Assembly (NCBI GenBank): GCA_041651455.1
Contig: JBAZJG010000007.1
Location: 2,478-66,477 of the forward strand
DNA from: Candidatus Omnitrophota bacterium
GTDB taxonomy: Bacteria; Omnitrophota; Gorgyraeia; Pluralincolimonadales; Pluralincolimonadaceae
Direction of reading: 5' to 3'
Length of the DNA: 64,000 bases
Part shown: positions 1 through 64,000 of the stretch, piece by piece
Position numbering within the stretch: position 1 is the stretch's first letter
How the letters are laid out: each line of letters opens with the position of its first letter
Notes under the pieces: generated by a model
Told to the model about the DNA's origin: nothing
The model's database searches: none
Seen by the model: only the letters and a program-made list of their open reading frames with translations
Made by a program: the position numbers and the translations under genes

Positions 1-663
1 GCCGTTTCGGAGCGGCCGAGCTCCTTCGTGAGCTTGCGCTGTGCAAGATTGATATCCCTTTTTGCCTGCGTGACATCGTACCTGGCCTGTATGAGGTTCG
101 CTTCTTCCGTCATGAGCGAACCCTTATTCTCCTGGCCCGATTCATAACGCAGCGTCACCAGCTCGTAATTTTGCCTGCGGCGCGTATAGATCTCTTCCTT
201 TATGCGCAGCCCGTCCTGCGCCTTTAACAGTTCTATGAAAGCTGTGCGAAGCCGCAGCCGGACGTCCGACGAGGTAAACCTGTAGCTTTCCTGCGCCGCC
301 TTTATATTTTCCGCGGCCGCGTTTACCTTGTTCGCGGTATTGAATCCGTCGAATATGAGTTGGCTGCCGTTCACGCCGTAATTATAGTTATTTGTAGAGC
401 TGCTTGATGCGCCCGAGGCGCCGCCCGAGCCGCTCTTTGACTTAGAAACGCCCGCGTCGGCCGATACCTGCGGGAAGAGCCCGCTTGCGGTAATCGATTT
501 GTCCGCCGAGGCGCTGTTGACCGATTCCTTCGCCGAGACGAGGTCTGGATTGTTCTTCGCGGCCTCCTTGACGCAGTCCTCCCACGTGAACGCCTCTTCG
601 GCCGGGGCGGACGCGCACGAAAGCGCCATTGAAGCGGAAATCATGGCTAATAGGATCTTATTT
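1..663 (-). CDS. TolC-like outer membrane efflux protein, partial (N-terminal part only; C-terminus lies beyond the window start)
   Basis: The minus-strand reading frame is open from 663 to the window edge. Translation begins MKNKILLAMISASMALSCASAPAEEAFTWEDCVKEAAKNNPDL: a signal peptide followed by the conserved OEP/TolC N-terminal motif (L/T-x-E-D/E-x-V/I-x-x-A-x-x-N-N-P-D-L). The gene lies 10 nt downstream of the AbrB-like gene on the same strand. The provided ORF track omits it because it has no in-window stop. Confidence 0.55.
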
Positions 664-672
664 TTCATTATT

Positions 673-912
673 TTAGATCTGGCTCTTTAACCTTGACAGT
701 ACTTTTGTCGCTTCCGTAAGGAAACGGTTGAATTCCTGCGCCGGGATAAGCCCTATTGGGCCGTCCCTCCTTGAAACGACAATAAGCTTGTCGCCGGATT
801 TGATATTACGCTTCTTGCGTATATCGGCCGGTATGACGACCTGGCCCCTTTCGCCTATCGTCACTACGCTGTGGAATTCACCTGCCGGGCCTTCTATCGC
901 ATTTTCTTTCAT
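673..912 (-). CDS. AbrB/MazE/SpoVT-family small DNA-binding protein
   Basis: The 79-aa product contains GQVVIPADIRKKRNIKSGDKL, the looped-hinge-helix AbrB-type domain signature. A GGAGG Shine-Dalgarno sits 5 nt before the ATG. Confidence 0.6.
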   Translation of the reverse strand: MKENAIEGPAGEFHSVVTIGERGQVVIPADIRKKRNIKSGDKLIVVSRRDGPIGLIPAQEFNRFLTEATKVLSRLKSQI

Positions 913-936
913 CTTTACCTCCGAAATGTATGATTA

Positions 937-968
937 GTATGATATATCATACATTTCAGACTGTCAAG
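937..968 (-). promoter_or_regulatory. sigma70-type promoter (TTGACA-17-TATCAT) with an overlapping 16-bp perfect palindrome GTATGATATATCATAC, upstream of the AbrB-like gene
   Basis: On the minus strand, TTGACA (plus 962-967) is followed by a 17-nt spacer and TATCAT, then 16 nt, GGAGG and the ATG. The palindrome at 937-952 overlaps the -10 element and is a candidate autoregulatory operator. Confidence 0.5.
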
Positions 969-1018
969 ACAAAATTCATCCTGTATTGTTCAATTAGACG
1001 CGCCGGAAGGAAAAAGGT

Positions 1019-1531
1019 TTACTTGAGAAATGCCAGCAGGGCCCTGACGATCTCCTCCGGCGACGGCGGGCAGCCGGGGATATGCAGATCTACGGGCAGG
1101 ACCTCTTTGACTCCGCCGGTAACATAATACGATCCTTTGAAAACACCGCCTTCCTTCGCGCAATCGCCTAGAGTTATGACGAATTTCGGCTCGGGCATGG
1201 CTTCGTAGGTCTTACGCAACGCGGCGGCCATATTCCTCGATACCGGCCCCGTTACCAACAACGCGTCCGCATGGCGGGGAGAGGCGACAAAGTCGATGCC
1301 AAAACGCTGGATATCATATATCGGGTTCGTCGTCGCGATTATTTCCGATTCACACGCGCCGCAGGAACCCGTATCTACTTCGCGGATATGGAAGGAGCGG
1401 CCAAACCTCTCTTTGATCCTCATCTTCAGTTCGGGACCCATCGCTTCTATTTCAGGAAGCAATTCCTTTCCCGGCTTGATAGGCCTGGTTAACGTCCCTT
1501 TTCTTGATCTTATCCTAAGTATACTTTTCAT
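1019..1531 (-). CDS. NuoB-like [4Fe-4S] small subunit of a group-4 hydrogenase-like / Ehr complex
   Basis: The 170-aa product carries four Cys in hydrogenase small-subunit / NuoB spacing: SCGACESE, GDCAKE and IPGCPP. It is the last gene of a six-gene minus-strand operon. Confidence 0.85.
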   Translation of the reverse strand: MKSILRIRSRKGTLTRPIKPGKELLPEIEAMGPELKMRIKERFGRSFHIREVDTGSCGACESEIIATTNPIYDIQRFGIDFVASPRHADALLVTGPVSRNMAAALRKTYEAMPEPKFVITLGDCAKEGGVFKGSYYVTGGVKEVLPVDLHIPGCPPSPEEIVRALLAFLK

Positions 1532-1542
1532 CGCCTTCTGTC

Positions 1543-3078
1543 CTATAAGTCATTACCGGAATACGATAGGTCGAAACTCTTATTGCATAACGGGAAGTCC
1601 GGGATTATGTTCCCGAGCACTGCGAAACAAAGCCCCTGCCAGTTCCTGAACGACGGGTCCACTATTTTGCAGCGTTCGATGCGTCCGTCCCGGCCCGTCC
1701 TTATCCATAGCAGGAGCGGCCCCCTCCACGCTTCGACGCATCCTATCGAGAAACCCTCTTTCGGCTCCCGCTTTGTTAACGTCTCCGGCGGTTCCGAGAG
1801 GCTGCCTAGCATAGCCGTCAGCTTTTTTATCAGCAAGACAGAGGCGTCGAACTCGTTGAACCGCACATCCAGCCTCGCGAGGACATCCCCGTCCTCCTCA
1901 ATTGCCGGCCTGAAGCCGCAGGCATCGTATATATCACCGTCGAAGACCGTACGCAGGTCGGAGCGGATCCCCGATGCGCGCGCCGCAAGCCCGGTTATCC
2001 CGAGGTCTGCCGCGGTCTTCTTCTTTAATATTCCCGTATTGTCCACCCTGTCCATGAAGGAGATGCTGGAGCGGAGGATCTCTCTTATCTCGCTGATATC
2101 CTTCTGCGCGAGGTCGAGGGACTTGAGCAGTAAAGCTCTTCCCTCGTCCGGAATGTCCGCCGTTACGCCGCCTACCCTGTTGACACCTTTCAGGTACCTG
2201 CTGCCGGTAAGTTTCCCGTTGAGCGCCAGGAGGCCTTCTTTTGCCACAGATGCCAGCGCGTTCGGAAAGCTGAACCCAACATCCGTCGCGATGCCGCCGA
2301 TATCGTTCGCGTGGTTATACATCCTTTCCAGCTCCAGGAAGATCGCCCTGATTATCCTTGCTCTTCCCGGTACCCTCATACCGCATATTTTTTCAACGCC
2401 GGCGCAAAACGCGTAACTGTAGGCAAAAGCGGAATCACCGGCGATCTTCTCCGTCAACGCAACGGCATCGCGCGTGTCCATGCCCTCGAGCATCTTTTCT
2501 ACGCCGCGATGCGTGAATCCCAAACGCGTCTCCAGGTTTATTATCGGTTCGCCGGCCGCGCTGAACCTGAAATGCCCGGGGCCGATGATACCCGCGTGGA
2601 GCGGGCCGACCGGAACCTCGAATATCCCTTCCCCTTCGACCTTCTTGAAACGGTACTCGCTGCGCTCGCCGGGCGCTTTATGACCTGGCGCCGGAGGAGC
2701 GAAATCCTTGCGCAGGGGATAAAATCCCTCGGGCCATATCTCGTCGTGGAGGGCAAGGCGCCTGGAGTCAGGGCTTCCCTCAAAGCATATCCCGAACATT
2801 TCCGCCATCTCACGTTCGAACAAGCTCGCAGAATACATTTCTTTCGCAAGAGACGGCATCCTCGGATCATTTCCGGGAATGTTTGTCCTCACGATCTCCC
2901 ACCTGCCGGCTTTCCTGTCGAGGAACGTGCAATAGATACGGAAATTCCCGCTCTCCTTCCTTAGGTCCTCCGCAAAATACGCCATCACGGGCGATTCAAG
3001 CCGTTTATGCAGGCCGAGGCATTCCTCCGTGAACCGTCCGGGCTCTACGTCTATATATATCTCGTTATTACGTTCCAT
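1543..3078 (-). CDS. NuoC-NuoD fused 'large subunit' homolog (HycE/HyfG-like) that lacks the [NiFe]-binding cysteines
   Basis: The N-terminal NuoC-like region begins MERNNEIYIDV and is followed by a NuoD / hydrogenase large-subunit region (GPLHAGIIGPGHFRF, LGFTHRGVEKM). Where group-4 hydrogenases have R-I-C-G-I-C, this protein has KIAGDSAF, and the C-terminal DPCxxC is replaced by FDLSYSGNDL. The start ATG at 3076-3078 overlaps the upstream gene's stop (ATGA). The ORF track's longer N-terminus is unlikely to be real. Confidence 0.85.
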   Translation of the reverse strand: MERNNEIYIDVEPGRFTEECLGLHKRLESPVMAYFAEDLRKESGNFRIYCTFLDRKAGRWEIVRTNIPGNDPRMPSLAKEMYSASLFEREMAEMFGICFEGSPDSRRLALHDEIWPEGFYPLRKDFAPPAPGHKAPGERSEYRFKKVEGEGIFEVPVGPLHAGIIGPGHFRFSAAGEPIINLETRLGFTHRGVEKMLEGMDTRDAVALTEKIAGDSAFAYSYAFCAGVEKICGMRVPGRARIIRAIFLELERMYNHANDIGGIATDVGFSFPNALASVAKEGLLALNGKLTGSRYLKGVNRVGGVTADIPDEGRALLLKSLDLAQKDISEIREILRSSISFMDRVDNTGILKKKTAADLGITGLAARASGIRSDLRTVFDGDIYDACGFRPAIEEDGDVLARLDVRFNEFDASVLLIKKLTAMLGSLSEPPETLTKREPKEGFSIGCVEAWRGPLLLWIRTGRDGRIERCKIVDPSFRNWQGLCFAVLGNIIPDFPLCNKSFDLSYSGNDL

Positions 3079-4550
3079 CACGCGCCCCTTATTATCTCTG
3101 ATGCGGCCAGCAGCAGGTCCCTGAAAAATCCCGGCGCCGCAAGGCCCATGGCGCATATCAATAATATCAATATTCCGAATGCGAACTTACCGCTCAACGG
3201 CTCCCCCTCGACCGGCATCCCCTCCGGCTTTCCGCCGAAGGCCGACCGGCTGATATTCAACACTATCGCGCTGAATGCGACGGCCATGAACAACAGCAGC
3301 AGCGCCGCCTGAGGCCAAAGGCCCATCTTGAATCCCGCCAGCAATATCATTATCTCGCTGAAGAATGCTGAGAACGGCGGCGAACCGGTCAGCGCAAATA
3401 CGCCGATAATGAGCATCGTGCCGGCAAACGGCATCGCGCTTATTATCCCGCGTATCTCCCGGATGTTGTGCGATCCGTATTTTTTTACCGCACGGCCCGC
3501 TGCGAAGAACATCAGCGATTTCGCGGCAGCATGGTTGAATATATGGAAAAGCGCGCCGTAAATAGCGACGGTCCCGCCGAACCCGAGTCCTGCCGCAATT
3601 ATCCCTATGTTCTCGACGCTGCTGTAAGCAAGCAGGCGTTTTATATCCCTCTGGACGAGCACGAAACCCGCCCCCACGCCGAGCGACACAAGCCCGAAGA
3701 GCATGAACAGGTTTCCGGTATATCCCGTGCCGATGCAGACGTTTGTTATCGTCGCGAACCTAATTATCGCGTAAATAGCCGTCGGCAGCAGTACTCCGGA
3801 GAGCATCGCGCTTATCGGCGCTAGCGCCTGGCTGTGCGCGTCCGGAAGCCATGTATGCATAGGGACGAACCCCGCCTTTGTCCCGTATCCTACGAGTATA
3901 AAAAGGAACGCTACCTTTAGAATCGACGGGTTCAGGCTGCCCGCGACCGCTGCCATGTCGGTCCAGTTCAGCGACGAGATGCCGCCGTCGCGCGAAGCCG
4001 TATAATAGAACAATATAGTGCCGAGCAAGGCAAGAGTGATGCCTACGGAACAGATTATTATATATTTCCAGGCCGCCTCGATCGATTCCTTCCTGTTATA
4101 GAACCCGACGAGGAACGCCGAGACGAGCGTTGTCATCTCTATCGCTACCCATACCATGCCAAGGTTGCTTACCAGCGGCACGCAGAGCATCGACAGCGCG
4201 AAAAGGTTGAAGAGAGCGTAGTAGGCCTTCGCCTTCCTCTCGCTCATTACCCCGTCTTTCACGTCCGCGGAGATATACCCGATCGAATAGAGCGCCGAGA
4301 TCGAATTGATTACCGATATGGTCAAGATAAAAAACGCGCTTAAAATGTCGGCATAGAAGAACCCGAGGAATGACACAGGTTCGCCGGACTTCAGCAACCC
4401 CAGCGCGAGCGTTACTGCAAGCGCCGCGTTGGCGAAATGCCCCGCCGCGTTAAGCACGCCGAATTTCCTGCTCCTGCCGGCTTTTACTCCAGGCAGGACC
4501 GCGATCCCGGCAAGCACGAGAGGTATTAGCAGTATCGGGAATATCTCCAT
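3078..4550 (-). CDS. NuoM/NuoN/MrpD-like antiporter-type membrane subunit (HyfF-like)
   Basis: The 490-aa polytopic membrane protein has conserved motifs of the complex-I antiporter-like family: WLPDAHSQA(L)AP, SAML(S)G and LLAYSSVENIG. Confidence 0.8.
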   Translation of the reverse strand: MEIFPILLIPLVLAGIAVLPGVKAGRSRKFGVLNAAGHFANAALAVTLALGLLKSGEPVSFLGFFYADILSAFFILTISVINSISALYSIGYISADVKDGVMSERKAKAYYALFNLFALSMLCVPLVSNLGMVWVAIEMTTLVSAFLVGFYNRKESIEAAWKYIIICSVGITLALLGTILFYYTASRDGGISSLNWTDMAAVAGSLNPSILKVAFLFILVGYGTKAGFVPMHTWLPDAHSQALAPISAMLSGVLLPTAIYAIIRFATITNVCIGTGYTGNLFMLFGLVSLGVGAGFVLVQRDIKRLLAYSSVENIGIIAAGLGFGGTVAIYGALFHIFNHAAAKSLMFFAAGRAVKKYGSHNIREIRGIISAMPFAGTMLIIGVFALTGSPPFSAFFSEIMILLAGFKMGLWPQAALLLLFMAVAFSAIVLNISRSAFGGKPEGMPVEGEPLSGKFAFGILILLICAMGLAAPGFFRDLLLAASEIIRGA

Positions 4551-4551
4551 A

Positions 4552-5190
4552 TCAGCCCTTCAGTTCCGTAAGTTTGTCCACATCTATGTGCGTGAAAAGC
4601 TTGTTTATCTTGAACACGAACACGCCGAGAATTATTACGACGAGCAAAATGTCGAAGAATATCGCTATCTCGACTATGAACGGCATCCCGCCCGATACGC
4701 TGGCGGCCGCGAGGAACATCCCGTTCTCCATGACAAGAAGTCCTATTATCTGCGCTAGCGCCTTCATCCTCGCCATCATGAGGAAGATACCTATCATCGT
4801 CACCGAGAGAGAGACAAAGAACGCGCTGTTCTCGAACTCCCCGGGCAAAGACAATATCTTTCCGGTAAAAAGGTACGCCATATACGAGAGGAGCACCGCC
4901 GCGAATATGGAGACGGTCGGGTTTGCCGAGAGGCCGAGGTCCTCGTTTACCTTTATCCTGCGGGCGACCCTGCACAGGAAATTCGGCACAAGAACCACCT
5001 TTATCGCGAACAACATCGTCGTAACGAAATACAGCTGGGTGGAATTCTCCCTGAACGCGAGGATGAATGTCAGCAGGAACAGGAAGAACGATTGCGCCCT
5101 GAAACCGAATATCAGCGCGGACATCCTCTTCGCGGCGACCATAGCGAATGCCATCATCAGTATCCCGAAAAGTATCAGCCCTACCGCCAT
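4552..5190 (-). CDS. HyfE-like small membrane subunit (extended NuoK-like)
   Basis: The 212-aa highly hydrophobic protein is similar in size to hydrogenase-4 HyfE. It lies 2 nt from its neighbours. Confidence 0.65.
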   Translation of the reverse strand: MAVGLILFGILMMAFAMVAAKRMSALIFGFRAQSFFLFLLTFILAFRENSTQLYFVTTMLFAIKVVLVPNFLCRVARRIKVNEDLGLSANPTVSIFAAVLLSYMAYLFTGKILSLPGEFENSAFFVSLSVTMIGIFLMMARMKALAQIIGLLVMENGMFLAAASVSGGMPFIVEIAIFFDILLVVIILGVFVFKINKLFTHIDVDKLTELKG

Positions 5191-5191
5191 T

Positions 5192-6067
5192 TTAAAACCC
5201 CATCGCGGAGATGACTACCGCTATTACCGAGAGCACGAATGAAAAACTCATAAGGTCCACTACCCTGAAAAGGCGCATCTTTGCCATCGATACCTCCAGC
5301 ACCGCGACCGCTATCGCTATCGCGGCCATTTTGGCCGCGTAATTGCCGAACGGTATCGCGACCGCCGCGATCACCGAGTAGAACAGCACCTGCTTGATGT
5401 GGGAAGCGAGCTCTATGAGCGCGAGTGAACGCCCGGAATATTCAAGGACCATCGCTTCATGCACCATCGTCAGTTCGAGGTGTGTCTCCCTGTTATCTAC
5501 GGGAATGCGCGATGTCTCCGCAAGGGTAACCACGAAGAGCGCGCCCGCCGCCACGAGCGATGATAGCTTCAGTGTTTCCACAGACGCGACCGCCCGAGGC
5601 GTCGTCGATCCGGCTGCCAACGATACGGCGAATACGGCAAGCAGGACGACCGGTTCCACCAAGCTCGATATGAACATTTCCCTCGACGAGCCCATGCCCC
5701 CGAAGGAACTTCCCGCATCGAGCCCGGCAAGCGCGATGAAGAACCTCCCGAGCGCAAGCAGGAAAACGAGCGCAACTAGGTCTCCCGCGCTGTCAAATGA
5801 TATGCCCGGGCCGAATGCCGGTATCATGAACAGCGCCGCAAGTACGGTGCCCAGGACGATATACGGAGTGCATGTGAATACCCACGATGTGTCTCGCGAC
5901 ACCGCCTCTTCCTTGCGGAGCAATTTCGCGAGGTCATAATAAGGCTGGAATACGCCGGGGCCCTTCCTGAGCCTTATGAAGTTCTTCAGCTTCCTTATAA
6001 ACCCGGTTACCAGCGGCGACACGGCTATAAGCACCAGCGCCTGCAATATGACCAATGGATCCCTCAT
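5192..6067 (-). CDS. NuoH/HycD/HyfC-like membrane subunit
   Basis: The 291-aa product contains LIRKLKNFIRLRKGPGVFQPYYDLAKLL, which matches the NuoH/HycD conserved N-terminal motif (RKGP...QP..D..KL). Confidence 0.8.
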   Translation of the reverse strand: MRDPLVILQALVLIAVSPLVTGFIRKLKNFIRLRKGPGVFQPYYDLAKLLRKEEAVSRDTSWVFTCTPYIVLGTVLAALFMIPAFGPGISFDSAGDLVALVFLLALGRFFIALAGLDAGSSFGGMGSSREMFISSLVEPVVLLAVFAVSLAAGSTTPRAVASVETLKLSSLVAAGALFVVTLAETSRIPVDNRETHLELTMVHEAMVLEYSGRSLALIELASHIKQVLFYSVIAAVAIPFGNYAAKMAAIAIAVAVLEVSMAKMRLFRVVDLMSFSFVLSVIAVVISAMGF

Positions 6068-7854
6068 CAGAACCTTCCCATGAATATCACGAGCAACACT
6101 ATCGTCACGAATATATACGCCACGTAAACATGTATGCTGCCCGGCTGTATCTTCTTGAGCTTCCTCGCTGCGATGAACAATAAACTTACCGCGGGCGCGT
6201 AGATATATTTCCTGAAGACCGGCGTCGTGAAAACCTCATATTTGAACGACCGGACATGGTAGAACGAGTCCCTTATCTTTTCGGTCTTGCTGTAGGGCAT
6301 CAGGAAGAAACTGAAAGCTATTCGAAGCGGCTTCGAAAACGCGGTCGCGCTGTATTCATTCCGCGGGCTGAGCTTGTAATACCCGCAATCCCACGTATTG
6401 CACTCGGCGGCTCTCCTGTTCCTCGCTGCATAGCAGCAGGACGCGGCGAACACCAACACTGCGGCGGCTATCCAATTCGTCTTAATAAAGAATGATATCG
6501 GCGCCTCACCGGCCGGCACCCCCATAGCGAAACCCGCTATTACCGAGATATATTTTACCGCGAACGGCGCTCCGAGGCCCAATGCCAGTGCCATCAACGC
6601 CAGGAACGCCATCGGCGCTTTCATCGATAACGGCACTTCCTGCGCCGACTGGGCCGCTTTGCTCCTGGGTACTGCGAGGAACGTTATGCCGAACGCCTTG
6701 ACAAAGCACGCGGCGGCCAGCCCTCCCGTGAGCGCAAGCAGCGCCGCGCATACGCAAAGGAATATCTTATAGCTGCCGCCCGAATTGACCGCTCCGTAAA
6801 AGAACGCCTGCAGCGTCAGCCATTCGCTAACGAACCCGTTGAATGGCGGCAGGCCGGATATCGCTATCGATCCAGCGAGGAACACCGCCGCCGTGACGGG
6901 CATCTTCTTTATGAGCCCGCCGAGGTGCTCGATGTTGCGCGTTCCGGTCGCCTTATATACCGCGCCCGCGCCGAGGAAAAGCAATCCCTTGAATACAGCG
7001 TGGTTCAGCAGGTGGAATAGCCCGGCGCAAAGCGCCATTACCGCGAGCGCCGGCATGCCCATCTTCATGAATACCATCGACGCGCCGAGGCCGAGCATTA
7101 TTATTCCCATGTTCTCTACGCTGGAATAGGCAAGGAGTTTCTTAAGGTCCTGCTCCATCAGGGCATACATTATGCCGGCAAGGCACGACACGAGCGCTAG
7201 AACCAGCACGAGGTTGCCCCACCATTGGGGCCCGATACCGAGCGTCAGGAAAACGAACCTTAACAGGCCGTATACGGCGGTCTTGATCATCACGCCCGAC
7301 ATTATGCTCGAGATATGGCTTGGCGCCTGCGGGTGGGCGTACGGGAGCCAGACGTGCAGGGGCACGATCCCGGCCTTTGTCCCGAAACCTATGAGGAATA
7401 ATATGAAAATTATGTCTTTTATGTTTGCCGGTATCGATGCGGACGCAGCCTTCATCGCTGCGATATCGAATGAGCCCGCGTAATTGGACATTATAAGGAG
7501 GGCTGCCGTCATGAACGCCGTGCCGATATGGGTCATCACGATGTATATCGTGCCGGCCATTACGGACCTTTCATGCCGGTGGTCGATGACAACGAGGAAA
7601 TACGAGGCCAGCGACATCAGTTCCCACGCGACTAGAAAGACCAGCGCGTTCCCCGACGTGACGACGAGCGCCATGGACAGCACGAATGCCGCCAGGAGCG
7701 CCCATAGCAATGCCTTCTTTCCCCTGCCGTACTCTCCTCTCATATACCCGACCGAATATATTGCGGCCGGCGCCGAGACGAGAAGTATCACAAAAAGGAA
7801 AAATAAAGACAAAGGATCTGTCAGTAAAGTGTAATTAACACCTAATAGTTGCAT
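6067..7854 (-). CDS. NuoL/HycC/HyfB-like antiporter-type membrane subunit; first gene of the operon
   Basis: The 595-aa product contains WLPYAHPQAPSHISSIMSG and LLAYSSVENMG, antiporter-like family motifs. The stop/start overlaps the next gene at 6067. Confidence 0.8.
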   Translation of the reverse strand: MQLLGVNYTLLTDPLSLFFLFVILLVSAPAAIYSVGYMRGEYGRGKKALLWALLAAFVLSMALVVTSGNALVFLVAWELMSLASYFLVVIDHRHERSVMAGTIYIVMTHIGTAFMTAALLIMSNYAGSFDIAAMKAASASIPANIKDIIFILFLIGFGTKAGIVPLHVWLPYAHPQAPSHISSIMSGVMIKTAVYGLLRFVFLTLGIGPQWWGNLVLVLALVSCLAGIMYALMEQDLKKLLAYSSVENMGIIMLGLGASMVFMKMGMPALAVMALCAGLFHLLNHAVFKGLLFLGAGAVYKATGTRNIEHLGGLIKKMPVTAAVFLAGSIAISGLPPFNGFVSEWLTLQAFFYGAVNSGGSYKIFLCVCAALLALTGGLAAACFVKAFGITFLAVPRSKAAQSAQEVPLSMKAPMAFLALMALALGLGAPFAVKYISVIAGFAMGVPAGEAPISFFIKTNWIAAAVLVFAASCCYAARNRRAAECNTWDCGYYKLSPRNEYSATAFSKPLRIAFSFFLMPYSKTEKIRDSFYHVRSFKYEVFTTPVFRKYIYAPAVSLLFIAARKLKKIQPGSIHVYVAYIFVTIVLLVIFMGRF

Positions 7855-7894
7855 CTTTCCTTGCTTTTTTTGGTTATTTAATAGATGGGATTAT

Positions 7895-7932
7895 ATTATA
7901 GGACGTGCCGGCCTGTTTGTCAAGCCGGCACG
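7895..7932 (-). promoter_or_regulatory. Consensus sigma70 promoter (TTGACA-17-TATAAT) for the Ehr-like operon, with an inverted repeat (CGTGCCGGC...GCCGGCACG) over the -35 element and spacer
   Basis: The minus-strand reading is cTTGACAaacaggccggcacgtccTATAATat. The -35 lies at plus 7918-7923 and the -10 at 7895-7900, giving a leader of about 35 nt to the ATG at 7854. A 9-bp GC-rich inverted repeat at 7904-7932 overlaps the promoter and is a possible operator. Confidence 0.5.
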
Positions 7933-7960
7933 GTATTGCGGCCCTGTTTATTCTACGCCT

Positions 7961-8359
7961 TTAATTGCACTTTATCGGCGATCCGTCATCCTGCACTGGG
8001 GCAGGCCCCTTCATGCCGCCCTTCATCATCGGGCACGGCATCTTGCCTTCATTCATCATTCCGCCCATACCTTGCTTCATCCCGCGCATTCCCTGCATAT
8101 CGCCCCTCATGCCCCCCATCATGGGGCGCTTATCCTGCATGTTACCCATCATCGGGCATGAAATCGGGCTGGCTCCGGTAACCAGTATCGATATACCGGC
8201 TACCGCGATGACCAACGCTACCGTAATGAGCACCGCGCCTACGAATTTCCCGAACGACTTTACCTTTTCCGGAGCTTTCTCCGCCGTCAATAAGACAAAA
8301 TAGCTTACCGCCAGCAGGAGGCTCATCCACATAAGTGTTATTATCCCTACTAATGCCAT
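7961..8359 (-). CDS. Small membrane-anchored methionine/glycine-rich protein (possible soft-metal binding)
   Basis: The 132-aa product has two predicted TM helices, then PMMGNMQDKRPMMGGMRGDMQGMRGMKQGMGGMMNEGKMPCPMMKGGMKG, which contains 12 MxxM/MxM-type motifs and 3 Cys. A strong SD (AAGGAGGGCAAGGAG) directly precedes the ATG, and the start lies 16 nt after the hcp stop. The overlapping plus-strand ORF 7965-8303 is Pro-rich and has no recognisable features. Confidence 0.5.
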   Translation of the reverse strand: MALVGIITLMWMSLLLAVSYFVLLTAEKAPEKVKSFGKFVGAVLITVALVIAVAGISILVTGASPISCPMMGNMQDKRPMMGGMRGDMQGMRGMKQGMGGMMNEGKMPCPMMKGGMKGPAPVQDDGSPIKCN

Positions 8360-8375
8360 CTCCTTGCCCTCCTTG

Positions 8376-10043
8376 TTATCCCAGTATCGCCTTCAGGTCG
8401 GCATCTGGGGTTGTTATCGGCTTGACCCCGAACTGTTCTACCAGCACCTTAAGCACGTTTTGCGAAGTGAACGCCGGCAACGACGGGCCTATCCGTATGT
8501 TCTTTACACCGAGCGAGAGCAGCGTTATGAGTATGCAGACCGCTTTCTGCTCGTACCATGAAAGCACCAGCGACAGCGGCAGGTCGTTCACGCCGCATTT
8601 GAACGCGTCCGCGAGTGCCAGCGCGATCTTGACCGCCGAGTAGGCATCGTTGCACTGCCCTACATCCAGCAGGCGCGGGATGCCTCCGATATTCCCGAAC
8701 TCCAGCGCGTTGAAACGGAACTTGCCGCATGCAAGTGTCAGTATTACGCAATCCTGCGGGACCTTCTCCGCGAGCTCGGTGTAATAATTGCGGCCGAACT
8801 TCGCGCCGTCGCATCCGCCGATCAGGAAGAAATGGCGTATCTTCTTCCCCTTTACCGCTTCGATGACCTTATCGGCTACGCCGAGAACCGCGTTGTGCCC
8901 GAAACCGACGAGTATCTCCTTTTGTATATTATCCTGCGGGAACCCTCCGAGTTCAAGCGCCTTTTTTACCACAGGCGCGAAGTCCTTTTTGTCGAACCCG
9001 GGGATGTGCGCCACTCCGGGCCACGCGACGAGGCCGGTCGTAAAAACCTGCGCCTTGTATGAATCGCGGGGCTTCTGGATGCAGTTAGTCGTGAACAGGA
9101 ACGCCGCCGGGACCCCCTCGAACTCTTTCTGCTGGTTCTGCCACGCCGTCCCGAAATGCCCGGCCAGGTGCTTGTACTTATTCAGCGCGGGATAACCGTG
9201 CGCGGGAAGCATCTCGCCGTGAGTATAGATGTTTATGCCCTTCCCCTCCGTCTGCCGGAGCAGCAGTTCGAGGTCGAGAAGGTCGTGGCCGGTCACGATT
9301 ATTGCCGGGCCCTTCTTAACTCCCAGCTTGACCGCGGTGGGTACCGGGTTGCCGAAGTGCCCCGTATTCGCCTTGTCCAGGAGCTCGAGGCATTTGAAAT
9401 TGACCTTGCCGAATTCCATGTTCATCGCGAGGAGCTCTTCAACGGAAAGGTTGTCTTCGGCGAGTTTCGCGAGCGCCTTATAAAAATATGAATTTACCTC
9501 TTCGTCTTCGAGGCCGAGCACCGACGCGTGGTCGGCATAGGCGGCCATGCCCTTCAACCCGTAAAGCAGGAGCTCCTGCAAGCTGCGCGCGTCTTCATCC
9601 TTCGCGGGCCACGCATGGACTCCTACCTGTTTGCCCTGATCAACGAGGCCTGCCGCACTGTCAGCGGGCTTCCAGTCGGCGGGAGCGGGCAGCTTTCCCG
9701 TAAAATCCTTGCCGTGCTGTTTCTTGTAGGCCTGCAGGAAGAGGCGCTTAACCTTCTCCTTTATCTCATACGCCCGGTTAAGGTATTGCGTGAGCCGTTC
9801 CGGGTCGAAATTAACGTTCGTGACTGTCGTGAAAAGGCCTTCTTTCACGAACAGGTCGACTTCCTTATCCCTTACTGCCAGTTCTCGCGCCATATTGCCG
9901 TAAACGGCGATGCCCTTCAACGCATATATAAGAAGGTCCTGCAATATTGCGGTTTCGGACGTTTTCCCGCACACACCTTGCGCTGTACAACCCGTACCCT
10001 GCGCGGTCTGCTCACACTGCCTGCAAAACATCTTGTTATCCAT
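8376..10043 (-). CDS. hcp: Hybrid cluster protein (hydroxylamine reductase)
   Basis: The N-terminus MFCRQCEQTAQGTGCT..GVCGK is the Hcp hybrid-cluster Cys motif. The 555-aa length also fits. Confidence 0.93.
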   Translation of the reverse strand: MDNKMFCRQCEQTAQGTGCTAQGVCGKTSETAILQDLLIYALKGIAVYGNMARELAVRDKEVDLFVKEGLFTTVTNVNFDPERLTQYLNRAYEIKEKVKRLFLQAYKKQHGKDFTGKLPAPADWKPADSAAGLVDQGKQVGVHAWPAKDEDARSLQELLLYGLKGMAAYADHASVLGLEDEEVNSYFYKALAKLAEDNLSVEELLAMNMEFGKVNFKCLELLDKANTGHFGNPVPTAVKLGVKKGPAIIVTGHDLLDLELLLRQTEGKGINIYTHGEMLPAHGYPALNKYKHLAGHFGTAWQNQQKEFEGVPAAFLFTTNCIQKPRDSYKAQVFTTGLVAWPGVAHIPGFDKKDFAPVVKKALELGGFPQDNIQKEILVGFGHNAVLGVADKVIEAVKGKKIRHFFLIGGCDGAKFGRNYYTELAEKVPQDCVILTLACGKFRFNALEFGNIGGIPRLLDVGQCNDAYSAVKIALALADAFKCGVNDLPLSLVLSWYEQKAVCILITLLSLGVKNIRIGPSLPAFTSQNVLKVLVEQFGVKPITTPDADLKAILG

Positions 10044-10455
10044 GTAGTATCTCCTTTATTGTCACGCCATTTAACTGCGCGACCGCGAACTCCTCGATCG
10101 CTTCCAATCTCTTCCTCAGGAAGCACGCCTTCCTGTTGGGGCATACCTTCCGCTTGAACATGCACTCATTGAGTTTGAACGGCCCCTGGAATATTTCCAT
10201 GACTTCGGTGATAAAAATCCTCTCCGGCGTCTTTGCGAGCCTGAACCCGCCTCCTTTGCCTTTCTGCGACATAAGAAGCTTTGCCGCATTCAGCTTCTGG
10301 AGTATCTTCCTCATGAACGGCCTGGGCATCCCTAACTCTTTTACGAGTTCCGTGACGGTAATAATACCGCCCTTCTCTTTCTTATCGCGCGCCGCCATGT
10401 AACACAGCGCCCTTACCGCGTAATCCGTGTTCCTCGTCACCAGTTTCGTGCTCAT
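10036..10455 (-). CDS. Rrf2-family transcriptional regulator (NsrR/IscR-like) with a Cys triad
   Basis: An N-terminal wHTH (YAVRALCYMA) and a C-terminal NECMFKRKVCPNRKAC motif (three Cys, Fe-S ligands) are present. The gene overlaps the hcp start by 8 nt. Confidence 0.85.
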   Translation of the reverse strand: MSTKLVTRNTDYAVRALCYMAARDKKEKGGIITVTELVKELGMPRPFMRKILQKLNAAKLLMSQKGKGGGFRLAKTPERIFITEVMEIFQGPFKLNECMFKRKVCPNRKACFLRKRLEAIEEFAVAQLNGVTIKEILHG

Positions 10456-10460
10456 GGCTT

Positions 10461-10489
10461 AATGATACCATATTGGTATCTTTTGTCAA
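10461..10489 (-). promoter_or_regulatory. Promoter (TTGACA-16-TATCAT) for the rrf2-hcp unit, containing the 17-bp perfect palindrome GATACCAATATGGTATC (NsrR-like operator)
   Basis: The minus strand reads TTGACAaaaGATACCAATATGGTATCATtaagccATG. The palindrome (plus 10464-10480) fills the spacer. Its half-sites AAGATAC..GTATCATT resemble the NsrR consensus AAGATGC..GCATCTT. The -10 lies about 6 nt from the ATG, so the Rrf2 mRNA may be leaderless. Confidence 0.45.
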
Positions 10490-10495
10490 GCAAAA

Positions 10496-10536
10496 TAAAA
10501 GGGACGGTTCTTGAGCTAATCAATAAACCGTCCCTT
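10496..10536 (-). terminator. Rho-independent terminator after the 188-aa secreted protein gene
   Basis: An 11-bp perfect stem (AAGGGACGGTT/AACCGTCCCTT) with a 16-nt loop is followed, on the minus-strand RNA, by UUUUAUUUUG. Confidence 0.55.
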
Positions 10537-10539
10537 AAG

Positions 10540-11106
10540 CTATTCCTCCCCTAACCTGCGGCTAAGGTAGCCACCGGTAAGGCCGTCTATCGTTGCGGTG
10601 AGTTCTTCTATGCGGAACTCCCTTTCGAGGTATGAGGCGCTTTCCTTATCCTGGATCTTCCCAAGCTGTTTTTGGATCTTTTTTCGCTCGAAGTATGCGG
10701 CGTTAAGGTCGTTTAGGATATCGTTTCTTAGCTGGACCATCAGCTTGGAGCGGGAGTCGATGGAAGTCTGGGCGCTGTTGTAGACGAGATCTCCTAAGTC
10801 CCACTTGGCGGTAAAGTCCCAGCTGCTGCTGGTGTCATCCGGACCTATGTAATAGTTGGTCTTACCGGAAAGCGTGGCTGCGGTAACAGTTGCGTCGATA
10901 TCGTTGCCGTATCCAACGCTTATCTCGGGGAGTAGGGCCTTCATTGCAGCTTGCTTGCGCCAGGTTGAGATCTTGTCCGGGCTGACCTCTGCATACTTTA
11001 TGGCGGCCTTCTGGAGCTCCTGGATGGTGGGCTCTTCCTGCGCCTTGGCCTGTATCGGTAGGAATAGAACTATACCTATTATGACTGCAGGTGCTATACG
11101 TCTCAT
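10540..11106 (-). CDS. Hypothetical secreted protein with a single TolC/OEP-like repeat
   Basis: A signal peptide MRRIAPAVIIGIVLFLPIQAKA is present. The segment TIQELQKAAIKYAEVSPDK...ALLPEISVGYG resembles one repeat of outer-membrane efflux proteins. GC content is lower than in the flanking genes. Confidence 0.4.
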   Translation of the reverse strand: MRRIAPAVIIGIVLFLPIQAKAQEEPTIQELQKAAIKYAEVSPDKISTWRKQAAMKALLPEISVGYGNDIDATVTAATLSGKTNYYIGPDDTSSSWDFTAKWDLGDLVYNSAQTSIDSRSKLMVQLRNDILNDLNAAYFERKKIQKQLGKIQDKESASYLEREFRIEELTATIDGLTGGYLSRRLGEE

Positions 11107-11166
11107 TCTTCTTATCTCCTTTCTGAGGTAATAGACGTAGATTATGAGGAAATTCTTTCAATTATC

Positions 11167-12069
11167 TTATCTTGACCGCTGTTCTTCCCATTCCCTGTAT
11201 CCGGGATAGACAGGGCCCAGTTCTTCGACCTCCCCAGCCTCAAGGTTGCGCAAACCATCGGGTTGGATATAGTAATCAAAACCATTCCTTTGCAGACGCA
11301 TCTTTCCATACTTTCCATTCGGAGTTATGAAATAACAATAAACATCTCCGTTGTCCTGCTTTCTATAATAATCATCCCACTTTATTGTGCTGACATAACC
11401 CGATTCCGGGGCTTCAGTCATCCATTCATATTTAGCATAATAATAATTTGATTCGATTTTATGTTTAGGATAACCTTTATAATAGACAAAGCCGCCCGGC
11501 TCTTTCATCGTATAAACAATCTCATCTTTGTCATTATATGTTCGTGTTAACCATACGGTATCGTCCTCATCAACAGGGAAGTACCATAATTTATTGAATG
11601 ACCATCCGTATTTCTTGTCTTCTGAAAACATATGGTATGGCACAAATGTATCAACATGCTGAAGCCTAGAAGGAACTCCCTTCTTGACGAGCCGGATCAT
11701 TAAATCTTTCGCGATTATCTTACCGCCTTTCTCGTATTCAGATAATTCTACCACATCCCCATGATATCCTTCCTTAGATGCTCTGATTGTGCAAAATGTT
11801 GCATCCGGCAGTTTCCAATCATACGTGCCATTGTAAAATACCTTCTCGTTCGTCTTTTTATCGGATGTAATTTCATCGTAAAATTTGCTTCTAACTACAT
11901 CCGGATATGTCACATTTTCAAGCTCGGCAATAAGGGTAACTTCGCTTGTGATCAGACTCCCATTCTGATCAACGATCTTGCCCGAGATTTCAATCTCGTT
12001 CAGAAATTGAAAAGCATACGTATAATTTCCAAATAGTACAAGAATTCCCATAACCACATATTTGTACAT
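11167..12069 (-). CDS. Hypothetical secreted protein (AT-rich island)
   Basis: The 300-aa product has signal peptide MYKYVVMGILVLFGNYTYA and an N-terminal CarbD_reg-like stretch (ISGKIVDQNGSLITSEV). It is rich in Tyr, Lys, Asp and Glu. The gene starts 1 nt after the stop of the 1060-aa gene. Confidence 0.45.
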   Translation of the reverse strand: MYKYVVMGILVLFGNYTYAFQFLNEIEISGKIVDQNGSLITSEVTLIAELENVTYPDVVRSKFYDEITSDKKTNEKVFYNGTYDWKLPDATFCTIRASKEGYHGDVVELSEYEKGGKIIAKDLMIRLVKKGVPSRLQHVDTFVPYHMFSEDKKYGWSFNKLWYFPVDEDDTVWLTRTYNDKDEIVYTMKEPGGFVYYKGYPKHKIESNYYYAKYEWMTEAPESGYVSTIKWDDYYRKQDNGDVYCYFITPNGKYGKMRLQRNGFDYYIQPDGLRNLEAGEVEELGPVYPGYREWEEQRSR

Positions 12070-12070
12070 A

Positions 12071-15000
12071 TTACCTCCTTATCAATATGTTTTTTAAAAT
12101 TAATGTATCATAATATTCAACTACATCATAATAATACTCATTTCCAATACTTAAATGATCGCGAATACCGTAAGGATGAACAGTATTTGGACCATATCGA
12201 ATGCTATCAAAATTTGATATTTTAGATTTTATGTCCTGGCCTCCTAATCCTCCCGATTTACTTATTTCAAATCTGTATCCACCCACATTTAAATAATCAT
12301 ACATATCATGTATAGGAAGCAGTATATACTCATCGTCTAAGGGCACCGGTAATCCGTATTTCCCTAATATACCGGACCACCATACTCCTTCCAGATCCCG
12401 CTTGAAAAGATCGATTATTTTGTCACCTCTATAATATAAGTTGTACATGATGCCTGTGATATTATTTTCTATCGAGGGCACATACATGTCCTTATAATAA
12501 TCTATTTCGGGTCTACTCGCATATGCGTTGCCTGGCACGGCTACCTGTGCCAGGAATACGTTATCAACTAATCCTTTCTTCCCTTGCGTTGCCAATAAGC
12601 GGAGAGCATATGAAATAAGATTTCCTCCTAACGAATGGGCAAGAATATTTATTCTGGCATTCTTGTATTCGCTTTTAGTATCCTCTATTATGTCGGCTAG
12701 AACCTGTCCGGTCTGAAATGAATTTACCCACTGATTATCGAATAACATTTTTGGATTATCAAGCCCACCGAGTCCCTCTTCAGTATCCCACGAAAACCCG
12801 ATAAAGCCACCTCTATAACCGGACCAATATAGACGTTTATATATTGTATTATTCCACTCGATTGCACTCTTCTTTGGCGTCCAAGCGCCGTGTATGAACA
12901 TTATTATTGAGGATGGATCCTTCATAAACATATCGTGTTTTTCTACACTTATATTGCGGTACCTCAGCTGTCCATCCATGTCAATGCTTGTGCCGCCCCT
13001 AACATCTACGAATCTATACATATCCCTTACATTTTTCACAGTAATATATACTTCGTCTAATATGATTTCTTCCTTCTTTTTACCATTGCTGAATTCTACC
13101 GCAAGTATAACCTTTAGCCGGCCGGGCTCCACCCCCTCAAATAGTGCGCAAAAGTCACCGTTATCATCGAAATATTTGGGATCAAGCTCTTTTTGATCTT
13201 TTGCAGAAAGGTTAAGAACAACTGTCTTTCTGTATTGTTCGATTGATGAATTTAGATCTTTCAGGTAAGTAAAATACATTAAATCCTTTAAATCTTTTAC
13301 TCTTTCAAATAATTTTATTCTGCCTGTTCCCTCTGCATTTAATTTATATTTTATTCCCTTATCCTGGCCTATCCATTCTTTGATATTCGGTACTGATATA
13401 TTAATCGGCATAAAATCTTCTAAATCGCGGATACCGTTTATGTTCCCATCGGCGCTGTCATTGCCCTTGCTATTTACTGCATCTTTATCATCCTGATGAA
13501 CCGGAGAATCGTCATAATCGTCATCATCATTCACCCAAAACACGCACCCGGGCTCGTTTTGCTCGACGGCGTTGTCCTCGCCGCCGAGGAAGCCGTCGTT
13601 GTTGGAGTCGATTAGGATATCGCCAGTAATACCGTATTCTACGTTCGCACAAAATAGCCTGGTGACGGGACCTGGACTAGAGGCAAATCCTGGATATAAA
13701 GGAGCGTCTATAACTAGTTGGAAATCTTTATCGGGATTATCGTTATCAAATACTACATATGTATGCAATGGCTTACACAGGTTCAGCGGCTCTTTCTTAA
13801 TAAGAGGTTCGGACAAGTACCCCATGCTTATCCCATTTGCCTTATATCTGCTAACATCTAAAGGCACATTCCACCAATTCTTGTCCATCCAAAACATATT
13901 AGATGTCTCAATAAACCAGCAATCTTTAAATATGATCGTATACTTATTTGTTTGTTTGGGTGGGCTGTGCAAGGTCATATTAATAGTATCCTCCCTTGTG
14001 GCTCCGTCCTGTACGTTAAAAAGACTGTCATGAAGAAAGAAGCCCCCTGCTATCCAAGGATAACTACCTATCGAATAATATGCTGTTCCTCTATCGTAAT
14101 AATTGTAGCGGCCGTGGTTGTTTTGATGGGTGTTAGTTGAATATATGGGGAATATGTCCCTCGTATCGTATTTTACATCTGCCCATCCTGCAAACGGTGA
14201 TTCTTGAAGAAAATCAGAATTATATGCGTCGGTATTATAATAATCATAATCCTCTGGTACTATCACGTATTCGCCCGTAAGCGGACTTAATACGGATCTT
14301 TCCACGTGTGTCCTGTTATTAGTGGATGAATACACAAATAACTGATAGTAGTTGTAAACTATCCTGTCCTCATAGGACTTTCCCGTATCCAAAGTAACTT
14401 TAACTTTTAGTATATTTTCCCCCGAATGCGTATTAGGGTCTACCCTCATCAGTATGTATTTGGGCGAATCAGCATTGACGTTATATTCTCTGGCTTTGCC
14501 CGGGCAGATGAGCATTGGACCTTCAAATGTTCCCGCCGGCTTGTTGAGTGCGCAGGGCTGGCCGTTGACGGTAATCGAGGTTATGCCTGCATTTAAATTG
14601 AATCTACCGCCTATCTTTAATTCCTTTTCGGTAATTACCTGGCCGGAGTACGGGGAACTGAATACAACGTCCTGATCTTTCCCCTTCTGGAGCTCCTTTG
14701 GTTGCTCTATCCGGCGTTCTGTCCGTGTTGAAAGCTTCTTCTTCGGAGGCGCCGTATAGCCTTCCGCTGCCGCGCCTACATCAACAACAGGCCCATCGGA
14801 TATCCTGCCGCCTCCCTGCATTGGCCCGCCCGGCTCTGAATATACCGAATACGACACCAGCCTCCTCCTACCGTTTGTATCTGCCATTGATATAAGGAAG
14901 GTATTAAGGCCTTCTTTTAACTGCAGGCGGCTGAATTCAAAGTTATTATCCTCTATTCTCGCTTCCGTTCCCTTGATGCTTACAGATTTTATCTGGAAAT

Positions 15001-15253
15001 CAGGCATAACCTTGCCTTTAAGGGTGAGATGGTCATCGCGGATGACAGAGAACTGCACGGGGGAAATAGATTTGAAGCCGACCGGGAGGTTTAGGTCTAT
15101 ATTAATGCCCCCGTGGGCGTTTGAAGGAATAAAAAAAGGCGTCATAATCGCCAGAAATACATACAGTATTAAATGTTTGATCTTCATATTTACCATTAAG
15201 TTGCCTGTTCTTCGAAACATGATTATTTTACCTCCCCTATATATACATGTCAA
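12071..15253 (-). CDS. Large secreted multidomain protein with a C-terminal alpha/beta-hydrolase (lipase/esterase-like) domain
   Basis: The 1060-aa product has a signal peptide (MKIKHLILYVFLAIMTPFFIPSNAHG; the true start is probably the internal Met near 15187). An acidic Asp-rich, Ca-binding-like segment reads DSNNDGFLGGEDN...NDDDDYDD. The C-terminal domain has IIMFIHGAW...NILAHSLGGNL, which is a GHSLGG serine-nucleophile elbow. The gene is markedly lower in GC than the flanks. Confidence 0.55.
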   Translation of the reverse strand: MTCIYRGGKIIMFRRTGNLMVNMKIKHLILYVFLAIMTPFFIPSNAHGGINIDLNLPVGFKSISPVQFSVIRDDHLTLKGKVMPDFQIKSVSIKGTEARIEDNNFEFSRLQLKEGLNTFLISMADTNGRRRLVSYSVYSEPGGPMQGGGRISDGPVVDVGAAAEGYTAPPKKKLSTRTERRIEQPKELQKGKDQDVVFSSPYSGQVITEKELKIGGRFNLNAGITSITVNGQPCALNKPAGTFEGPMLICPGKAREYNVNADSPKYILMRVDPNTHSGENILKVKVTLDTGKSYEDRIVYNYYQLFVYSSTNNRTHVERSVLSPLTGEYVIVPEDYDYYNTDAYNSDFLQESPFAGWADVKYDTRDIFPIYSTNTHQNNHGRYNYYDRGTAYYSIGSYPWIAGGFFLHDSLFNVQDGATREDTINMTLHSPPKQTNKYTIIFKDCWFIETSNMFWMDKNWWNVPLDVSRYKANGISMGYLSEPLIKKEPLNLCKPLHTYVVFDNDNPDKDFQLVIDAPLYPGFASSPGPVTRLFCANVEYGITGDILIDSNNDGFLGGEDNAVEQNEPGCVFWVNDDDDYDDSPVHQDDKDAVNSKGNDSADGNINGIRDLEDFMPINISVPNIKEWIGQDKGIKYKLNAEGTGRIKLFERVKDLKDLMYFTYLKDLNSSIEQYRKTVVLNLSAKDQKELDPKYFDDNGDFCALFEGVEPGRLKVILAVEFSNGKKKEEIILDEVYITVKNVRDMYRFVDVRGGTSIDMDGQLRYRNISVEKHDMFMKDPSSIIMFIHGAWTPKKSAIEWNNTIYKRLYWSGYRGGFIGFSWDTEEGLGGLDNPKMLFDNQWVNSFQTGQVLADIIEDTKSEYKNARINILAHSLGGNLISYALRLLATQGKKGLVDNVFLAQVAVPGNAYASRPEIDYYKDMYVPSIENNITGIMYNLYYRGDKIIDLFKRDLEGVWWSGILGKYGLPVPLDDEYILLPIHDMYDYLNVGGYRFEISKSGGLGGQDIKSKISNFDSIRYGPNTVHPYGIRDHLSIGNEYYYDVVEYYDTLILKNILIRR

Positions 15254-15404
15254 TGCTATTTTTTATGTCATTATATAATAGACGTAAATCTATAAATATT
15301 TCTTTCAAATTTTATAGTCCCTTTAAATAGCAATATATTCCTCTTTACAGCTCCCCTCTCCCCCTGTATAATTACGTATAATTCAAAATTGGGGGTTGAG
15401 AAAA

Positions 15405-15941
15405 ATGGGAAGAAAAGTATCAGCGATAGTATTTTGCCTTTTTTTAGTCCTTTCCTTCGACACGTTTTTATCAGTCGCACACGCTGATTTCAACGTCTAT
15501 ACAGTAGCTAATTCGGGCAGCATTTCACCGAAGACATCGTTCAGTTATGATGAGATTCCGTGGCTCTACATTGAAGTACCCGGTTTCAGCGGATATCCGG
15601 GAATGTACCCCAGGATGACGATATCGGCAGGATGGATGTACCAGGGCGAACCGCCTTCTATAACCGTGAATGGGTTCGACCAGGAATTTTATCCGAATGG
15701 TTTCCAGAATACGTGGATACAGCTGAGCGAGTGGGATTCCGTCAAACAGGTAGGTGCGTGGGATATTGCCGCGACTTACTCTATATATACCCTGAACGGA
15801 TATACCCCGAACTTCATCGCGAACGGGACAGATTTCTCGAGTTTTGAGGTAACTCCTATACCCGAGCCGACCTCCCTTATGCTTCTCGGCAGCGGCCTCA
15901 TAGGCATTTTCGGAACATTCCGCCGCAAGTTCAAGCGATAG
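15405..15941 (+). CDS. PEP-CTERM sorting-domain protein (exosortase substrate)
   Basis: An N-terminal signal peptide is present. The C-terminus is VTPIPEPTSLMLLGSGLIGIFGTFRRKFKR: a PEP motif, a hydrophobic helix and a basic tail. The ATG at 15405 has GGGGG 9 nt upstream. The ORF-track start at 15396 is a TTG. Confidence 0.7.
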   Translation: MGRKVSAIVFCLFLVLSFDTFLSVAHADFNVYTVANSGSISPKTSFSYDEIPWLYIEVPGFSGYPGMYPRMTISAGWMYQGEPPSITVNGFDQEFYPNGFQNTWIQLSEWDSVKQVGAWDIAATYSIYTLNGYTPNFIANGTDFSSFEVTPIPEPTSLMLLGSGLIGIFGTFRRKFKR

Positions 15942-16974
15942 TCCTGCCAATAGAAAAAGCAAGCGATGCCATACACGGCGCACACACGCCGGTCGCTTCG
16001 CTTATGCACCTCTTATTCGGGTAGATCTCGTATAACTTCCTATACTTCGCGGGCGTGTAGTTCGGCATAAGCACATTCGCGCCTGCCTTCAGCCCCTCCG
16101 CCCTGTAATCCTTTCCCATGCTCCCTAATGCGGTCGTAGCGGGCAGGTTAACCTTTTTTACCACGATACGCGTAAGCGCAAGCGTTTTCAGCACGAGGCT
16201 GACATCGCCGGGCTCTGTTCCGGCAAGCTGCGTCCTGTCGTGGGGTATGAACGGTCCTATGCCGATCATGTCGAAACCCCATTCCTTGAAGAATAATATG
16301 TCGTTAGCTATCGAGCGCAGCGTCTGCCCCGGCAGTCCTACCATTATCCCGGAACCGGTCTCGTAACCTAGCTCTTTCAGGTCGCGCAGGCAGCGCAGGC
16401 GGTTCTCGAATTCCATGCCGGTATGGAGGGAATCGTAGAGTTTCTTGTCAGAGGTCTCTATCTTAAGCAGGTACCTGTCGGCTCCCGCATTCTTCCATAA
16501 TTCGTAATCCTCACGGGGACGTTCGCCAACGGAGAGCGTGACGGCGATACCGTGTTTAGATTTTATCTCCTTAACGATGGCGGCGAGGCGTTGCGGGTCG
16601 AGCGCGGGGTCTTCACCGGACTGCAGGACTATCGTCTTGATATTATCGGATGCGATCTTCGCGGCGCTTTCCAGTATTTCCGCGTCCGACAGGCGGTATC
16701 TTTCGAGGGACCTGTTCGCGGCGTTGAGCCCGCAGTAATAGCAGTGCCTGCCGCAATGGTTGGAGAATTCGACGAGCCCGCGCAGGAGGATCGCTTCGCC
16801 GGCGTATTGCTTGCGGACCTCGTCGGCGCAATTATAAATCTCCCTGAGACCGGCCGCTCCTTCCTCATTAAGGATTGTCTCTATAATAGATACCGAGGGA
16901 CTAGCGCTGAGGGTGTCCCCCCGGAGGATGGCTCCGATGTATTTAGACGTATTCATCCCGCATCCCTGCGTCAA
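15931..16974 (-). CDS. hydE: [FeFe]-hydrogenase maturase HydE (radical SAM)
   Basis: The radical-SAM motif CGRHCYYCG is present. The product is about 345 aa and resembles biotin synthase. The gene is the last of the hydF-hydG-hydE run. Confidence 0.8.
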   Translation of the reverse strand: MTQGCGMNTSKYIGAILRGDTLSASPSVSIIETILNEEGAAGLREIYNCADEVRKQYAGEAILLRGLVEFSNHCGRHCYYCGLNAANRSLERYRLSDAEILESAAKIASDNIKTIVLQSGEDPALDPQRLAAIVKEIKSKHGIAVTLSVGERPREDYELWKNAGADRYLLKIETSDKKLYDSLHTGMEFENRLRCLRDLKELGYETGSGIMVGLPGQTLRSIANDILFFKEWGFDMIGIGPFIPHDRTQLAGTEPGDVSLVLKTLALTRIVVKKVNLPATTALGSMGKDYRAEGLKAGANVLMPNYTPAKYRKLYEIYPNKRCISEATGVCAPCMASLAFSIGRTIA

Positions 16975-18334
16975 CCGCCGAGAAGAGCTTGGCCGTCTGC
17001 GCGCGGGACTTCTCGTCGAGCTTCGCGGTCTCGCGCTCGATAAGCTTATAACCGGACGCTTTCACGGCTGGCGAGGCGAAGTCATCGAGGTATTCCTTGA
17101 ACGTCACGAGCGCATTGACGCTGCACATGCCTTTTATGAGGCCCGGTTTGGCGAGGTTCATGAAATTCTCCCCGGTCCTCTCCCTGCGATAGCATGCCGC
17201 GCAGAAGCTTGGTATGTACTTATGCTCCACGAGCATAAGTACAAGCTGGTCCAGGCTGCGCTTGTCGCTGGTCGAGAACTGGCCGTCCCATTTTTCGTCA
17301 TCGGAATATCCGCCGGGCGATGTCTTCGACTCGGCGCTTATCTGCGATATGCCGAGGTTGATGACCTCATCGCGCATCTTGGCGGTCTCCCTCGTCGTGA
17401 GTATCATGCCCGTATACGGGACCGAGAGCCGGATCACCGCGACAAGCTTCTTGAACTCGTCGTCGGATACCCGGTACGGCGGATGGAGCGAGAATTCCGA
17501 CCCGACGGCCGGCTCGATTCGCGGCACAGATATCGTGTGCGGGCCGACCTTGAACTTTTTTTCAAGGTGCTCGATATGCATCATCATCGCGAGCGTCTCG
17601 AACTTGTAATCGTAAAGGCCGTAAAGCGGGCCTATTCCTACGTCGTCAATTCCTGCCTCGAACGCCCTGTCTATCGAGTCTAGCCGGTTGTCGGGGTCGC
17701 TTTTCGGGCCTGAGACGTGGCATTTCCTGTAGGTCGCGTCGTGGTATGTCTCCTGGAAGAGCTGGAACGTGCCGATTTGCGAGGCCTTGAGCTTCCTGAA
17801 ATCTTCGACTGAAAGCGGCGCGCAGTTGATATTGACCCTCTTTATATAATGCGGGCCGACTCTAGCGGAATATGCGGCCTGTACCGCCTCGGTATAATAC
17901 TCTATCGGGGATTTCCCCGGGATGCCCGACTCGCCTGCGACGACAAGTATGCGCTTGTGCCCCCTCTTCAGCAGCCACTCGACCTGTTCGCGTATCTCGT
18001 CTGCGTTGAGGTATTTCCTCTTAAGTTCCGGGTTGCCAGAATGGAACGCGCAGTAGAGGCACTTGTTCGCGCAATAATTCGATATGTAAAGCGGCGCGAA
18101 TAGCACAATGCGGTTGCCGTATATCTCGTTCTTCACGTATGCCGCCGCTTCGTATATCTTATTTACGATAGCGGGGTCCTCGACGGCGAGCAGGGCGGCG
18201 GTCTCCTCAAGCGAGAGCCGTTTCAGCGTGCGCGCCTTCTTCAATATCGCTTCAACCTTATCCGCTGAGGCCTTTGCCGAAGGCACGGCGTCCGAAAGCA
18301 GGCCCTGTATCCTGTCATCGTCAATATACTTCAT
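16943..18334 (-). CDS. hydG: [FeFe]-hydrogenase maturase HydG (radical SAM tyrosine lyase)
   Basis: The N-terminal radical-SAM motif CANKCLYCAF is present. The C-terminus carries the extra cluster motif FCAACYRRERTGENF...KGMCSVNA (CxxC...C), typical of HydG. The product is 463 aa. Confidence 0.88.
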   Translation of the reverse strand: MKYIDDDRIQGLLSDAVPSAKASADKVEAILKKARTLKRLSLEETAALLAVEDPAIVNKIYEAAAYVKNEIYGNRIVLFAPLYISNYCANKCLYCAFHSGNPELKRKYLNADEIREQVEWLLKRGHKRILVVAGESGIPGKSPIEYYTEAVQAAYSARVGPHYIKRVNINCAPLSVEDFRKLKASQIGTFQLFQETYHDATYRKCHVSGPKSDPDNRLDSIDRAFEAGIDDVGIGPLYGLYDYKFETLAMMMHIEHLEKKFKVGPHTISVPRIEPAVGSEFSLHPPYRVSDDEFKKLVAVIRLSVPYTGMILTTRETAKMRDEVINLGISQISAESKTSPGGYSDDEKWDGQFSTSDKRSLDQLVLMLVEHKYIPSFCAACYRRERTGENFMNLAKPGLIKGMCSVNALVTFKEYLDDFASPAVKASGYKLIERETAKLDEKSRAQTAKLFSAVDAGMRDEYV

Positions 18335-19620
18335 CTGCTGGCTCCCTTTTTTATCCTTTCCTTCTCATTGTTGAACGCATCGAGCGCTTCCGGAAACGGC
18401 GACAATACCCTTTCGAGCACGCCCTGCGAGCGCGAGATCGCGAAGCCGTAGTTTGTTATCGGCACTCCGGCCTCCTTCGCCTTCTCTATCCTTGTAAGCA
18501 TCTCCCTGCGGGTTATCATGCACGAGCCGCAGTGTATTATGAGCTTATATTTCGCGAGGTCGCCTGGATAGTCCCTGCCCGAGCAGACGCTTATATCGAG
18601 CTCGCCGCCGGCGTATTTTTTGAGCCAGCGCGGTATCTTTACGCGGCCGATATCGTCTTCGATCGCGTGATGGCTGCAAGCTTCGGCTATCAGCACCTTA
18701 TCTCCGGGCTTCAGCGCGTCTATCATCGCGGCGCCGCGGGCCATTTCGACAAGGTCTCCCTTGTATCTTATAAATATTATGGAGAACGTGGTGCATTTCA
18801 CGCCCGGGGGCGTCTCCCTGACCATCCTGTCGACGACCTGCGAATCGCAGACGACTATGTCCGGTTGTTTTGTGAGGCCTTTCAGCGATGCGAGGTATTC
18901 TGTCTCTTTCACAACGAGCGACATGCCGTCGTTATCGAGCACATCCCTTATCGTCTGGACCTGGGGAAGGATCAGGCGTCCTTTTGGCGCCTCTTTATCT
19001 ATGGGCATTATAAGGACCGCTACGCCGCCTTTCGGCATCAGGTCGCCCATCAGCAACGGCGGTTTCAGGAAATCCTCCGGGCAAACCTCGAGCAGGAACC
19101 TCTTGTACCTGTCGACGCTCGGGTCGCGCGAGTTGCCCTTATCGGCTATCGTCTGCCCGTAGTTAAGCGACGAGCATGTCATCACGCGCTGGGATATCTC
19201 CAGCATCTTATTCATGAACCCCTCGGACGGGGACTTCAGGTCGGCCTTGTTTACGACTATTATTACGGGAATATTCCTGACGGCGGCTTCCGCGACGGTC
19301 TTCGCTTCGTACTCCGTCCATGAATCCGCCTCGGTGACCAGTGTAATGACATCCGCCCTGTCGAGTATCTTCGCGGTCTTCTTCAGGCGGAGGTCGGAAA
19401 GTACCGAAACATCGTCAAGCCCCGCTGTATCGAGGAATACGACCGGCCCTACCGGAAGGAGCTCCATGGATTTTTCTACGACATCGGTCGTGGTCCCCGC
19501 AACCGGGGAGGTTATGGCCACATCCTGCCCGGCGATGAAGTTCAGGAAACTTGATTTACCTACGTTCGTCCTGCCGAAGATGCCTATCTGCAGGCGAAGC
19601 GACTTCGGAGTGCTTATCAT
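18331..19620 (-). CDS. hydF: [FeFe]-hydrogenase maturation GTPase HydF
   Basis: A GTPase P-loop GRTNVGKSS and DTAGLDD are present. The C-terminus has EACSHH...HCGSCM, the HydF FeS-binding motif. The product is 429 aa. Confidence 0.88.
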   Translation of the reverse strand: MISTPKSLRLQIGIFGRTNVGKSSFLNFIAGQDVAITSPVAGTTTDVVEKSMELLPVGPVVFLDTAGLDDVSVLSDLRLKKTAKILDRADVITLVTEADSWTEYEAKTVAEAAVRNIPVIIVVNKADLKSPSEGFMNKMLEISQRVMTCSSLNYGQTIADKGNSRDPSVDRYKRFLLEVCPEDFLKPPLLMGDLMPKGGVAVLIMPIDKEAPKGRLILPQVQTIRDVLDNDGMSLVVKETEYLASLKGLTKQPDIVVCDSQVVDRMVRETPPGVKCTTFSIIFIRYKGDLVEMARGAAMIDALKPGDKVLIAEACSHHAIEDDIGRVKIPRWLKKYAGGELDISVCSGRDYPGDLAKYKLIIHCGSCMITRREMLTRIEKAKEAGVPITNYGFAISRSQGVLERVLSPFPEALDAFNNEKERIKKGASR

Positions 19621-19872
19621 TTATTTTCCCTTGTGAAGCGCCGACTTGACCGAGACCCCCTTTATGAGGCCGAGCCGGCCTGTCAGCGCGCCGATATCGT
19701 CGGTTGTCGCGTCGACGATGATGGTTATGACCGAGCAGTTCCTTTCCTTATACGGTATGCCCATCCTGCCCTGTATAATGCTCCCGAACTCCGACAGGAC
19801 CTTGTTTACCTCCGCCGCCTGGTTGTTCCTGTCCGTGATGATTATTCCCATGAATCCCAATCTCTTGTCCAT
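19621..19872 (-). CDS. Small ACT-like protein of the TM1266-type 'iron-only hydrogenase system regulator' family
   Basis: An 83-aa product from the ATG at 19870-19872 (MDKRLGFMGIIITDR...) has GGGAGG 6 nt upstream. This small protein lies between hydA and hydF, as is typical for this family. The ORF-track start at 19893 is a TTG. Confidence 0.55.
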   Translation of the reverse strand: MDKRLGFMGIIITDRNNQAAEVNKVLSEFGSIIQGRMGIPYKERNCSVITIIVDATTDDIGALTGRLGLIKGVSVKSALHKGK

Positions 19873-19879
19873 CGTAACC

Positions 19880-19921
19880 TCCCTTTCAAACAAAAACCCG
19901 GTTCCTGCGAAAGGAACCGGG
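19880..19921 (-). terminator. Rho-independent terminator or attenuator between hydA and the downstream regulator-hydFGE genes
   Basis: A perfect 9-bp stem CCCGGTTCC/GGAACCGGG with a 7-nt loop (19897-19921) is followed, on the minus-strand RNA, by UUUUUGUUUG. Confidence 0.55.
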
Positions 19922-19993
19922 TGGTATTCTTCCCTGGCCCCTTGGCTTTAGACGCTGCCCCCGTCCTTACCGCAGGTATGTAATACTAAAACA

Positions 19994-21745
19994 TCACCTT
20001 CTGTAAATAGGTACGCCTTTGTAGGTCGTGTGTAGGAGCTTCTCGGACTTCTCGCCCAACGGCTTCTCGAGGAACTCCTTGTATAATCTCTTGATGTAAG
20101 GGTTCTGGTGCGAGCAACGGACCGCTTTTGCCTTATCGTCCTCATACAGGACCTTGGCGCGCATCGCGCGGACCTCGTCGGTGACCATGTAGGGCTGGCC
20201 GCCGCCGCCGATGCATCCGCCGGGGCATGCCATGACCTCTATGAAATGGTACGGCATCTCCTTTCCGGCCTTCTTCGCTTCCCTTACCTTGTTCAATACA
20301 TATTCGACGTTCGCCATGCCGTGCGCTACGGCGACTCGTATCTTCTTCCCGCCGACGTCTATCTCGGCTTCCTTGACCTTCTCGAGTCCCCTTACCGCCT
20401 CGAGGTCTACCTTGGCGAGCTCCTTGCCGGTAATGAAATAATTGGCGGTCCTGAGCGCGGCTTCCATAACGCCGCCCGTCGCGCCGAATATGACGCCTGC
20501 GCCGGCATACTCGCCGAGGATCGTGTCCGATTCTTCATCTGGAAGGTTCGTGAAATCAATGCCCGCCTGCTTTATCATGCCCGCGAGCTCGCGCGTCGTC
20601 ATGACTATGTCTACGTCCTGGTAGCCAGAGGCATGCATCTCGTCGCTTCTCGTTATCTCGTATTTCTTAGAGGTGCAGGGCATTACCGAGACCATTACTA
20701 TCTTGGACGGGTCGATGTTGTTCTTTTGCGCGTAATATGTCTTCGAGAGCACGCCGAGTATCTCGTGCGGCGATTTGCAGGACGAGAAATGCTCGATCAT
20801 GTCCGTATGGAACTTCTCCATAAAGTCCACCCACGACGGGCAGCAGGTCGTGATGAGCGGGAGCGGCTTCGTCCCCTTCACGAGCCGCTGCTCGAACTCG
20901 CTCGCTTCCTCCATTATCGTGACGTCGGCGGCGAAGTTCGTGTCGAAGACGGCCTTGAAACCCAATCTCCTCAACAGCGCGTATAGCTTGCCGGTGAAGT
21001 TCTTTCCGGGATAGCCGAACGCCTCGCCGATGGACGCCCTTACGGCCGGCGCTATCTGGACGACGCAGTACTTGTCAGGGTCCTGCAGCGCCTTCCAGAC
21101 CTTCGGCGTGTCGTAATATTCAAGTATGGCGCCCGTCGGGCAGTGCGCCGAGCACTGTCCGCACTTGATGCAGGGCGATTCGGATAATTGTATGTCCCCC
21201 GCAGGCGAGAACCTCGTCTTGATGCCCCTCTGCAGGAACGAAAGCGCCCAGACGTCCTGCATATCCTGGCAGACGTAGATGCACCTGCCGCAGAGTATGC
21301 ACTTCTCCGGCTCGAGCACGACGGCCTTCGTCGAGTCGTCCTTCGGGAGGTCCCTCTTTATCTTCGGGAAATATTCCTCGGATATGCCGAAATCCGCCAC
21401 GAGTTTCTGCAGCTCGCAGTTGTTGTTGCGCCCGCAGATAAGGCAGTCGTTCGGGTGGTTTGAAAGTATCAGTTCGAGCACGCTCCTGCGGATAGAGACT
21501 ATCTCGGGATCGTGCGTCGTTATCTCCATGTTCTCCTCGAGCGGCGTGCAGCATGCCCTGAGCATCTTGTTCGAGCCCTTGACCCTGACGATGCATATGC
21601 CGCAGCTTGCCGACGGCGGCAGGTCTGGATGCTTGCAGAGCGTGGGTATCTTTATCTGGACGCTCTTAGCGGCCTCGAGTATCGTAGTCCCTTCGGGGAC
21701 CCTCAAAAGTATGTCGTTTATCTTCGCCTGTATGGATTTTGCCAT
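19994..21745 (-). CDS. hydA: [FeFe]-hydrogenase catalytic subunit HydA (multi-domain, M3-type)
   Basis: H-cluster motifs TTCCPSW (L1), MPCTSKKYE (L2) and EVMACPGGCIGGGGQP (L3) are present. The N-terminus has 2Fe-2S and 4Fe-4S ferredoxin-like Cys clusters (CGICIV, CILCGRCIYVC, CIKCGQCSAHC). Confidence 0.95.
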   Translation of the reverse strand: MAKSIQAKINDILLRVPEGTTILEAAKSVQIKIPTLCKHPDLPPSASCGICIVRVKGSNKMLRACCTPLEENMEITTHDPEIVSIRRSVLELILSNHPNDCLICGRNNNCELQKLVADFGISEEYFPKIKRDLPKDDSTKAVVLEPEKCILCGRCIYVCQDMQDVWALSFLQRGIKTRFSPAGDIQLSESPCIKCGQCSAHCPTGAILEYYDTPKVWKALQDPDKYCVVQIAPAVRASIGEAFGYPGKNFTGKLYALLRRLGFKAVFDTNFAADVTIMEEASEFEQRLVKGTKPLPLITTCCPSWVDFMEKFHTDMIEHFSSCKSPHEILGVLSKTYYAQKNNIDPSKIVMVSVMPCTSKKYEITRSDEMHASGYQDVDIVMTTRELAGMIKQAGIDFTNLPDEESDTILGEYAGAGVIFGATGGVMEAALRTANYFITGKELAKVDLEAVRGLEKVKEAEIDVGGKKIRVAVAHGMANVEYVLNKVREAKKAGKEMPYHFIEVMACPGGCIGGGGQPYMVTDEVRAMRAKVLYEDDKAKAVRCSHQNPYIKRLYKEFLEKPLGEKSEKLLHTTYKGVPIYRR

Positions 21746-21748
21746 TTT

Positions 21749-23500
21749 CTATTCCTTACCTACCGCTTTGAACTTGCAGACCTCGAAACATCTGCCGCAG
21801 CGGACGCATTTGTTCATGTCTATGGTGTAGCCGTCATCCTTGTTGCCCGTTATAGCTTTCGCCTCGCAGTTCATGAAGCAGAGCCCGCACTTCTTGCACT
21901 TCTCCGTGATTATCTTGTAGCTCAACAGGTTGCGGCACTTCTTCGAGGGGCATTTCTTCTGGAGGATATGCACCTTGTACTCGTCCTCGTAATACCTGAG
22001 GGTCGAGACGACCGGGTTCGGCGCGGTCTGCCCGAGGCCGCACAAAGCCGCCCTCTGCATAGACTGCGAAATCCTCCTTAAATTATCGAGGTCGCCTATC
22101 TCTCCGCGGCCTTCGGCTATCTTGCTTAGGAAACCGAGCATCTGCGCGGTGCCGATCCTGCAGGGAGAGCACTTTCCGCACGATTCGTCGAAGCAGAACC
22201 TCTGGTAGAACCGCGCGATATCGACCATGCAGTCGTCCTCGTCCATTACTATCATGCCGCCCGAGCCCATTATCGAGCCGAGCTTTTGTAAATTCTCGTA
22301 ATCGACCGGGGTATCTAGGAAGTCCTTCGGTATTACGCCGCCGGAAGGCCCGCCGGTCTGGATCGCTTTTATATTCTTGTTGTTGTATACGCCGCCGCCT
22401 ATGTCGAAGACGATCTCGCGTATCGTCGTGCCCATCGGCACCTCGACGAGGCCGGAATTCTTTACCTTGCCGGTAAGCGCGAATACCTTCGTGCCCTTGG
22501 ATGTCTGCGTACCGACCTTCGCGAAAGCGTCGCCGCCCCTGTTTACGATATAGGGAACGTTGGCGAGCGTCTCTACGTTATTAATGACGGTCGGCTTGTC
22601 CCAGAGGCCCTTGACCGAAGGATACGGCGGGCGCGGGTGCGGAGTACCTCTCCTTCCCTCTATCGAGGCAATAAGCGCGGTCTCTTCGCCGCATACGAAC
22701 GCGCCTGCGCCGAGGCGTATCTCGAGGTCGAAACTAAAATTGCTTCCGAGTATGTTCTTACCGAGCAGGCCGTTCTCGTAGCACTGGTCTATCGCCTTCT
22801 GTATCCTCTCTACCGCGAGCGGGTATTCCGCCCTGATATAGAAATATCCTATCGTGGCACCGACGGAGAAACCGGCTATCATCAGGCCTTCCACAACCGA
22901 GTGCGGGTCGCCTTCGAGGACACTCCTGTCCATGTATGCGCCCGGGTCGCCTTCGTCGCCGTTGCAGATGACATATTTCTGGTCGACTGACATCTGTTTC
23001 GCGAAATTCCATTTCATCCAGGTCGGGTAACCGGCGCCTCCCCTTCCGCGAAGGCCGCTCTTCTTCATCTCTTCTATTACCTTCTCCTGCGTCTTCAGCT
23101 CGAAGAGGACCTTCTTGAGGGCCTGGTAGCCCTCGCTGGCCATATATTCTTCTATGCTCTCGGGGTCTATGACGCCGCAGTTGCGCAGTACTATCCTGAG
23201 CTGTTTCGGCTCCTTGCGCGCGGTAAGTTCCTTGACGACCGTCCCCTGCTTGACCGCATCGAGAATGCGGCCGAGGTCTTCGTCCTTTACGCCGTAGTAG
23301 GCGGTATCGGGCAGGACCTTCACGACGACGCCCTGGTTGTAGGCGCCTATATCCGCTACGCGCACCGCCTGGACCGAGTCCTGCATCCCGCGGTCCCTTA
23401 GCCCGTTGAGCAGCAGCGAGTGGACGTCCTTCGTCTTGTCGGGCATCGCTGTGCCCGACACGCCGCCCGTATCTCTAATATATATAATCTTTTTGTCCAT
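21749..23500 (-). CDS. hydB: NADH-binding flavoprotein subunit HydB (NuoF-like) of the bifurcating hydrogenase
   Basis: The NuoF FMN/NADH region reads GAGAFVCGEETALIASIEG...PYPSVKGLWDKPTVINNVETLANVPYI. The C-terminus has additional ferredoxin-type clusters (CGKCSPCRIG, CKKCGLCFMNC, CVRCGRCFEVC). Confidence 0.9.
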   Translation of the reverse strand: MDKKIIYIRDTGGVSGTAMPDKTKDVHSLLLNGLRDRGMQDSVQAVRVADIGAYNQGVVVKVLPDTAYYGVKDEDLGRILDAVKQGTVVKELTARKEPKQLRIVLRNCGVIDPESIEEYMASEGYQALKKVLFELKTQEKVIEEMKKSGLRGRGGAGYPTWMKWNFAKQMSVDQKYVICNGDEGDPGAYMDRSVLEGDPHSVVEGLMIAGFSVGATIGYFYIRAEYPLAVERIQKAIDQCYENGLLGKNILGSNFSFDLEIRLGAGAFVCGEETALIASIEGRRGTPHPRPPYPSVKGLWDKPTVINNVETLANVPYIVNRGGDAFAKVGTQTSKGTKVFALTGKVKNSGLVEVPMGTTIREIVFDIGGGVYNNKNIKAIQTGGPSGGVIPKDFLDTPVDYENLQKLGSIMGSGGMIVMDEDDCMVDIARFYQRFCFDESCGKCSPCRIGTAQMLGFLSKIAEGRGEIGDLDNLRRISQSMQRAALCGLGQTAPNPVVSTLRYYEDEYKVHILQKKCPSKKCRNLLSYKIITEKCKKCGLCFMNCEAKAITGNKDDGYTIDMNKCVRCGRCFEVCKFKAVGKE

Positions 23501-23853
23501 TATTTCTTTACCTGTATGTCGTAGATATGGTCGTTGACCAGCCTATGGTTGTGGATATGCTCTTCGAGGATCTGTACCGCGACTTCGGCGTTCACCCTTC
23601 CGTATGTGACCTGCGGCATCCCTTCGACGTTGACCTCGACGAGCGGCTCGACGGAACACATTCCGGCGCAGCCGCATTTCTTGACGGCTACGTTTATATT
23701 GCGCTTCTTCGCCTCTTCGGTAAGGATATTGAACACCTTGTCGGCTCCCGCGGCTATGCCGCAGCTCGACATGCCGACCTTTATCCAGTTCTTATCCTCG
23801 GGCTTCTTCTGCTTCGCTATGTTTTCGAGGGATTCCCTCGTTATCTTGCTCAT
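23500..23853 (-). CDS. Thioredoxin-like [2Fe-2S] ferredoxin (free-standing NuoE-C-terminal / HydB-N-terminal-type domain)
   Basis: The 117-aa product carries the Cys pattern SSCGIAAGAD...KKCGCAGMCSVEP. It sits between hydC and hydB with 4-nt overlaps on both sides. Confidence 0.65.
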   Translation of the reverse strand: MSKITRESLENIAKQKKPEDKNWIKVGMSSCGIAAGADKVFNILTEEAKKRNINVAVKKCGCAGMCSVEPLVEVNVEGMPQVTYGRVNAEVAVQILEEHIHNHRLVNDHIYDIQVKK

Positions 23854-24332
23854 TTGGCTACCTGCTCCTCTTCATACTCTGCGATAATATCCGCGACGTG
23901 GTCCTTCTTGACCTTGCTGTATACCTTTTCGTCGATCTTCATGACGGGAGCGAGGCCGCAGCATCCGAGGCACCTTACGACCTCAAGCTGGAAAAGCCCG
24001 TCCTTGCTCGTGCCGCCCTCACGCACCCCGAGGATATCGCGCAATTCGTGCAATAGTTCCGAGGCGCCTTTCAGGTAGCAGGCGGTGCCCATGCAGACCT
24101 GCACCATGTGCTTGCCGGGCTGCTGGAGCTTGAAGAAATGGTAGAAGGTTATGACCTCATATATCCTCGCGAGCGGCACGTCCATGTATTTCGAGAGCTG
24201 AAGGGACGTCGCGCGCGGCACGTACCCGTAAAGGTTCTGGATATCGTGCAGGATCATTATGAGGCTGCCCTTCTTGCCCTCCCATTTTTTGACGACATTC
24301 TTGATATCGTCGGATAATTTTTCTTCTTGCAT
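23850..24332 (-). CDS. hydC: NuoE-like [2Fe-2S] subunit HydC of the bifurcating hydrogenase
   Basis: The 160-aa product has the NuoE/HoxE signature CMGTACYLKG...RCLGCCGLAPVM. Confidence 0.85.
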   Translation of the reverse strand: MQEEKLSDDIKNVVKKWEGKKGSLIMILHDIQNLYGYVPRATSLQLSKYMDVPLARIYEVITFYHFFKLQQPGKHMVQVCMGTACYLKGASELLHELRDILGVREGGTSKDGLFQLEVVRCLGCCGLAPVMKIDEKVYSKVKKDHVADIIAEYEEEQVAK

Positions 24333-24391
24333 GTTAATTCCTTCTCCGAAGTTTGATTTTCCACAGGTATTCGGTGGGGTAGAATGGACTT

Positions 24392-24420
24392 AATATATCA
24401 CATGCGCGACATTATGTCAA
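24392..24420 (-). promoter_or_regulatory. Putative sigma70 promoter (TTGACA-17-TATATT) for hydC-fdx-hydB-hydA, embedded in the 3' end of the upstream TPR gene
   Basis: The minus strand reads TTGACAtaatgtcgcgcatgtgaTATATT. A leader of about 52 nt follows, then GGAGAAGG, then the hydC ATG. Confidence 0.4.
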
Positions 24421-24868
24421 GCATGTGCTTCGCGGACCTGACGTAAAATCTGTAATTTGAATCCGTCGTGTATGCGCTTTTCTTCGAGGCAACGGCCATT
24501 TCAAACATTTTTCTCGCGGCCTTTATGTCCCCGGAATTCCTGTATATAACCCCAAGATCGAAATAAGCGGTCACGTTATCGGGATCGTATTCGATGGCAA
24601 TCTTGTATTCCGCTACGGCCTTCTCCCTTTCGCCGAGTATACTATAGCAATACGCGAGCCAGTTGCGCGAGTCCACGTCCTTCGCGTCGAAAAATAGCGT
24701 CTTCCGGTATGTCCTGGCGGCGTCACTTATCATGGCCGAGCTCATATAATCGCCGGCGCGCCTGTAAAGCAGGTAGGAAATATACGGGCTAAGCCCGACG
24801 AATACAACCGCAATGAATGCCGCGGTTATCAGGTAATTCTTTATCTTCCCCGTCTCTATCATCTTCAT
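24398..24868 (-). CDS. Membrane-anchored TPR-repeat protein
   Basis: The product from the internal Met (MKMIETGKIKNYLITAAFIAVVFVGL) has one TM helix followed by TPR-like repeats (AEYKIAIEYDPDNVTAYFDLGVIY). Its start overlaps the CcdA stop by 4 nt. The 82-aa N-terminal extension in the ORF track is Arg/Gly-rich and unlikely to be real. Confidence 0.5.
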   Translation of the reverse strand: MKMIETGKIKNYLITAAFIAVVFVGLSPYISYLLYRRAGDYMSSAMISDAARTYRKTLFFDAKDVDSRNWLAYCYSILGEREKAVAEYKIAIEYDPDNVTAYFDLGVIYRNSGDIKAARKMFEMAVASKKSAYTTDSNYRFYVRSAKHMLDIMSRM

Positions 24869-25566
24869 CCCAGTATGAACAATAATATGCCCAGCGCTAT
24901 CAGGATATTCCCGCCGATGACGGGCGCCACCCTCTCGACGATTTCCACTTTCGGATGTATGTATTTGACTATGCCGCTGAAGACCCCCGCCATTATTATC
25001 GGGAGGCTCTGCCCGAGCGCGTAGGTGAAAAAAAGCAGCACTGCGTAAAGCAGGTCTTCCTTCATGATGCCGAGGCCCGCAATTATCACGAGAAAAGGCC
25101 CGCATACCGGGCATGTCGGCGCTTCGAAGAGGACAAAGATAAGGCCGAATAAGAAAGCGCCGGCCGCGCCGCCGTATTTTACGTTAAAAGCCCTGGCCGC
25201 GAAGGCCTCGATCGGCCTTATCCTGACGAGGCCCGCCATCTGGACCCCTACAAAAAACACGGTTAACCCGGCAAAATAGTAGAAATACCTGCTAAGGCCC
25301 ATCATCCTGCTTCCGAGCGTCGCTATGGTGCCGAGAAGAACGCCCAGCAAAGTATAACTCAGGACCAGCGCGGCGACAAAAGACATCGTCACGATAAAGG
25401 CCTTCTTCTTTGACTTCGCGCCGCCTATAAGGCCTACGACGACCGGTATCCTGACTATCGTGCAGGAGGCAAGGCTCAATATCGCCGCCGCCCAGAAGAC
25501 GACGACGAATGTCCAGGCCGAATGCTGGTTAACCGCGCTTACGATGGTCTGTATGTCCGTTGCCAT
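24865..25566 (-). CDS. ccdA: CcdA/DsbD-family transmembrane thiol-disulfide electron transporter
   Basis: The 233-aa polytopic product has Cys in TM1 (ASCTIV) and a CPVCGP motif, matching the DsbD transmembrane domain. Confidence 0.65.
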   Translation of the reverse strand: MATDIQTIVSAVNQHSAWTFVVVFWAAAILSLASCTIVRIPVVVGLIGGAKSKKKAFIVTMSFVAALVLSYTLLGVLLGTIATLGSRMMGLSRYFYYFAGLTVFFVGVQMAGLVRIRPIEAFAARAFNVKYGGAAGAFLFGLIFVLFEAPTCPVCGPFLVIIAGLGIMKEDLLYAVLLFFTYALGQSLPIIMAGVFSGIVKYIHPKVEIVERVAPVIGGNILIALGILLFILG

Positions 25567-25570
25567 CTCT

Positions 25571-26110
25571 TTATACCTTTATCGTGTATCCGGAGAGGTC
25601 CGTGTCATGCATAGGAAGGTTCGTCGGCTCGCTGACGAAAAATATCGACGGCCTGCCCCTTCCCGGTTCCGAGATCTCGCAATGAACCGTATCCTTTAGC
25701 ATCGTGAATATGCAGGTCCTGTGGTCGTTATATTTCAGGCGCAGCATCATGAAATCCTTCGCGACGAGTTTGCCGGCCTTCGCTTTGCGCTCGAGGTCTT
25801 TGTGCTTCAGCAGGCACAGGATCATGCATACCGGCTTCAGCTTGAGCCCCGTATTGTTTATTATGATGAACTCTTCGTGGTGCGGGTGTGAATTCAGCAT
25901 TACGCGGGCGGCATTATCCGAACGGACGCATATGAGCTTATGAGTTCCGTGCTCAACGGGCGATGAATATATCGTGTCAACGAGCCCGTCCTTGTGCGTC
26001 CTTCGCAGTATCTTCGCGGTCGGGCGCAATGTCCTTATGAGGCCTTTCTTCTCGAGTCGCATCATTATCTTTTCCGTCGCGTCGACGGGATGAAGCTTTA
26101 TCGTTTTCAT
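25571..26110 (-). CDS. Hypothetical protein with a possible cupin fold
   Basis: NSHPHHEEFIIINNTG resembles cupin motif 1 (HxH...E). No other recognisable features were found. Confidence 0.3.
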   Translation of the reverse strand: MKTIKLHPVDATEKIMMRLEKKGLIRTLRPTAKILRRTHKDGLVDTIYSSPVEHGTHKLICVRSDNAARVMLNSHPHHEEFIIINNTGLKLKPVCMILCLLKHKDLERKAKAGKLVAKDFMMLRLKYNDHRTCIFTMLKDTVHCEISEPGRGRPSIFFVSEPTNLPMHDTDLSGYTIKV

Positions 26111-26111
26111 A

Positions 26112-26666
26112 TCAGCGCAGATGCTCCAAAAGTATTTTTATTCCTATCGCGATCAATATAAGGCCGCCGGCGGCCTCGAGCTTCTTCTCGAAGAAATGCC
26201 CGGCGGTATTGCCTATCATCACACCGAGGAACGAAAGCGAAAACGTGACCGCCCCTATAACGACCACGGGGAGGATTATCGGGACCTGCAGGAAAGCGAA
26301 ACTAAGGCCCGCAGCGAGAGCGTCGATGCTTGTAGCTACCGACAGGACGAGCATCTGCCTGTGGCCGAACGACGGCAGCTTCTCCTCATCGCCTATCTTC
26401 CATGATTCGTATATCATCTTGCCGCCTATGAAGGCGAGCAGCCCGAACGCGACCCAATGGTCTATGCCGGTTATGAAACCCTTCAGACGGAAACCTACAG
26501 CCCAGCCGATGACCGGCATCGCCATCTGGAAGGAACCGAAATACGTCCCGAATTTCAAGGCACTCTTAAGCTTATGCCGCCTTATCGCCACTCCGCCCGC
26601 TACCGATACCGCGAACGCGTCCATAGCCAGCCCCAAGGCGATAAAAAGGACCGCTGATGCGCTCAT
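26112..26666 (-). CDS. mntP: Manganese efflux pump MntP (DUF204)
   Basis: The 184-aa product has six TM helices with duplicated MDAFAVS / IDALAAG motifs. Confidence 0.8.
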   Translation of the reverse strand: MSASAVLFIALGLAMDAFAVSVAGGVAIRRHKLKSALKFGTYFGSFQMAMPVIGWAVGFRLKGFITGIDHWVAFGLLAFIGGKMIYESWKIGDEEKLPSFGHRQMLVLSVATSIDALAAGLSFAFLQVPIILPVVVIGAVTFSLSFLGVMIGNTAGHFFEKKLEAAGGLILIAIGIKILLEHLR

Positions 26667-26669
26667 GTG

Positions 26670-27113
26670 TTATTCGCCGACCTGTATGCCGGCCTTATCG
26701 CTTATCGCGGCAATACTGAGGCGGGTCACTTTCAGTTCGGTAAGAAGATCAAGAACGCTGACTATCTGCTTGAAACGGACGGCTTTATCGGCCCTGAGGA
26801 TAACTGCGGCTTTCGGGTTCGCCTTATGCTTTGCTGCCAGCTTTTCCTTCAATCCGGTTGATGTCACTTTGTCCTTGTCGAGGTATATGGCGCCGTCCCC
26901 GGTTATCGAGATGTTTATCTGGTTCTTCTCCTCGATAGGGACTATATTATCGGCTTCGGGAAGTTTTACGTCGAGTTTTTGTATACGCTGCGGGCTGAAC
27001 GTGTAGAGCAGGCTGAACGAAATGAAAAAGAAGATGAACATGTTCATGATTATATCGGTCATGGCCACGTTCTCTAGGGTGAAGAGATATCCCTTCCTTC
27101 CCTGTATCTTCAA
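26670..27113 (-). CDS. exbD: ExbD/TolR biopolymer transport protein
   Basis: The product has a single N-terminal TM helix (DIIMNMFIFFFISFSLL) and a periplasmic domain with ISITGDGAIYLDKDKV. Its start overlaps the ExbB stop. Confidence 0.7.
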   Translation of the reverse strand: MKIQGRKGYLFTLENVAMTDIIMNMFIFFFISFSLLYTFSPQRIQKLDVKLPEADNIVPIEEKNQINISITGDGAIYLDKDKVTSTGLKEKLAAKHKANPKAAVILRADKAVRFKQIVSVLDLLTELKVTRLSIAAISDKAGIQVGE

Positions 27114-27736
27114 AGATTCCCCGCCTCCTTCAGCTCAACGATGAGTTCCATGAACTGGACCGAGTGGTTATTCAGCTCGTTGGACATATATTTGATGCGG
27201 CTTATGAAATAGTTATAGCAAAGGAAGAGCGGGATCGCTATCGCGAGGCCGGCGGCGGTGGTTATCATCGCCTGGTAGATGCCCGACGCGAGCGCGTTGA
27301 CGGTTATATTCGCGCCGGCATGCTCCCATGCCATGAACGCTTTTATGAGGCCCGTTATCGTGCCAAGGAAACCGAGAAGCGGCTCGATGCTTATTATGGA
27401 GGCGAGCGCGCCGAGGTATTTCTCTATCTTCATTATCTGGTTGTTCCCGACCTGCTCCATGACCTTCTCGAGGCGCTGCGGCGCGAGATACCTGCGCTCG
27501 ATGCCGACCTTGAAGACGGCGGCTATCGGGTATTTGATGTTCTCATCGCAGAGGTCGAGCGCCATCTGTATCCTGTTCGCCTTCAGGCAATGGAATACCT
27601 CCTGGATGAAGCCGAACGAATCCATCTTCAGGTTCCTCAGCTCGAGGAATTTTTCGACTACTATCGCGAATCCCACGACGGAGCCGAGTATGATCGGCGC
27701 CATTACGGGGCCGCCCTTAATTATTATATCTAGCAT
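27110..27736 (-). CDS. exbB: ExbB/TolQ/MotA proton-channel protein
   Basis: The 208-aa product has three TM helices and the conserved C-terminal GLLGTITGLIKAF...AGLAIAIP motif. Confidence 0.8.
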   Translation of the reverse strand: MLDIIIKGGPVMAPIILGSVVGFAIVVEKFLELRNLKMDSFGFIQEVFHCLKANRIQMALDLCDENIKYPIAAVFKVGIERRYLAPQRLEKVMEQVGNNQIMKIEKYLGALASIISIEPLLGFLGTITGLIKAFMAWEHAGANITVNALASGIYQAMITTAAGLAIAIPLFLCYNYFISRIKYMSNELNNHSVQFMELIVELKEAGNL

Positions 27737-27808
27737 GACTGCTCCTTGAAGGTTTTATGAAGGATTTAAGGAAGTGATTTTATCACTATCCGCTTTCTTT
27801 ATCAACCG

Positions 27809-28183
27809 TTATTTTTTTGCCAGGAGCTCCTCAACCGTCTTAACGAGTTCCGGCGGTTCGAAAGGTTTCATGACATACGCGTCGGCGCCGACCTCGAGTC
27901 CGAGTTTCTTGTCGAGGTCGCCGCCCTTGGCAGTAAACATGATTATCGGGATATCCTTGTACCTCGTGTCCTTCTTCAGGAACGCGCATACCTTGTACCC
28001 GTCCATCTTCGGGAGCATCAGGTCGAGTATAACAAGGTCGGGTTTCTCGCTATGCGCCTTCTCGAGTCCTTCCATGCCGTCGGACGCCGTGACTACTTCG
28101 TAACCGCTCGCCTGCAGGCGAAAACCTACAGTCCTCAGTACATCCTCTTCATCATCAACAAGTAATATCTTTTTCTTGTCCAT
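27809..28183 (-). CDS. Single-domain response regulator (CheY-like receiver)
   Basis: Receiver-domain signatures LLVDDE, LVILDLMLPKMDG and a conserved Lys in MFTAKG are present. Confidence 0.85.
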   Translation of the reverse strand: MDKKKILLVDDEEDVLRTVGFRLQASGYEVVTASDGMEGLEKAHSEKPDLVILDLMLPKMDGYKVCAFLKKDTRYKDIPIIMFTAKGGDLDKKLGLEVGADAYVMKPFEPPELVKTVEELLAKK

Positions 28184-28584
28184 TATTTAGGGCCTCCAGC
28201 CCCGTCCTTCTCTTTTCCGGGACCACCCAGAAACTTTTCGATGACCGCGTTAAGATGCTCCCTCTCGAACGGCTTGACCAGGAAGCCGTCCGCTCCCGCT
28301 TTCCCGGCCTGTTCGTTTATTTCGTTCGTGCTGGCCGTGAAAAGTATTATCGGTATATCTTTCGTATTATCGTCGGATTTCACTTTCCTGCAGACCTCTA
28401 TACCGTCCATGACAGGCAGCCGCAGATCCAGCAATACCAGATCAGGGCGTTCCTTCCCTATCATATCGATCGCATCCTGCCCGTTCCCGCCTATGATCAC
28501 ATTATAACCCATGCTTTTAAGCCTGAACATCGTGACCTTTACGAGATCCTCTTCATCATCCACTATAAGTATGGTCTTCGTCAT
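28183..28584 (-). CDS. Single-domain response regulator (CheY-like receiver)
   Basis: Receiver-domain signatures ILIVDDEED, LVLLDLRLPVMDG and LFTAS are present. Confidence 0.85.
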   Translation of the reverse strand: MTKTILIVDDEEDLVKVTMFRLKSMGYNVIIGGNGQDAIDMIGKERPDLVLLDLRLPVMDGIEVCRKVKSDDNTKDIPIILFTASTNEINEQAGKAGADGFLVKPFEREHLNAVIEKFLGGPGKEKDGAGGPK

Positions 28585-31357
28585 AAGATTCCTTCCTTTC
28601 GGCTATCGGCAGTGTGAAGATGAAGCTTGCACCTTGCCCGTATGCGGACTCGGCCCAGATCTTTCCGCCGTGCCTCTCGACTATCTCTTTCGAGATAGCG
28701 AGGCCGAGGCCCGTTCCGCCGGTCTTTCGCTCGGTACCTTTCTCCAGTTGTTCGAAACGGCGGAATAGCCTGGGCAGGTCTTCCTCGTGTATGCCCGGAC
28801 CGCTGTCCTTGACCGTTACGCGTACCATACCATCCTTTATCTCCGTGATCACCGTAATCCTTCCTTTATCCGTGAACTTCACGGCATTGTTAACGAGATT
28901 CGTGAGGACCTGCGTTATCTTATCCCTGTCGAAGGATATCGCGGGCAGGGCTCCGGAAAGGTCCAGCACTATTTCAAGCGCCTTATCCTTCACCATCGTT
29001 ATCATTGTATCATATACCTCGCGCACCACCCCGTTAATGTCGCCCGGAGCAAGGCTGAACGTCATCTTCCCTGATTCCAGCTTCTGCAGGTCTAATACGT
29101 CGTTAATCAGCCTTGCCAGCCTGTCCACGTTGCGTTTCGCGATATTCAGGAACTCTTTCTGGTCCTTGTTCAATTCTCCGGTGGTGCCGTCTATGACGAG
29201 CGAGATGCCCTCCTTAATGGCGGTAAGCGGGGTCCTTAGCTCATGAGAGACCATTGACGTAAAGTCCGCTTTGATCCTTAAGGCGGATTCGAGGTCCCTT
29301 GAATATTTTTCGACCTTCTCTTTCTCTTCCTGTATATCCTCCAGGAGGTTTAAGCTGGCAGCCTGCGCGTCGGACAGGTCTTTCGTCCTGTCCCCGACCC
29401 TCTTCTCCAGCTGTTTAGACAATACTTCAAGCTCGTCTTTAGCCGTTATAAGCGCGTCCCGCCTGACCTTAATGGCGGATATCATATCCCTGAAGGTTTC
29501 GGCGAATTGTTCTATCTCGTCGCCTGTATTGGCCTCTATCCTGTAATCCCAGTCGCCTTCCATGACCTTTTCCGTGGCTACATGCAGTTCATTAATCGGT
29601 TTCGCGAATATGCCGCCCAGGTAATAGCCGGCAGGTATTATTATGGCTATCATGCACGACCAGACTATGACAAGTATAAAAAGGAATTTGTTTACGGGGG
29701 CAAAGGCCTCCATCTCATCCTGCTCAATCAGTATTTTCCACGATACGTCCTTCATTGAGAACAGCGATGCCGGTATATCGGCACAGACAACGAAGATCTT
29801 ACCCTCGTGTGGAGTCAGGTCGTCTCCGACGAAATACGGGGCCTTTCGGCTGTTGATGGCCTCAAGACAATCCCCGCCGCAGATCTTCATCGTCATCGGT
29901 TCGACGCCATAATGGAATATGATATCGCCTTTATTGTTTATGATCGCCGCGTGCCCTGTCCTGCCGATCCTGAAATCCTGCAGGGGATTAAAGAACACGC
30001 CGGCCTCCAGGAATGCCTTGCATATGCCTATGATATTGCCGCTGCCGTCGCGTATCGGCACAGCCAACGCTATGCCCCACAATTTCGAGGATTGGTCGAA
30101 CTCAATATCACCGACATAATCCGCGCCGTTGCCGCCGTTATACGCGTACTGCCACCAATCCTCATCGGCCTGGTAAAAATCGCTCGTTTTTCTCGAGGAG
30201 GCCACAATCCCTCCGAACCGGTCGGTGACAAACACCTCTCCCATATATCCCTCGTCCTCCGACAGCGTTTTTAACCTTACTGCGACATAATTATCAAGAT
30301 ACTCTTTAAGCAAAGGATCGTCATCTTTCAGCCCCGGCCATTTTCTTTCCATGTCATCGTAAAATGCTTCCCTGGATGCCGGTGTTTTTGCGTCCAGCTT
30401 GTCATCTGCATCCAGTATTTGCTTTTTCCACAGGGGGCTGTTTGAATACGATTCTACATGCTGGATCTCCTGCTTTATTGAATCGGCTACATACACGGCA
30501 AGAAGCTGCGCCATCTTGCCGTAATCCTTGCCTATCATCGAGTGCGTATAATCATAACCCAGGTAGAACCACAGCCCCACGCCAAAGGTAGCTATTGCGA
30601 ACGTGCTCCAGAATATTAAAAGCGTGACGCGCCTTCGTATGCCGCCGACCCTGCGGGTCTTGCCGCCGCTATATTTGACGACCCCGAATATGCCGAAGAA
30701 ACAGGCCGAAAGCGTTATGGCGACGAGAACCCGGAAAAACTGGACCGGTATACCGGTAACCTTTATGAAATTGGGGTAATTCAGGACTTGCGAAAATAGG
30801 AAATCGGACTTAGGCACTACGATCCCCGCCAGCAATCCGTACATCAGGAATGAGGCGGACGCACCCAAGGCGCTTATGCGGATCACGCGCGGTAGCTCGG
30901 GAACGCCCTTTTTCGAGGCCTTCAAATAAATAGCCGCGGCCGTAAGTACCGTGCCGGGGATCCCTATGAAATACCTTGTGATGACCGTTATGACCGTAAG
31001 GTCTTTTACGGCCAGATAGAGGGGTATCCACGCTATTACGATCAGGTACGGCAACGCATAAAGGAACTTTAACCGGGGTATTGTGCGTGCGATGACACGG
31101 CAGCCGAAGAAGACCAGGCAAAGGAACGAGACGGGCAGCAGGATGCTTCCTATGACAACCAGCATCCTCGTATCGAAGGGCCTGCCGATCAATATGAGCA
31201 TATCGACCCATTCGTTAATCCCGTGGACCAGGCCGAACAACCCTATCAGCCAGACCTCCCTGGATATGTCAAGGAATCCTGTCTTTTCCCTTGCAGTGAA
31301 TACGACTATGCCAAGGATAATGAATGCCAGCCCATAGACAAAAAATATCGTCAGCAC
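28556..31357 (-). CDS. Sensor histidine kinase with N-terminal multi-TM domain, periplasmic Cache-like domain, HAMP, HisKA and HATPase_c domains
   Basis: About seven N-terminal TM helices precede an extracytoplasmic domain and a second TM helix. The H-box is SMVSHELRTPLTAIKEG, and the ATPase N/G boxes are VKFTDKG...DSGPGI...GGTGLGLAISKEIV. Confidence 0.85.
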   Translation of the reverse strand: MLTIFFVYGLAFIILGIVVFTAREKTGFLDISREVWLIGLFGLVHGINEWVDMLILIGRPFDTRMLVVIGSILLPVSFLCLVFFGCRVIARTIPRLKFLYALPYLIVIAWIPLYLAVKDLTVITVITRYFIGIPGTVLTAAAIYLKASKKGVPELPRVIRISALGASASFLMYGLLAGIVVPKSDFLFSQVLNYPNFIKVTGIPVQFFRVLVAITLSACFFGIFGVVKYSGGKTRRVGGIRRRVTLLIFWSTFAIATFGVGLWFYLGYDYTHSMIGKDYGKMAQLLAVYVADSIKQEIQHVESYSNSPLWKKQILDADDKLDAKTPASREAFYDDMERKWPGLKDDDPLLKEYLDNYVAVRLKTLSEDEGYMGEVFVTDRFGGIVASSRKTSDFYQADEDWWQYAYNGGNGADYVGDIEFDQSSKLWGIALAVPIRDGSGNIIGICKAFLEAGVFFNPLQDFRIGRTGHAAIINNKGDIIFHYGVEPMTMKICGGDCLEAINSRKAPYFVGDDLTPHEGKIFVVCADIPASLFSMKDVSWKILIEQDEMEAFAPVNKFLFILVIVWSCMIAIIIPAGYYLGGIFAKPINELHVATEKVMEGDWDYRIEANTGDEIEQFAETFRDMISAIKVRRDALITAKDELEVLSKQLEKRVGDRTKDLSDAQAASLNLLEDIQEEKEKVEKYSRDLESALRIKADFTSMVSHELRTPLTAIKEGISLVIDGTTGELNKDQKEFLNIAKRNVDRLARLINDVLDLQKLESGKMTFSLAPGDINGVVREVYDTMITMVKDKALEIVLDLSGALPAISFDRDKITQVLTNLVNNAVKFTDKGRITVITEIKDGMVRVTVKDSGPGIHEEDLPRLFRRFEQLEKGTERKTGGTGLGLAISKEIVERHGGKIWAESAYGQGASFIFTLPIAERKESYDEDHTYSG

Positions 31358-32809
31358 TTAAGGTTTCGCCTCCCTGAGCTTCTCTTCGAGCGCCGCGATA
31401 TTCTTCTTAAGCTCGATCATCTTGAGCTCCCTTCCTACCGCCAGATTATTGAACTTCTCGAGCTCGCCCATCCTTTTCTGGAGTTCGGCTTCAGCGCCGG
31501 CGGTCTGGAGCACCCTGACGATGACATTACTGACGCCTTCCAGGAGCACGTATTCATCGGGAGATATCTTGTTCTTCGAGAAAAGGGCCATGACACCTAT
31601 GGTCTCGCCGTGCGGGGGGCGCAGCCTGAAGCCCGCAAACGATACAAGCCCAAGCTCCCTGGCCCACTCATGGTCATGTATATGCGGATCATTAACTACA
31701 TCATTCGTAAGGAATGACGGATACTCCCCGGATGCTATGCCTCCTATCTTATAGCTTCCTAAAGGCACGCGCCTGTGCCCTCCGTCGGTATGCGTATACC
31801 GCCCGGAACTCGCCACAAGATGCAGGCAGCTGCCACGGTTGCGGCACATATGAGGCCCTTCGGTTACGGCCGCATGGGGGCATCCCGAACCGCACAGGTC
31901 ACCCTTTTCTATTATCCATATACGGGAAAAATCGGCATCGAATATATCTATTATTCCGCCGGTTATCACCTTCATCTTGCTTTCGAGAGTGCCGGGATCA
32001 AGCAGGGTGGCCTGCATCTGGTTAAGTTTGCGTATTATAATCTCCAGCTTTTTCCGCTCGGTTATATCCTCCATCAAGCCGTCAAAAAATATTTCCCCGC
32101 TCCAGTTTTTCTTCATGACCGTCGTAAGCGACGCTATGAACTTCCTTCCCTTAAGGGTCTTCAGCTCTAGCTCCTCGCCCTTAAGGAAGCCCGATTTCAG
32201 TATCTTATCGCTGAACTCGACCCTCTTAGAAGGGTCTGCGTAGAGCTCATTAATGTTGTGTTTGAGCAGCTCCTCCTTTGAACCGGCCTCGAACATTTCC
32301 ACTATCGTATCGTTGACCTCCAGGAAGCGCCCTTGGGGACCGGGAGTATTGCGGTAGATTCCGACTTTTATATTGTTGATAAGCTCGACGTACTTGCGCT
32401 GCGAATCCCTTAGGTCGTCCTCTATCTTCTTCTGTGCGCTTATATCCCAGAACACGCCTAATATGCCGATGATCTTCCCCGCTCCGTCCCCTACCGGGGA
32501 TTTGAAGGTGCGGACGACCGTCTTTTTGCCGTCTTTAACGTACGCCTCTTCCAGATCAACGGACCTTCCCGATTCCATGAGATCCCTGTCGTCTTCCCTG
32601 TATTTATCGGCCAGTTCTTTCGAGTAGAAATCATAATCGGTCTTTCCGGTTATCTCTTCCGGGGATATTCCGAGATCCTGCGCATAGCTCCTGCTGCATG
32701 TTACATATACCGAATTCCTGTCCTTATAGAATACCTTCTGCGGTATGCTGTCGAATATGGCTTTGTAAACGTTCTCGGGATTCTCCACGCTCGCCGCCTT
32801 CTTATTCAA
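31358..32809 (-). CDS. Cytoplasmic PAS-PAS-GAF sensor protein with a C-terminal coiled coil and no recognisable output domain
   Basis: Two PAS-like segments are present (IFDSIPQKVFYKD...; IVEMFEAGSKEELLKH...). The GAF-like region contains the Cys/His-rich insert GDLCGSGCPHAAVTEGPHMCRNRGSCLH and HIHDHEW. The C-terminus (ELEKFNNLAVGRELKMIELKKNIAALEEKLRE) is a coiled coil. Confidence 0.7.
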   Translation of the reverse strand: MNKKAASVENPENVYKAIFDSIPQKVFYKDRNSVYVTCSRSYAQDLGISPEEITGKTDYDFYSKELADKYREDDRDLMESGRSVDLEEAYVKDGKKTVVRTFKSPVGDGAGKIIGILGVFWDISAQKKIEDDLRDSQRKYVELINNIKVGIYRNTPGPQGRFLEVNDTIVEMFEAGSKEELLKHNINELYADPSKRVEFSDKILKSGFLKGEELELKTLKGRKFIASLTTVMKKNWSGEIFFDGLMEDITERKKLEIIIRKLNQMQATLLDPGTLESKMKVITGGIIDIFDADFSRIWIIEKGDLCGSGCPHAAVTEGPHMCRNRGSCLHLVASSGRYTHTDGGHRRVPLGSYKIGGIASGEYPSFLTNDVVNDPHIHDHEWARELGLVSFAGFRLRPPHGETIGVMALFSKNKISPDEYVLLEGVSNVIVRVLQTAGAEAELQKRMGELEKFNNLAVGRELKMIELKKNIAALEEKLREAKP

Positions 32810-33203
32810 CCTCGATTTTCCTGGAATTCTCCCATACTCCGTGGATATTGCAGTAGCTTACTGCAAGGATAGTGCCGGGCTTGTCGGTCCGGAAGGTGAA
32901 CTGGGCTTCGGAATTCGTATAGACGGTGCTCGTATCAGGGCCCTGCATGGATGCCCCGTGCGCCGTAAGATCCGCCTGTCCTATCTCATAGGGGAACTTC
33001 TCTGAGTTCGGCAGGAAGAACAGCTTTATCCATGAGATGTGGTGTTCGGTCTTGTTGGGATGCGGGATCTCCTTACCCACCGTCACGGTGACCTTTACCG
33101 GCTCGCCCTTCCTTACCCTGTCCTGGGCCTCTATTACCGGAACGTGCTTCTCCGCCTTCCAATCGGCATCCTGGAGCAGTTCTTTCATGCTGGCCATAGT
33201 CAT
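32802..33203 (-). CDS. sor: Superoxide reductase (neelaredoxin/desulfoferrodoxin ferrous-iron domain, 1Fe-SOR)
   Basis: The EKHVPVIE motif is present, along with the His ligands HPNKTEHHISW and the Cys-His pair SYCNIHGVWE. The 133-aa product overlaps the PAS/GAF gene start by 8 nt. Confidence 0.8.
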   Translation of the reverse strand: MTMASMKELLQDADWKAEKHVPVIEAQDRVRKGEPVKVTVTVGKEIPHPNKTEHHISWIKLFFLPNSEKFPYEIGQADLTAHGASMQGPDTSTVYTNSEAQFTFRTDKPGTILAVSYCNIHGVWENSRKIEVE

Positions 33204-33212
33204 ACCTCCTTT

Positions 33213-34658
33213 TTAGCTGCGCCTCTCCTCATCCAGTATATCTATAAGGGCATCCACTACCTTAGGGTCGAACTGGGTGCCCCTGTTCCTCTTCAGCTCG
33301 TCGATCGCCTGCTGCCTGTTCAGCGGGGGCCTGTATGCCCTTGCGGATGTCATCGCGTCATATGAGTCGGCTACGGTCACTATAGCGGACATCAGCTTGA
33401 TCTTATCCCCCGAAAGGCCGTCCGGATAGCCCTTTCCGTCATAGCGCTCATGGTGGCTCCTGACTATATCCAGCAGCTCGTTCGAAAGCAGTACAGGTTT
33501 AAGGATGTTCTCGCCTATCACGGGATGCTTGCGGATCTCGGTCCATTCGGCTTGGGTCAGCGGCTCCCTCTTGTTCAATATCCTCTCTTCTATACCGAGC
33601 TTACCGATATCGTGGAGCAGCGTAGCCCTCTTAAGGAGGTCGACCTTTTCTTTCGGCAACCCCATCTTTATGGCGATCTTTTCCGCGTATTCGGCGACGC
33701 GCTCGGAATGGCCTTTCGTATAGCTGTCCCTCGCCTCAAGTATCCGGACGAACGACTGGACCACGCGGTAGAAATAGGAAAGCAGGTCTTTCTTGGATTC
33801 ACTGAGACGCGAGGCCATCTGGTTGAACGATTTCGCGAGTTCGCCGACCTCGTCTGCGCCCTCAAGGTCTATCTTGTAGCCCAGGTCCCCGTTAGCGAAA
33901 TGCCTCGAACCTTCAAGGAGTTTAACGAGCTTGCGTGATATCCTTCTTGACAGGAAGATCCCTATAAGCACGGAGAACGCCGCGGCCAGCGCGAGGACGA
34001 GGATCGTACGGTTGCGCGCGATCCCCTGTTTCTTGTATACATCGTCAACCGCGATGTCTACGCCGACTATCGCAACAGGGTCCCCGTCCCTGTTGAAGAC
34101 GGGCGCATATCCGGAGAGAGCGGCTCCCCATTCGTCGATTACGATCTTCCTGTCCGCCGTGGGGCCGTCAAACGCCCTTACCATCTCGGGATACTTCGAC
34201 GCGTCATAGGTGTCCCCGGGCCGCGAGGAGAGGCCGATACTCTGCTGCTCGCTTGTGGGCACCACGGGATCCACGATGAACTTCATTATTTCCTTCTTGC
34301 CGGTGGGAGCAAGCACGTAGATATAATGGAGGTCCGGGTTTTGCCTCATTATCCTTTTCAGCTCCTCCGCCACGAGCCTGTATTCCGCCGTATTGACGCC
34401 GCCGGGATTGAGCGGGATCTTCACAAGCGCGTCGCCGTCTATCCTGACGGCGGCCGACCGCGCAAGCGAGATTAGTCCGCTGCGGGCCGAGTCCATCTCT
34501 GAGTTCAGCAGGTGGCGGTAAAGAAAGAGGTTTGTGGCCGCGACCACAAGGAACATTGCCATTATGAGCAGGATCGCGGTCTTCACCCTGAAACTTAATA
34601 CCGGAAGGATTTGCTTATCAGCCATTACCTTTCCCGAGAAGCTTTTTATTGATATCAA
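33213..34658 (-). CDS. HD-GYP c-di-GMP phosphodiesterase with an N-terminal TM/periplasmic sensor and HAMP domain
   Basis: The HD-GYP signatures HSERVAEYA, LLHDIGK and HHERYDGKGYPDGL are present. There are two TM helices flanking an extracytoplasmic domain of about 170 aa. Confidence 0.85.
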   Translation of the reverse strand: MISIKSFSGKVMADKQILPVLSFRVKTAILLIMAMFLVVAATNLFLYRHLLNSEMDSARSGLISLARSAAVRIDGDALVKIPLNPGGVNTAEYRLVAEELKRIMRQNPDLHYIYVLAPTGKKEIMKFIVDPVVPTSEQQSIGLSSRPGDTYDASKYPEMVRAFDGPTADRKIVIDEWGAALSGYAPVFNRDGDPVAIVGVDIAVDDVYKKQGIARNRTILVLALAAAFSVLIGIFLSRRISRKLVKLLEGSRHFANGDLGYKIDLEGADEVGELAKSFNQMASRLSESKKDLLSYFYRVVQSFVRILEARDSYTKGHSERVAEYAEKIAIKMGLPKEKVDLLKRATLLHDIGKLGIEERILNKREPLTQAEWTEIRKHPVIGENILKPVLLSNELLDIVRSHHERYDGKGYPDGLSGDKIKLMSAIVTVADSYDAMTSARAYRPPLNRQQAIDELKRNRGTQFDPKVVDALIDILDEERRS

Positions 34659-35016
34659 GGGTCGTCTTTAACGCGCTCTGAGAATCCGAATAGACGCTCA
34701 GTTTCGGTATGTACGCGCTTACACGCAGGTCTTCGGTGCCCTTTATCGCCTTCTCCTCGAGATGTGCCGTGAACATCACTACGGGGATCTTTTCTGATAT
34801 CTTGCGGATCTCTTTAAGCGTCTTTACGCCGTCCATCTCGGGCATCATGTAATCGAGAATGACGATATCCGCTTTCCCTGATTTAAGCGCTTCCAGGGCG
34901 TCCTTGCCGTTAGTCACACAGGCCACATCGTAACCCCATCCTTCTATCCTGCGACTCATCAGCGTCAGGAAATCCTGCTCGTCGTCAACGAGCAATATCC
35001 TTATTCTATCGCCCAT
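34618..35016 (-). CDS. Single-domain response regulator (receiver)
   Basis: Receiver signatures ILLVDDEQD, IVILDYMMPEMDG and MFTAH are present. The gene overlaps the HD-GYP gene start. Confidence 0.8.
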   Translation of the reverse strand: MGDRIRILLVDDEQDFLTLMSRRIEGWGYDVACVTNGKDALEALKSGKADIVILDYMMPEMDGVKTLKEIRKISEKIPVVMFTAHLEEKAIKGTEDLRVSAYIPKLSVYSDSQSALKTTLDINKKLLGKGNG

Positions 35017-35090
35017 ATCAGGATCCTCCTTGATTTATTGTATCAAAGAGTAGTAAAATAGGCAAACCAAAAACAGAAAGGGCCCTGCCG

Positions 35091-36563
35091 ATGAAAAGCA
35101 TAAAATTCGACTTCAATAACATGTTCGCGTTCAGCGTAGGCAAGGAACACGGCGTGGACGAACAGGAACTCGACGCGCTCTCCTATTCGATAAAAGAGGC
35201 CCACACCCACCTGTACGGGGTGCTCTCCGACAGCGCCTGCAGGGTCGGCCTTGGTCTTGAATGGACGCGGCTGCCGTTCCAGGACGCGAAAACGATAAGG
35301 CAGGTCCAGAAATTCGGTGACGAGATAGCTTCGAAGTACGAAAACGTGATATCTCTCGGCATAGGAGGCTCTTACCTCGGGCTAAAGGCCGCGCAGGACG
35401 CGCTCTGCCCTCCCTATTACAACGATTTTTCCGGCGCAAGGAAAAAAAGGCCGCGTATCTATTTTGAAGGCAACAACCTCGATCCCGATACGCTCTCAGT
35501 CCTGCTTAAGAACCTTAACCCGAAAAAAACTTTCGTGATAGTCATATCCAAATCCGGCGAGACGACCGAGACGAAGACCGCGTTCATAGCGGTCAAGGAA
35601 TGGCTGAAAAAAAGCGCCGGAGGCAGATACGGCAGGCAGATATTCGCAATAACCGACCCCGTCTCCGGGAGCCTCCGCAAGGAGGTCGACGCCGCGCAGG
35701 AAAAGGACCGCCTCAGTTTCAGGAACTCGTCGCTGATGAAGGGCGTCGGCGGCAGGTTCTCTGAGTTCAATATGGGCTTGCTCCACCTCGCCATCATAGG
35801 CGTAAAGGTCTCCGATGTCCTAAAGGGGGCGGCCGATATGCATAAGTCCTGCGTGAAGCAGGATCTTGCGGCAAATCCCGCCTATATGTACGCGGCGCTG
35901 CATACGATACTCTACAGGATGAAGGGCAAAGACATAGCTATAGTCATGCCGTTCTGCGAGACGCTTAAATCAACCGCCGACTGGTATATACAGATGCTTG
36001 CCGAAAGCCTCGGCAAGAAGTACGCGAGGAAGGTCGTCAAAGCTCCCGGCGGCAGCGAACAGTGGGTAAATGACACGAACCGCCAGGTGAATACCGGCCG
36101 TACCCCCATATCCGCGCGCGGTACGAACGACCTTCACTCGATACAGCAGAATAATATCGAGGGCATGAACAACAAGGCCGTCACTTTCATCCGCGTCGGG
36201 AAGTTCGGTTCAGAGATCAAGGTCCCCGCCGGCAACGGCATACTCTCCGGCAGGAAATTCTCGGAACTTATAGGTTTGGCGCAGGAAGCCACGGAATGGG
36301 CGCTGGTCAGGGAGTCGAGGCCTAACTGCACGATAGTAATGCCTGAGGTATCCGCCTATTACTGGGGGGCGCTGCTCTACTTCTTCGAGATGGCAACCGC
36401 CTTCGAGGGCGAGCTGCTCGGGATCAACGCGTTCGACCAGCCGGGAGTCGAGGGATATAAGAATTACATGTACTACAAACTCGGAAAGCCGGGCCTTGAT
36501 GAGGCCGTCGCGGAAGAGATAAAGAAGAACCCGCTCGTAAAGGACCCGAGATTCATCATTTAA
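35091..36563 (+). CDS. pgi: Glucose-6-phosphate isomerase
   Basis: The PGI signatures SLGIGGSYLG, SKSGETTET and GG(R)FS are present. The product is 490 aa. Confidence 0.9.
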   Translation: MKSIKFDFNNMFAFSVGKEHGVDEQELDALSYSIKEAHTHLYGVLSDSACRVGLGLEWTRLPFQDAKTIRQVQKFGDEIASKYENVISLGIGGSYLGLKAAQDALCPPYYNDFSGARKKRPRIYFEGNNLDPDTLSVLLKNLNPKKTFVIVISKSGETTETKTAFIAVKEWLKKSAGGRYGRQIFAITDPVSGSLRKEVDAAQEKDRLSFRNSSLMKGVGGRFSEFNMGLLHLAIIGVKVSDVLKGAADMHKSCVKQDLAANPAYMYAALHTILYRMKGKDIAIVMPFCETLKSTADWYIQMLAESLGKKYARKVVKAPGGSEQWVNDTNRQVNTGRTPISARGTNDLHSIQQNNIEGMNNKAVTFIRVGKFGSEIKVPAGNGILSGRKFSELIGLAQEATEWALVRESRPNCTIVMPEVSAYYWGALLYFFEMATAFEGELLGINAFDQPGVEGYKNYMYYKLGKPGLDEAVAEEIKKNPLVKDPRFII

Positions 36564-38158
36564 TCCACGGGTAAAAGCGCGGAAAGCCCTTCTTTCAGCT
36601 CGGGGCCGGCGTCCATGAACGAGACACCCACAAGATAAAGGTTGTCCCCGGAACGCTCCTTATGCACCACCTTGCATCTCACGTCGGAAGGCGACTTCCC
36701 GGGCGGCAGATGCATCCTGCATACCAGTTCGGACTCCCCGATATCGCCTTCGACCGCCGCAAGCATGCCTTCCTGTGATATATTCAGGACTTCGAGCACG
36801 ATAAACCTCTCCTTCTCCGACGGGTTGACAAGTTCCACCTTCATGCTCGAAAGGGGCTTCATCCGGATGCATCTTCTCCTTTCGACGACGATCCTGTCGC
36901 GGCCCGCGGCCTTTGCCTGGTACAACGCCTTGTCGGCGACGTTTATCAGCTCTTCATAACCTTTGCCGTTTAGGGGAAACGACGCTATGCCAGCGCTGAA
37001 ATGAATGACGGGCTTTGCTTCATCTTCGCGCACCGTGAGCGGAACCTTCATCCCCAGCATCTTGTTCTTTACCCTGTGCAGCACGCGAAGCGCCTGGCCG
37101 TGGTTCGCCTCCGGCAGGACTACGAGGAACTCCTCCCCTCCGTACCTTCCCACGATATCGACGCTCCTGACGTTCGCCTTTACCACTGCGGCGAACTCCT
37201 TCAATACCCTGTTGCCCGCGATATGGCCGTATTTGTCGTTTATATCTTTGAAATGGTCTATGTCTATCATTATGACCGCCATCTCCTTGCTGTACCGGCG
37301 GCAACGCGTTATTTCGTTCTCGAGTATCTCCATTATCCACCTGAAATTCACGCATTCGGTCAGCTCATCGTAACGCGCGAGCTCCTTGAGCTTCTCCCTC
37401 AGCTTCCTGTCCATCTCAGACAGGTATGACATAGCTATGCCGCCGGCAAAGAAGAATGCCATGCGCATGTACATGCTCTTCACGACGACCTCCCTCAACG
37501 GCCATAACGTGAAGACGTTTACCTCGATGAAGAATATTAACGACGCCGCCGCCGCGGAGATGATCCCGCCCCTGAGGCCGAACCAGAAGCCGGAAAGGCA
37601 TATGAGCGTCAGGTAGAGGTATCCCAGCGAGAAGCCGAAGGCGCGGGAAAGGAGCCTGACTATTATAAGGAATAAGAACCCACCGGCGAGGAATGATACG
37701 CGGAACCTGTCCGAAGCGGTCGCGTCGAGGAACTTGTCTTTCGTGGATACGTGCCCGTCGGCCGCCGAGAACACTTTCTTCTTTTTTGCGTCGAGGTATT
37801 TTTTTAGGTTGCCGTTCCTGAATTTCCTTTCGGCATCCGCGAGCACGGCCGTTATGAGGCCGCCTGCAAAAAAGAACGCTATCCTCATCGGGGCGCTCTG
37901 CGCGACTATATCCCTCAGCGGCCAATCCTTGAAGAGTGTTATTTCGCAGAGGAATATTGCGGACGCCGCCGCCGCGGAGATGATACCGCCCCTGATGCCG
38001 AACCAGAAGCCGGAAAGGCATATGAGCGTGAGGTAGAGATAGCCCAGCGAGAAACCGAAGGCGCGGGAAAGGAGCCTGACGGCGACTAACAGTATATAAC
38101 CCGCCCCGAGGAACCGTAAACGGTGCCTTGGAGAGGAGACAAATTCGACAAAATTCAT
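36560..38158 (-). CDS. Membrane-bound diguanylate cyclase (GGDEF) with a duplicated N-terminal TM module and a C-terminal PilZ domain
   Basis: The GGDEF signatures RYGGEEF and DHFKDINDKYGH are present. The C-terminal PilZ motifs are RRRCIR and NISQEG. The N-terminus has two copies, about 100 aa each, of the same three-helix module. Confidence 0.8.
   Translation of the reverse strand: MNFVEFVSSPRHRLRFLGAGYILLVAVRLLSRAFGFSLGYLYLTLICLSGFWFGIRGGIISAAAASAIFLCEITLFKDWPLRDIVAQSAPMRIAFFFAGGLITAVLADAERKFRNGNLKKYLDAKKKKVFSAADGHVSTKDKFLDATASDRFRVSFLAGGFLFLIIVRLLSRAFGFSLGYLYLTLICLSGFWFGLRGGIISAAAASLIFFIEVNVFTLWPLREVVVKSMYMRMAFFFAGGIAMSYLSEMDRKLREKLKELARYDELTECVNFRWIMEILENEITRCRRYSKEMAVIMIDIDHFKDINDKYGHIAGNRVLKEFAAVVKANVRSVDIVGRYGGEEFLVVLPEANHGQALRVLHRVKNKMLGMKVPLTVREDEAKPVIHFSAGIASFPLNGKGYEELINVADKALYQAKAAGRDRIVVERRRCIRMKPLSSMKVELVNPSEKERFIVLEVLNISQEGMLAAVEGDIGESELVCRMHLPPGKSPSDVRCKVVHKERSGDNLYLVGVSFMDAGPELKEGLSALLPVD
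37393..38131 (-). repeat. Intragenic tandem duplication (period about 420 bp) within the GGDEF-PilZ gene
   Basis: The segments 37540-37660 and 37961-38080 are about 95% identical at the DNA level. The encoded protein segments share the 28-aa identical core VRLLSRAFGFSLGYLYLTLICLSGFWFG. Confidence 0.8.
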
Positions 38159-39132
38159 TCTATGGGGATTATGATCTTCGTCCCGGACTTAAGCTTGTTC
38201 GGGTCCTTGATCCTTTCCTTGTTTATCTCGTAAAGGTATTTCCACCTGTTCGCCTTGCCAAGCTCGGCCCTGGCAATCGAAGAGAGTGTATCCCCCTTCT
38301 TTACGATATATTCCTTCGTCGAGACCTTCACTTTGCTCTCGACCTGCTTCTCCTCTTCTATCACATACTTGTTCTCGTCGACCTTCGTCGCATCTGAGAT
38401 CTCTGCTGGCGCCTCTCCAGTGTAAGGTATCATGACCTCTTCCACTTCCGCGATCATGAACTGGGCGTTGCGGTCCTTCTGCATTCCCACGAGGTCCGTC
38501 ACATGGGCGACCGCGTCGAGCTTTCCGCGGCTGACTATCTTTATGCATGATTCATCGATGCCGCTTTCTATCATGAACTGCCTGACGGTCTCCGCGCGGC
38601 GGCGGCCCAGCTTCTCGTTGTATTTCTCGCTCCCGCGGATGTCGCAGTTGCCGGTTATCAGTATGCTCGAACCCTCGTTATGCTTCAATGTCCAGACGGC
38701 CTGTTCGAGTATCTTCTTAGCGTCATCCCTGAGGGAGGCCTTATCATAATCGAAGTATATCTTTACGTTCTTTATGATCTTCTTTATCAGGAGGGACGGC
38801 CTTAATTCCTGGGGTTTCGGCGGAGGAAGCTCCTCGGACATGTAATCGAATATGAGCTTATAGACGTATATATAGCCCCTGTTGCCCCACGGCGTAGAAG
38901 TGCCGGGCTCCTTGGGCATCCACCAGTATCCGCCCATATCGGCATCCTTTACGGGCGAGGGCTGCGCGTCGGTAGGCCACCACTTGAACTGCTTCTGCAT
39001 CTCCTGAAGCTGTTGGTCCCTCTTGGCGATCCTGTCCTGCTTGCTTATGAACCAATCGGACGCAAAGAGCGTACTTGCGCAAAAAATGAGCGACACGGAA
39101 ATCGCGATGCGGATAACGGCAGTATTTTTCAT
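38155..39132 (-). CDS. OmpA-family protein with a C-terminal LysM domain
   Basis: A signal peptide MKNTAVIRIAISVSLIFCASTLFA is present. The OmpA_C region reads ITGNCDIRGSEKYNEKLGRRRAETVRQFM. The LysM region is YIVKKGDTLSSIARAELG...YEINK. The upstream in-frame extension (MGFSGF...) is unlikely to be real. Confidence 0.7.
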   Translation of the reverse strand: MKNTAVIRIAISVSLIFCASTLFASDWFISKQDRIAKRDQQLQEMQKQFKWWPTDAQPSPVKDADMGGYWWMPKEPGTSTPWGNRGYIYVYKLIFDYMSEELPPPKPQELRPSLLIKKIIKNVKIYFDYDKASLRDDAKKILEQAVWTLKHNEGSSILITGNCDIRGSEKYNEKLGRRRAETVRQFMIESGIDESCIKIVSRGKLDAVAHVTDLVGMQKDRNAQFMIAEVEEVMIPYTGEAPAEISDATKVDENKYVIEEEKQVESKVKVSTKEYIVKKGDTLSSIARAELGKANRWKYLYEINKERIKDPNKLKSGTKIIIPIE

Positions 39133-39210
39133 CGGGTATGCCTCCTGACCGGGATTAGCTTTACAACCACAAATTATACCCGTAAAACCGGAAAATCCCA
39201 AGCAATATTT

Positions 39211-39966
39211 TTAGTGCGAATGCCCCCCCATTACAACTTTTGCAATAAACATAAGCCCGATACCCAGGACAAAAGCCGCCAAAGAGATAAATGCCCTGCG
39301 TTCGCTCTTTTGCTTATGGAGTTCCGGCACCAGGTCGGATGCGGAGATATATATGAACCCGCCGGCCGCTATCGGAAGCAGCACATTCGAGAAACCCCCC
39401 ACCTTATCCGCGAAAAAGAAACCTATTACCGTGCCCACGATGCATACCGATGCCGAAATAAAATTGAACAGGAGCGCCTTGACCTTGCTGAAACCCCCGT
39501 ATATGAGCACGCCGAAATCACCTATCTCCTGCGGTATCTCATGCAATACTATCGCGAAGGCCGTGACGAAGCCGAACTGGACGCTTACCAGGAAGCTCGC
39601 GCCTATAATGAGCCCATCGATGAAATTATGTATGCCGTCTCCGACAAGGTTAAGGTACGAGAAAGCGTGCACGTCGCACACGCCGTTATGGCAATGGCGC
39701 CATTTGAAGTACCTCTCCAATATAAAGAACATGATGAAGCCCGCTATGACGTACATGAATACCGTATGCACGTCGTCGCCTTTTTCCAGCGATTCCGGTA
39801 TGATATGCAGGAACGCGCCGCCGAGAAGGCCTCCGGCGGAAAAACCTATCAGCAGTACGAGCATCCTGTCGAGCATATTTTCCTTAAGGAGCAGCGTGAA
39901 TATGCCTATAAGGGATATCACGCTCACGACCACGCTTGCCCCTATCGCCCACCAAAAAGCATCCAT
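39211..39966 (-). CDS. zupT: ZIP-family zinc/iron permease (ZupT-like)
   Basis: The 251-aa product has eight TM helices, the conserved HEIPQEIGDF motif and the HxxxxGxLxGGAFLH motif. Confidence 0.85.
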   Translation of the reverse strand: MDAFWWAIGASVVVSVISLIGIFTLLLKENMLDRMLVLLIGFSAGGLLGGAFLHIIPESLEKGDDVHTVFMYVIAGFIMFFILERYFKWRHCHNGVCDVHAFSYLNLVGDGIHNFIDGLIIGASFLVSVQFGFVTAFAIVLHEIPQEIGDFGVLIYGGFSKVKALLFNFISASVCIVGTVIGFFFADKVGGFSNVLLPIAAGGFIYISASDLVPELHKQKSERRAFISLAAFVLGIGLMFIAKVVMGGHSH

Positions 39967-39981
39967 CCTGTCTTCCCCCTT

Positions 39982-41328
39982 TCAGAAGTCTACCTGTGTC
40001 CTCAAGCCGTATATGAATATGTCATCGGTATCATCGGCGATATCCCCGCCGAACGGGTCCCATATATACTGGAAATCGGGGCTTATCGACAGATGGTCGT
40101 TAATGTGTATCCTGTAATAGGCCTCGAAATGCCCCTCGTTCTTTGCGTTCCATTCACCGGACTTCTTATAATCGTCGGACGGGATCGCCTGGCCTACCGC
40201 CAGCCCGAGGACATCATTCTCGCGGCGCCAGGGCTTGCCTTCCACCTGGAGGCCCGCGCTCCACGAATGTTCCAGAGAATAGTTCAGATCCCCGGCGGCT
40301 GTAATATCTGGATTATAGGTTTTCGGGTCCTGCCAGCCGTAACGCGTGAATAGCGTGACTATATCGTTTACCTTCTGGTCAAAGCTGAGGCCGAACCCGA
40401 ACGAGCTTTCCTTGTCTTTAGCAGGGTCGAGCCACTCGATATGGCGTGTCCTGTTCGACCAGCCAAGGAACCTGTAGTTGCCCGGCAGCCCGGAGATATC
40501 CGTCTTGAACGTTACTTGCCCGATGTTGAAAAGGTTGTTGCCTATATTGTCCCAATCGCTGTCCCCGTCAAACACGCCGTAATTGAACTCCAGCCAATCT
40601 ACGGGCATCGCGGCCGCCCTTAAGCCTAGCGTATAATCCGGGAACTCTATCGCCGGGCTGCTGCGGAAGATATACGCGAGGAATTGCGTCGTCTCGTCGT
40701 TCGCGGCTTCGTTCGTATCGAAATAGACCGTCGAGTCAAGCTTGCCGAAGGTGACCAGCGCCTTGTCGTTAAAAAGCCCCTGCTCATACCATATTTCGGA
40801 AACCGTGACATTATTGTCATCGAGCGCGTCCGAATTGGCGCTGCTGTAAAGCGAAAGCTCGTCATTAAGGCCATCTCCCTGCCCGGCCTCAAGGTGTATG
40901 AAGGCCTCGCCGTTGAGCCCTTCGAACTCCTTCGATATGGTTATATCCTCCGAGAAAGACGCGTCGGCCCTGCCCTTCTTCTTTTCTTCCGTAGCGTTCG
41001 TATTATCCGTGCCCTGGACTATCATCGTGGCTCCGGCGCCTATCCTAAGGCCGCCCGCCGAAAAGGCCGGCGCGCCTTCCTGGCGATGGAGCTTCTCGTC
41101 CATATCCTTGAACTTCGCATCATACTCGGTTATCTTCTTCTGCTGGTCAGTGATGCAGGTATCCTGCTCCTTCATGCATTCTTCCTGTGCGGCCAGTTTC
41201 TTCTCGAGAGAATCAACCTTCTCTTCAAGCGCTTTTATCCTCTCCATGATCGCGGCTTCATCAGCATGAATTTGCCCGGCAGCGCACATCAAGGCGGCGC
41301 AAAAGAACATTATGGCAGGCAAGCGCAT
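39982..41328 (-). CDS. Outer-membrane porin with an N-terminal coiled coil (OprB-like architecture)
   Basis: A signal peptide MRLPAIMFFCAALMCAAGQIHA is followed by a coiled coil (IMERIKALEEKVDSLEKKLAAQEE) and then a beta-strand-rich region ending FIYGLRTQVDF, a terminal aromatic. The start is set at the Met preceding the signal peptide, since the ORF-track start overlaps the fur gene. Confidence 0.45.
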   Translation of the reverse strand: MRLPAIMFFCAALMCAAGQIHADEAAIMERIKALEEKVDSLEKKLAAQEECMKEQDTCITDQQKKITEYDAKFKDMDEKLHRQEGAPAFSAGGLRIGAGATMIVQGTDNTNATEEKKKGRADASFSEDITISKEFEGLNGEAFIHLEAGQGDGLNDELSLYSSANSDALDDNNVTVSEIWYEQGLFNDKALVTFGKLDSTVYFDTNEAANDETTQFLAYIFRSSPAIEFPDYTLGLRAAAMPVDWLEFNYGVFDGDSDWDNIGNNLFNIGQVTFKTDISGLPGNYRFLGWSNRTRHIEWLDPAKDKESSFGFGLSFDQKVNDIVTLFTRYGWQDPKTYNPDITAAGDLNYSLEHSWSAGLQVEGKPWRRENDVLGLAVGQAIPSDDYKKSGEWNAKNEGHFEAYYRIHINDHLSISPDFQYIWDPFGGDIADDTDDIFIYGLRTQVDF

Positions 41329-41342
41329 TCCAGTATCCCTCC

Positions 41343-41762
41343 TTATATGCATTTTTCGCATAATCCCTCTATCTGCATCGAGTGCGACTCCGCAACGCAC
41401 TTAAGCTTGTCCCTTATGAAACGCGATACATCCTTGAAATTGCAGTATTCCACTTCTTTGACTTTCTTGCATTTTCTGCAAATGAAATGGTGGTGATGGC
41501 GGTTTTCGGGCATACTGCAGATGGAATAATGCAGTTTTCTGTCATCGGTTTGTACCTTCACGAGTACCCCTATCTTCTCCAGCTCATCGAGGATACGGTA
41601 TACCGTGGGAAGTCCGAGCTTGGGTAACTTTTTCTTCAGGAGGATGCGGACACGGCAAGGGCTCAGGCTCGCGCCTTCCCGGAGGAAGAGGCCGATCACC
41701 GCCCTCCTCTTCGGGGTATTCTTGAGGTTGTTCTCTTTAAGTTTCTCTAGCAGCGTGTCCAT
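41343..41762 (-). CDS. Fur-family metalloregulator (likely Zur)
   Basis: A winged helix (NTPKRRAVIGLF) and a Cys/His-rich metal site (HHHHFICRKCKK...CEKC) are present. The gene is followed on the same strand by the porin, ZIP transporter and OmpA genes. The true start is probably MDTLLEKL. Confidence 0.8.
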   Translation of the reverse strand: MDTLLEKLKENNLKNTPKRRAVIGLFLREGASLSPCRVRILLKKKLPKLGLPTVYRILDELEKIGVLVKVQTDDRKLHYSICSMPENRHHHHFICRKCKKVKEVEYCNFKDVSRFIRDKLKCVAESHSMQIEGLCEKCI

Positions 41763-41793
41763 ATTATAAATAGAAATCATTTCTATTTATAAT
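41763..41793 (-). promoter_or_regulatory. Perfect 15-1-15 palindrome ATTATAAATAGAAAT-C-ATTTCTATTTATAAT (Fur/Zur-box-like operator) abutting the fur-family gene start
   Basis: The palindrome was read directly from the sequence and is perfectly symmetric over 31 bp. It is AT-rich like Fur/Zur boxes. Confidence 0.5.
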
Positions 41794-41823
41794 ACAATGG
41801 CTCATGCTTGTCAACCGCTATTA

Positions 41824-42702
41824 TTATTTAAGGACAACGAGGTGGTCCTGCTCCTGGACGAGCGGCTTTTTCGGGATCCAGAATTTCCTTAAGACGAACT
41901 CGGTGATCTCTTCCTTTTGCGCGCGCGTATACCTGTGGACGTTCGGATATAGCATAATCATCCAGATGACCGCCATGAACTCCTCGAAATCGTCGACGAA
42001 AAAGGAGACGCGGCTCCTCTTTATCGAGATCTCCGATCCGGCGAATACCGGGTCTTTCTCGAGCTCCCTCTTGAAATGCCAGAGGTCCTGGTCGTTATGG
42101 CAGCCGAAATACTTCCCCGCAAAGTGCCCGTAAAGCCAGCTCGTAGTGTATTCGTCGTCGCTCTTCGACGCCATCATGACCGCATGCATGGCGCCTTTAG
42201 GCGCAAGTATCTTACGGTAAAGGTTGTCGAACAGGCCGTCCCAGCCCGGCTCCTGGCAATAATACAGGCTGTGGTGCAGCGTTATCAGCTCGACCTTGCG
42301 GCCTCCGAGCACTTTGTCCAGGAACAGCGCGGTGTTCTTCCCGCAACGGAATATCCTCGTGTAATCCCCGCATACCGTCCTGACGTGGTCGAGCGATTGC
42401 CTCCTGATACGCTCATCGACTATCTCGAGCGCCGGCTTCTCGATATCGAGAAGGTAAAGCCCGCCGCGGAAGACGGCTTCGAGTATCCGGAATTGCGGCT
42501 CATCGCTCGATCCGACGGAAAGCGCCCTGATAGGCCTGTTGAGGGGCAGCTTCTTATGCAGGACCCGTATGACGGCGGCAAGCTTCTCGCCGATGTCCAC
42601 CTTATCGCGGCTGTACTTCGACCAGATCTTATCCTGCCTGTACATCCTCGAATCTGCGACTTTTATGCCGCGGCTTATCAGGTCCTTGTCAGTCCTGCCC
42701 AT
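41824..42702 (-). CDS. Hypothetical protein, possibly a class-I SAM-dependent methyltransferase-like fold
   Basis: The 292-aa product has weak motif-I-like LSVGSSDEP and motif-II-like YLLDIE. The assignment is low confidence. Confidence 0.3.
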   Translation of the reverse strand: MGRTDKDLISRGIKVADSRMYRQDKIWSKYSRDKVDIGEKLAAVIRVLHKKLPLNRPIRALSVGSSDEPQFRILEAVFRGGLYLLDIEKPALEIVDERIRRQSLDHVRTVCGDYTRIFRCGKNTALFLDKVLGGRKVELITLHHSLYYCQEPGWDGLFDNLYRKILAPKGAMHAVMMASKSDDEYTTSWLYGHFAGKYFGCHNDQDLWHFKRELEKDPVFAGSEISIKRSRVSFFVDDFEEFMAVIWMIMLYPNVHRYTRAQKEEITEFVLRKFWIPKKPLVQEQDHLVVLK

Positions 42703-43426
42703 GTCCAGGCCTTGGTTCCCCCGCGAGTTCGTCCCTGACGGCGGCTAATTTCACGAAAAACTTGAACAGAAGAAAAGGGGCGTATAACAACAGATGCAGC
42801 GATATATTGCGGGCTTTGCCGGTATCGGACTGGTCCAGGCAGGCCGAGAGCGCTTCATAGACACCGCTCGCTACGATGACAGCGAGGGAAGATATGACGA
42901 ACCAGTTGAACGGTAACTCGAACTCCCCTTTATATGCCCAGATGGCCAGCAAGACCGGGGACAGGGAATAGAACGCGACGGCTCGGAACTCTTTCCAGGT
43001 AAGCAGCATGAACCAGCAGGCCTTGATGCCCGCTCCTATACCCTTCGAGACCAATAGCGCGGGAACCTTCTTCACGGCCCATGCGAAACGCTCCATATAA
43101 AGCCTCTTCATCCTGAACCAGCATTCGCCCGGGTTACCGCCTTCGATCTCGTCAAGCATTATGCCCATCTCATCCGACGCGTGGCTGTTCCCGAGCCGGA
43201 GCATTTCAAGCGTATCTTTTCCGAAAACGGGCCCTTCGTATCCTGAGACGGACCTGACCCAGTCGGGCCTGAAAAATTCCAGTATCGCGTCCAGCAGCAG
43301 GAAAGATACGGCGGCATAGAAAAACACGAACAGCAGGTCATTGAAGACCAACGACAGGGCGTACAGAACAGCAAAGGGCAGGATATTAAGCACTAGGAGC
43401 GCCTGCGCCAGCTTTAGGGCCTCCAT
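42689..43426 (-). CDS. Hypothetical polytopic membrane protein
   Basis: The 245-aa product has several hydrophobic helices. It overlaps its neighbours, which indicates operon membership. Confidence 0.4.
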   Translation of the reverse strand: MEALKLAQALLVLNILPFAVLYALSLVFNDLLFVFFYAAVSFLLLDAILEFFRPDWVRSVSGYEGPVFGKDTLEMLRLGNSHASDEMGIMLDEIEGGNPGECWFRMKRLYMERFAWAVKKVPALLVSKGIGAGIKACWFMLLTWKEFRAVAFYSLSPVLLAIWAYKGEFELPFNWFVISSLAVIVASGVYEALSACLDQSDTGKARNISLHLLLYAPFLLFKFFVKLAAVRDELAGEPRPGHGQD

Positions 43427-46400
43427 TAAAATAGCGCCTCTATTATCGCCTTCGCGACATTATCCGCGAGAAGTTCGGAACCCTTTTCTGTAAGATTGCC
43501 GAAGTCACCGGCAGACATATCGGAAAAATACACGGTGTGCTTGCTTTTCTTCAAGGCCCTCTTGAATACCTGGTCGTTGTCTATGAATATGACTCCCTCT
43601 TCTTCGGGCCGTAGCATCTTCTCAAGGGAATTCACATCCCTTAAAGGATACTGGGAGCAGGCTAGGATGACCTTGTTCCTGGCGAGCAATTCCTTTATGC
43701 GGTAAAAGCAGTTCCTTGTGACTGGGTTGTAATACTCCATCCTGATCTTCTCGGCCTTGCGGAAATACTGGTCAGCTATACCGGAATAACCGGATTCGTA
43801 ATAAAATACGCCCATCCAACCGTATGCCATGTCGTTATTCGTCGAGGCCTTTACCGCTTTCCGGAATATCTCGTCCGCGAGCGCATAATTACCGCTCTCC
43901 CTGTAGCTTGATGCGAGGGCTTTATATGCCTCTTTGTTGGACGGGTTGATGTTTATCGCCTTGTTGAACATCTCCTCTGCCCTGGGCAGGTCTCCCTTGC
44001 CTTTGTATACGTAACCGAGGCCTATCAGCGCGCTTTCGTTATATGAATTTATCCCGAGGGCTTTCGAATACATCTCTTCGGCCTTTGCGAGGTCGCCTTT
44101 GTCCTTATAGACTACACCTAGGCCTATCAGCGCGCTTTCGTTATATGAATTTATCCCGAGGGCTTTCGAATACATCTCTTCGGCCTTCGCGAGGTCGCCT
44201 TTGTCCTTATATATAAGCGCGAGGCCCGCGACGGCGTTTTCGTTGAACGGATTGACCTCGAGGGCTTTCGAATACATCTCTTCGGCCTTTGCGAGGTCGC
44301 CCTTCTCCTTATAGAACTGGCCTAGGCCTATATAGGCGTTATCGCTGCTCCTGGCCTTGATCATAAGCCTCTCGTATATCGTCTCGGCTTTCTTGAAATC
44401 TCCCCTGTTCCTGTAAACCGAACCAAGCCCTATTATGGCTTCCTCGTTGTAGGGATTGACCTCGAGGGCTTTCGAATACATCTCTTCGGCCTTTGCTATC
44501 TCGCCCTTTTCGATGTAGAAACGCCCGAGGCCAAGGTAGGACTCAATGTCTATCGGGTTCACCCTGTATGATGTCTGCAGCACCTTCTCCGCCTCGACCG
44601 AATTACCGCCGGTCTCGTATATCTGGGCGAGGCCGGAGTATGCCCTGCTGTTGGCGGGATATACGTCTATAGCGTTCTTGAAGGCCTTCTCTGCCATGGC
44701 CGGGTCGGCCTTGTCGATATAGATAAACCCGAGGCCGACATACGCGTCGCTGTTCGACGCATTGAGGTCGATCGCCTTCTTGAACATCTCCTGGGCCTTA
44801 TCGAACTCCCTCCTGGTCCTGTGGAGCCAGCCGAGGCCCGCGTAGGCGTTGCTGTTAGACGGGTTTATCTTCAGCGCTTCCTCAAAATTCGTATTCGCGC
44901 TTACGTAGAACTTCTCTTCGCTGAGGCACAGCCCGAGGCCGACATACGCGTCGTCGCTTTTCGGGTTCATCTCTATCGCCTTTGTGAAAGATTCCTTCGC
45001 TTCGAGGACCTTTCCCCTGTCGAGAAAGCAGCGCCCGAGTTCGTTATAAGCGTTGTCGTCCTGAGGGTTCAGCTCTATCGTCTTCCTGAACATGCTCTCC
45101 GCCTCGCTCATCCTTCCCTCGGCCCTGTAACACCTTCCGAGCTCGAGGAAAAGCAGGTGGTCCTTGCTGTTCAGGTTGATAGCTTTCTTGAACATCTCCT
45201 CCGCCTCCGCTACCCTTTTCCTCTCCCTGTAAAAAAGCCCGAGGATGAAGTAGAGACGGTAATTCTTGCGGTCGAGCTCGATGAGCTTCTTGAACATCGA
45301 TTCTGTGTGGAACAGGTTGACGCGGTCGACGTATACCCATCCAAGGCCGAGATAGGCGCCGTCGTCCCTCGGATTTATCTCGAGAGCTTTCTTGAACATC
45401 CTGCCGGCCTGCGTTATGTTCCTCTGTTCCTTGTAATACCATCCCAGCGCGACATAAGCACCGCTATTGCGCGGGTTCATGTCTATGGCTTTTTTAAACG
45501 CTTCCTCGGATTTGTCGAGATTGCCCTTCTCCTTATATACGTAACCAAGTCCGACGTACGCGCCGTCGTTGCGCGGATTTATCGAAAGTGCCTTGCTGTA
45601 GAACCCTTCGGCCTTTTCGATATTCTCCTTACTGTGCAGCGATCCCTGCGTAAGCAGCTCCTCGAGAAGTTCATAGTCCTTCGGACTGAATTCCGCGCCC
45701 TTATTGAACATCTCTTCGGCCTGAAGAAGGTTGCCAAGATCCTGGTAAAGCCATCCGAGCGCCATATAGGCACCGTCGTTTTCGGGATTTATCTCGAGGG
45801 CTTTCATGAACATCGCCTTGGAGCGCACGAGATTCTCGGTCTCTTTCCTAAGGGAACCGATCTCCTTATACAAGTCAGTATCGTCGGGATGCATCTCTAT
45901 GGCTTTCTTGAACATTTCCTGGGCCTGGACATAATTGCCGCTTTCCTTATACAGCCAGCCGAGGCCGACGTAAGCTGCGTCGTTTTCGGGATTTATCTCG
46001 AGGGCTTTAGTGAAATATTTATCCGATTCGGAGAGGTTCAGCAGTTCCTTATGGCACCAGCCGAGGCCTACATAGACATCGCTGTCGTTTGGGTTAATCT
46101 CCGCAGCTTTGTTGAACTCTTCAAGGGCTTTTTCGAATTCCCCCCGGTCATGATAGACCCATCCCAATTCAAGATAGGTGCCTATGGTTCCCTTGTCCTT
46201 ATCCTCTTCAGCGTAACATATACCTAGCCCGGACGGCCTAATGCCGGAGAAGAGCCTGTTCCCTGCCTTATATATCTGGAATGCCCTGAAGAATGAGCCC
46301 GCCCGGTTGCCCAAAGACGACGGGTAAGGGATGCGCTTGCCCTCGTCATCAACGCCCATAGTAACGATGACCATGTCGGGCTTGTAGCTCTCCAATTCGC

Positions 46401-46743
46401 TGTAAAGGTTTTCCAGGACACGCAGGGAATTCGCTCCCTCCGTGACAAGGTTCATTACCTCGAAGTTCACGGCGGGTTTGAGTTTCCTGAGCGCGGAGGC
46501 AAGCTGTCCGGCATAGAGCCTGTTGGACTCGGCGGAAGGGTAATCGCCGATGCAGATTATCTTGAAGGACCCCTTCTTCACCGTTTTTTCGACAAAATCG
46601 CGGCGGCGAAGGTTCCCGGAGATCAGGTTGGACAGGCTCAGTACCGCTTCAAGGAGGAATATGACAATAATTATGCCCGCAATGATACGGAATACCAGCC
46701 CTGCGACTGCCTTTTGGTTTTTTTGCGTCAACTCTTCTGTCAT
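43426..46743 (-). CDS. Giant membrane-anchored TPR-repeat protein with a degenerate split SGNH-hydrolase-like fold at its termini
   Basis: The 1105-aa product has an N-terminal TM helix and at least 20 TPR units. The N-terminal blocks IICIGDY, EGANS and MGVDD and the C-terminal DFGNLTEKGSELLA resemble SGNH blocks I, II, III and V, with the catalytic Ser and His replaced. Confidence 0.7.
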   Translation of the reverse strand: MTEELTQKNQKAVAGLVFRIIAGIIIVIFLLEAVLSLSNLISGNLRRRDFVEKTVKKGSFKIICIGDYPSAESNRLYAGQLASALRKLKPAVNFEVMNLVTEGANSLRVLENLYSELESYKPDMVIVTMGVDDEGKRIPYPSSLGNRAGSFFRAFQIYKAGNRLFSGIRPSGLGICYAEEDKDKGTIGTYLELGWVYHDRGEFEKALEEFNKAAEINPNDSDVYVGLGWCHKELLNLSESDKYFTKALEINPENDAAYVGLGWLYKESGNYVQAQEMFKKAIEMHPDDTDLYKEIGSLRKETENLVRSKAMFMKALEINPENDGAYMALGWLYQDLGNLLQAEEMFNKGAEFSPKDYELLEELLTQGSLHSKENIEKAEGFYSKALSINPRNDGAYVGLGYVYKEKGNLDKSEEAFKKAIDMNPRNSGAYVALGWYYKEQRNITQAGRMFKKALEINPRDDGAYLGLGWVYVDRVNLFHTESMFKKLIELDRKNYRLYFILGLFYRERKRVAEAEEMFKKAINLNSKDHLLFLELGRCYRAEGRMSEAESMFRKTIELNPQDDNAYNELGRCFLDRGKVLEAKESFTKAIEMNPKSDDAYVGLGLCLSEEKFYVSANTNFEEALKINPSNSNAYAGLGWLHRTRREFDKAQEMFKKAIDLNASNSDAYVGLGFIYIDKADPAMAEKAFKNAIDVYPANSRAYSGLAQIYETGGNSVEAEKVLQTSYRVNPIDIESYLGLGRFYIEKGEIAKAEEMYSKALEVNPYNEEAIIGLGSVYRNRGDFKKAETIYERLMIKARSSDNAYIGLGQFYKEKGDLAKAEEMYSKALEVNPFNENAVAGLALIYKDKGDLAKAEEMYSKALGINSYNESALIGLGVVYKDKGDLAKAEEMYSKALGINSYNESALIGLGYVYKGKGDLPRAEEMFNKAININPSNKEAYKALASSYRESGNYALADEIFRKAVKASTNNDMAYGWMGVFYYESGYSGIADQYFRKAEKIRMEYYNPVTRNCFYRIKELLARNKVILACSQYPLRDVNSLEKMLRPEEEGVIFIDNDQVFKRALKKSKHTVYFSDMSAGDFGNLTEKGSELLADNVAKAIIEALF
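44020..44520 (-). repeat. About five tandem 102-bp repeats (34-aa TPR units, near-identical) inside the giant TPR gene
   Basis: The string atatgaatttatcccgagggctttcgaatacatctcttcggcct recurs at 44041, 44143, about 44245 and 44461 with a 102-bp period. The encoded unit is GDLAKAEEMYSKAL(E/G)(V/I)N(P/S)YNE. Confidence 0.8.
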
Positions 46744-46797
46744 TGACCTTATTATACCAATAACTATAAGTATGTCAACTGGTTAGAAAATATTATC

Positions 46798-48246
46798 TTG
46801 CCAAATCGCCTGCGGCGCGGTTATAATGGGCGCATGGGACTCTATAACATGATCTATGGAGTCAAGGGGAGAATTTTTGTACTGTTTGTTTCACTATTCA
46901 TCCTGAACCTCTCGGCCACAGCCGTTGCCGCGGACAGTTCCTCGGCCGGGGCCGGGACCTCGTCCGCCGCGTTTGTTTCTGTAAAAAACGGCCACCTGTA
47001 TTCCGGCGATAGCCGGCTCTTCGTAAGAGGCATCAACTACTACCCCAAGGGAAAGGTCTGGAACGACTTCTGGAGCGGTTTTGACGCCGCGGAGGTGCGC
47101 CGGGACCTCGGGACGATCCGGTCGATGGGATTCAATTGCATAAGGATCTTCCTGCAGTACGATTCGTTCGGCAGGGAGAACCTCGATAACGGCGCGGCCG
47201 CGAAATTAAGCATGGTATTGTCGGCCGCGGCGGACGAAGGCCTCAAGGTCATCGTGACACTTTTCGACCGCATAGACCCGAGGACATTCTATTCCCCCTG
47301 GAATTACCCCAAGATAGACAAGCACCTCGAGTCGCTCGTTCCGCTCTTCTCAAGCGACCCCGCCATCCTCTGCTGGGATGTAAAGAACGAGCCGGACCTC
47401 GATTACAGGTTCAACCTGAACAGCGGCGTCGTCAACGATTGCATAAGCCGCATAGTCGTGAAGGTGCGTTCCCTCGACGCAAACCACCTTATAACGGTCG
47501 GATACCTGAATCCGCCGCCCGGGCAGGCGGCCGCCCAGTGCGATATCCTCTCCTTCCATTTCTATGCGGCGGCCGAAAAACTTCCCGCCGCGATCGATTC
47601 CGCGAAGTTCATCGCGAAAGGCAGGCCGGTATTGCTCGAGGAATTTGGCTTCACGACATCCGGGATCCGTTCCTTTAAGGCTCCCGCGAATGAGGTGCAG
47701 GACAAGTATTTCTCTTCTGTGCTATCCTCTGTATTCGGCGGCGACATCGACGGCTTCTTTGTTTGGACGCTATACGACCACCCCCGCGATACGGAGATCG
47801 AGGAACGCGAAAGGAGCTTCGGTATGATAGGGCTGAACGGTTCCTTAAAACCCGCCTCGAAGCTCATCCCCAAAAAAATGATAATAACCCCGGACCCGGT
47901 AAAGATCGCCATATACAACGACCTGGAGGCCGGGATGTCGCTCGAGGTCCTGGACATCTCCGGCAACGCGGTAAGGACGCTTGCCGGCGCGAAGAAGTTC
48001 TCTCCGGGCGGTCATGTCTTTTACTGGGATTGCAAGGATAACGACGGCAGGACGGTCCCGCGCGGGGAATACCTGGTGATGATGCGTTCGGGAGACACGA
48101 GCGTCTCCGAGAGGATATCGGTATCATCTAAGGACATGCGCGCCGCAGTGTTCACAATATCGGCGCTCATATTGCTCGCCTTATCCGCTTACCTCCTTCC
48201 TCTCGTAAAGCGTCTCGCCGGACACGGCAAGAGGAGGCGTAAATGA
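46798..48246 (+). CDS. Glycoside hydrolase family 5 protein with a C-terminal Ig-like (FlgD-like) domain and membrane anchor
   Basis: The GH5 signatures are FNCIRIF, the acid/base motif ILCWDVKNEPD and the nucleophile region VLLEEFGF. The C-terminus has a TM helix plus a basic tail (GHGKRRRK). The true start is probably the Met at about 46834 (MGLYNMIYG). Confidence 0.7.
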   Translation: MPNRLRRGYNGRMGLYNMIYGVKGRIFVLFVSLFILNLSATAVAADSSSAGAGTSSAAFVSVKNGHLYSGDSRLFVRGINYYPKGKVWNDFWSGFDAAEVRRDLGTIRSMGFNCIRIFLQYDSFGRENLDNGAAAKLSMVLSAAADEGLKVIVTLFDRIDPRTFYSPWNYPKIDKHLESLVPLFSSDPAILCWDVKNEPDLDYRFNLNSGVVNDCISRIVVKVRSLDANHLITVGYLNPPPGQAAAQCDILSFHFYAAAEKLPAAIDSAKFIAKGRPVLLEEFGFTTSGIRSFKAPANEVQDKYFSSVLSSVFGGDIDGFFVWTLYDHPRDTEIEERERSFGMIGLNGSLKPASKLIPKKMIITPDPVKIAIYNDLEAGMSLEVLDISGNAVRTLAGAKKFSPGGHVFYWDCKDNDGRTVPRGEYLVMMRSGDTSVSERISVSSKDMRAAVFTISALILLALSAYLLPLVKRLAGHGKRRRK

Positions 48247-48956
48247 TATCGGTGGTCATACCGGCACTCAACGAAGCCCGCTATATCAACAAGACCCTTA
48301 AGGATTGCTTTGAATACTTCAGCCGCAAGGAAGCGCCGTTCGAGCTGATCGTCGTTGATGACGGCAGCAGGGACGGGACGAGCGGCAAGGTCGAGGAGTT
48401 CGCCGCTTCCCACCACGGCGGCCGCCATGTAAAGCTTATCAGGAACAGGGCCAACAGGGGCAAGGGTTACAGCCTCAGGAGGGGTGTCCTGCAGTCGCGC
48501 GGAAATATCGTGCTGATAACGGATACGGACCTTTCGACGCCGCTTCGCGAGTTCGAGAAGATGTCCGCGTTCATCCCGGAGTACGATATCGTCATCGCTT
48601 CGAGGGGTCTGAAGGAATCTAAGAAACTTATCCGCCAGACATGGCTCAGGGGCGCGATGGGAAGGATGTTCAACCTGCTGGTCAGGACCTTCCTTTTTGA
48701 CGGGTATTACGACACACAGTGCGGCTTTAAGATATTCAAGGGGGACGCGGCGCGCTACCTCTTCAGGAGACAGAAGATCAGGAGGTTCGCTTTCGATATC
48801 GAAGTGCTCGGCATCGCGATAAAGAAGGGCTACAAGATCAAGGAAGTGCCGGTACACTGGGTGAACAGGCGCGAGACTAGGGTCAGGATAGTGCGGGATT
48901 CTATCGACATGTTCTTTAGTATATTCAGGCTTAGGAGAATCCTCAAAAAATGCTGA
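48243..48956 (+). CDS. GT2-family glycosyltransferase (polyprenyl-phosphate sugar synthase, GtrB/DPM1-like)
   Basis: The product contains ISVVIPALNE, LIVVDDGSRDGT and the DxD region ITDTDLS. It is 237 aa. Confidence 0.8.
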   Translation: MISVVIPALNEARYINKTLKDCFEYFSRKEAPFELIVVDDGSRDGTSGKVEEFAASHHGGRHVKLIRNRANRGKGYSLRRGVLQSRGNIVLITDTDLSTPLREFEKMSAFIPEYDIVIASRGLKESKKLIRQTWLRGAMGRMFNLLVRTFLFDGYYDTQCGFKIFKGDAARYLFRRQKIRRFAFDIEVLGIAIKKGYKIKEVPVHWVNRRETRVRIVRDSIDMFFSIFRLRRILKKC

Positions 48957-50605
48957 CGAGGTCAGAAAAGAAGGTGGCATTGCTCGGCGCGTTGAATTGC
49001 GCCGTGAACATGCCGTATATTTTGGGGGGTCTCTGGCTTTGGAGCTACGATATATTCACGCACATGTTCTTCGCGAAGCATTACCGCGAGGACTGGTTCA
49101 ACCTTTATAATTATAAATGGTACGGCGGTTTTTACCAGAACATCTACCCGCCCCTGACCCACCAGATAATGGCGGCTCTGATGTTCCTCTTCTCCCCCGC
49201 CGTTTCCACCGCTATAGTCCTCGTCGCTTTCATGTTCTGCTTCCCGGTCGCGATGTATAATTTCTGCAGGATATGGGCCAATAAGACGGACGCATTCTTC
49301 GGGACGCTTGCTTCCGTATTCTTCACGGTCTTCTACCTTCTCATCTATAAATACGGGCAGATCACGACGCTTACCGCCTCGGTATTCCTTCTCTTCGCGA
49401 GCGTTTATTTTTTCATGTACCTGAAGACCGGCAGGACCCGGCACGCCGTGCTCTTCGCGCTCTGTTTCGTGATCATCGGGTGCATGCATTCCTTCTCGTT
49501 CTTCTATGGGCTGCCCTCTTTCATGACGCTCGTCTTCGCATATTCGCTCGTCTCCGCCCCGCGCAGGTCACTATACGGGCAGGTCGTGAAACGCGCTTTT
49601 TTCGCGGCGGTCCCTGCGGCTCTGCTTTTCATAGTTGTGATGTACCCTTTCCTGAAAGAGCTTATCAACGCCCCTCAGACGACGGTCGTACCGCACCTGA
49701 GCCGCGAGAGCATCTTTTCGAACAACTTCGCATTCAAGGTAAACCTGCTGCTCCCTTACGGCGTGAACTGCATATTCATACCCGCGGCATTCCTTTTCAA
49801 GAAGTTCTCGCGCCGCACTCTGGCCAACGTCTGGTGGTTCGTGCTCTTCATACTCGGGCTCGGCGGGACTACCCCGCTTCCGGGGATCATCCTCGGCGCC
49901 AAGATGTTCGATACGCTGACCTTCGACAGGTTCATGTTCTGGTCATTGCTCGTTTTCACTCCAATGCTCGGCGGGTACCTCGCCGTCATCTACAAACGCA
50001 GCCGTAAATTACTCGCGGCCGTGCTGGTGCTCTATGTCGGCTCGTATATAGGCCTGCTTCAGATAGACAAGAAGATAACGTTCCTGCCGAGCAGGGTCGA
50101 CCTTAGGGAGATCATCGCGTTCCTCGACACCCCGCCGAACGAGAACTATTATTACATAACGCTCGGGCTCGGGGACCAGATGAGCGAGCTGAGCATGGAT
50201 ACGAAGGCACCTACCCTCGACGGTAATTTCAACAAAGTCCGGGGCCCGGACATAACGAGGGACAGGCCCATAGAAAAACTGGACAATATCAAGTATTACG
50301 GAGAGGACGCTATATCCGCCCTGAAGAATATCATCAACTCTCCGGACAAGTATTCGCTGAAATACATATTGTCGAACGATATCGATTATAACCCGATGCT
50401 GTTCAATAGCGGCTGGAAGCTTATTAAGAGGTTTGAATGCGGCGTATACCTGTGGAATGCCCCGGTACAGGTGCCGCCGGCAAAGATACAGTACAAGAAC
50501 CCGAAACGGGGCTTCGATGACATATGGTGGGGCACGAGTTCGTTGGCAGTCTTCATCTTTTTCATAATATACGGGCCATTGGGCGGTGCGTATGGGAAAT
50601 TCTAG
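48950..50605 (+). CDS. Polytopic membrane protein, putative GT-C-type glycosyltransferase
   Basis: The 551-aa product has at least 11 TM helices in the N-terminal two-thirds and a C-terminal soluble domain. It directly follows and overlaps the GT2 gene, as in GtrB/GtrC and ArnC/ArnT pairs. Confidence 0.45.
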   Translation: MLTRSEKKVALLGALNCAVNMPYILGGLWLWSYDIFTHMFFAKHYREDWFNLYNYKWYGGFYQNIYPPLTHQIMAALMFLFSPAVSTAIVLVAFMFCFPVAMYNFCRIWANKTDAFFGTLASVFFTVFYLLIYKYGQITTLTASVFLLFASVYFFMYLKTGRTRHAVLFALCFVIIGCMHSFSFFYGLPSFMTLVFAYSLVSAPRRSLYGQVVKRAFFAAVPAALLFIVVMYPFLKELINAPQTTVVPHLSRESIFSNNFAFKVNLLLPYGVNCIFIPAAFLFKKFSRRTLANVWWFVLFILGLGGTTPLPGIILGAKMFDTLTFDRFMFWSLLVFTPMLGGYLAVIYKRSRKLLAAVLVLYVGSYIGLLQIDKKITFLPSRVDLREIIAFLDTPPNENYYYITLGLGDQMSELSMDTKAPTLDGNFNKVRGPDITRDRPIEKLDNIKYYGEDAISALKNIINSPDKYSLKYILSNDIDYNPMLFNSGWKLIKRFECGVYLWNAPVQVPPAKIQYKNPKRGFDDIWWGTSSLAVFIFFIIYGPLGGAYGKF

Positions 50606-52520
50606 GACAACTTTAGTATGCCTGGCGGTCGCGGCCTTATTATCGGCCTTCCGGCCTTGCTTCTGCGCAGAGGGCGCCGACGGCAGGGATGTTGAGGGCG
50701 ATTACATGCGCTATATAGCGCTCAAGACGACCGACGGCCTATTGGCCAAGGGCGAGATGCGCGAGGCATTCGCTTATATAGATTCCGTCCTGCCGAAGGT
50801 CCCGGAGAACGACAAACTTCTTTTTCTTCTGATCAAGATAGAGACCGCGCTGATAGATTCGGGCAGGGGCACGAGGGAAGGTTTCCGCACCCACATGTCC
50901 GGCCTGCTCGTTGAGAGAAAATATTCCGAGGCGATCGATTTCGCGGGAGCGACCCTTTCCGTCGCGAAGCCGTCATCCCCCGCGAGGATAGACAACTACG
51001 TATGGATAATGACGATGCTTGCGGACGCATACCATAGGATCGGCGACCCGGACTCAGCGATAAGCACGCTTTCGGAAGCCCAATCGCTGAAGGACACCTA
51101 CGAACTGCATGTCGCAAAAGGAAGCATATACGCTTCCGAAAGCAAGTTCAATGAGGCGGAGCAGGAATATGCGATAGCCGTGAAACTAAACTCAAACGAA
51201 CCTGGCATATACGAGGCGAAAGCGTGGAACCTCAGGACGCTCGGAAGGATCAGGGACGCCGAAAACGACCTTCAGGCGGGGCTCTCGCTCGATCCGGATA
51301 ATCCGAGGCTGCTCAAGGCCGCCGCCTACCATTACAGGGACAGGCGGTATTACAAGAAAAGTCTGGAGTACATGGGGCGTTACCTCGAGGCCGCCAATCC
51401 CGCGAAGACCAAATACCTCGAGAACAGAGAATGCAGGGACCTCTATTACAAGACGGATTTCGACGGTTACCGCGTGACCCCTTACCTCTCCGGATCGGTC
51501 ACTAACGAGTTCTACTCCGAGATAAGCAATATCGAGAACATGCTCAGAGGCACGAAATCATCCGGCGTAGACATCGATGTCGCGGATGATCTCCAGGTCC
51601 CGCATGACACGCGCAGGGACAAAGTAGACGCGAAGATAACATACCAGCCGCAGAAATTCTTTCCTCTCGCGCATTTCTATTACGAGATAGACAAGAGCTA
51701 CGCGAGGATAGATCCCCTAGTAGAGAAACAGAGGACATACTATATGCTGGAGCTCGAGAATACGTTCTACACTCCGCTGCTCGGCGACCTCACGGTCTAC
51801 CCTTATTTCAAATATGCGTACTTGCAGGGCAGCGATATCGACATACGCAGCGCGTTCACTTCCGAATTCAACATCGATATGTACTCCCCTGCCGTGCGCG
51901 CGCTCGCGTGCCCAGTATTCGGGAAGTTCTATATCGAATCCGAGTACGTATACGGCTACGGGGATTTCGTCGCTTCGAACAGGGACCTTGATACTCACCA
52001 GGGAAGGCTCAAGTTCACGAATATATTCTCCGATACTTCGTGGCACTCCGCGGAACTCACGGCCAACTATACGTTACAGCACCCGTCCGAGGACTCCGAC
52101 CTGAGGCTGCAGTTCATATCCGAGCTCGACAAGCGGCTCAACGGCAAGTTAAGGTTGGTCATGCTGAACAAGTTCATATACCATAAGGACTACCTTAAAA
52201 TGCAGAACGACCAGAACGTGGTCATATACAGGCCCGAGACGGGGCTCGTATATTCATTCAACGACAACCTGAGCACGAAAGGCACCATAGGGTATTTCAC
52301 GGATTTCGACATAAGGAAATACAATTACCTCACCTCGGACATCAGCGTAAGCTATAAGGGAAAACTGAGCCCCATGGTGCTCAGGGGCAATAATGCGGTC
52401 AGGTATGACACGCCGGTGGAATTCACGGTAGGATACAGGAACGATAATTTCCTCGAGTTCCCGGAGGTTGCGAGGACAAACTTCAATTCCGTCTACTGCC
52501 GCGCTAAATTATTCTGGTAA
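50586..52520 (+). CDS. Secreted TPR-domain protein with a C-terminal predicted beta-barrel (PgaA/BcsC-like polysaccharide export architecture)
   Basis: A signal peptide is followed by TPR repeats (YAIAVKLNSNEPGIYEAKAWNL..., LSLDPDNPRLLKAAAYHY). The C-terminal 300 aa show alternating hydrophobic/aromatic residues and end in KLFW. Confidence 0.5.
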   Translation: MRMGNSRTTLVCLAVAALLSAFRPCFCAEGADGRDVEGDYMRYIALKTTDGLLAKGEMREAFAYIDSVLPKVPENDKLLFLLIKIETALIDSGRGTREGFRTHMSGLLVERKYSEAIDFAGATLSVAKPSSPARIDNYVWIMTMLADAYHRIGDPDSAISTLSEAQSLKDTYELHVAKGSIYASESKFNEAEQEYAIAVKLNSNEPGIYEAKAWNLRTLGRIRDAENDLQAGLSLDPDNPRLLKAAAYHYRDRRYYKKSLEYMGRYLEAANPAKTKYLENRECRDLYYKTDFDGYRVTPYLSGSVTNEFYSEISNIENMLRGTKSSGVDIDVADDLQVPHDTRRDKVDAKITYQPQKFFPLAHFYYEIDKSYARIDPLVEKQRTYYMLELENTFYTPLLGDLTVYPYFKYAYLQGSDIDIRSAFTSEFNIDMYSPAVRALACPVFGKFYIESEYVYGYGDFVASNRDLDTHQGRLKFTNIFSDTSWHSAELTANYTLQHPSEDSDLRLQFISELDKRLNGKLRLVMLNKFIYHKDYLKMQNDQNVVIYRPETGLVYSFNDNLSTKGTIGYFTDFDIRKYNYLTSDISVSYKGKLSPMVLRGNNAVRYDTPVEFTVGYRNDNFLEFPEVARTNFNSVYCRAKLFW

Positions 52521-52523
52521 AAT

Positions 52524-53660
52524 ATGAAAAAGATCGTGCTCGTGGGGGCATATCCCCCTTCAAAAGAAGGGCTTAACGAATACAACCGAGAACTTGCGAA
52601 AGGCATCTGCTCGCTCGGTTACGGTGTCACGGTCCTGGCTAATACGCTCACCCCGATGGAATCGAAATCGCCGCTGGACGAGGACAAGCGGATCAGCGTC
52701 AAAAGGATCTGGACATGTGGCAGCATAACAAGCGGCGCGCGCATAATACACGCATTATATTCCGAGAAGCCGGACCTGGTCATATTCGGCCTTCTCTTCA
52801 CTACGTTCGGATTCAACCCTATAACCTCCTTCATAAACCTTCTGACACCTATTATATGCCGTATACTCGGTTTCAGGACCCATGTCGTATTGCACCATAT
52901 ATATGAAAGGATCGACATGAGCCGCTACGGCAAGGGAACGGACCTGATCAAGCGCGCGGGGCTTTGTGTCGCGACATGGCTCCTGCTGAGGGTCAACAGG
53001 GTATTCGTCTTCATCAAATTCTATAAGGACCTGCTTGAAAAGAAATACCATGTGGACAACATCACGTATATACCGCACGGATGTTTCGCGGAGCTGGAGC
53101 AGATGCCCCCGCTGCCGGCAGGAAAGAAGAACGTCCTGATAATGGGGAAGTTCGGCGCTTACAAAAGGCTCGATTTCGCCTTCGAGCTGCTGATACCCCT
53201 CTGCGAGGAAGACAACAACGTCAAGCTTATAGTCGCGGGCAGGAGCCACCCTTACTTCCCAGGGCACGTCGAACAGGTCATAGACGGAAAGAAACGCTTT
53301 CCGTTCATAGAATTCAAGGGATATGTAAAGGAAGAGAAACTCCAAGAATTGTTCAGCGGGATCAATATCGTGGTCATACCTTACTTCTTCCTCACGGGAG
53401 CTTCCGGCATCGTGCACCAGGCCATCAACTACGGAAGGCCGATAGTCGCGATATCCGCCCCGGAGGTCGATGACATGAAAGAGAACGAGGGTATATATAT
53501 AGAGACGGTGCCGCCCGACAAGTTGACGGCATTCAGGGAAAAATTGAAGGGTTTGCTCGATGATACCGCGAAACAGCAAGAGATAGGAAGGCACAACTTC
53601 CTGACGTCCCAGAAGATCCTTATGTCCAAGGTGGCGAAAGAGGTCGTGGGCGGGCTATAG
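52524..53660 (+). CDS. GT4-family (GT-B fold) glycosyltransferase
   Basis: The product has an N-terminal KKIVLVGAYPP and a C-terminal domain with IVAGRSHP, E..G and VIPYF, as in GT4 enzymes. Confidence 0.75.
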   Translation: MKKIVLVGAYPPSKEGLNEYNRELAKGICSLGYGVTVLANTLTPMESKSPLDEDKRISVKRIWTCGSITSGARIIHALYSEKPDLVIFGLLFTTFGFNPITSFINLLTPIICRILGFRTHVVLHHIYERIDMSRYGKGTDLIKRAGLCVATWLLLRVNRVFVFIKFYKDLLEKKYHVDNITYIPHGCFAELEQMPPLPAGKKNVLIMGKFGAYKRLDFAFELLIPLCEEDNNVKLIVAGRSHPYFPGHVEQVIDGKKRFPFIEFKGYVKEEKLQELFSGINIVVIPYFFLTGASGIVHQAINYGRPIVAISAPEVDDMKENEGIYIETVPPDKLTAFREKLKGLLDDTAKQQEIGRHNFLTSQKILMSKVAKEVVGGL

Positions 53661-55328
53661 GCCCGATACGCGGTTCCTTCCCCCGGTCTTCGAATTATAC
53701 AAGGCTTCATCCGCGCGTCTTATTATCATATCAACGCTGTCGCCTTCCTTGAAGCCCGAATATCCAACGCTTATCGTGACGTTGAACGTCTTATCGTGCA
53801 GATCGCTGAAGGCGTGGTTCTCGCAGGCCTTCCTTATCTTTTCGGCAACATTCGCGGCATCCTTGAACGAATCCCCGCGCAGAAGGACTATGATCTCCTC
53901 CCCTCCGTACCTTGCCACGACATCTGAGGACCTGACCGAGCCCCTCAGCACATCGGCTATCTCCTTGAGCACAAGGTCGCCAATCTGGTGGCCGTAGGTG
54001 TCATTGACCTGCTTGAAATGGTCTATGTCGATCATAAGCACGCTGAATTTCTTCGTCAGGTCCCTCTGCGCTATCGCGATCTCGCTCTCGAGCAGCGTCT
54101 TGAAGAATTTTATGTTAAAAAGGTCCGTAAGGCCGTCCGTGATGGACATCTTCCGGAAATGCGACCTCTCGACCGAGACGCGCACGAAATTATACACGCC
54201 TATGGAAAAACACGCTGCGGCAAGGCCGGTCAGGTGGGACGAGATGTCCATCACAATCCCCTTCCTGAAAAGCAGGACTGCCGATCCGGAATATACGGCG
54301 GCAACAAGGAAGACGAAGGCGGTCTCCCTGAGGGGTTTTTCGCCGAATATGAAGAATGCCGGGATGACCGTCATTAGCAGCAGCACCGTCACACTCAACC
54401 ATTCGGGGCACGTGTTCAGGAATCTCCTGCTGATTATCTCGTTCACGCCGTTGGCTATGGCCGATATCCTCGGCGATTCCGGCTGGAACGGGGTCGGGCT
54501 TGTCTCCCCTATGCCCCTGGCCGTGACGCCTATAAGGCAAATGCTGTCCCTGAAATCCGCGGGTTTCATTGAAGTGTCTTTTGACGCCGCATAATTCTTG
54601 TAGCCGGAGAGCACCTCAAGGAAAGCATACCTCCTGAAGCTCTTCTCCCATTTTCCCGTCCAATTTATCAGCATCGAATTCTGTCCCGCCAAAGGCAGTG
54701 ATATATCCCCGCTTTTCGACGAGAGGATAAGCTTATCGGGCCTAACGTCCTTTATCGAGGCATTAAGGTAATCCATCGATATCTTCAGGACGATGTGCGG
54801 ATAAAGGCCCCTGTCGGTCAGGAATACCAGCGGGAGCCTGCGGAGCGTGCCGTCCATATCGGCATAAACATTCATCGCGCCCGTATCTTTTATGCGGGAA
54901 CGAAGCCTTTCTATGGGCATGAACGCGGTATCGAGGTCGACCGACTGGCTAAGGAACGTGAATGGCAGGTAGACTCTGCCGCTGGACTGGAGGACCTGTT
55001 CGAAGGCGCTGTCCTCTTCTTCCGTGGTAGGTTCGGAGAACATCGTGTCGAAGTATATATATTTCGCGCCGAGGTCGGAGAGCGCCCTGACCATATCCGC
55101 GTGCCAGCTTCGCTTCCAGGGCCACCTGCCTATGCCGAGGATGTCCGAGTCGGTTACCTCTATTATGACTATCTTCGGGTCCGCCGGGATGCTTCCCCTC
55201 AGCCGGAAGAGCATGTCCAGGCCGGATAGCCTCATGCCCTCGATAGCGCCGCCCGAGGAGAGCAGCAGTATCATCACGGCGATGAACATCGAGAACGCGA
55301 GGTTTATATAAGTCTCTTTAAGCTTCAT
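53655..55328 (-). CDS. CHASE2 sensor domain - diguanylate cyclase (GGDEF)
   Basis: The periplasmic CHASE2 domain reads VIIEVTDSDILGIGRWPWKRSWHADMV. TM helices follow, then the GGDEF signatures RYGGEEIIVLL and DHFKQVNDTYGHQIGD. Confidence 0.8.
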   Translation of the reverse strand: MKLKETYINLAFSMFIAVMILLLSSGGAIEGMRLSGLDMLFRLRGSIPADPKIVIIEVTDSDILGIGRWPWKRSWHADMVRALSDLGAKYIYFDTMFSEPTTEEEDSAFEQVLQSSGRVYLPFTFLSQSVDLDTAFMPIERLRSRIKDTGAMNVYADMDGTLRRLPLVFLTDRGLYPHIVLKISMDYLNASIKDVRPDKLILSSKSGDISLPLAGQNSMLINWTGKWEKSFRRYAFLEVLSGYKNYAASKDTSMKPADFRDSICLIGVTARGIGETSPTPFQPESPRISAIANGVNEIISRRFLNTCPEWLSVTVLLLMTVIPAFFIFGEKPLRETAFVFLVAAVYSGSAVLLFRKGIVMDISSHLTGLAAACFSIGVYNFVRVSVERSHFRKMSITDGLTDLFNIKFFKTLLESEIAIAQRDLTKKFSVLMIDIDHFKQVNDTYGHQIGDLVLKEIADVLRGSVRSSDVVARYGGEEIIVLLRGDSFKDAANVAEKIRKACENHAFSDLHDKTFNVTISVGYSGFKEGDSVDMIIRRADEALYNSKTGGRNRVSGL

Positions 55329-55331
55329 ATC

Positions 55332-55727
55332 CTACCACTCAAGAAGTCTTTTCCTGATATCCCCGGGGACGGGTTTCGCTTTCATATCCGCGTCTACGCA
55401 CGCCCAGACGACCTTTGCGGCCAAGAGCAGCGTATCCGCCCTCCTTACCTGCTGGATGAAACGCACCGAGGCGTTGCCGACCTTCTCCACGGAAGTATAT
55501 ATGCTTATAACCTCCCCGTAACGCGCCGGGGCCTTATAATCCGCCTCTATATGCACGACAGGGAACAGCATGCCGCTTTTTGCGTATTCGGAAGTATCTA
55601 TGCCGAGCGAGCGCAGGAACTCCGTCCTGCCTTCCTCGAGGTGCTTCAGGTAATTTGCGTAGTAGACGACACCGCCGCTGTCGGTGTCGTGGTAATAGAC
55701 CCTCTTGTCAAGACGGTGTTCTTTCAT
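55332..55727 (-). CDS. Acyl-CoA thioesterase (YbgC/4HBT hot-dog fold)
   Basis: The product contains YYHDTDSGGVVYYANYLKHLEEGRTEFL, the YbgC-family catalytic Asp motif. Confidence 0.75.
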   Translation of the reverse strand: MKEHRLDKRVYYHDTDSGGVVYYANYLKHLEEGRTEFLRSLGIDTSEYAKSGMLFPVVHIEADYKAPARYGEVISIYTSVEKVGNASVRFIQQVRRADTLLLAAKVVWACVDADMKAKPVPGDIRKRLLEW

Positions 55728-55742
55728 TCGGCCCTCCGGATG

Positions 55743-56987
55743 TCAGAAAGTTATCCCGAGCCTCGTGCCCAAGACAAGCGCGTTGTCGATATCGCCCGAT
55801 CCGCCGGGGCGGAATATATACTGCAGGTCGGGCTGCAAGTACATCCAGCCGTTGACCTGGACCTTGTAGGAAAGGTCTATCATCGCCTCATGCGAAAGGT
55901 CGCCGGGAAAATCATCGCTCCAGTTCCCGTAAGCGAAACCGAGGGCGGCTATATCCTTGTCCCTTCCGTGTATAAGCCCCTTATAGAAGACGCCTCCGTC
56001 GATAAAGAACGGGAATTCGTTGTATTCCGAAGGCGCGAACGTTATCGCGCCGAGGGCCGTCAGGCCCTGGTCGGTGCCCGGCCCGCCTTCGCGGTATATC
56101 ATCTGGTCGGCCGCGAGGTAGCCTCCGTAGTTGCCCCTGCGCTGGGAGGAATCCTCGAGGCTCGTGAACTTGCCGGTATCATAATACCCGCCTATCTTAT
56201 AGGTACCGGGCATTCCGGTGTCGGCCTTTGCGCCGTTGTTAAGGTACTGGAATTCCTGTATGGCGAATATGCCTTTCTTGAACCTCATATCGAAATAAGT
56301 GCCGTGGTACTCCCTGCTGCCGACCTGGGCTACGTTGCCGTCGTATATACCGGTCAGCGAGACCACGCGCTCGAACGGTTTGGCTTTGAGGCGCGCGCCC
56401 CATACGGCATTCGGGTATGTCGAGAACGGGAGGTCTATCGGAAGGCTTATCGGGTTCCCGTCGATGGCGTTGTTCACGTATATCCAGTACAGCGGGGAGG
56501 TCGCGAAATCGTCTCCTGCGCTCGTTCGGCCTATCTTCAGCGCAAGGCGGTCATCGAACATCGACTGCTCGAGATTGAGCGCATATAACCTTAGCTGCTG
56601 GCACCCGTAGATGCTCGATACGACGAACCTGTTCCCTATATAATCCGCGGAGAGGTTCCGGCCCGCCCTGTATAACCCCGATACGTGGAACCGGAGCCCG
56701 TCGAGATGCGCGAGTTTCCCGAGGTCGAAATCAAGGTCCGCGCCCCAGGAATGGTTGTACCTGACACCGTGTTTCTTCCCGCCGGACGGGTTCCCGAGGA
56801 CGTCGGCGGTATAGCTGCTCGTGAAATCGACGCCGGCTTCTTCGAGCTTCTCCCTCATCCCGCCCCAGTCGCCGGTAAGGTAATCTTCGCTTTCTATGTT
56901 GTGCAGCATCCCGCTGTTGGCGGCATACAAAACGCCCGCTGTCCCGACGGCAACAAGGGACGCAAGAACGAGCGGGACGCTTTTCAT
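55743..56987 (-). CDS. OprB-family carbohydrate-selective porin
   Basis: A signal peptide is followed by a beta-strand-rich region with LTGDWGG. The C-terminus is LGTRLGITF. The length (414 aa) and motif pattern are typical of COG3659. Confidence 0.6.
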   Translation of the reverse strand: MKSVPLVLASLVAVGTAGVLYAANSGMLHNIESEDYLTGDWGGMREKLEEAGVDFTSSYTADVLGNPSGGKKHGVRYNHSWGADLDFDLGKLAHLDGLRFHVSGLYRAGRNLSADYIGNRFVVSSIYGCQQLRLYALNLEQSMFDDRLALKIGRTSAGDDFATSPLYWIYVNNAIDGNPISLPIDLPFSTYPNAVWGARLKAKPFERVVSLTGIYDGNVAQVGSREYHGTYFDMRFKKGIFAIQEFQYLNNGAKADTGMPGTYKIGGYYDTGKFTSLEDSSQRRGNYGGYLAADQMIYREGGPGTDQGLTALGAITFAPSEYNEFPFFIDGGVFYKGLIHGRDKDIAALGFAYGNWSDDFPGDLSHEAMIDLSYKVQVNGWMYLQPDLQYIFRPGGSGDIDNALVLGTRLGITF

Positions 56988-56988
56988 T

Positions 56989-57954
56989 CTATACGGCCTC
57001 CATCGTCGACGGCGGTTTTGACGCGATATTGTAGGTGACGCTGACTACGCCCGGCACGCCGTTTATCATCTTCCCTGCCAGCTTCAGCAGCTTCTCGTGC
57101 GGTATCTTCGTGGGTGTCGCCTTCCTCGCGTCTACGGAATCCCAGCAGCGTATCTCGACCTGGAACCCGAAATCCCTTTTGCCGTCCCTTATCCCGGTCA
57201 CCTTGTCGTTATGGAGTATGGCCATGTATTGGAACGCCTTTACGCCGGCAAGCTCCTTCTCGAGGATCGCCGTGGCCTTGCGGACCGTCGCTATCTTGTC
57301 AGGCGTGGCTTCGCCGATTATCCTGGCTGAGAGCGCCGGTCCCGGGAAAGGCATGCGGTTATAGATGGATGCCGGAAGGCCGCAGGCCGCAGCGAGCTTC
57401 CTTACGCCGTCCTTGCGCAGCTGCACGAGCGGCTCTATTATCTTGTATCCGAACGCCTCCTGAGGGTCGATGCCGAGCTGCTCGAACACGTTATGCTGCC
57501 TCTTTATCCCCGCGACCGTCTCGTCGATATCGGTCAATATTGTGCCCTGCAGCAGGTATTTCGCGCCGCTCTGCCTTACGAGCAGGCCGAATACGTCCTT
57601 ATAGAATGTCTGTGTTATCGCCTCCCTCTTCTCTTCGGGGTCGGTGATGCCCTTAAGGGCCGCGAGGAACTTTCCGCGCGCGTCGATTATATCGACTTTC
57701 ACGCCCAGTTTCCTGAATATGGCGGCGATCTTCTGCGGCTCGCCCTCCCTCATTATGCCGTTATCTATGAAATATGTCTTGAGCCTGCGCCCGAGCGCCT
57801 TATGCCCGAGCATCGTTACCGCCGATGAGTCGACTCCGCCGGATAGCGCGTTGATCGCGTACCCGTGGCCTACCGCGGCCGAGATCTCGGCGCTTTTTTC
57901 GCGGATAAACTTCGCCGTATTAAGGTCTTTCGCCCTTATCTCTTTTTCCATCAC
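56989..57954 (-). CDS. guaA: GMP synthase ATP-pyrophosphatase subunit (split GuaA, PP-loop subunit B)
   Basis: The PP-loop SGGVDSSV is present. The C-terminal dimerisation domain ends ...TYNIASKPPSTMEAV, similar to GuaA's C-terminal PGTIEWE-type ending. The 321-aa length equals the synthetase half of GuaA. Confidence 0.7.
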   Translation of the reverse strand: MMEKEIRAKDLNTAKFIREKSAEISAAVGHGYAINALSGGVDSSAVTMLGHKALGRRLKTYFIDNGIMREGEPQKIAAIFRKLGVKVDIIDARGKFLAALKGITDPEEKREAITQTFYKDVFGLLVRQSGAKYLLQGTILTDIDETVAGIKRQHNVFEQLGIDPQEAFGYKIIEPLVQLRKDGVRKLAAACGLPASIYNRMPFPGPALSARIIGEATPDKIATVRKATAILEKELAGVKAFQYMAILHNDKVTGIRDGKRDFGFQVEIRCWDSVDARKATPTKIPHEKLLKLAGKMINGVPGVVSVTYNIASKPPSTMEAV

Positions 57955-57965
57955 TCGCCTCCGTT

Positions 57966-60900
57966 TTAGTCCGTCTTCTCTTTATAATAGTCCTGGATGG
58001 CTTTCGGGGAGATGCCCTTCTTCCTTATTTCCTCGATGGCCTCTACGCTCGCGAAAGCCGCCGCCATTGTGGTTATATAGGGTATCTTGTGCTGTATGGC
58101 CATTATGCGGATGTAACTGTCGTCGTATTTGCTCGTCCTGCCCGCGGGAGTGTTCACGATAAGGTTCAGTTCCCTGTTCTTTATCAGGTCCGTGATGTTC
58201 GGCCTGCCTTCGTGCAGCTTCTTCACCGCGGTATTCCTGACCTGGTTGCCGTCGAGGAAACGGCTCGTATTCTCCGTCGCGTAAATATTGAACCCGAGGC
58301 CTCTGAGCTTCCTCGCTATCGGGAGCAGTTCCGGCTTGTCCTTGTCGGTCACGGTAAGCAGGACATTGCCCTCGAGCGGCAGTTTCGACCCCGCGGCTTC
58401 CTGCGCTTTATAAAAAGCAAGGCCGAAGGTCTCCGCGAGCCCCATGACCTCCCCGGTAGAACGCATCTCCGGCCCGAGTACCGGGTCGACTTCGGGGAAC
58501 ATATTGAACGGAAAGACGGCTTCTTTCACGCCGACGTAATTGACCTTGTTCTTCTTGAGCCCGGGATAATCCTTCAGGGTTTTCCCGAGCATTATCTCGG
58601 TCGCGATGCGGGCTATCGGTACGCCCATGACCTTCGAGACGACCGGCACCGTGCGCGATGCCCGCGGGTTCGCCTCCAGTATATATACTTTACCGTCGCA
58701 TATCGCGTATTGTATGTTCATAATGCCCACTACCTTTAGCTCGCGGGCGATCTTCGCCGAATACTTCTCGATATCGGCGAGGTGCGCCTCGCTGATGCTC
58801 CTCGAAGGTATCATGCATGCCGAGTCGCCCGAATGTATGCCCGCGTACTCGATATGCTCCATCACTGCCGGGACGAAGACGTCCGTCCCGTCGGATATCG
58901 CGTCGACCTCGCATTCGAGCGCGTGCTCGAGAAAACGGTCTATAAGCATCGGGTATTCGGGGCTGACCTTTATCGCCTCGACGGCATATTTGCGCAGCAT
59001 CGTCTCGTCGTATATTATCTCCATGCCCCTGCCGCCGAGCACGAAAGACGGCCGCACCATCAGCGGATATCCTATCCGGCTCGCTATGAGGACGGCCTCC
59101 TCAAGCGAACGCGCGATCCCGCTCTCCGGCTGCGGTATACCGAGTTCTATCATCTTTTGCCTGAAGAGCTCCCTGTCCTCGGCGAACGCTATGCTCTTGG
59201 GGCTCGTGCCGAGTATCTTTACGCCGTTCTCTTCGAGCTCGTTCGCTATATTCAGCGGCGTCTGCCCGCCGAACTGCACTATCACGCCTTCCGGCTTCTC
59301 CTTCTCATATATCGAGAGGACATCTTCTACGGTCAGCGGCTCGAAATAGAGCTTGTTCGACGTATCGTAATCCGTGGATACGGTCTCGGGGTTGCAGTTT
59401 ATCATTATCGACTCGAATCCCGCGTCGCGCAGAGCGAATGCCGCGTGGACGCACGTGTAGTCGAACTCGATGCCCTGGCCTATCCTGTTGGGTCCGCCGC
59501 CGAGTATCAGTATCTTCTTCTTGCCCGATACGGGCACAGCATCCTTGCCGGGGCTGTATGTCGAATAATAATACGCTGCGTTCTCTACGCCGCTTACCGG
59601 CACCGCCTCATACCTGGCGATCTTACCGAGCGTTATCCTGCGATGCCTTACTTCGCTCTCCTTTATGCCGAAGAGCTTCGCGAGGTACCTGTCGGAGAAA
59701 CCAAGCTCCTTGGCTTTTATGAACTGCTTATCGGCGAGGCCTTTCCACTGGCATTTCAGCAGCTCTTCCTCGAAATCTACGAGTTCCTTCATCTCCCTTA
59801 TGAACCATACGCCGATATGCGTTAACTTGTGGACCTCGTCAGGTGTCACTCCTTTTCGCAGCGCCTCGTATATGAGGAAGACCCTCTCGCTTGAGGGCTG
59901 CGCGAGCTTCTGCCTGAGCGTATCCGCGGAAAGCGAGCCGAAATCCTTCGCCCCGCCGAGCCCATACCTGCCTATCTCGAGCGAACGTATCGACTTCTGG
60001 AGCGTCTCTTTGAAATTCTTGCCGATGCTCATGACCTCGCCGACCGCTTTCATCTGCGTGCCGAGGATATCTTTCGCTTTCGGGAACTTCTCGAAAGCCC
60101 AGCGCGCGAACTTAACGACAACGTAATCCCCCCACGGCTCATACTTATCGAGTGTGCCTTTCCTCCAGTAAGGTATCTCGTTCATCGTGATACCGGAGGC
60201 AAGCTTTGTGGATATCCGGGCTATCGGGAAACCGGTGGCTTTTGAGGCGAGCGCCGAGGAACGCGAGGTGCGCGGGTTTATCTCTATTACGACGAGGCGG
60301 TCGTCGGCGGGATTATGCGCGAACTGTATGTTCGTACCGCCGACCACGCCTATCGCGTCGACTATCTTATACGAATAATCCTGCATGCGTCTCTGCAGCT
60401 CCGAGGGCACCGTGAGCATCGGGGCGACACAGAAGCTGTCTCCGGTATGCACACCCATAGCGTCGATGTTCTCGATGAAGCATACGGTGATCTTCCTGCC
60501 GTCCTGGTCGCGGACGACCTCGAGTTCGAGCTCCTCCCATCCTATCACGGCTTCCTCGACAAGTACCTGGTGGACAATGCTGGCCGCAAGACCGCGCGAC
60601 ACTATGACCCTGAGCTCCTCGACGTTATACGCTATGCCGCCGCCGGTCCCGCCCATCGTATACGCGGGGCGAAGCACGACCGGATACTTGAGCTTCTCGG
60701 CGATCTTCTCGGCCTCCTCTACGGAATGGCAGATCTCGGAAAGCGGAAGCGAAAGGCCCAGCTGCTGCATCGTCTTCTTGAATACTTCGCGGTCTTCGCC
60801 GCGTTCGATCGCGTCGGCCTTAACACCTATGATCTCTACGTTATATTTTTTTAGTACTCCCGCCTTGTGCAGGCTCGAGGCGAGGTTCAGGCCCGTTTGG

Positions 60901-61175
60901 CCGCCGAGGTTAGGCAACAGGCCGTCCGGCCTCTCTTTTTCTATGATCTTCTCGAGGCTCTCTACCGTGAGCGGCTCTATGTAGGTCTTGTCGGCCATGT
61001 TCGGGTCTGTCATTATCGTGGCGGGATTGGAATTGACGAGGACGATCTGGTAACCTTCTTCGCGGAGCGCCTTGCACGCCTGCGTGCCGGAATAATCGAA
61101 TTCGCAGGCCTGCCCTATTATTATGGGCCCTGAACCAATGATGAGGACCTTCCTGATATCCTTACGGTGCGGCAT
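57966..61175 (-). CDS. carB: Carbamoyl-phosphate synthase large subunit
   Basis: The N-terminus KVLIIGSGPIIIGQACEFDYSGTQACKALREEGY is the CarB signature. The 1069-aa product has duplicated ATP-grasp halves and a C-terminal MGS-like domain. Confidence 0.95.
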   Translation of the reverse strand: MPHRKDIRKVLIIGSGPIIIGQACEFDYSGTQACKALREEGYQIVLVNSNPATIMTDPNMADKTYIEPLTVESLEKIIEKERPDGLLPNLGGQTGLNLASSLHKAGVLKKYNVEIIGVKADAIERGEDREVFKKTMQQLGLSLPLSEICHSVEEAEKIAEKLKYPVVLRPAYTMGGTGGGIAYNVEELRVIVSRGLAASIVHQVLVEEAVIGWEELELEVVRDQDGRKITVCFIENIDAMGVHTGDSFCVAPMLTVPSELQRRMQDYSYKIVDAIGVVGGTNIQFAHNPADDRLVVIEINPRTSRSSALASKATGFPIARISTKLASGITMNEIPYWRKGTLDKYEPWGDYVVVKFARWAFEKFPKAKDILGTQMKAVGEVMSIGKNFKETLQKSIRSLEIGRYGLGGAKDFGSLSADTLRQKLAQPSSERVFLIYEALRKGVTPDEVHKLTHIGVWFIREMKELVDFEEELLKCQWKGLADKQFIKAKELGFSDRYLAKLFGIKESEVRHRRITLGKIARYEAVPVSGVENAAYYYSTYSPGKDAVPVSGKKKILILGGGPNRIGQGIEFDYTCVHAAFALRDAGFESIMINCNPETVSTDYDTSNKLYFEPLTVEDVLSIYEKEKPEGVIVQFGGQTPLNIANELEENGVKILGTSPKSIAFAEDRELFRQKMIELGIPQPESGIARSLEEAVLIASRIGYPLMVRPSFVLGGRGMEIIYDETMLRKYAVEAIKVSPEYPMLIDRFLEHALECEVDAISDGTDVFVPAVMEHIEYAGIHSGDSACMIPSRSISEAHLADIEKYSAKIARELKVVGIMNIQYAICDGKVYILEANPRASRTVPVVSKVMGVPIARIATEIMLGKTLKDYPGLKKNKVNYVGVKEAVFPFNMFPEVDPVLGPEMRSTGEVMGLAETFGLAFYKAQEAAGSKLPLEGNVLLTVTDKDKPELLPIARKLRGLGFNIYATENTSRFLDGNQVRNTAVKKLHEGRPNITDLIKNRELNLIVNTPAGRTSKYDDSYIRIMAIQHKIPYITTMAAAFASVEAIEEIRKKGISPKAIQDYYKEKTD

Positions 61176-61221
61176 GAGTGCTGGCTCTTAGGGTAATTTT
61201 AACTGAGGTTAAAATTAAAAT

Positions 61222-63435
61222 TTATTTTGATGATTCTACCACCTGCGCCCACGTATCGTCAAGCGAATACCTGCGCAGTTCTATGTTTTTCATGAAACCA
61301 AACACCTCGTCGAAGACACGGAGCGGTTTTATGACCGTCTGCTGCTTAAGCTCCGGCCATTTCCCCGATATCTTTATCATTATGCCGTCCTTCACGAAAT
61401 CAAAACCGAGTGTTGCGGGTATCAGTATCTGCCTTGCAGTCTTTATCGGGCTAAGACGCGAGACATTGGCTCCCGCGGTCATATCTACGTTACCGGAAAA
61501 ATCGCAGTCGCCGGACATCTCTATCCTAAGCAGCGGCGACTGGCAGGCAGACCTCATCCCTATGTTCCCCTCTGCCACGTCGAAACCCATCCTTATTTCC
61601 TTGAAATCCGGGAGCACGAAATCCTTAATAACGGAATTCATTCCTTTCTCTACGGCTACGAATATAGGCACCCCCTTGATACTGCAGTCGGTTATCTTTA
61701 TGAAGCCGCCGCCTGTCGCCGCTTCCGGCTGTCCGAGCCTGCCCGAGCACGCAAAGTTAGCGTCAACGATGCCTTTCATCCCCGAAAGGCGGGCGTCTTC
61801 CAGGGACAGGGATGACAGGTCGCATTTTTCAAGGTCGATGGCAAAACCCCACTTCTGGGGCGGCAGCCCCGCATCGAACCTTATTTTTGCCGCGGCCGTG
61901 CCGCCGTAAAGAGGGAACTTCGGTACTTCGCCGTCTAAGAGGCCGTCCTTCACCGCCGCCTTCATCGAGAATGACTTGGGCGTCATATCGAACAGCGTAA
62001 ATCCGTCAACTTTAACGTCGGCTTTGCCGTTGAACGACGCGGTGCGGTCCAGCTCCCCCGAAAGCACACCCGATACCGTCGCTTTGCCCGACATCTCCCG
62101 CTTGACCAGCCCGGCCACCCTGCCGATATCCGAAAGGTCTATATCGCCTGCCATGTCGACATCGAAAACGAGGCCTTTCAGGTCTTTCGACGAGGCCTTT
62201 ACCGTCAGCTTGGAATAAGACGTGAATACCTGCAGCACCGACGAGGCCTTGTCCGGGCCCGATATCTCCATGTCGAGCGTGTTGCGTATGCCGCACACCT
62301 GGCCGTCGACGGAAAGCCGTTTTGGCTCTCCGAATATGAACATACCCTTGTATGATACCGGCCTTTTGAACGCCTGGCCCTCGATGGCCGATATATCCAC
62401 GCCGTCCTTGTCTATGTAAGCCCGGCATTCCGCACCGGAGACCATCACGTTCTCTCCCGCCCGTATCCGCATCCCCTTCAGCACGAGTTCCGCACAAGAC
62501 GCCGTTTTTCCTTTCAGGCGCTCGAACGTATGCTTCATGACGCAATCGGCGGATATGTGCAGGTCCCCGTAGGAAACCTCTCCGTCCCTGAGGTCGTAAA
62601 CCCCGTCCATCCTGAACATTCCCGGAGAGAATGATATGTCCGCCCTGAGCTCGGCATCCCCGACCTTCAGCTCCCATGGCTTGATGATATCGTCTATGTA
62701 GTAGCTCCAGTACTCGTTGATGTTCGGGGTTTTGATCCTGACGCTGCCTTTACCGCGGGGTTCGGCGCCGGGGGAATATTCCAGCGACAGCGACAACGAG
62801 CCTTTCTTCGCGCCGGTCGATTTCGTCGAAAGCGCGATCCTGCTGCCGTTATCCGACCCTGTGACGGACACGTACGCGATATCATAGGTCCTTTCTATCG
62901 AATTCCCGGGGACAAGGCGGTCCGAGTATCTTGCCTTCCCGCCCAACAGGCGCAATTCCTTTACGGTAATCCTGAAGCCCCCAAAATGCTTCGACGCGGC
63001 ATCCCCTATGCCCATATCCGCCAGCGGGCCGATATTCCATGAGCCGTCGCTGCCGCGGCATATGTTGAGGTCCGCGCCCGTAATATCGAACCTCCTTATC
63101 GTCACACGCTTTAAGAGCAGGTCATGCCATACGAGGTCTATATCGACCGCTTTAGAAGATACGATATAATCGGACGGGGAACCCTTCTTGGTATAAAGCC
63201 GGACATCTTTCAACAGGAAACCGCTTGAGGGCACGAAATCGATATCGCCAATAGAGACCATCAACGGGCCGGTGTTGCCCGATTCCAGGTATGCTCGTAC
63301 CTTAGGTATGACGACGCGCGGGATGAACACCTTGCCGATATACTGGCATAGCAACGCGTAGATGACCGTGGCCGCAATGAGGAAATATGCGGCCCGGCGG
63401 AACCTGCCGAAGATACTTTTACTGCGTCTCTCCAT
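61222..63435 (-). CDS. AsmA/TamB-like large envelope protein
   Basis: The 737-aa product has a single N-terminal TM anchor followed by a long beta-rich region. Its start overlaps the upstream gene. Confidence 0.5.
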   Translation of the reverse strand: MERRSKSIFGRFRRAAYFLIAATVIYALLCQYIGKVFIPRVVIPKVRAYLESGNTGPLMVSIGDIDFVPSSGFLLKDVRLYTKKGSPSDYIVSSKAVDIDLVWHDLLLKRVTIRRFDITGADLNICRGSDGSWNIGPLADMGIGDAASKHFGGFRITVKELRLLGGKARYSDRLVPGNSIERTYDIAYVSVTGSDNGSRIALSTKSTGAKKGSLSLSLEYSPGAEPRGKGSVRIKTPNINEYWSYYIDDIIKPWELKVGDAELRADISFSPGMFRMDGVYDLRDGEVSYGDLHISADCVMKHTFERLKGKTASCAELVLKGMRIRAGENVMVSGAECRAYIDKDGVDISAIEGQAFKRPVSYKGMFIFGEPKRLSVDGQVCGIRNTLDMEISGPDKASSVLQVFTSYSKLTVKASSKDLKGLVFDVDMAGDIDLSDIGRVAGLVKREMSGKATVSGVLSGELDRTASFNGKADVKVDGFTLFDMTPKSFSMKAAVKDGLLDGEVPKFPLYGGTAAAKIRFDAGLPPQKWGFAIDLEKCDLSSLSLEDARLSGMKGIVDANFACSGRLGQPEAATGGGFIKITDCSIKGVPIFVAVEKGMNSVIKDFVLPDFKEIRMGFDVAEGNIGMRSACQSPLLRIEMSGDCDFSGNVDMTAGANVSRLSPIKTARQILIPATLGFDFVKDGIMIKISGKWPELKQQTVIKPLRVFDEVFGFMKNIELRRYSLDDTWAQVVESSK

Positions 63436-64000
63436 GTCCCATTAAGCTTTCGTAGAATTCCCTGTAATCTTCCTTCTTGTCGCTGCCCCGGAGCGCCATC
63501 GCGGAGCGGGGATGCTCGTCGAGTATCCCGGTTATGGCGTAAGGGATCAGGTAACCCCACTCTATCTTTTCCCTTAATGGTATGAACTCCTTCGATATTA
63601 GGTCGAGGATGGGGCGTATGTCGAATTTCGGGTTCTTCAGGAACCCGAGTATCAGCTCGAGCGGGCAGTTGCCGGCGGCCCTGCCGAGCCCATAGACCGT
63701 GCCGTCGACATAATTCGCGTCGTGGATTATCGCCTCTATAGTATTGCCGAAGGCAAGCTGCTGGTTGTTGTGCGCGTGTATGCCGATCTCCTTGCTCTTT
63801 ATTATATGTTTCGCCTTCTTGACAAGCAGTTCGGTCGTCTCCTGGTAGAGCGCGCCGTTGCTGTCGACGAGGTATATTACGCCGGCCTTGCACTCCTGTT
63901 CGAGCTGGTGGAACGCCTCGGTCAGTTCATTGTCCATCGCCCGCGATATGGCCATGATGTTTATGGTCGTCTCATAGCCCTTATCTGCGCAATGGTTGGC
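63419..64000 (-). CDS. HMGL-like / pyruvate carboxyltransferase (DRE-TIM metallolyase) family protein, partial (N-terminus beyond the window end)
   Basis: The frame is open to the window edge (...ANHCADKGYETTINIMAISRAMD...). The product contains IGIHAHNNQQLAFGNTIEAI, the HxH metal-binding motif of this family. Confidence 0.45.
   Translation of the reverse strand, partial: ANHCADKGYETTINIMAISRAMDNELTEAFHQLEQECKAGVIYLVDSNGALYQETTELLVKKAKHIIKSKEIGIHAHNNQQLAFGNTIEAIIHDANYVDGTVYGLGRAAGNCPLELILGFLKNPKFDIRPILDLISKEFIPLREKIEWGYLIPYAITGILDEHPRSAMALRGSDKKEDYREFYESLMGHGETQ

Follow-up and report, generated by a model that had tools for sequence, protein, structure and literature searches.

NiFe-free relatives of the group 4f hydrogenases, termed Ehr, are on record for Margulisbacteria, Saganbacteria, Nitrospira, CPR bacteria and ammonia-oxidising archaea. 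The complexes of the Saganbacteria and Margulisbacteria lineages already carry this name (PMC6349859), and the published placement of Ehr adjoins group 4f (PMC10284858). Searches of the PDB with phmmer and Foldseek returned no Ehr structure. While analyzing a 64,000-nt stretch of DNA (the window) from an uncultured Omnitrophota bacterium, we found six genes on the minus strand at positions 1019-7854, in the order hyfB-C-E-F-G-I, that add one more member to this named class. The complex almost certainly descends from a Hyf-like [NiFe] hydrogenase of the group 4f type; it would have kept the HyfB-C-E-F-G-I core, lost the [NiFe] site, the HycF/NuoI clusters and, in the subclade of Omnitrophota, Saganbacteria and Margulisbacteria, the β1-β2 Glu, and neither make nor consume H2. 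Its closest relatives, with 53-94% identity, belong to these three lineages, and the family was found in at least 599 species, including aerobes, strict anaerobes, CPR bacteria and archaea. In a rough NJ tree, the sole basis for the clade structure given here, the Cys-less large subunits formed a single clade whose nearest four-Cys neighbors carry the motifs ERxCGxC and NKSFELCYxCxDR, in agreement with the placement beside group 4f (PMC10284858). A preliminary description of the locus had assigned it to Ehr, a type with no established function, and had proposed a large-subunit tree as a check; identities and tree both support that assignment.

The six ORFs are co-directional, with abutting or overlapping junctions, and their products matched Pfam and NCBIfam profiles with E = 1e-183 to ~1e-28 (Table 1), consistent with the operon's initial reading as a six-gene set related to group 4 hydrogenases and complex I. 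Relative to L001, a near-identical syntenic contig, dN/dS was 0.01-0.11 across all six genes. The TTGACA-17-TATAAT promoter noted earlier proved a full consensus match and is the same in L001, where the spacer further upstream differs. The GC-rich inverted repeat described as overlying it was read at 7931-7905, with arms GTGCCGGC...GCCGGCAC, and is also kept in L001. The RNA fold of 76 nt around the repeat was predicted at -27.3 kcal/mol (z = -3.2), and the hairpin may be an operator, or may act on the hcp unit upstream as a terminator or stabiliser.

Table 1. Features of the Ehr locus, in window coordinates.
Feature	Position	Strand	Details
ehrA, HyfB/NuoL-like, antiporter-type	6067..7854	-	595 aa; NCBIfam 'hydrogenase 4 subunit B', E = 1e-183
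ehrB, HycD/NuoH-like membrane anchor	5192..6067	-	291 aa; Pfam NADHdh, E = 3e-39
ehrC, HyfE-like small membrane subunit	4552..5190	-	212 aa; NCBIfam 'hydrogenase 4 membrane subunit', E = 6e-28
ehrD, HyfF/NuoM-like, antiporter-type	3078..4550	-	490 aa; NCBIfam 'hydrogenase 4 subunit F', E = 1e-140
ehrL, NuoC-NuoD fusion, ex-[NiFe] large subunit	1543..3078	-	511 aa; phmmer to HycE 7z0s_E, E = 5e-60
ehrS, HycG/NuoB-like small subunit	1019..1531	-	170 aa; Pfam Oxidored_q6, E = 1e-32
sigma-70-type promoter	7895..7923	-	TTGACA (7923-7918), 17-nt spacer, TATAAT (7900-7895); 12/12 consensus match
GC-rich inverted repeat/hairpin GTGCCGGCTTGACAAACAGGCCGGCAC	7905..7931	-	direct reading; -35 hexamer embedded
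β1-β2 loop of EhrL, GPLHAGIIGPGHFRF	2563..2607	-	Gly166 at position of HycE E193 (proton-donating Glu)
ex-L1 motif KIAGDSAFAYS, replaces RxCGxCxxxH	2416..2448	-	A213 and S216 at Cys positions
ex-L2 motif and C-terminus FDLSYSGNDL-stop (1575-1543), replaces DPCxxCxxR	1546..1575	-	S505 and G508 at Cys positions

The start of EhrL was placed at MERNNEIY, as a longer, 537-aa ORF from 3156 runs into the preceding gene. Gapless phmmer alignments set its two motifs against RVCGICGFAHS and LDPCYSCTD of E. coli HycE (7Z0S); all four Ni-ligating Cys are gone (residues 213, 216, 505 and 508), and both replacement motifs read exactly as first reported. Judged from its sequence, a complex without a [NiFe] site should be unable to make or consume H2 and would thus be no hydrogenase. 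Residues G214 and D215 were invariant in 121 close homologs, and a near-invariant PDFPLCNKSF[DN]LSY[SPA]GNDL formed the C-terminal end, which lacks an extension for protease processing, in 120; the replaced motifs are a strongly conserved signature. The AlphaFold model of EhrL (pLDDT 91, pTM 0.93) matched HycE (7z0s_E) in Foldseek with a TM score of 0.93, and only its β1-β2 loop fell below pLDDT 50. In HycE, E193 is the proton donor of this loop (PMC9474812); Gly or Pro occupies the position in 9/9 loci of the subfamily and Glu in 77/78 other family members. The HycE proton-path residues R478, H284, E437 and R395 correspond to R452, H256, E409 and R367 of EhrL and were kept in at least 76/78.

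The small subunit, EhrS, is 45% identical to HycG (dN/dS 0.07 relative to L001) and has no ferredoxin domain. Its residues C57 (1363-1361), C60 (1354-1352), C124 (1162-1160) and C154 (1072-1070) align with the cluster Cys of HycG and NuoB, i.e., the proximal [4Fe-4S] site, so that the four-Cys site claimed at the outset is indeed retained. The reported lack of a NuoI/HycF-like subunit in or beside the operon was likewise upheld, as no CxxCxxCxxxC ferredoxin motif occurred in the six frames of window positions 1-12000. Across the family, the HycF-like module took four forms: a gene of its own, a fusion at the N-terminus that carries two cluster motifs, a fusion that has degenerated, or an N-terminal motif of ~20 aa alone. 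Seven loci with a Cys-less large subunit still have the complete three-cluster wire. The EhrS-type cluster Cys were kept in every member of the subclade and in 76/84 loci overall; in the remaining 8/84 small subunits, which fall into two separate clades, they are gone and the pocket signature is retained. Together these states show a stepwise loss of iron-sulfur cofactors across the family. For the Cys-less Methanosarcina pair L058/L079, dN/dS was 0.04-0.13 in all subunits, which argues that cofactor-free Ehr is functional and that the constraint on the pocket is independent of electrons.

In the membrane arm, EhrA is 38% identical to HyfB and ~40-65 N-terminal residues shorter than HyfB and other Ehr lineages (its NCBIfam match begins at model position 71). 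Residues E78, K160, K191, H285 and E344 occupy the canonical TM5/7/8/11/12 positions and were kept in 62-69 of 69 relatives, as was an ND3-like WxCG loop at the C-terminus (W488-D-C490-G; 67-69 of 69). EhrD, 45% identical to HyfF, has E138, K225, H340 and E399, kept in 69-78 of 78 relatives; the corresponding TM5 Glu, TM7 Lys, TM11 His and TM12 Glu of EhrA were present in 69/69. EhrB (33-36% identical to HycD/HyfC) has the E-channel and the TM5-6 (ND1) loop, with R34, R129, E138, D191, E198, E204 and E209 equivalent to NuoH R46, R148, E157, D213, E220, D223 and E228 and kept in 60-62 of 62 relatives; F122 matches F122 of HycD. EhrC is 29% identical to HyfE, and its C-terminal half is ND4L/NuoK-like, with a weak Pfam Oxidored_q2 match. 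By these alignments, all pumping and coupling residues are intact.

Upstream of the operon lie a Met-rich ORF, hcp and Rrf2. This context occurred beside the cassette in the near-identical contigs L001-L003 only and was absent in the other ~85 loci, and the cassette is served by a promoter of its own; the role that the preliminary description drew from the neighborhood is therefore not supported. The [FeFe]-hydrogenase (HydABC at 19994-24332; HydE/G/F at 15931-19620) is ~12 kb from the operon rather than 10 kb. Beyond the window start, where NuoI or donor genes would have spoken against the initial reading, L001 carries AbrB, TolC, HlyD, MacB and MFS genes and neither of the former. Flanks of Ehr differ lineage by lineage, and recurrent neighbors were generic (histidine kinases, ABC transporters, ArsR regulators, SulP). 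Among the recurrent neighbor clusters of ~85 loci, judged by family name, no redox-partner gene was conserved, and the electron-input module that was to be sought among conserved neighbors was thus not found.

We favor, with a probability of roughly 40%, a functioning translocator of ions (H+ and/or Na+) whose transport no longer requires a redox substrate to be turned over in the old pocket. Ions would move in the manner of Mrp antiporters and complex I, through a membrane arm made up of EhrA and EhrD (both antiporter-type), the NuoH-like EhrB with its E-channel, and the HyfE-like EhrC. The rebuilt head pocket, which is polar (S/A-G-D-S/T and N-K-S-F-D-L-S-Y-S-G-N-D-L-COOH) and into which the conserved proton path would still lead, may serve as a protonation- or cation-binding module for coupling or gating, joined to the membrane via four conserved interface loops. 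The single EhrS cluster, rather than wiring electrons to a catalytic site, would be a structural remnant or act as a redox sensor, and transport could be adjusted through it to how reduced the ferredoxin pool is. We infer ion movement, its direction, the ion species and this role of the cluster. Several observations favor such a translocator: the replacement of all four Ni/Fe ligands with no ferredoxin motif, dN/dS of 0.01-0.11 with near-invariant replacement motifs, intact transport and coupling machinery, the family's stepwise cofactor loss, and the lack of a conserved partner gene. Occurrence in aerobes, anaerobes, CPR bacteria and archaea is also easier to reconcile with a housekeeping ion function than with one particular redox couple. 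On the other side, retention of the cluster Cys in the whole subclade and 76/84 loci implies that the cluster matters, and the three-cluster wire of the seven Cys-less loci suggests that electron flow outlasted NiFe loss, at least there. A redox link is also hinted at by Geobacter, whose Ehr subunits reached their highest abundance on formate (PMC7894505).

A close rival is, tentatively, a ferredoxin-driven pump with an unnamed acceptor. Reduced ferredoxin from fermentation or HydABC could dock on a face of EhrS laid bare when the NuoI-like subunit was lost, and directly reduce the lone [4Fe-4S] cluster; the electron would go on to the acceptor at the EhrL/EhrS/EhrB interface, and the energy released would power H+/Na+ export via EhrA and EhrD. 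Conservation of the cluster Cys, the two extra HycF-type clusters persisting in some Cys-less Ehr, the conserved pocket proton path and coupling loops, and the ferredoxin-linked HydABC ~12 kb away are consistent with such a pump, and Ehr is expected to link redox reactions with charge translocation (PMC6349859). However, no acceptor suggests itself. EhrL has Ile165 and Gly214 where complex I has its quinone ligands His38 and Tyr87, and Gly in place of the β1-β2 Glu makes substrate protonation in the pocket unlikely in the subclade. Moreover, the same pocket is under purifying selection in cluster-free lineages, and partner genes are not conserved.

It is unlikely that an unlinked formate dehydrogenase (or other dehydrogenase) with NuoE/F-like subunits docks on Ehr and supplies electrons, a supercomplex put forward for Margulisbacteria and Saganbacteria (PMC6349859). 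The Geobacter formate data and an ancestry close to FHL and Hyf agree with it, but FdhF docks in FHL through the connecting clusters of HycB and HycF (PMC9474812), which are absent here, and the window's NuoE/F-like genes are parts of HydABC. A scan of window ORFs (at least ~130 aa at 10-24 kb; at least ~230 aa beyond 24 kb) found nothing like fdhA, nor did an FDH-like neighbor recur in at least 3 of ~85 loci among the neighbor clusters named by family. Less probable still is a ferredoxin:quinone oxidoreductase, a minimal analog of complex I/NDH-1. The cassette has a NuoH-like subunit, EhrL matches Pfam PF00346 and NCBIfam NuoD (E = 1e-59), and Omnitrophota genomes have been scored for 'complex I' via PF00346 (PMC10066038), but all NuoD scores were far under curated cut-offs and the quinone head-group ligands are gone. 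NuoI, a separate NuoA and a recognisable NuoJ are lacking, the likeness to NuoA/ND3 being a loop within EhrA and that to NuoK a part of EhrC; each subunit is nearer to Hyf/Hyc than to Nuo, and quinone biosynthesis is missing in related Ehr-bearing lineages (PMC6349859). A frameshift or sequencing error masking CxxC, which the preliminary description had considered, or else a hydrogenase operon that is decaying or pseudogenised, has nothing but the absent catalytic residues in its favor and is refuted by six intact ORFs, dN/dS of 0.01-0.11 (0.11 for EhrL), motifs common to 120 homologs, a family of at least 599 species and the continuous HycE alignment.

Among known systems, the nearest analog of a ferredoxin-driven pump is MBS of Pyrococcus, in which the proximal cluster itself is the polysulfide reductant. 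Pure antiporters, Mrp among them, have no need of a head, whereas the head of Ehr is as conserved as its membrane arm, a difference that counts against the translocator favored here.

Family scans and BLASTP against the E. coli K-12 proteins showed that window positions 1019-7854 (minus strand) carry six genes in one direction, abutting or overlapping at their ends. The best E. coli match of each product is its Hyf/Hyc counterpart, and the gene order is that of the E. coli hyf operon minus hyfA, hyfD, hyfH (encoding the NuoI-like subunit) and hyfJ. The six-gene, group-4-hydrogenase/complex-I-like operon of the preliminary description was thus confirmed, and the scans recovered the gene set of an "energy-converting hydrogenase-related" (Ehr) complex, i.e., antiporter-like, NuoH-like, HyfE-like, large and small subunits. 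The ehrL start was placed at the ATG of MERNNEIY, which overlaps the ehrD stop codon; a longer, 537-aa ORF was rejected as an ORF-calling artifact.

The promoter and the GC-rich inverted repeat said to overlie it were both found. L001, a syntenic contig of a relative whose proteins are 81-99% identical to those of the window, has an identical promoter, hairpin, and 5′ leader; the spacer just upstream has diverged and contains an indel. The hairpin is not followed by a T-run and could be a terminator or stabilizer for the hcp unit, or an operator. Since a second promoter lies downstream, the operon ends at ehrS. The six ehr genes form an autonomous cassette. The AbrB/SpoVT-type regulator served by this second promoter scored 48.9 against the NCBIfam model "HgcAB-associated HgcC", below the cut-off of 70. 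A TolC-like gene (window 1-670, minus strand) comes next, to which L001 adds HlyD-like and MacB-like genes. In the closest relatives, L001 (12138-12713), L002, and L003, an IS200/IS605-type Y1 transposase gene that the window lacks lies between ehrS and the AbrB-like gene.

Coordinates of the ehr genes and of the adjoining regulatory elements in the window
Feature	Position	Strand	Description
ehrA	7854-6067	minus	595 aa; best E. coli match HyfB, 38% (BLASTP vs E. coli K-12 proteins)
ehrB	6067-5192	minus	291 aa; best E. coli match HycD 33% / HyfC 36%
ehrC	5190-4552	minus	212 aa; best E. coli match HyfE, 29%
ehrD	4550-3078	minus	490 aa; best E. coli match HyfF, 45%
ehrL	3078-1543	minus	511 aa; best E. 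coli match HycE, 32%; NuoC-NuoD fusion
ehrS	1531-1019	minus	170 aa; best E. coli match HycG, 45%
ehr promoter	7923-7895	minus	perfect TTGACA-17-TATAAT, upstream of operon
GC-rich hairpin	7931-7905	minus	ehr -35 hexamer within loop and stem
Second promoter	967-939	minus	TTGACA-17-TATCAT; drives AbrB-like gene and outer-membrane efflux gene downstream of ehr
AbrB/SpoVT-type regulator	673-912	minus	79 aa; own promoter 967-939

A phmmer search aligned EhrL with HycE (PDB 7Z0S chain E; E = 5e-60) continuously across both metal-binding motifs, RVCGICGFAHS of HycE corresponding to KIAGDSAFAYS of EhrL (L1) and LDPCYSCTD to FDLSYSGND (L2). This continuity places A213, S216, S505, and G508 of EhrL at the positions of the four Ni/Fe ligands, HycE C241, C244, C531, and C534. 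Neither of the Ni-Fe-ligating signatures of group 4 (RxCGxCxxxH in L1, DPCxxCxx[HR] in L2) is present, and the absence of CxxC motifs that characterizes Ehr large subunits is family-wide. The earlier claim that all four [NiFe] cysteines are gone was therefore correct, and the window complex is not a hydrogenase. EhrL ends three residues after G508 and has no cleavable C-terminal extension, and the only maturases found in the 64-kb window are the [FeFe]-type HydE/F/G. An AlphaFold model of EhrL (pLDDT 91, pTM 0.93) matched HycE best (TM 0.93, rmsd 2.6 Å), followed by NuoCD of complex I; sequence and fold searches with EhrL returned no Ehr among solved structures. The residues that replace the old active site are near-invariant. 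The frameshift that the preliminary description had allowed for was looked for and none was found: the motifs are common to 120 homologs, and dN/dS against L001 is 0.01-0.11 for all six ehr genes. Together with the continuous HycE alignment, the shared motifs and low dN/dS also rule out a hidden CxxC motif and a decaying operon.

In the small subunit, EhrS C57, C60, C124, and C154 align with the proximal [4Fe-4S] cysteines of HycG and NuoB, as expected for group 4 and as first described; on this sequence evidence a proximal [4Fe-4S] cluster is predicted. EhrS has no ferredoxin domain. A possible HycF vestige at its N-terminus (KGTLT vs. KTGxxT), plausible by eye, scored a non-significant 0.3 bits. 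A CxxCxxCxxxC motif does not occur in any of the six frames of window 1-12000, and in the syntenic L001 neither a NuoI-like nor a donor-enzyme gene lies past the window start, where the preliminary description had suggested looking. A hidden NuoI/HycF gene was thereby ruled out, and the reported lack of a NuoI-like subunit stands. The window complex has at most one Fe-S cluster.

The best matches (86-94% identity) are from Candidatus Omnitrophota MAGs, and those of 53-68% identity are from other Omnitrophota, Saganbacteria, Margulisbacteria, and one Planctomycetales MAG. Searching 1.8 billion cluster representatives without a profile gave 873 clusters below 1e-30. Among the best 150 of these, ~100 lack the cysteines and carry [SA]-G-D-[STE] and N-K-S-F-[ND]-L-S-Y-[SA]-G-N-D-L, and 22 have all four, with the sister signature ERxCG[VA]C and PLINKSFELCY[SA]CxDR. 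Ehr is very widespread: one scan of a single genome per species, with at least 599 stretches matched, placed the family in at least 599 species, nitrifiers, acidobacteria, acetogens, methanogens, and CPR bacteria among them. Among the matches listed were loci from Nitrospirota, Acidobacteriota, Rokubacteria, Chloroflexota, Bacillota, Actinomycetota, CPR phyla, Thiobacillus, Methanosarcina, and Thaumarchaeota. The cassette order is A-B-C-D-L-S or S-A-B-C-D-L in almost all loci examined. L025 and L067, two complete cassettes of Nitrospirota, are arranged in tandem on one contig, with large subunits that belong to different subclades (SSSG and STSG types).

On a rough neighbor-joining tree, built from distances and carrying no support values, the Cys-containing proteins take a basal position. 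The Cys-less proteins, including those of Nitrospira, CPR, Thaumarchaeota, Saganbacteria, and Margulisbacteria relatives, all form one clade next to them, within which the window's subclade (Omnitrophota, Saganbacteria, and Margulisbacteria) is distinct. The Cys-less clade thus lies next to group 4/4f and together with the published Ehr lineages. This agrees with the published description of Ehr as phylogenetically near the group 4f [NiFe] hydrogenases, devoid of CxxC motifs and of unknown function (PMC10284858), by which the four-Cys relatives are group 4f. Ehr has been reported from Margulisbacteria and Saganbacteria (PMC6349859), CPR bacteria (PMC7304191), ammonia-oxidizing archaea (PMC10432482), and Geobacter (PMC7894505). 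Given this match, the original assignment to Ehr was right and the class is already known; the window complex is a further member of it, linked to the founding EhrL/EhrS of Geobacter sulfurreducens by literature naming (PMC7894505).

Several features are special to the subclade, among them the EhrS without a ferredoxin domain noted above. In hydrogenases, the Glu of the β1-β2 loop (HycE E193) donates protons to the active-site Cys (PMC9474812). This position is Gly or Pro in 9/9 subclade loci and Glu in 77 of the 78 other family members, Cys-less and Cys-containing alike. EhrA of the subclade is ~40-65 N-terminal residues short compared with HyfB and other Ehr lineages, ORF starts in the related loci being mechanical calls. 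In addition, EhrL has four cysteines, C20, C50, C470, and C498, that are fixed throughout or almost throughout the subclade and only there; elsewhere the positions are variable, mostly A, Y, V/Y, and I. Two of the cysteines belong to the NuoC-like domain, and the other two are close to the former L2 motif. As a side possibility, the four cysteines are a candidate new metal site.

The flanks of the Ehr cassettes differ in every lineage. The contig of the four-Cys relative P0134 is too short to show its flanks. All-against-all clustering of 618 flanking ORFs from ~85 loci recovered only generic recurrent families, each in 12 or fewer loci: histidine kinases/response regulators, ABC transporters, an ArsR-type regulator (10 loci), and a SulP transporter (3 loci). 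The search for conserved electron-input neighbors proposed earlier was thereby carried out, and a conserved neighbor of this kind was rejected. The nitrosative-stress role that the preliminary description had read from the hcp/NsrR-like neighborhood did not hold up as a conserved link, as only in L001-L003 is the cassette bordered by hcp, the Rrf2-type regulator gene, and the Met-rich gene. The remainder of the window encodes HydABC and maturases, signaling proteins, porins, and housekeeping functions.

The Met-rich gene (window 7961-8359, minus strand), between hcp and the ehr promoter, encodes a protein of 132 aa, in which two transmembrane helices at the N-terminus precede a Met/Gly-rich tail containing two CPMM motifs. 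It has no Pfam/NCBIfam match and a 75% identical copy in L001-L003 only, and may be a metal-binding (Cu?) or Hcp-associated membrane protein. Between rrf2 and hydE (~10500-15900), GC content is 0.385-0.46 compared with ~0.54 elsewhere; this stretch may have been acquired as an island, and its ORFs either lack family matches or, in one case, encode a protein of 1060 aa containing a DUF900 alpha/beta-hydrolase domain. Among the related loci, an ArsR-type HTH gene lies immediately upstream of ehrS on the same strand in L034, L065, and L072 (Rokubacteria-type). The SulP-STAS anion transporter gene occurs in L029, L064, and L083: a Thiobacillus MAG and a Terriglobia MAG have it immediately upstream of ehrA, and in Ectobacillus it lies near a four-Cys relative.

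The membrane arm has retained its pumping residues. The TM5 Glu, TM7 Lys, TM11 His, and TM12 Glu of EhrA (E78, K160, H285, E344) are kept in 69/69 relatives and those of EhrD (E138, K225, H340, E399) in 69-78 of 78, and the NuoH E-channel and TM5-6 loop residues are kept in EhrB. Also kept is the W-x-C-G of the C-terminal, ND3-like loop of EhrA, which corresponds to HycC C537. The pocket partners of this Cys, HycD F122 and HycE H188, whose roles have been described (PMC9474812), have their counterparts in EhrB F122 and EhrL H161. The substrate-proton pathway of the head is retained as well (HycE R478, H284, E437, and R395 are EhrL R452, H256, E409, and R367), and the canopy residues HycE S283 and D529 correspond to EhrL N255 and D503. 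This conservation in membrane arm and head shows that the ion-translocating and coupling elements of the window complex are intact and under selection. The whole set of elements by which head and ion translocation are coupled in the complex I superfamily is thus under selection, and only the redox-active substrate site is gone.

Across the family, the HycF/NuoI-like module occurs in several states. It is a separate small gene between L and S in four loci (L019, L041, L070, L083). Seven Cys-less and two Cys-containing loci have it fused to the N-terminus of the small subunit, with two CxxCxxCxxxC motifs complete, and in Acidobacteriota and Thaumarchaeota the fusion is degenerate. PMC6349859 had already reported NuoI-NuoB fusion in Ehr. 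In the fourth state only the ~20-residue HycF N-terminal motif MFxIxKKxxKTGxVT is left, which forms an amphipathic, lipid-binding helix in all solved complex I relatives (PMC9474812). This motif scored 20-32 bits in Nitrospira-type EhrS (background maximum 5.8-8.9) and, in the window's subclade, was detectable in L016, L007, L014, and L004 (11-29 bits; background maximum 8.9). Moreover, eight of 84 small subunits (L038, L045, L047, L057, L058, L074, L079, L080) also lack the proximal-cluster cysteines, reading DTDN, TCDD, DCGD, or SEGD instead. Their sources are CPR bacteria, Thermoleophilia, Bdellovibrionales, Methanosarcina, and Dehalococcoidales, and the tree places them in two separate clades. 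We found no mention of this loss in the literature examined. The cluster-less Ehr keep the pocket signature, and a Methanosarcina pair is under strong purifying selection, dN/dS being 0.04-0.13 for every subunit; judged from these sequence signatures, Ehr lacking every redox cofactor is a functional, selected complex.

Whether a lineage has three clusters, one, or none, pocket signature and membrane arm appear conserved to the same degree, and clusters have apparently been lost repeatedly in the family. On these two grounds, electron-free ion translocation is the most parsimonious function. We therefore favor, at a probability of roughly 0.4, a joint reading in which the common Ehr function would be ion translocation that needs no electron delivery to the pocket, the head would couple and gate transport through protonation or cation binding, and the cluster still present would be a remnant with a structural or redox-sensing role. 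A bolder version, which we consider somewhat unlikely, holds that Ehr complexes, the window's included, are not oxidoreductases and that the head has turned into the non-redox coupling/gating module of an ion-gradient-driven transporter. It would amount to a stepwise reversal from redox-driven pump to Mrp-like antiporter, with NiFe site, HycF clusters, β1-β2 Glu, and proximal cluster lost in that order, and the window complex, which still has one cluster, would stand late in this series as an intermediate.

A close rival, tentative but to be taken seriously, is a ferredoxin-driven pump in which, by analogy with MBS, the membrane-bound sulfane reductase of Pyrococcus furiosus, an exposed proximal cluster would be reduced directly and pass electrons to an undefined acceptor. 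The strict retention of the cluster in the subclade and the three-cluster wire kept by some Cys-less Ehr speak for such a pump; however, the β1-β2 proton donor is lost, no acceptor or partner is evident, and the quinone ligands Nqo4 His38 and Tyr87 are replaced by EhrL Ile165 and Gly214. A supercomplex of Ehr with a formate dehydrogenase is improbable here, and a ferredoxin:quinone oxidoreductase still more so. A quinone site in EhrL was rejected on the missing ligands. The window ORFs scanned include none for a formate dehydrogenase, Rnf, or quinone biosynthesis.

The finding is real and was correctly interpreted; the class is already named. To our knowledge, Ehr has been without an assigned function since its naming ~20 years ago. 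Because Pfam families of complex I and of hydrogenases pick up ehr operons, these can be miscounted as "complex I" or "hydrogenase" in metabolic reconstructions, e.g., of Omnitrophota. A survey of this phylum scored "respiratory complex I" by Pfam PF00346 (PMC10066038), a family that EhrL matches with E = 4e-35, and its complex I count may include Ehr cassettes. By keeping every coupling element of the complex I superfamily without redox chemistry, Ehr is a natural experiment on communication between head and membrane arm, and the cofactor-loss series yields a concrete, testable prediction, i.e., transport without electron transfer. The window adds one more member and does not settle the functional question. 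As its organism is uncultured, it does not itself make the question testable; culturable or genetically tractable bearers (Methanosarcina, Geobacter, Acetobacterium, Thermincola) serve instead.

Published Ehr complexes resemble the window complex in subunit types, a large subunit without CxxC, the NuoC-NuoD fusion, and unknown function. Those of Margulisbacteria RA1A and Firmicutes have a NuoI-NuoB fusion besides the NuoC-NuoD fusion (PMC6349859, Supplementary Note 4); the window complex has the latter but neither the former nor a ferredoxin core. Its subclade differs from other Ehr in the β1-β2 Gly, the shortened EhrA N-terminus, and the four cysteines of its own. The nearest Cys-containing relatives, group 4f (putative "Ehf"), have the same six-gene cassette, likewise lack a C-terminal extension, and share GP[IV]HAGIIEPGHFRF, PL[IV]NKSF, and THLELTM with the window protein, but keep all four cysteines (ERxCG[VA]C ... 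ELCY[SA]CxDR). Most of the eight group 4f loci with a recovered small subunit have at least one HycF-type cluster motif, fused or separate; two have none, like the window complex.

Hyf/Hyc shares the order hyfB-C-E-F-G-I with the window complex at 29-45% subunit identity, and its coupling loops and proton path occur there as well; Hyc (PDB 7Z0S) is the best match among solved structures by both sequence and fold. In contrast, the window complex has no equivalents of HyfA/HycB, HyfD, HyfH/HycF, HyfJ, and FdhF, no [NiFe] site, and no proton-donating Glu. The FdhF, HycB, and HycF genes of a formate hydrogenlyase were found neither among the window ORFs scanned nor among recurrent neighbors of the related loci.

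MBS has 13 subunits, including an Mrp module and a NuoI-like subunit. Like the window complex, P. furiosus MBS/MBX (PDB 6U8Y) derives from a hydrogenase, resembles complex I, and lacks a NiFe centre; it translocates ions, as is predicted for Ehr, and offers a precedent for chemistry at the proximal Fe-S cluster. It is, however, far more distant (E = 2e-22 for MbsL, 6u8y_L, vs. 5e-60 for HycE), differs in subunit set, and has a known substrate. Complex I/NDH-1 shares the NuoB, C, D, H, and L/M module and its fold (TM 0.83-0.88) with the window complex, in which the ND3/NuoA-like loop sits in EhrA and EhrC is partly NuoK-like. The window complex lacks NuoI, a separate NuoA, a recognizable NuoJ, the NADH module, and the Nqo4-type quinone ligands, and its NuoD and NuoH model scores are far below curated cut-offs. 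Mrp antiporters likewise differ, as they have no NuoH-, NuoD-, or NuoB-like subunits and the window complex has no MrpB, E, F, or G; Ehr thus stands outside the seven-subunit MrpA-G family. Nevertheless, EhrA and EhrD are of the MrpA/MrpD type with all canonical charged residues, part of EhrC is NuoK/MrpC-like, and Mrp is the closest analog for a non-redox mechanism.

Follow-up and report, generated by a model that had tools for sequence, protein, structure and literature searches.

What does a small membrane protein with a methionine-rich tail do directly behind the gene for the hybrid cluster protein (Hcp)? The question is raised by gene X, a short open reading frame (ORF) in the 64,000-nucleotide stretch of Omnitrophota DNA analysed here (hereafter the window). 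A sequence-only reading had suggested that its product might handle a soft metal or, alternatively, scavenge oxidants as a Met sink.

Gene X and its transcription unit

X and the elements that surround it in the window are the following:

7961..8359, minus strand: gene X, an ORF for a 132-aa small membrane protein with a Met-rich tail (ATG start; stop codon at 7961-7963)
8368..8374, minus strand: Shine-Dalgarno sequence AAGGAGG, 8 nt from the X ATG and inside the 16-nt spacer between hcp and X
8376..10043, minus strand: hcp, hybrid cluster protein, 555 aa (NF003658 hydroxylamine reductase, E=1e-248; PF03063 Prismane, E=4e-172)
10036..10455, minus strand: Rrf2-family regulator, 139 aa, overlapping the hcp start by 8 nt (PF02082, E=8e-29; TIGR00738)
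10462..10489, minus strand: predicted rrf2-hcp-X promoter, TTGACA-16-TATCAT with extended TG (11/12 consensus matches)
10464..10480, no strand assigned: 17-bp palindrome GATACCATATTGGTATC, a putative Rrf2 operator between the -35 and -10 elements and overlapping the -10
7895..7923, minus strand: predicted promoter of the downstream group-4 [NiFe] hydrogenase, TTGACA-17-TATAAT (12/12 consensus)

The hcp stop codon (TAA, 8376-8378) is followed by the 16 nt CAAGGAGGGCAAGGAG and then by the ATG of X. These coordinates and the AAGGAGG motif agree with the sequence-only reading, which had described a 132-aa ORF 16 nt past the hcp stop behind a near-perfect Shine-Dalgarno sequence, and the NCBIfam and Pfam matches listed above secure its naming of the upstream gene as hcp. 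A spacing of 16-17 nt between hcp and X was also found in loci L001-L004 and L009. The further claim that X is translationally coupled to hcp cannot be shown, because X has a Shine-Dalgarno sequence of its own and a 16-nt spacer.

With 100% identity, the protein matches a 'hypothetical protein' from a Candidatus Omnitrophota MAG, and it has 15 close homologues. A comparison of its 54-codon TM domain with five homologues (dS up to >1) gave dN/dS values of 0.02-0.3 in the minus-strand frame. This pattern of substitution marks the minus-strand frame as the coding frame of X and shows that it is translated, which also answers the earlier concern that some other frame, or none, might be. Two plus-strand ORFs do overlap X (7885-8181 and 7965-8303), and their presence would fit a reading of X as a chance ORF, or as a Met-rich, low-complexity antisense artefact with no function. 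We regard the probability of this as negligible and the reading as refuted. Besides the dN/dS values, the architecture of X is common to 155 representatives (see below), its Shine-Dalgarno sequence and operon position are conserved, and Met has a single codon, such that base composition cannot yield 16 ATG in 70 codons.

Promoter-like sites lie only upstream of rrf2 and downstream of X, and X is therefore likely to be the last gene of a co-transcribed rrf2-hcp-X operon. The predicted promoter of the downstream hydrogenase marks the 3' boundary of this unit. The regulator at its head also has weaker matches to NsrR, IscR and RirA, and the 17-bp palindrome, which occurs in a single perfect copy in the window, is probably the Rrf2 operator.

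Family, membrane hairpin and tail

Homology searches place X in no Pfam, NCBIfam or PDB family, but conserved homologues exist. For X and 54 family members, Pfam and NCBIfam gave only sub-threshold matches to TM composition (DUF4199, MARVEL and MerT), and a PDB profile search gave only spurious matches to acetylcholine-receptor TM segments (E 0.014 or worse). An exhaustive profile search recovered 155 cluster representatives with the architecture of X. With a profile built from the trimmed TM-domain alignment, a genome scan located 42 species-level X loci, nearly throughout in Omnitrophota MAGs. MAGs of this kind are present in samples from Lac Pavin, groundwater and Lake Tanganyika. X thus represents a family that is so far undescribed and nearly confined to this uncultured phylum; in the literature we found no account of it, or of a membrane protein in hcp, sor or rd operons. 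The very distant representatives P0149 and P0072 lie on contigs that are short or dominated by transposases, and their neighbourhoods are uninformative.

Family members are roughly 80-140 aa long, with a strongly conserved hairpin and a C-terminal tail that is basic, intrinsically disordered and fast-evolving. In X itself, the parts are as follows:

8279..8356, minus strand: TM helix 1, residues 2-27, with the signature MSLLLAVSYFVL (AF2 helix, pLDDT about 80)
8180..8269, minus strand: TM helix 2, residues 31-60, after the short basic loop EKAPEKVKSFGK (AF2 helix, pLDDT about 80)
7964..8179, minus strand: disordered Met/Gly/Lys-rich tail, residues 61-132 (from composition; AF2 pLDDT about 50, without secondary structure)
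8056..8096, minus strand: 21-nt tandem duplication in the tail-coding region (TRF: period 21, 2 copies, 80% match)

As modelled, X is a membrane-anchored two-helix hairpin with a disordered Met-rich tail. Both the AF2 model and the composition agree with the earlier description of two TM helices followed by about 70 residues, of which about one-quarter are Met, and three Cys. Most of the family carries the signature LLLT[VI]SFFVL in TM helix 1, where the invariant columns are M12-A17 and Y20-V22 in alignment A1, and S, F, F, V and L in alignment A3. The loop residues K28, K34 and G37 are invariant or almost so.

The tail is unusual within its own DNA. Residues 63-132 hold 16 Met (23%), 14 Gly and 3 Cys (C68, C109 and C131), with two Cys-Pro-Met-Met motifs (at C68 and C109) and a C-terminal SPIKCN. 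Sixteen Met in 70 residues is the extreme among 373 stop-free segments in the six frames of the window (the runner-up has 9), and the overall Met fraction is 2%. Family tails are composed of 19.4% Met, 12.2% Gly, 11.2% Lys, 9.1% Pro, 7.4% Gln, 3.9% Cys and 3.3% His; Met reaches at least 15% in 125 of 165 tails, about 24% of residues are charged, and the net charge of the whole tail is about +4. Judged by these comparisons, composition is the conserved feature of the tail, and its length and sequence vary. Close homologues keep CPMM and KMPCPMMKGGM and have tails of different length, the differences being in-frame blocks made of GM(R/K)G-type units. The 21-nt duplication is a likely source of this length polymorphism.

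Charge counts around the hairpin are balanced, with 3.2 K+R in the 12-aa loop vs 3.1 in the N-terminus plus the first 20 tail residues, and the positive-inside rule points to neither side of the membrane. X has no cleavable signal peptide of the n-region/AxA type.

Genomic neighbourhood across Omnitrophota

Gene order indicates that X sits, across the phylum, in an Rrf2-headed operon or island for the detoxification of O2, superoxide, peroxide and NO. The typical order is Rrf2 - Fer4 protein - Cys-rich 76-aa protein - Hcp - superoxide reductase (SOR) - (ferritin) - X - rubredoxin, followed by peroxiredoxin - FNR-like reductase - flavodiiron protein - glutaredoxin - TrxR-like protein, with gene identities confirmed by Pfam. 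Ferritin, a VIT1-type iron transporter, NifU, NifS and SufBD are also found in the island. At least two detoxification families lie within 7 kb of X in 26 of the 42 species loci, and detoxification neighbours are absent from 16. The upstream neighbour of X is SOR in 10 loci, and its downstream neighbour is rubredoxin in 15; the median gaps between X and its co-directional neighbours are 43 and 18 nt.

The link between X and rrf2-hcp has been kept in the close sub-family and also among distant members of the phylum. The partnership with hcp that had been claimed from the window is therefore real but not specific to hcp, as SOR and rubredoxin are the direct neighbours in most of the family. On contigs L005, L010 and L011 of the close sub-family, X instead follows a [NiFe]-hydrogenase small subunit. 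We rejected a hydrogenase link as a general rule: hydrogenase genes occur in 1 of the 42 species loci, and those in the window have a consensus promoter of their own. A link to AbrB/TolC/MacAB efflux was also rejected, being confined to the close sub-family, where these genes lie downstream, at a distance of 150 nt or more, and have an AbrB regulator of their own.

The palindrome, in the form GATAC-N7-GTATC, occurs in one copy per locus in 23 of the 42 species loci, and also in the close sub-family (the window, L001-4 and L008). Where present, it always heads a co-directional string of genes that contains X. At locus L028, it lies 77 nt upstream of X inside a like promoter, TTGACA-16-TATCAT, which would drive X directly. 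From the placement of these predicted sites, one Rrf2 operator and promoter would serve X together with the genes for Hcp, SOR, rubredoxin and the flavodiiron protein.

The island resembles the rbo-rub-roo or PerR-type oxidative-stress operons of the strict anaerobes Desulfovibrio and Clostridium, which likewise combine SOR, rubredoxin, a reductase and a flavodiiron protein; Hcp and peroxiredoxin are present in addition in the X island. However, X, a Met-rich membrane protein, is inserted here between SOR and rubredoxin, and the unit stands under a putative Rrf2 operator. We know of no membrane protein in the rbo-rub-roo or PerR-type operons.

Possible functions of the Met-rich tail

The best explanation that we can offer, tentatively and as something a little short of probable, is that X is a membrane-tethered sacrificial trap in which Met and Cys residues take up oxidants, by analogy with the periplasmic peptide MrpX. 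The oxidant sink proposed from the sequence fits the context, in which SOR, rubredoxin, flavodiiron protein, peroxiredoxin and Hcp stand under one predicted Rrf2 operator. In the mechanism that we envisage, O2 or NO would inactivate an Fe-S Rrf2 repressor, and X would be produced along with these five proteins. The hairpin would hold the Met/Cys-rich tail at the membrane surface, where the stretch that follows TM helix 2, [H/C]-P-M-M-x-x-M-M, would tend toward a Met-lined amphipathic helix. The thioethers and thiols of this helix may then be sacrificed to trap oxidants left over by the soluble enzymes, with peroxynitrite, lipid-phase NO2/N2O3, hypohalous acids and lipid-derived oxidants as candidates. 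Thiol-dependent reductases with genes elsewhere would then reduce the oxidised residues again.

MrpX is a periplasmic Met-rich peptide of the SigF/NrsF regulon in Azospira suillum, also present in UPEC and Brucella, with YedYZ/MsrPQ as its partner (PMC4436054). Met makes up 20% of this peptide, which oxidant stress induces and which undergoes sacrificial oxidation (PMC4436054). X is comparable to it in composition and context. Both are small Met-rich proteins with many charged residues (Met makes up 19.4% of the family tails and 23% of the window tail), both are largely unstructured (the X tail is disordered in AF2), and X, judging by its predicted co-regulation, is likewise encoded in an oxidant-stress operon. 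However, MrpX is a soluble protein with a signal peptide, whereas X has a two-TM hairpin and no cleavable signal, and charged residues amount to 44% in MrpX vs about 24% in the X tails. The MrpX regulon answers reactive chlorine in aerobes and perchlorate reducers, whereas X is found with anaerobe-type O2/NO enzymes and a putative Rrf2 operator.

A further difference is that MrpX lies beside the reductase YedY, whereas no MsrA/MsrB motif lies near X: motif searches for MsrA GCFW and MsrB RYC[IV]N gave no match in 53 loci or in the 64-kb window. A loose MsrP/YedY pattern matched once in the window, in an unannotated stop-free stretch. Because MrpX is encoded beside its reductase, the absence of MsrA/MsrB motifs counts against the trap. 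The glutaredoxin and TrxR-like pair of the island may equally be explained as the reducing system of the adjacent peroxiredoxin, on the model of the Cp34/Cp9/Cp20 system of Clostridium pasteurianum, which we take to be comparable. The reaction of free Met with H2O2, which SOR produces, is slow, and this too counts against a sacrificial trap, as do the 16 of 42 loci without detoxification neighbours and a Met spacing that is ordered, not random. Furthermore, TM helix 1 is conserved far beyond the needs of an anchor, and this conservation, together with the sub-clade motifs SPIKC[NQ] and C.GNKG[IV][IV].K, hints at specific protein contacts and not at bulk chemistry.

Contacts of this kind are central to a different reading, in which X is a subunit for docking or switching. 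Its hairpin would serve as a specific partner in the membrane and its tail as a flexible tether, with a Met-lined helix and a C-terminal motif that would bind Hcp, SOR, rubredoxin or the membrane surface and so localise the enzymes at the membrane; alternatively, Met oxidation would make the helix polar and release it. The ordered spacing fits such a subunit: among 133 non-redundant tails, Met pairs are enriched at d=1, 4, 5, 8 and 9 (z 7-9.5), which reads as a helical period, and AF2 places a short helix (PMMYMMQQM) directly after TM helix 2 in a typical family member. The near invariance of TM helix 1 and the tight operon spacing of X with SOR and rubredoxin also fit, as do the C-terminal motifs: the window sub-clade keeps SPIKC[NQ], and C.GNKG[IV][IV].K is conserved at 11 loci, with SOR present at 8 of them. 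We nevertheless consider a docking or switch role rather unlikely. The immediate neighbours of X vary (Hcp, SOR, ferritin, hydrogenase and unrelated genes), and the tail of the window sub-family is Gly/Pro-rich and wholly disordered by AF2.

The Met, Cys and His content of the tails would also suit a soft-metal buffer, chaperone or channel. The tail and an [H/C]-P-M-M element at the end of TM helix 2 would bind Cu(I), Ag(I) or another thiophilic metal, shielding the island's many Fe-S and non-heme-iron enzymes from it or passing the metal through a hairpin oligomer like a miniature Ctr1. Cu(I) is especially toxic to the Fe-S enzymes of anaerobes. His or Cys plus two Met ([CH]PMM) directly follow TM helix 2 in 52 of 165 tails, the Met/Cys-rich N-termini would share a membrane side with the tail, and the strongly conserved TM helices fit oligomerisation. 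The window tail contains five MxxM, seven MxxxM, four MM and two CP. Flexible Met-rich segments with MxxM/MxxxM spacing are shared with known Cu(I)/Ag(I) binders (CopA/CueO inserts, PcoC/CopC, CusF, PcoE/SilE and the Ctr1 ectodomain), and the units MQGM, MRGM and MGGM of the window tail are, we assume, like the MQGM repeats of Pseudomonas CopA.

These likenesses do not extend to homology, copper genes, MxM motifs or type of regulator, and a soft-metal role is doubtful. X and 54 members have no homology to CopA, PcoC, CusF, CueO or other Cu/Ag families, and no cop/cus, HMA, P1B-ATPase or CusF-type motifs were found in 53 loci or the window. The efflux genes nearby resemble TolC/MacA/MacB, not Cus, and are set apart by the distance and AbrB regulator described above; the regulator of X is of the Rrf2 Fe-S type, not CsoR, CueR or CopY. 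Of the MxM, MxxM and MMxxM motifs that had been reported for the tail, the five MxxM stand, but MxM is absent. Across the 133 non-redundant tails, Met pairs at d=2 (MxM) are depleted (z=-8.2), and those at d=3 (MxxM) show no enrichment (z=0.5). The claim that these are hallmark Cu(I)/Ag(I) sequences thus finds no backing in homology, gene context or motif spacing. X is also like MerF, MerT and MerE, the small two-TM metal transporters of the mer operon, in size and in combining a helical hairpin with sulfur ligands where the membrane ends. However, the family's matches to MerT are sub-threshold and confined to 2 of 54 members (E=0.007), its TM helices have no vicinal Cys pairs, and no mer genes lie nearby.

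Handling of iron or heme is very improbable. It would have CPMM, which we take to resemble heme regulatory (Cys-Pro) motifs, bind heme or Fe transiently and thereby supply or sequester iron under stress. CP occurs in 85 of 165 family tails and [CH]P[MILV][MILV] in 70 of 165, the window protein has two CPMM, and nearly all island proteins are iron proteins, with ferritin, the VIT1-type transporter, NifU, NifS and SufBD among the genes present. However, many members carry HP in place of CP, or neither, and an unsystematic look at the loci noticed no heme synthesis or uptake genes. Thioether is, moreover, a poor ligand for non-heme Fe.

A broader version of the sacrificial trap, which we put forward with low confidence, would make the X class the membrane-bound part of an anaerobic detoxification system whose other components are soluble. 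Held by the conserved hairpin, an interfacial Met/Cys helix would intercept lipid-phase NO2/N2O3 (from NO + O2), peroxynitrite and lipid radicals, serving either as a recycled redox buffer or as an oxidation switch that recruits or releases Hcp, SOR and rubredoxin.

The O2/NO defence of strict anaerobes is pictured as a set of soluble iron enzymes, namely superoxide reductase, rubredoxin, flavodiiron protein, rubrerythrin and Hcp, and to our knowledge no membrane component such as X has been described in that of any anaerobe. A predicted Rrf2 operator and regulon for Omnitrophota are now in hand. The X tail is a peptide of 50-70 residues that is readily synthesised, and both the copper and the oxidant hypotheses are directly testable on it. 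Our findings add to the anaerobe defence set a conserved membrane protein of a new family, predicted to be co-regulated with it phylum-wide. If the tail is truly sacrificial or switchable, the MrpX principle would be extended from the aerobe periplasm to the anaerobe membrane, and would also reach a new class of regulator and possibly nitrosative chemistry.

A small gene downstream of hcp

The gene examined here, X, encodes a 132-aa methionine-rich membrane protein and lies among the following features.

7961-8359 (minus strand): X, an open reading frame (ORF) of 132 codons with an ATG start
8376-10043 (minus strand): hcp (NCBIfam hydroxylamine reductase, E = 1e-248; Pfam Prismane, E = 4e-172)
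10036-10455 (minus strand): gene for an Rrf2-family regulator, upstream of hcp and overlapping it by 8 nt
7895-7923 (minus strand): sigma-70 consensus promoter, TTGACA-17-TATAAT (12/12 positions), between the X stop and the hydrogenase operon
1019-7854 (minus strand): operon of a group-4 membrane-bound [NiFe] hydrogenase, six genes (NuoL-like, NuoH-like, a 212-aa membrane protein, NuoM/N-like, a fused 30K/49K large subunit and a NuoB-like small subunit)

The gene upstream of X encodes a true hybrid cluster protein. A sequence-only reading had placed X 16 nt past the hcp stop, behind a Shine-Dalgarno sequence, and this holds: the spacer is CAAGGAGGGCAAGGAG, with AAGGAGG 8 nt before the start codon. 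The same reading called the two genes translationally coupled. Because X has its own Shine-Dalgarno sequence and a 16-nt spacer, coupling cannot be inferred. The promoter at 7895-7923 serves the [NiFe] hydrogenase operon, and X is therefore the last gene of rrf2-hcp-X. A palindrome whose arms are 9 bp each (CGTGCCGGC...GCCGGCACG; 7895-7933, minus strand) encloses this promoter and may be an operator, or also the terminator hairpin of rrf2-hcp-X.

A Candidatus Omnitrophota MAG encodes a 'hypothetical protein' that is a 100% match to X, and 14 more close homologues were found. In their alignment, residues 1 to 66 are almost invariant, and the tails differ by in-frame blocks while keeping CPMM and KMPCPMMKGGM. 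The tail-coding DNA contains a 21-nt tandem duplication (8056-8096), suggesting a source of tail-length variation. Pairwise dN/dS between X and five homologues was 0.02 to 0.3, with dS from 0.5 to more than 1 (ungapped 54-codon transmembrane domain). The minus-strand frame is thus under purifying selection, which excludes a spurious ORF and dismisses the overlapping plus-strand ORFs.

A family almost restricted to Omnitrophota

Neither X nor 54 family members had a Pfam or NCBIfam match above noise, and a PDB search returned no genuine relative. Neither the curated families of Pfam and NCBIfam, nor the structures in the PDB, nor the literature searched describe the protein. An exhaustive profile search (1.84 billion representatives; E ≤ 1e-3) for the homologues that the sequence-only reading had left to be sought recovered a family of 155 proteins with a common architecture, all of 57 to 178 aa and 11 of them at E ≤ 1e-10. 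The first transmembrane helix (TM1) carries the signature LLLT[VI]SFFVL and is followed by a short, basic loop, (R/K)K.E...LK.FG. TM2 ends in TG, often followed by [H/C]-P-M-M and the Met-rich tail. Tails consist of 19.4% M, 12.2% G, 11.2% K, 9.1% P and 7.4% Q, have a net charge of about +4, and contain at least 15% Met in 125 of 165 cases. Lys plus Arg came to 3.2 in the 12-residue loop versus 3.1 in the N-terminus and first 20 tail residues together, the full tail being net ~+4; charge thus favours neither orientation in the membrane.

With the TM1 pattern as query against a single genome from each GTDB species, we recovered 42 loci, almost all from Candidatus Omnitrophota MAGs; a few were labelled uncultured Planctomycetales, Spirochaetes, Firestonebacteria or 'bacterium'. 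One genome (locus L041) has a pair of X-like genes, of 134 and 213 aa, at ~7001-7400 and ~2.6 kb further downstream, which flank an opposite-strand 850-aa gene outside any detoxification context.

Gene neighbourhood and shared regulation

In the 42 distant loci, ORFs were called, neighbours clustered and identities confirmed by Pfam. We find a conserved string that runs Rrf2, a 4Fe-4S protein (276 aa), a Cys-rich 76-aa protein, Hcp (~430 aa), superoxide reductase (Desulfoferrodoxin family, 131 aa), sometimes ferritin, and X. It continues with rubredoxin, redoxin/Tpx, an FNR-like FAD/NAD reductase, flavodiiron protein, and PNPOx-like, glutaredoxin and TrxR-like proteins. Rubrerythrin-like, NifU, NifS, SufBD and VIT1 genes (Pfam-confirmed) are often nearby. 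At least two detoxification families lie within 7 kb of X in 26 of the 42 loci; the remaining 16 have unrelated housekeeping neighbours. As the upstream neighbour of X, 10 loci have superoxide reductase, 3 have ferritin and 3 have Hcp; as the downstream neighbour, 15 of 42 have rubredoxin. X is separated from its co-directional neighbours by a median of 43 and 18 nt. The 76-aa protein, zinc-ribbon-like and encoded between the Fer4 protein and Hcp in 17 of 42 loci (4418-4648 in L016, and orthologues), had no Pfam match and is a second uncharacterised member of this island.

Among close relatives, the rrf2-hcp-X order noted from sequence is kept in part. The window and contigs L001-L004 have rrf2-hcp-X followed by the group-4 [NiFe] hydrogenase, abrB and TolC; L008 and L009 have rrf2-hcp-X-abrB-TolC-MacA-MacB; L005, L010 and L011 instead have hydrogenase-X-abrB. 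Hcp is therefore not an obligate neighbour of X, even in close relatives. The hydrogenase operon can lie on either side of X in related contigs. Other features of the window are as follows.

673-912 and 1-672 (minus strand; 5084-8101 in L008): AbrB-family regulator and efflux region
10540-15253 (minus strand): three genes upstream of the rrf2 promoter
15931-23500 (minus strand): bifurcating-type [FeFe] hydrogenase locus, a few kb upstream of rrf2-hcp-X (HydE, HydG and HydF maturases, a 583-aa HydA with Fer2/Fer4 domains, and a NuoF-like 583-aa subunit)
32814-33197 (minus strand): 1Fe superoxide reductase, Desulfoferrodoxin family, 128 aa, 25 kb from rrf2-hcp-X

Downstream of X in L008 and L009, the AbrB gene comes before TolC-, MacA- and MacB-like efflux genes; in L001-L004 and L010 it is the only one of these genes, at the end of the contig or locus. 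In the window an AbrB gene lies downstream of the hydrogenase operon, where this gene alone was checked. The L008 AbrB orthologue weakly matches NCBIfam 'HgcAB-associated protein HgcC' (E = 3e-11, below cut-off). The three genes at 10540-15253 encode a 188-aa secreted protein (weak OEP-like match), a 300-aa protein and a 1060-aa protein (faint domain matches); the 188-aa and 300-aa families also precede rrf2 in L008 and L009.

Upstream of rrf2 in the window is a promoter, TTGACA-16-TATCAT (11/12 consensus positions, extended TG), with a perfect 17-bp palindrome, GATACCATATTGGTATC, between its hexamers (10464-10480), the sole perfect copy within the window. The pattern GATAC-N7-GTATC turns up exactly once each in 23 of the 42 species loci, as well as in L001-L004, L008 and the window; with 10 fixed bases, chance alone would give an estimated ~0.5 matches in 558 kb. 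It is always at the head of the co-directional string from Rrf2 to X. In L028, where X is the operon's first gene, a copy of this promoter/operator module (TTGACAAATGATACTTTTATGGTATCAT) is found 77 nt ahead of X. This strong comparative evidence argues that X belongs to the regulon of the Rrf2 protein. The window Rrf2 protein has weak matches to NsrR, IscR and RirA models and a C-x7-C-x5-C spacing, typical of Fe-S-binding Rrf2 regulators. The superoxide reductase gene at 32814-33197 lacks the GATAC-N7-GTATC operator, and the window has no rubredoxin or flavodiiron genes. Other Omnitrophota have the detoxification genes in one contiguous island; in this genome they are scattered.

The methionine-rich tail and its possible roles

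As the sequence-only reading described, X has two hydrophobic segments and then a Met-rich tail with three Cys. AlphaFold2 (54-sequence alignment) predicts a helical hairpin (2-27 and 31-60, pLDDT ~80) and a disordered tail (pLDDT ~50). Of the 70 residues of the tail, SPISCPMMGNMQDKRPMMGGMRGDMQGMRGMKQGMGGMMNEGKMPCPMMKGGMKGPAPVQDDGSPIKCN, 16 are Met, 14 Gly and 3 Cys. The six frames of the window contain 373 stop-free stretches of 70 aa or longer; the runner-up among them has 9 Met in a run of 70 residues, and Met makes up 2% of the background. Of the motifs claimed for it, MxxM is present (five) and MxM absent; it also has seven MxxxM, four MM and two CP.

Compared with within-tail shuffles, 133 non-redundant family tails have an excess of Met-Met distances of 1, 4, 5, 8 and 9 (z = 7 to 9.5) and a deficit of distance 2 (MxM; z = -8.2), with no bias at distance 3 (MxxM). 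Such periodic spacing is that of an amphipathic helix carrying Met along one face, and suggests that Met-lined helices form. In a typical member (P0060), AlphaFold2 places a short helix, PMMYMMQQM, straight after TM2; tails of the window's sub-family have more Gly and Pro and are predicted to be fully disordered. MxM and MxxM are the signature of periplasmic Cu(I) sites, a signature absent from the family tail statistics. That the tail binds Cu(I)/Ag(I), as the sequence-only reading proposed from its Met motifs, is thus unlikely: composition speaks for it, but homology to known families, genomic context and motif statistics do not.

The C-terminus also has recurring motifs: SPIKC[NQ] in the window's sub-clade, and C.GNKG[IV][IV].K[AT]E in 11 species loci (L016, L019, L025, L026, L033, L034, L037, L043, L044, L049 and L050). 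Three of these (L026, L044 and L049) have a CxxC just ahead, resembling the rubredoxin/desulforedoxin knuckle, KCxxCGN[IV]VEV. Eight of the 11 have a superoxide reductase gene of one neighbour cluster (c13), whose 131-aa representative contains a Desulfoferrodoxin domain alone.

By analogy, we tentatively propose, as the likeliest of the roles considered, that the Met/Cys-rich tail could be a membrane-tethered sacrificial oxidant trap. Our confidence is limited because Met reacts slowly with H2O2, because a motif search of the loci and the 64-kb window found no Msr gene near X, which counts against a trap, and because the glutaredoxin/TrxR pair is accounted for by the adjacent peroxiredoxin. 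It is limited also because the strong conservation of TM1, the orderly placing of Met and the motifs at the C-terminus may point to specific interactions, as a docking or redox-switch role would have it, although we consider such a role improbable. Heme or iron binding through the CP motifs is very unlikely. The closest precedent for an oxidant trap is MrpX, a periplasmic peptide in which Met accounts for 20% of residues; reactive chlorine both induces and oxidises it, and YedY/MsrP recycles it (PMC4436054).

Neither a Met-rich scavenger peptide nor a Met-rich metal binder would be a new kind of protein. New in X are the conserved-hairpin anchor, Rrf2 control, the setting among anaerobe-type iron enzymes and the near-restriction to Omnitrophota; the literature searched has no description of a membrane component of hcp/sor/rd/fdp operons. 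The mechanism is a proposal, and the host organisms are uncultured, but the new family and its new regulon are well founded. As a member of this family, which is almost confined to Omnitrophota, X is a small, conserved membrane protein and is likely co-transcribed, and co-regulated, with the genes by which strict anaerobes defend themselves against O2, superoxide, peroxide and NO.

Follow-up and report, generated by a model that had tools for sequence, protein, structure and literature searches.

An AT-rich secreted hydrolase and its co-varying partner form an exchangeable gene pair at a fixed site in Omnitrophota

The window analysed here, 64 kb of DNA from a Candidatus Omnitrophota MAG, contains an AT-rich gene pair encoding an exported alpha/beta-hydrolase and a 300-aa partner, and comparison with related genomes shows that the diversity of this pair arises by homologous recombination, not by point mutation: the allele moves, the locus stays. 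As for what the two proteins do, we see about an even chance that they constitute a two-gene module, built on the pattern of polymorphic toxin systems, of a secreted lipase-like effector and a cognate partner that protects the producer.

Extent and composition of the locus

The features of the locus are as follows.

15,225-15,253, reverse strand: promoter-like site 5' of the hydrolase gene, TTGACA-17-TAAAAT, 11/12 consensus positions
12,071-15,187, reverse strand: hydrolase gene, 1038 aa, product matching deposited Omnitrophota protein P0001 at 100% identity
11,167-12,069, reverse strand: partner gene, 300 aa, directly 3' of the hydrolase in every locus long enough
11,150-14,400 (approximate), reverse strand: hypervariable AT-rich block from the nucleotide identity profile, comprising the hydrolase from about aa 260 to the stop and the whole partner
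10,540-11,106, reverse strand: gene for a 188-aa secreted protein
10,492-10,536, reverse strand: intrinsic-terminator-like hairpin, read from the sequence as AAGGGACGGTT, a 16-nt loop, AACCGTCCCTT, then TTTTATTTT
10,489-10,462: Rrf2/hcp promoter-like site, beyond the hairpin

In 1-kb windows the GC content goes down to 0.36-0.46 across 10,751-16,000, against a mean of 0.541 (sd 0.023, minimum 0.493) in the remaining sequence, and the drop (from ~54% to 36-45%) is confined to about 11,000-15,500. GC3 is 0.42 in the hydrolase gene and 0.40 in the 300-aa gene, versus 0.65-0.79 in nearly all other long ORFs; it is 0.36-0.42 in the hypervariable block and intermediate (0.52) in the hydrolase gene's 5' quarter. 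Tyr, Asn and Asp are abundant in the encoded proteins and Ala is scarce; in the 300-aa protein Tyr makes up 10.7% and Ala 2.7% of the residues, compared with ~10% Ala in the flanking proteins. The original prediction of a sharp drop in composition with skewed amino-acid usage is borne out by these values, but the interval it assigned to the anomaly (10,460-15,400) is too wide, as DNA identity to relatives delimits about 11,150-14,400.

The 188-aa gene had been counted as a member of the island. We exclude it from the low-GC block because its GC3 is host-like (0.65) and its product is 87-91% identical in close relatives. With 112 homologues across Omnitrophota, some of them without the hydrolase pair nearby, it is a conserved neighbour outside the variable block, neither foreign nor an obvious partner, and probably the downstream homology arm. 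The TolC-like repeat attributed to its product corresponds to a sub-threshold OEP match (16 bits; Pfam cut-off 22). A terminator had been expected after this gene, and a stem-loop with a T-run is indeed present there (10,536-10,492), closing the three-gene unit; its 16-nt loop exceeds what the automatic terminator scan reports.

The hydrolase/partner block stays AT-rich in all GC-rich hosts examined: in about 13 such backgrounds GC3 of the pair is 0.33-0.50, with flanks mostly at 0.6-0.83. AT-richness is not evidence of recent foreign insertion, and probably belongs to a long-lived, laterally circulating pool of alleles. The O-antigen rfb clusters of Enterobacteria maintain a persistent AT-rich, divergent core that is exchanged at a fixed site via conserved flanks, and the present locus would be analogous in its fixed-site divergent core and flank recombination; the gene content, however, is wholly different, and here the breakpoints fall inside coding sequence.

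Exchange of alleles at a fixed site

The pair occupies the same site, between hydE and Rrf2-hcp, in at least four related genomes (L001, L004, L020, L038); it is found in every related genome sampled, in some in two copies, adjoins the 188-aa gene in other genomic contexts too, and has homologues in other phyla. Between relatives the flanking genes share 85-90% identity, but identity in the block ~11,150-14,400 is just 25-60%. Between the window and L001, for example, identity is 90% for hcp, 86% for Rrf2, 87% for the 188-aa gene, 86% for hydE and 85% for hydG, versus 51% for the hydrolase and 48% for the partner. Along the locus, nucleotide identity to L020 passes from 82-92% to 49-66% in the block and back to 81-85%, and comparison with L001 or L004 gives a similar profile.

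Occupation of one site in at least four relatives, between flanks of such identity, makes it very unlikely that this lineage recently received a low-GC donor block between hydE and hcp, as does the lack of any tRNA, integrase or flanking repeat at the locus; the 188-aa gene, moreover, diverges at the host rate, and so does the hydrolase gene in its 5' quarter. An insertion would be in keeping with the strong deviation in GC3 and GC12, with the IS200-type transposase that adjoins the homologous locus in L038, and with the low-GC Omnitrophota (L009, L029, L031) whose own composition the pair appears to share. The simple horizontally acquired island first proposed, which conservation in all relatives was to refute, does not agree with a pair present in all those sampled, and a recent foreign island at the level of the locus is largely refuted. 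At most, the allele that the internal block now carries is foreign, having arrived through homologous replacement.

The hydrolase gene is itself a mosaic of the following segments, all on the reverse strand; the boundaries at aa 38-740 come from Pfam, the AF2 model, Foldseek and alignments.

aa 1-26: Sec signal peptide, ...SNAHG/GINIDL
aa 1-290, 14,318-15,187: 5' quarter of the gene, which follows the host backbone
aa 38-300: pair of Ig-like domains plus a disordered linker
aa 291-520: hypervariable beta-rich region
aa 521-740: PAD-like Ca-binding region
aa 521-600, 13,388-13,627: conserved junction block, with the highest nucleotide conservation in the gene
aa 741-1038, 12,074-12,967: alpha/beta-hydrolase domain of DUF900 type (Pfam, invariant triad, AF2 model)

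Residues 1-290 are 75-85% identical to those of L020, L002, L004 and L025, and the corresponding DNA is 86-87% identical to L020 (dS 0.52, dN/dS 0.16); by these sequence measures the 5' quarter is inherited with the host backbone. An exchange is seen between L010 and L027, which are 99-100% identical over 12 kb, through a type II secretion (T2SS) operon and the 5' end of the hydrolase gene, and fall abruptly to ~55% through its 3' end and the partner, the breakpoint lying just 3' of the invariant Ca-binding-like INGIRDLED motif. This motif belongs to the junction block (DILxDSNNDGxLGGxDN...PGCVFWVNDDDD...INGIRDLEDxxP), which holds the three most conserved nucleotide stretches of the gene (pairwise identity 0.80-0.83 versus 0.53 overall) and probably provides the homology that anchors the exchange of cassettes. 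Start-less, 5'-truncated cassettes and stubs begin or end at the same motif.

Identity between partners correlates with that of the catalytic segment (r = 0.68) and of the PAD-like segment (r = 0.64; Mantel p<0.0005), and is uncorrelated with that of the N-terminal (-0.07) and variable (0.03) segments; the co-variation with the catalytic domain could in part reflect physical linkage alone. The adjacent partner is always of the resident catalytic class, and extra copies further downstream are of other classes. In L030, whose catalytic domain and first partner are 88% and 76% identical to those of L021, the second, orphan partner is 85% identical to the partner of L001 and has a dN/dS of 0.10; decayed partner remnants occur in L004 and L022. 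Within allele classes dN/dS is 0.1-0.2, indicating purifying selection. Recombination replaces the 3' part of the hydrolase gene together with the partner gene, probably anchored downstream in the conserved 188-aa gene and upstream either in the conserved 5' region or in the INGIRDLED block, which is invariant; such swaps leave behind partner genes that have been displaced and truncated cassettes that lack a start.

Variation of this kind might also be antigenic: the hydrolase would be a surface-exposed adhesin or envelope enzyme, held on the surface by its Ig-like array and acting on the producer's own or a host's surface, with the partner as structural co-factor or anchor and with phages, grazers or host recognition as drivers in place of toxicity. 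Surface-antigen loci have a low-GC variable core between conserved flanks, and the Ig-like domains, the hypervariable central region M (mean identity 30%) and the gene for a PEP-CTERM surface protein divergent upstream would suit such a role. We nonetheless find it quite improbable, since the unit that is swapped is the catalytic domain with the partner, whereas M, the most variable region, is uncorrelated with the partner; arrays of non-cognate partners are hard to account for, and the invariant catalytic triad argues that enzyme activity matters.

The hydrolase and its partner

A hydrolase of 1060 aa had been predicted from a TTG at 15,253, but this TTG sits in the -35 hexamer of a near-consensus promoter; the ATG at 15,187 is the likely start, giving the 1038 aa of the deposited protein. 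Signal peptides are readable in the sequences of both the hydrolase and the partner. The C-terminal GxSxG alpha/beta-hydrolase domain proposed originally is confirmed by a Pfam DUF900 match at residues 778-902 above the cut-off (25.8 versus 20.5 bits), by the canonical order of strands and helices in the AF2 model, and by the invariance of H766-G767, S852 (HSLG), D922 and H1011 in 24 homologues from several phyla. The codons of these residues lie, on the reverse strand, at:

12,887-12,892: HG oxyanion motif
12,632-12,634: Ser852
12,422-12,424: Asp922
12,155-12,157: His1011

The DUF900 score of the window protein is a modest one.

The acidic, Ca-binding-like segment noted at the outset turns out to be the best conserved part of the hydrolase in the alignments. 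For the model of the entire protein Foldseek gives PAD enzymes as hits (probability 1.0, E 1e-6 to 1e-7), a match that probably belongs to this segment; PAD_M is its most recurrent sub-threshold Pfam match (5/22 members, best E 0.075), and a PDB sequence search gave no match. The likeness is to the N-terminal and middle Ca2+-binding Ig-like domains of PAD2/3/4, the NDDDD and DLED-type motifs presumably resembling PAD Ca sites, and the junction block is a putative Ca2+-binding, PAD_M-like core. Unlike in PADs, the domain is fused to an alpha/beta-hydrolase and not to a deiminase.

The partner gene was correctly placed in the original prediction, its start being 1 nt past the hydrolase stop, and is translationally coupled. 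In its product an N-terminal helix, signal or anchor, is followed by a CarboxypepD_reg-like beta-sandwich and by a second domain, also beta, that carries the conserved motifs APExGY and NPDGSRNLE; the AF2 model is all-beta (pLDDT 78). By hhalign (probability 97.3%, E 1.8e-11) it is a homologue of the partners from other phyla, which carry a membrane anchor at the N-terminus and a long linker of low complexity. The immunity-like fold anticipated for it is not recognisable in the model: no immunity or chaperone fold and no similarity to Tli or other known immunity folds were found, and the strong conservation of its motifs across phyla also counts against an immunity role. The effector/immunity idea is supported by partner co-variation, tandem copies of other classes and the cassette swap.

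Related systems and proposed function

The organisation recalls CdiA-CT/CdiI and Rhs-CT/RhsI, with which the locus shares a conserved N-terminal and a variable C-terminal part, an invariant junction motif at the swap point, a cognate downstream gene whose variation tracks that of the C-terminus, displaced partner genes, orphan cassettes that lack a start, and near-identical strains that differ in the 3' end and partner. Unlike those systems, it has no TPS/FHA, Rhs/YD, PAAR or LXG delivery domains in Pfam searches, Sec signals are present on both proteins, and the linked machinery is the T2SS; and whereas classical polymorphic toxins swap unrelated domains, the C-terminal alleles here are all homologous hydrolases with the same triad. 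With the T6SS effectors Tle1-5 and their Tli proteins the pair has in common a GxSxG alpha/beta-hydrolase, an adjacent gene for a periplasm-targeted partner and tandem arrays of partner genes, such arrays being formed by Tli genes as well. The hydrolase differs from Tle effectors in having its own signal peptide; Pfam Tle3 scores stay below the cut-off of 27 (16.2 bits for the window protein, 24.5 for L009), and the listed neighbourhoods contain no T6SS genes.

At six other loci the pair follows a GspD secretin gene by 17-73 nt, and three of these (L010, L012, L027) have the full upstream operon from GspE or GspF to GspD. The linkage holds for these paralogous or orthologous loci only, there being no T2SS operon within the 64 kb. 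Such linkage, together with a probably lipolytic enzyme and a dedicated downstream partner facing the periplasm, recalls LipA/Lif, and the partner could accordingly be a private steric chaperone or secretion helper that, like the Lif foldases of Pseudomonas and Burkholderia, folds or escorts its hydrolase in the periplasm before type II secretion, its co-variation with the catalytic domain reflecting a tight folding interface. The coupled gene immediately 3' of the hydrolase and the anchor and linker of the partners in other phyla, as in Lif, are compatible with this role. We consider it unlikely, in that the partner, all-beta and bearing a CarboxypepD_reg-like domain, differs from the helical Lif fold, searches of Pfam and the PDB gave no match to lipase chaperones, the locus, unlike LipA/Lif, is hypervariable with orphan copies, and intact non-cognate extra copies under purifying selection would have no obvious use as private chaperones.

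For the enzyme itself a functional precedent is cinquedea of Haloferax larsenii, a secreted DUF900-type bactericidal phospholipase A that acts outside the cell (bioRxiv 10.64898/2026.06.10.730825); the two share the DUF900/DUF726 neighbourhood, a signal peptide and a Ser-Asp-His triad. Cinquedea, however, is archaeal, single-domain and single-gene, without a partner, PAD-like or Ig-like domains, or reported cassette variation. In Omnitrophota, giant exported proteins encoded downstream of T2SS-like loci have been linked to predation (bioRxiv 10.1101/2023.11.21.568195).

Returning to the effector with a protective partner, we propose from sequence that the first gene encodes a Sec-exported esterase, lipase or phospholipase, which probably leaves the cell via type II secretion and would attack the membranes or surface esters of foreign cells, be they prey, host or competitor. 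The product of the second gene, an all-beta protein of the periplasm or anchored in the membrane and specific to the adjacent catalytic allele, would inhibit the enzyme and so serve as an immunity protein guarding the producer, and spare partner copies may guard against the alleles of neighbours.

Gene order, composition and conservation of the locus

The following features occupy the region between the Rrf2/hcp unit and hydE:

12,071-15,253, minus strand: large ORF encoding the hydrolase, lying between the Rrf2/hcp unit and hydE
11,167-12,069, minus strand: 300-aa ORF encoding the partner, starting 1 nt past the hydrolase stop
10,540-11,106, minus strand: 188-aa ORF, third gene of this head-to-tail trio
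15,396-15,941, plus strand: 181-aa PEP-CTERM sorting-signal protein (Pfam PF07589, 28.9 bits), divergent from the hydrolase
15,253-15,225, minus strand: near-consensus promoter-like site TTGACA-17-TAAAAT, upstream of the hydrolase

The TTG from which a 1060-aa hydrolase had originally been read is the −35 hexamer of this promoter-like site, and therefore the start is taken to be the ATG at 15,187, with in-frame ATGs at 15,196 and 15,220 as further candidates. Over 1038 aa the hydrolase is 100% identical to a database entry, an 'alpha/beta hydrolase' of a Candidatus Omnitrophota MAG (108-kb contig). The PEP-CTERM gene, whose 3' end overlaps that of hydE by 11 nt, has an intermediate GC3 (0.55) and occupies the same position in the homologous loci L001, L004 and L020 (65-73% identity). 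Downstream of hcp (7961-8359, minus strand), a 132-aa membrane or secreted protein with a Met/Gly-rich tail (MGNMQDKRPMMGGMRGDMQGMRGMKQGMGGMM...), which may serve in metal binding or oxidant scavenging, has a homologue at the matching position in L001 (65% identity).

The original prediction described the interval 10,460-15,400 as a low-GC island reminiscent of horizontally acquired effector/immunity or toxin/chaperone pairs. Once GC and GC3 profiles are computed the anomaly proves real, but narrower than claimed. In 1-kb windows, GC outside 11.0-15.5 kb averages 0.541 across the 64-kb window (sd 0.023, minimum 0.493), and inside it drops to 0.36-0.46. GC3 is 0.42 in the hydrolase gene and 0.40 in the partner gene, versus 0.65-0.79 in almost every other long ORF; both genes are AT-shifted at codon positions one and two as well, and their products are high in Tyr, Asn and Asp and low in Ala. 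A GC3 gradient runs inside the hydrolase gene, from 0.52 (aa 1-290) through 0.40-0.42 in the middle to 0.36 in the catalytic domain, while the 188-aa gene (GC3 0.65) is host-like. The same deviation is seen in about 13 loci, where the pair of hydrolase and partner genes has a GC3 of 0.33-0.50 and the flanks are mostly at 0.6-0.83; in the low-GC Omnitrophota L009, L029 and L031 the pair looks compositionally native.

Full-length homologues of the hydrolase number 18 (36-60% identity), and every one with a source name is from Omnitrophota; genome and metagenome scans added 34 further loci. Wherever a locus continues beyond the hydrolase stop, a partner homologue lies directly 3' of the hydrolase: the pair is a conserved, translationally coupled module. 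L001, L004, L020 and L038 share the order hydF/G/E, hydrolase, partner, 188-aa gene, followed by Rrf2 and hcp where the contig reaches them, with the PEP-CTERM gene between hydE and the hydrolase in the first three and an IS200-type transposase there in L038. In L038 (4795-9022) the transposase is of the IS200/IS605 Y1 type, and the 5' end of the hydrolase gene appears truncated or split off (159 aa plus 922 aa). Elsewhere the hydrolase, partner and 188-aa genes are kept together amid different surroundings, and several genomes carry two copies of the pair. The PAD-like plus hydrolase module also occurs in Verrucomicrobiota, in Acidobacteriota and in one alphaproteobacterial MAG, each time followed by a protein of ~310-370 aa that hhalign shows to be a partner homologue (probability 97.3%, E 1.8e-11).

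Acquisition of an island predicts that sister genomes lack the pair; it was found at the same hydE site in four relatives. Although the composition is deviant, the pair sits at this site in L001, L004, L020 and L038, and of mobility signatures neither tRNA, integrase nor flanking repeat was detected in the window. The observation on which the original prediction was based was largely right, but a resident hypervariable locus with cassette exchange replaces the acquired island. A low-GC restriction-modification/Mrr cluster that precedes the pair by ~5 kb in UBA6215 (L003 1-4990; GC3 0.25-0.38 in three of four genes, 0.60 in the N6 methyltransferase) looks by contrast like a conventional defence island.

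The hydrolase and the genes downstream

The C-terminal alpha/beta-hydrolase domain predicted originally is borne out by Pfam, with DUF900 (PF05990) above threshold at aa 778-902 (25.8 bits, cut-off 20.5) and in relatives (27.6 bits in L010, 27.9 in L034, 41.7 in L009); Tle3 (16.2 bits, cut-off 27), DUF676 (19.7, 20.3) and DUF726 (16.7, 22.6) do not reach their Pfam thresholds. H766-G767, S852 (HS[LM]G; HSLG in the window), D922 and H1011 do not vary among 24 homologues, those from other phyla included. The nucleophile elbow and the order of the Ser-Asp-His triad are canonical, as are the positions of these residues after the strands of the AF2 model; the catalytic residues are intact. The full hydrolase profile gave only weak matches among PDB sequences, round the nucleophile elbow (Bacillus LipA, E about 0.1), and NCBIfam and PADLOC searches returned nothing for the hydrolase, the partner or the 188-aa protein.

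The AF2 model (pLDDT 68) consists, in order, of a signal helix, two Ig-like domains with a disordered linker between them, a beta-rich region, more beta domains and a canonical alpha/beta-hydrolase fold; Glucodextran_B, an Ig-like family, matches aa 64-137 slightly under the Pfam threshold. A Sec signal peptide was read by inspection as MKIKHLILYVFLAIMTPFFIPSNAHG, followed by G, and after the predicted cleavage site the homologues share a mature N-terminus GI[ND]IDL; signal-like N-terminal sequence is present in hydrolase and partner alike. The acidic segment pointed out originally (DILxDSNNDG...VNDDDD...INGIRDLED) is not only real but the most conserved part of the family. Pfam PAD_M is its most recurrent match (5 of 22 members, all sub-threshold, best E 0.075), while PDB sequence searches with the segment alone or as a profile yielded nothing. 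Foldseek with the whole model returned mostly Ig-array matches (alpha-2-macroglobulin and similar), and also the peptidylarginine deiminases PAD2/3/4 with probability 1.0; since the aligned query range was not reported for this match, we infer rather than assert that the segment is a PAD-like Ca2+-binding Ig module. Taken as a whole, the protein is probably a secreted lipase- or phospholipase-like effector.

The partner belongs to a rare family (170 representatives among 1.84 billion proteins). A structural model, proposed originally as a check for an immunity-like fold, was obtained (AF2, pLDDT 78) and is all-beta, comprising two beta domains of which one is a CarboxypepD_reg-like sandwich, but it has no meaningful structural match: Foldseek yields generic beta-sandwich or pilin-like partial matches alone (TM about 0.2), so that it offers no functional lead, and the profiles of the partner and of the 188-aa protein match no PDB sequence. 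In two representatives, P0184 (867 aa) and P0193 (1179 aa), the partner-family domain is N-terminal in a far longer protein.

The 188-aa protein has a signal peptide, a sub-threshold OEP match and 112 homologues across Omnitrophota, and its gene occurs elsewhere with no hydrolase pair nearby; this occurrence and its host-like composition and divergence rule it out as a component of the cassette. In a more distant Omnitrophota genome (L039 200-10600) a homologue with 71% identity closes an operon encoding an 872-aa Ig-domain protein (Glucodextran_B, Big_7, Big_1), a 378-aa protein, a 732-aa PGAP1/DUF676 alpha/beta hydrolase, a TPR protein and a family-2 glycosyltransferase; thus Ig domains and a hydrolase are again linked to the 188-aa protein. 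HydG-like and hcp genes are adjacent there, about 8 kb downstream.

Cassette exchange and partner specificity

For comparison between loci the hydrolase was divided into segments N (aa 1-290), M (291-520), D (521-740, PAD-like) and C (741-1038, catalytic).

Identity between pairs of loci, by gene or hydrolase segment (amino-acid identity for the window)
Window and syntenic L001: hcp 90%, Rrf2 86%, 188-aa gene 87%, hydE 86%, hydG 85%, hydrolase 51%, partner 48%
L010 and L027: N 93%, M 99%, D 78%, C 39%, partner 45%
L004 and L022: N 57%, M 26%, D 79%, C 93%, partner 88%

The similarity of the segments is discordant between loci, and the transitions are sharp. Relative to L020, the window shows 82-92% nucleotide identity over hydG, hydE, the PEP-CTERM gene and ~700 nt at the 5' end of the hydrolase gene, 49-66% from ~14,400 to 11,400, and again 81-85% in the 188-aa gene. 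L010 and L027 are 99-100% identical in a T2SS operon of 10 kb and 92-99% in the initial 2 kb of the hydrolase gene, before an abrupt fall to ~55% through the hydrolase 3' end and the partner gene. The breakpoint in this case is just 3' of the junction (aa 521-600), which comprises the three most conserved stretches of the hydrolase at the nucleotide level (aa 527-538, 546-557 and 583-594; mean pairwise identity 0.80-0.83 versus 0.53 overall). These patterns show that alleles are exchanged by recombination at defined junctions, and it is this swapping of cassettes that makes the module hypervariable. To the window's own block the nearest known relative is just 58-62% identical over the catalytic domain, 34-35% over the variable region and 56% over the partner; the donor of the block is therefore unsampled.

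Alleles of one class differ with a dN/dS of 0.1-0.2, and those of different classes are saturated at synonymous sites; they are therefore both old and functional, and owe their divergence to reassortment, not to rapid mutation. The same values lend no support to rapid positive selection as the source of divergence. A diversity-generating retroelement acting on the hypervariable middle region was also considered and rejected, as no reverse transcriptase is found in any listed neighbourhood. The low GC3 of the pair persists in spite of an allele age that has sufficed to saturate synonymous sites; either alleles are continually re-imported from low-GC Omnitrophota, or the AT-richness is kept up by selection or a local mutational regime.

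The identity of the partner follows that of the D and C segments (r = 0.64 and 0.68, respectively) and not that of N or M (r = −0.07 and 0.03; Mantel p < 0.0005). Some loci contain two or three partner genes, with extra copies in L021, L022 and L030: the partner adjacent to the hydrolase is always of the resident catalytic class, and the extra copies are of other classes. By this sequence criterion the partner appears specific to the catalytic allele class. L030 and L021, for instance, share 88% identity in the catalytic domain and 76% in partner 1, while the orphan partner 2 of L030 is 85% identical to the partner of L001, with a dN/dS of 0.10. L004 and L022 have the decayed remains of partner genes downstream. 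Silent cassettes exist besides these orphan partners: L032 and L036, from different metagenomes, contain a partner-like gene, in-frame stops and then a start-less hydrolase frame that opens just before INGIRDLED. The window itself contains neither such orphan cassettes nor extra partner genes. In L029 and L031 a hydrolase-family gene stops ~45 aa past INGIRDLED, without the catalytic domain. In place of a partner, the truncated gene of L029 is succeeded (4148-4756) by an unrelated multi-pass membrane protein of 202 aa that matches nothing in Pfam.

The suspicion voiced originally, that the two genes encode an effector and its partner, is strengthened by the class-matched partner, the orphan copies and the cassette exchange. 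Intact non-cognate orphan copies favour immunity, and the partner is probably a protective inhibitor of the hydrolase rather than its foldase. We keep the foldase alternative alive on account of the anchored-linker architecture of the partners in other phyla and of the T2SS link of related loci, but besides the orphan copies the fold weighs against it: Lif foldases are helical while the partner is all-beta, and Pfam, Foldseek and PDB sequence searches found neither the helical Lif fold nor the Pfam lipase chaperone family.

Type II secretion, known systems and biological meaning

Related loci are linked to T2SS operons. In six of them (L008, L010, L012, L026, L027, L029), which represent five assemblies or more, a GspD secretin gene precedes the pair by 17-73 nt. 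The upstream operon in L010, L012 and L027 comprises GspE, GspF, GspG, pseudopilins, PilM/N, PilO, an AAA ATPase, GspC and GspD; L008 and L026 share just its last genes, and L029 shows the secretin alone. The 64-kb window contains no T2SS genes. In UBA6215 (L010 9-9961) the entire 10-kb T2SS operon upstream of a paralogous pair is AT-shifted (GC3 ~0.45 versus 0.57-0.67 in downstream genes), and the compositional anomaly can therefore reach the secretion machinery. Right after the T2SS-linked pair, L008 (13655-18548) and L026 (13598-18462) encode a second protein of ~1300 aa, related at 26-28% identity to aa 179-506 of the window protein, its Ig-like and variable region, and without a recognisable hydrolase domain; the next gene (329-337 aa) is very AT-rich (GC3 0.30-0.36), with a weak PepSY match. 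The two may form a sister module with a different C-terminal activity.

Giant exported proteins of Omnitrophota are likewise preceded by T2SS-like loci, and have been linked to predation (West-Roberts et al., bioRxiv 10.1101/2023.11.21.568195). The sole characterised DUF900-associated enzyme that we found, cinquedea, is a secreted bactericidal phospholipase A (bioRxiv 10.64898/2026.06.10.730825). A literature search for T2SS effector/immunity precedents turned up T6SS work alone. The locus differs from T6SS Tle/Tli pairs in that the hydrolase has no above-threshold match to a Tle family, and the gene and Pfam lists of four neighbourhoods (L001, L002, L003, L038) contain no T6SS genes (VgrG, Hcp, PAAR), T2SS operons being found instead at other loci. 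It resembles the polymorphic toxins (CDI/Rhs) in its conserved N-terminal region, in the conserved junction motif that bounds a variable C-terminus, in a downstream gene apparently matched to the C-terminal allele, and in its orphan cassettes. Unlike them, it shows no TPS/FHA repeats, Rhs/YD, PAAR or LXG in Pfam and NCBIfam scans, and all its C-termini are homologous hydrolases.

Omnitrophota are uncultured nanobacteria in which predation or parasitism is suspected, and to our knowledge almost nothing is known of their factors for attack or competition. It is conceivable, though we consider it rather unlikely as a whole, that the pair represents an unrecognised class of polymorphic effectors in Omnitrophota and their Verrucomicrobiota/Acidobacteriota relatives: a Ca2+-gated phospholipase-like enzyme exported by Sec and type II secretion with no contact-dependent injector, whose catalytic domain and periplasmic immunity protein would be swapped at INGIRDLED from a reservoir of silent orphan cassettes within an AT-rich pool, and which would act as a weapon or a host-attack factor. 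Its bearers would be ultra-small, putatively predatory or parasitic bacteria, and the pool might be kept AT-rich, for example, for silencing or expression control, or through circulation across lineages.

The pair illustrates cleanly how a compositional 'island' can exist without insertion, being a long-lived pool of recombining alleles that remains AT-rich (GC3 ~0.4) in hosts of GC3 ~0.7-0.8; it warns against equating low GC with recent transfer, and raises the question of what maintains so persistent a bias. As a concrete and testable candidate, the locus also offers a secreted hydrolase and its matched partner, clear allele classes, a defined recombination junction, and cognate as well as non-cognate pairings that occur in nature. 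Should the partner prove to be an immunity protein, the logic of polymorphic toxins would extend to enzymes exported by Sec and the T2SS.
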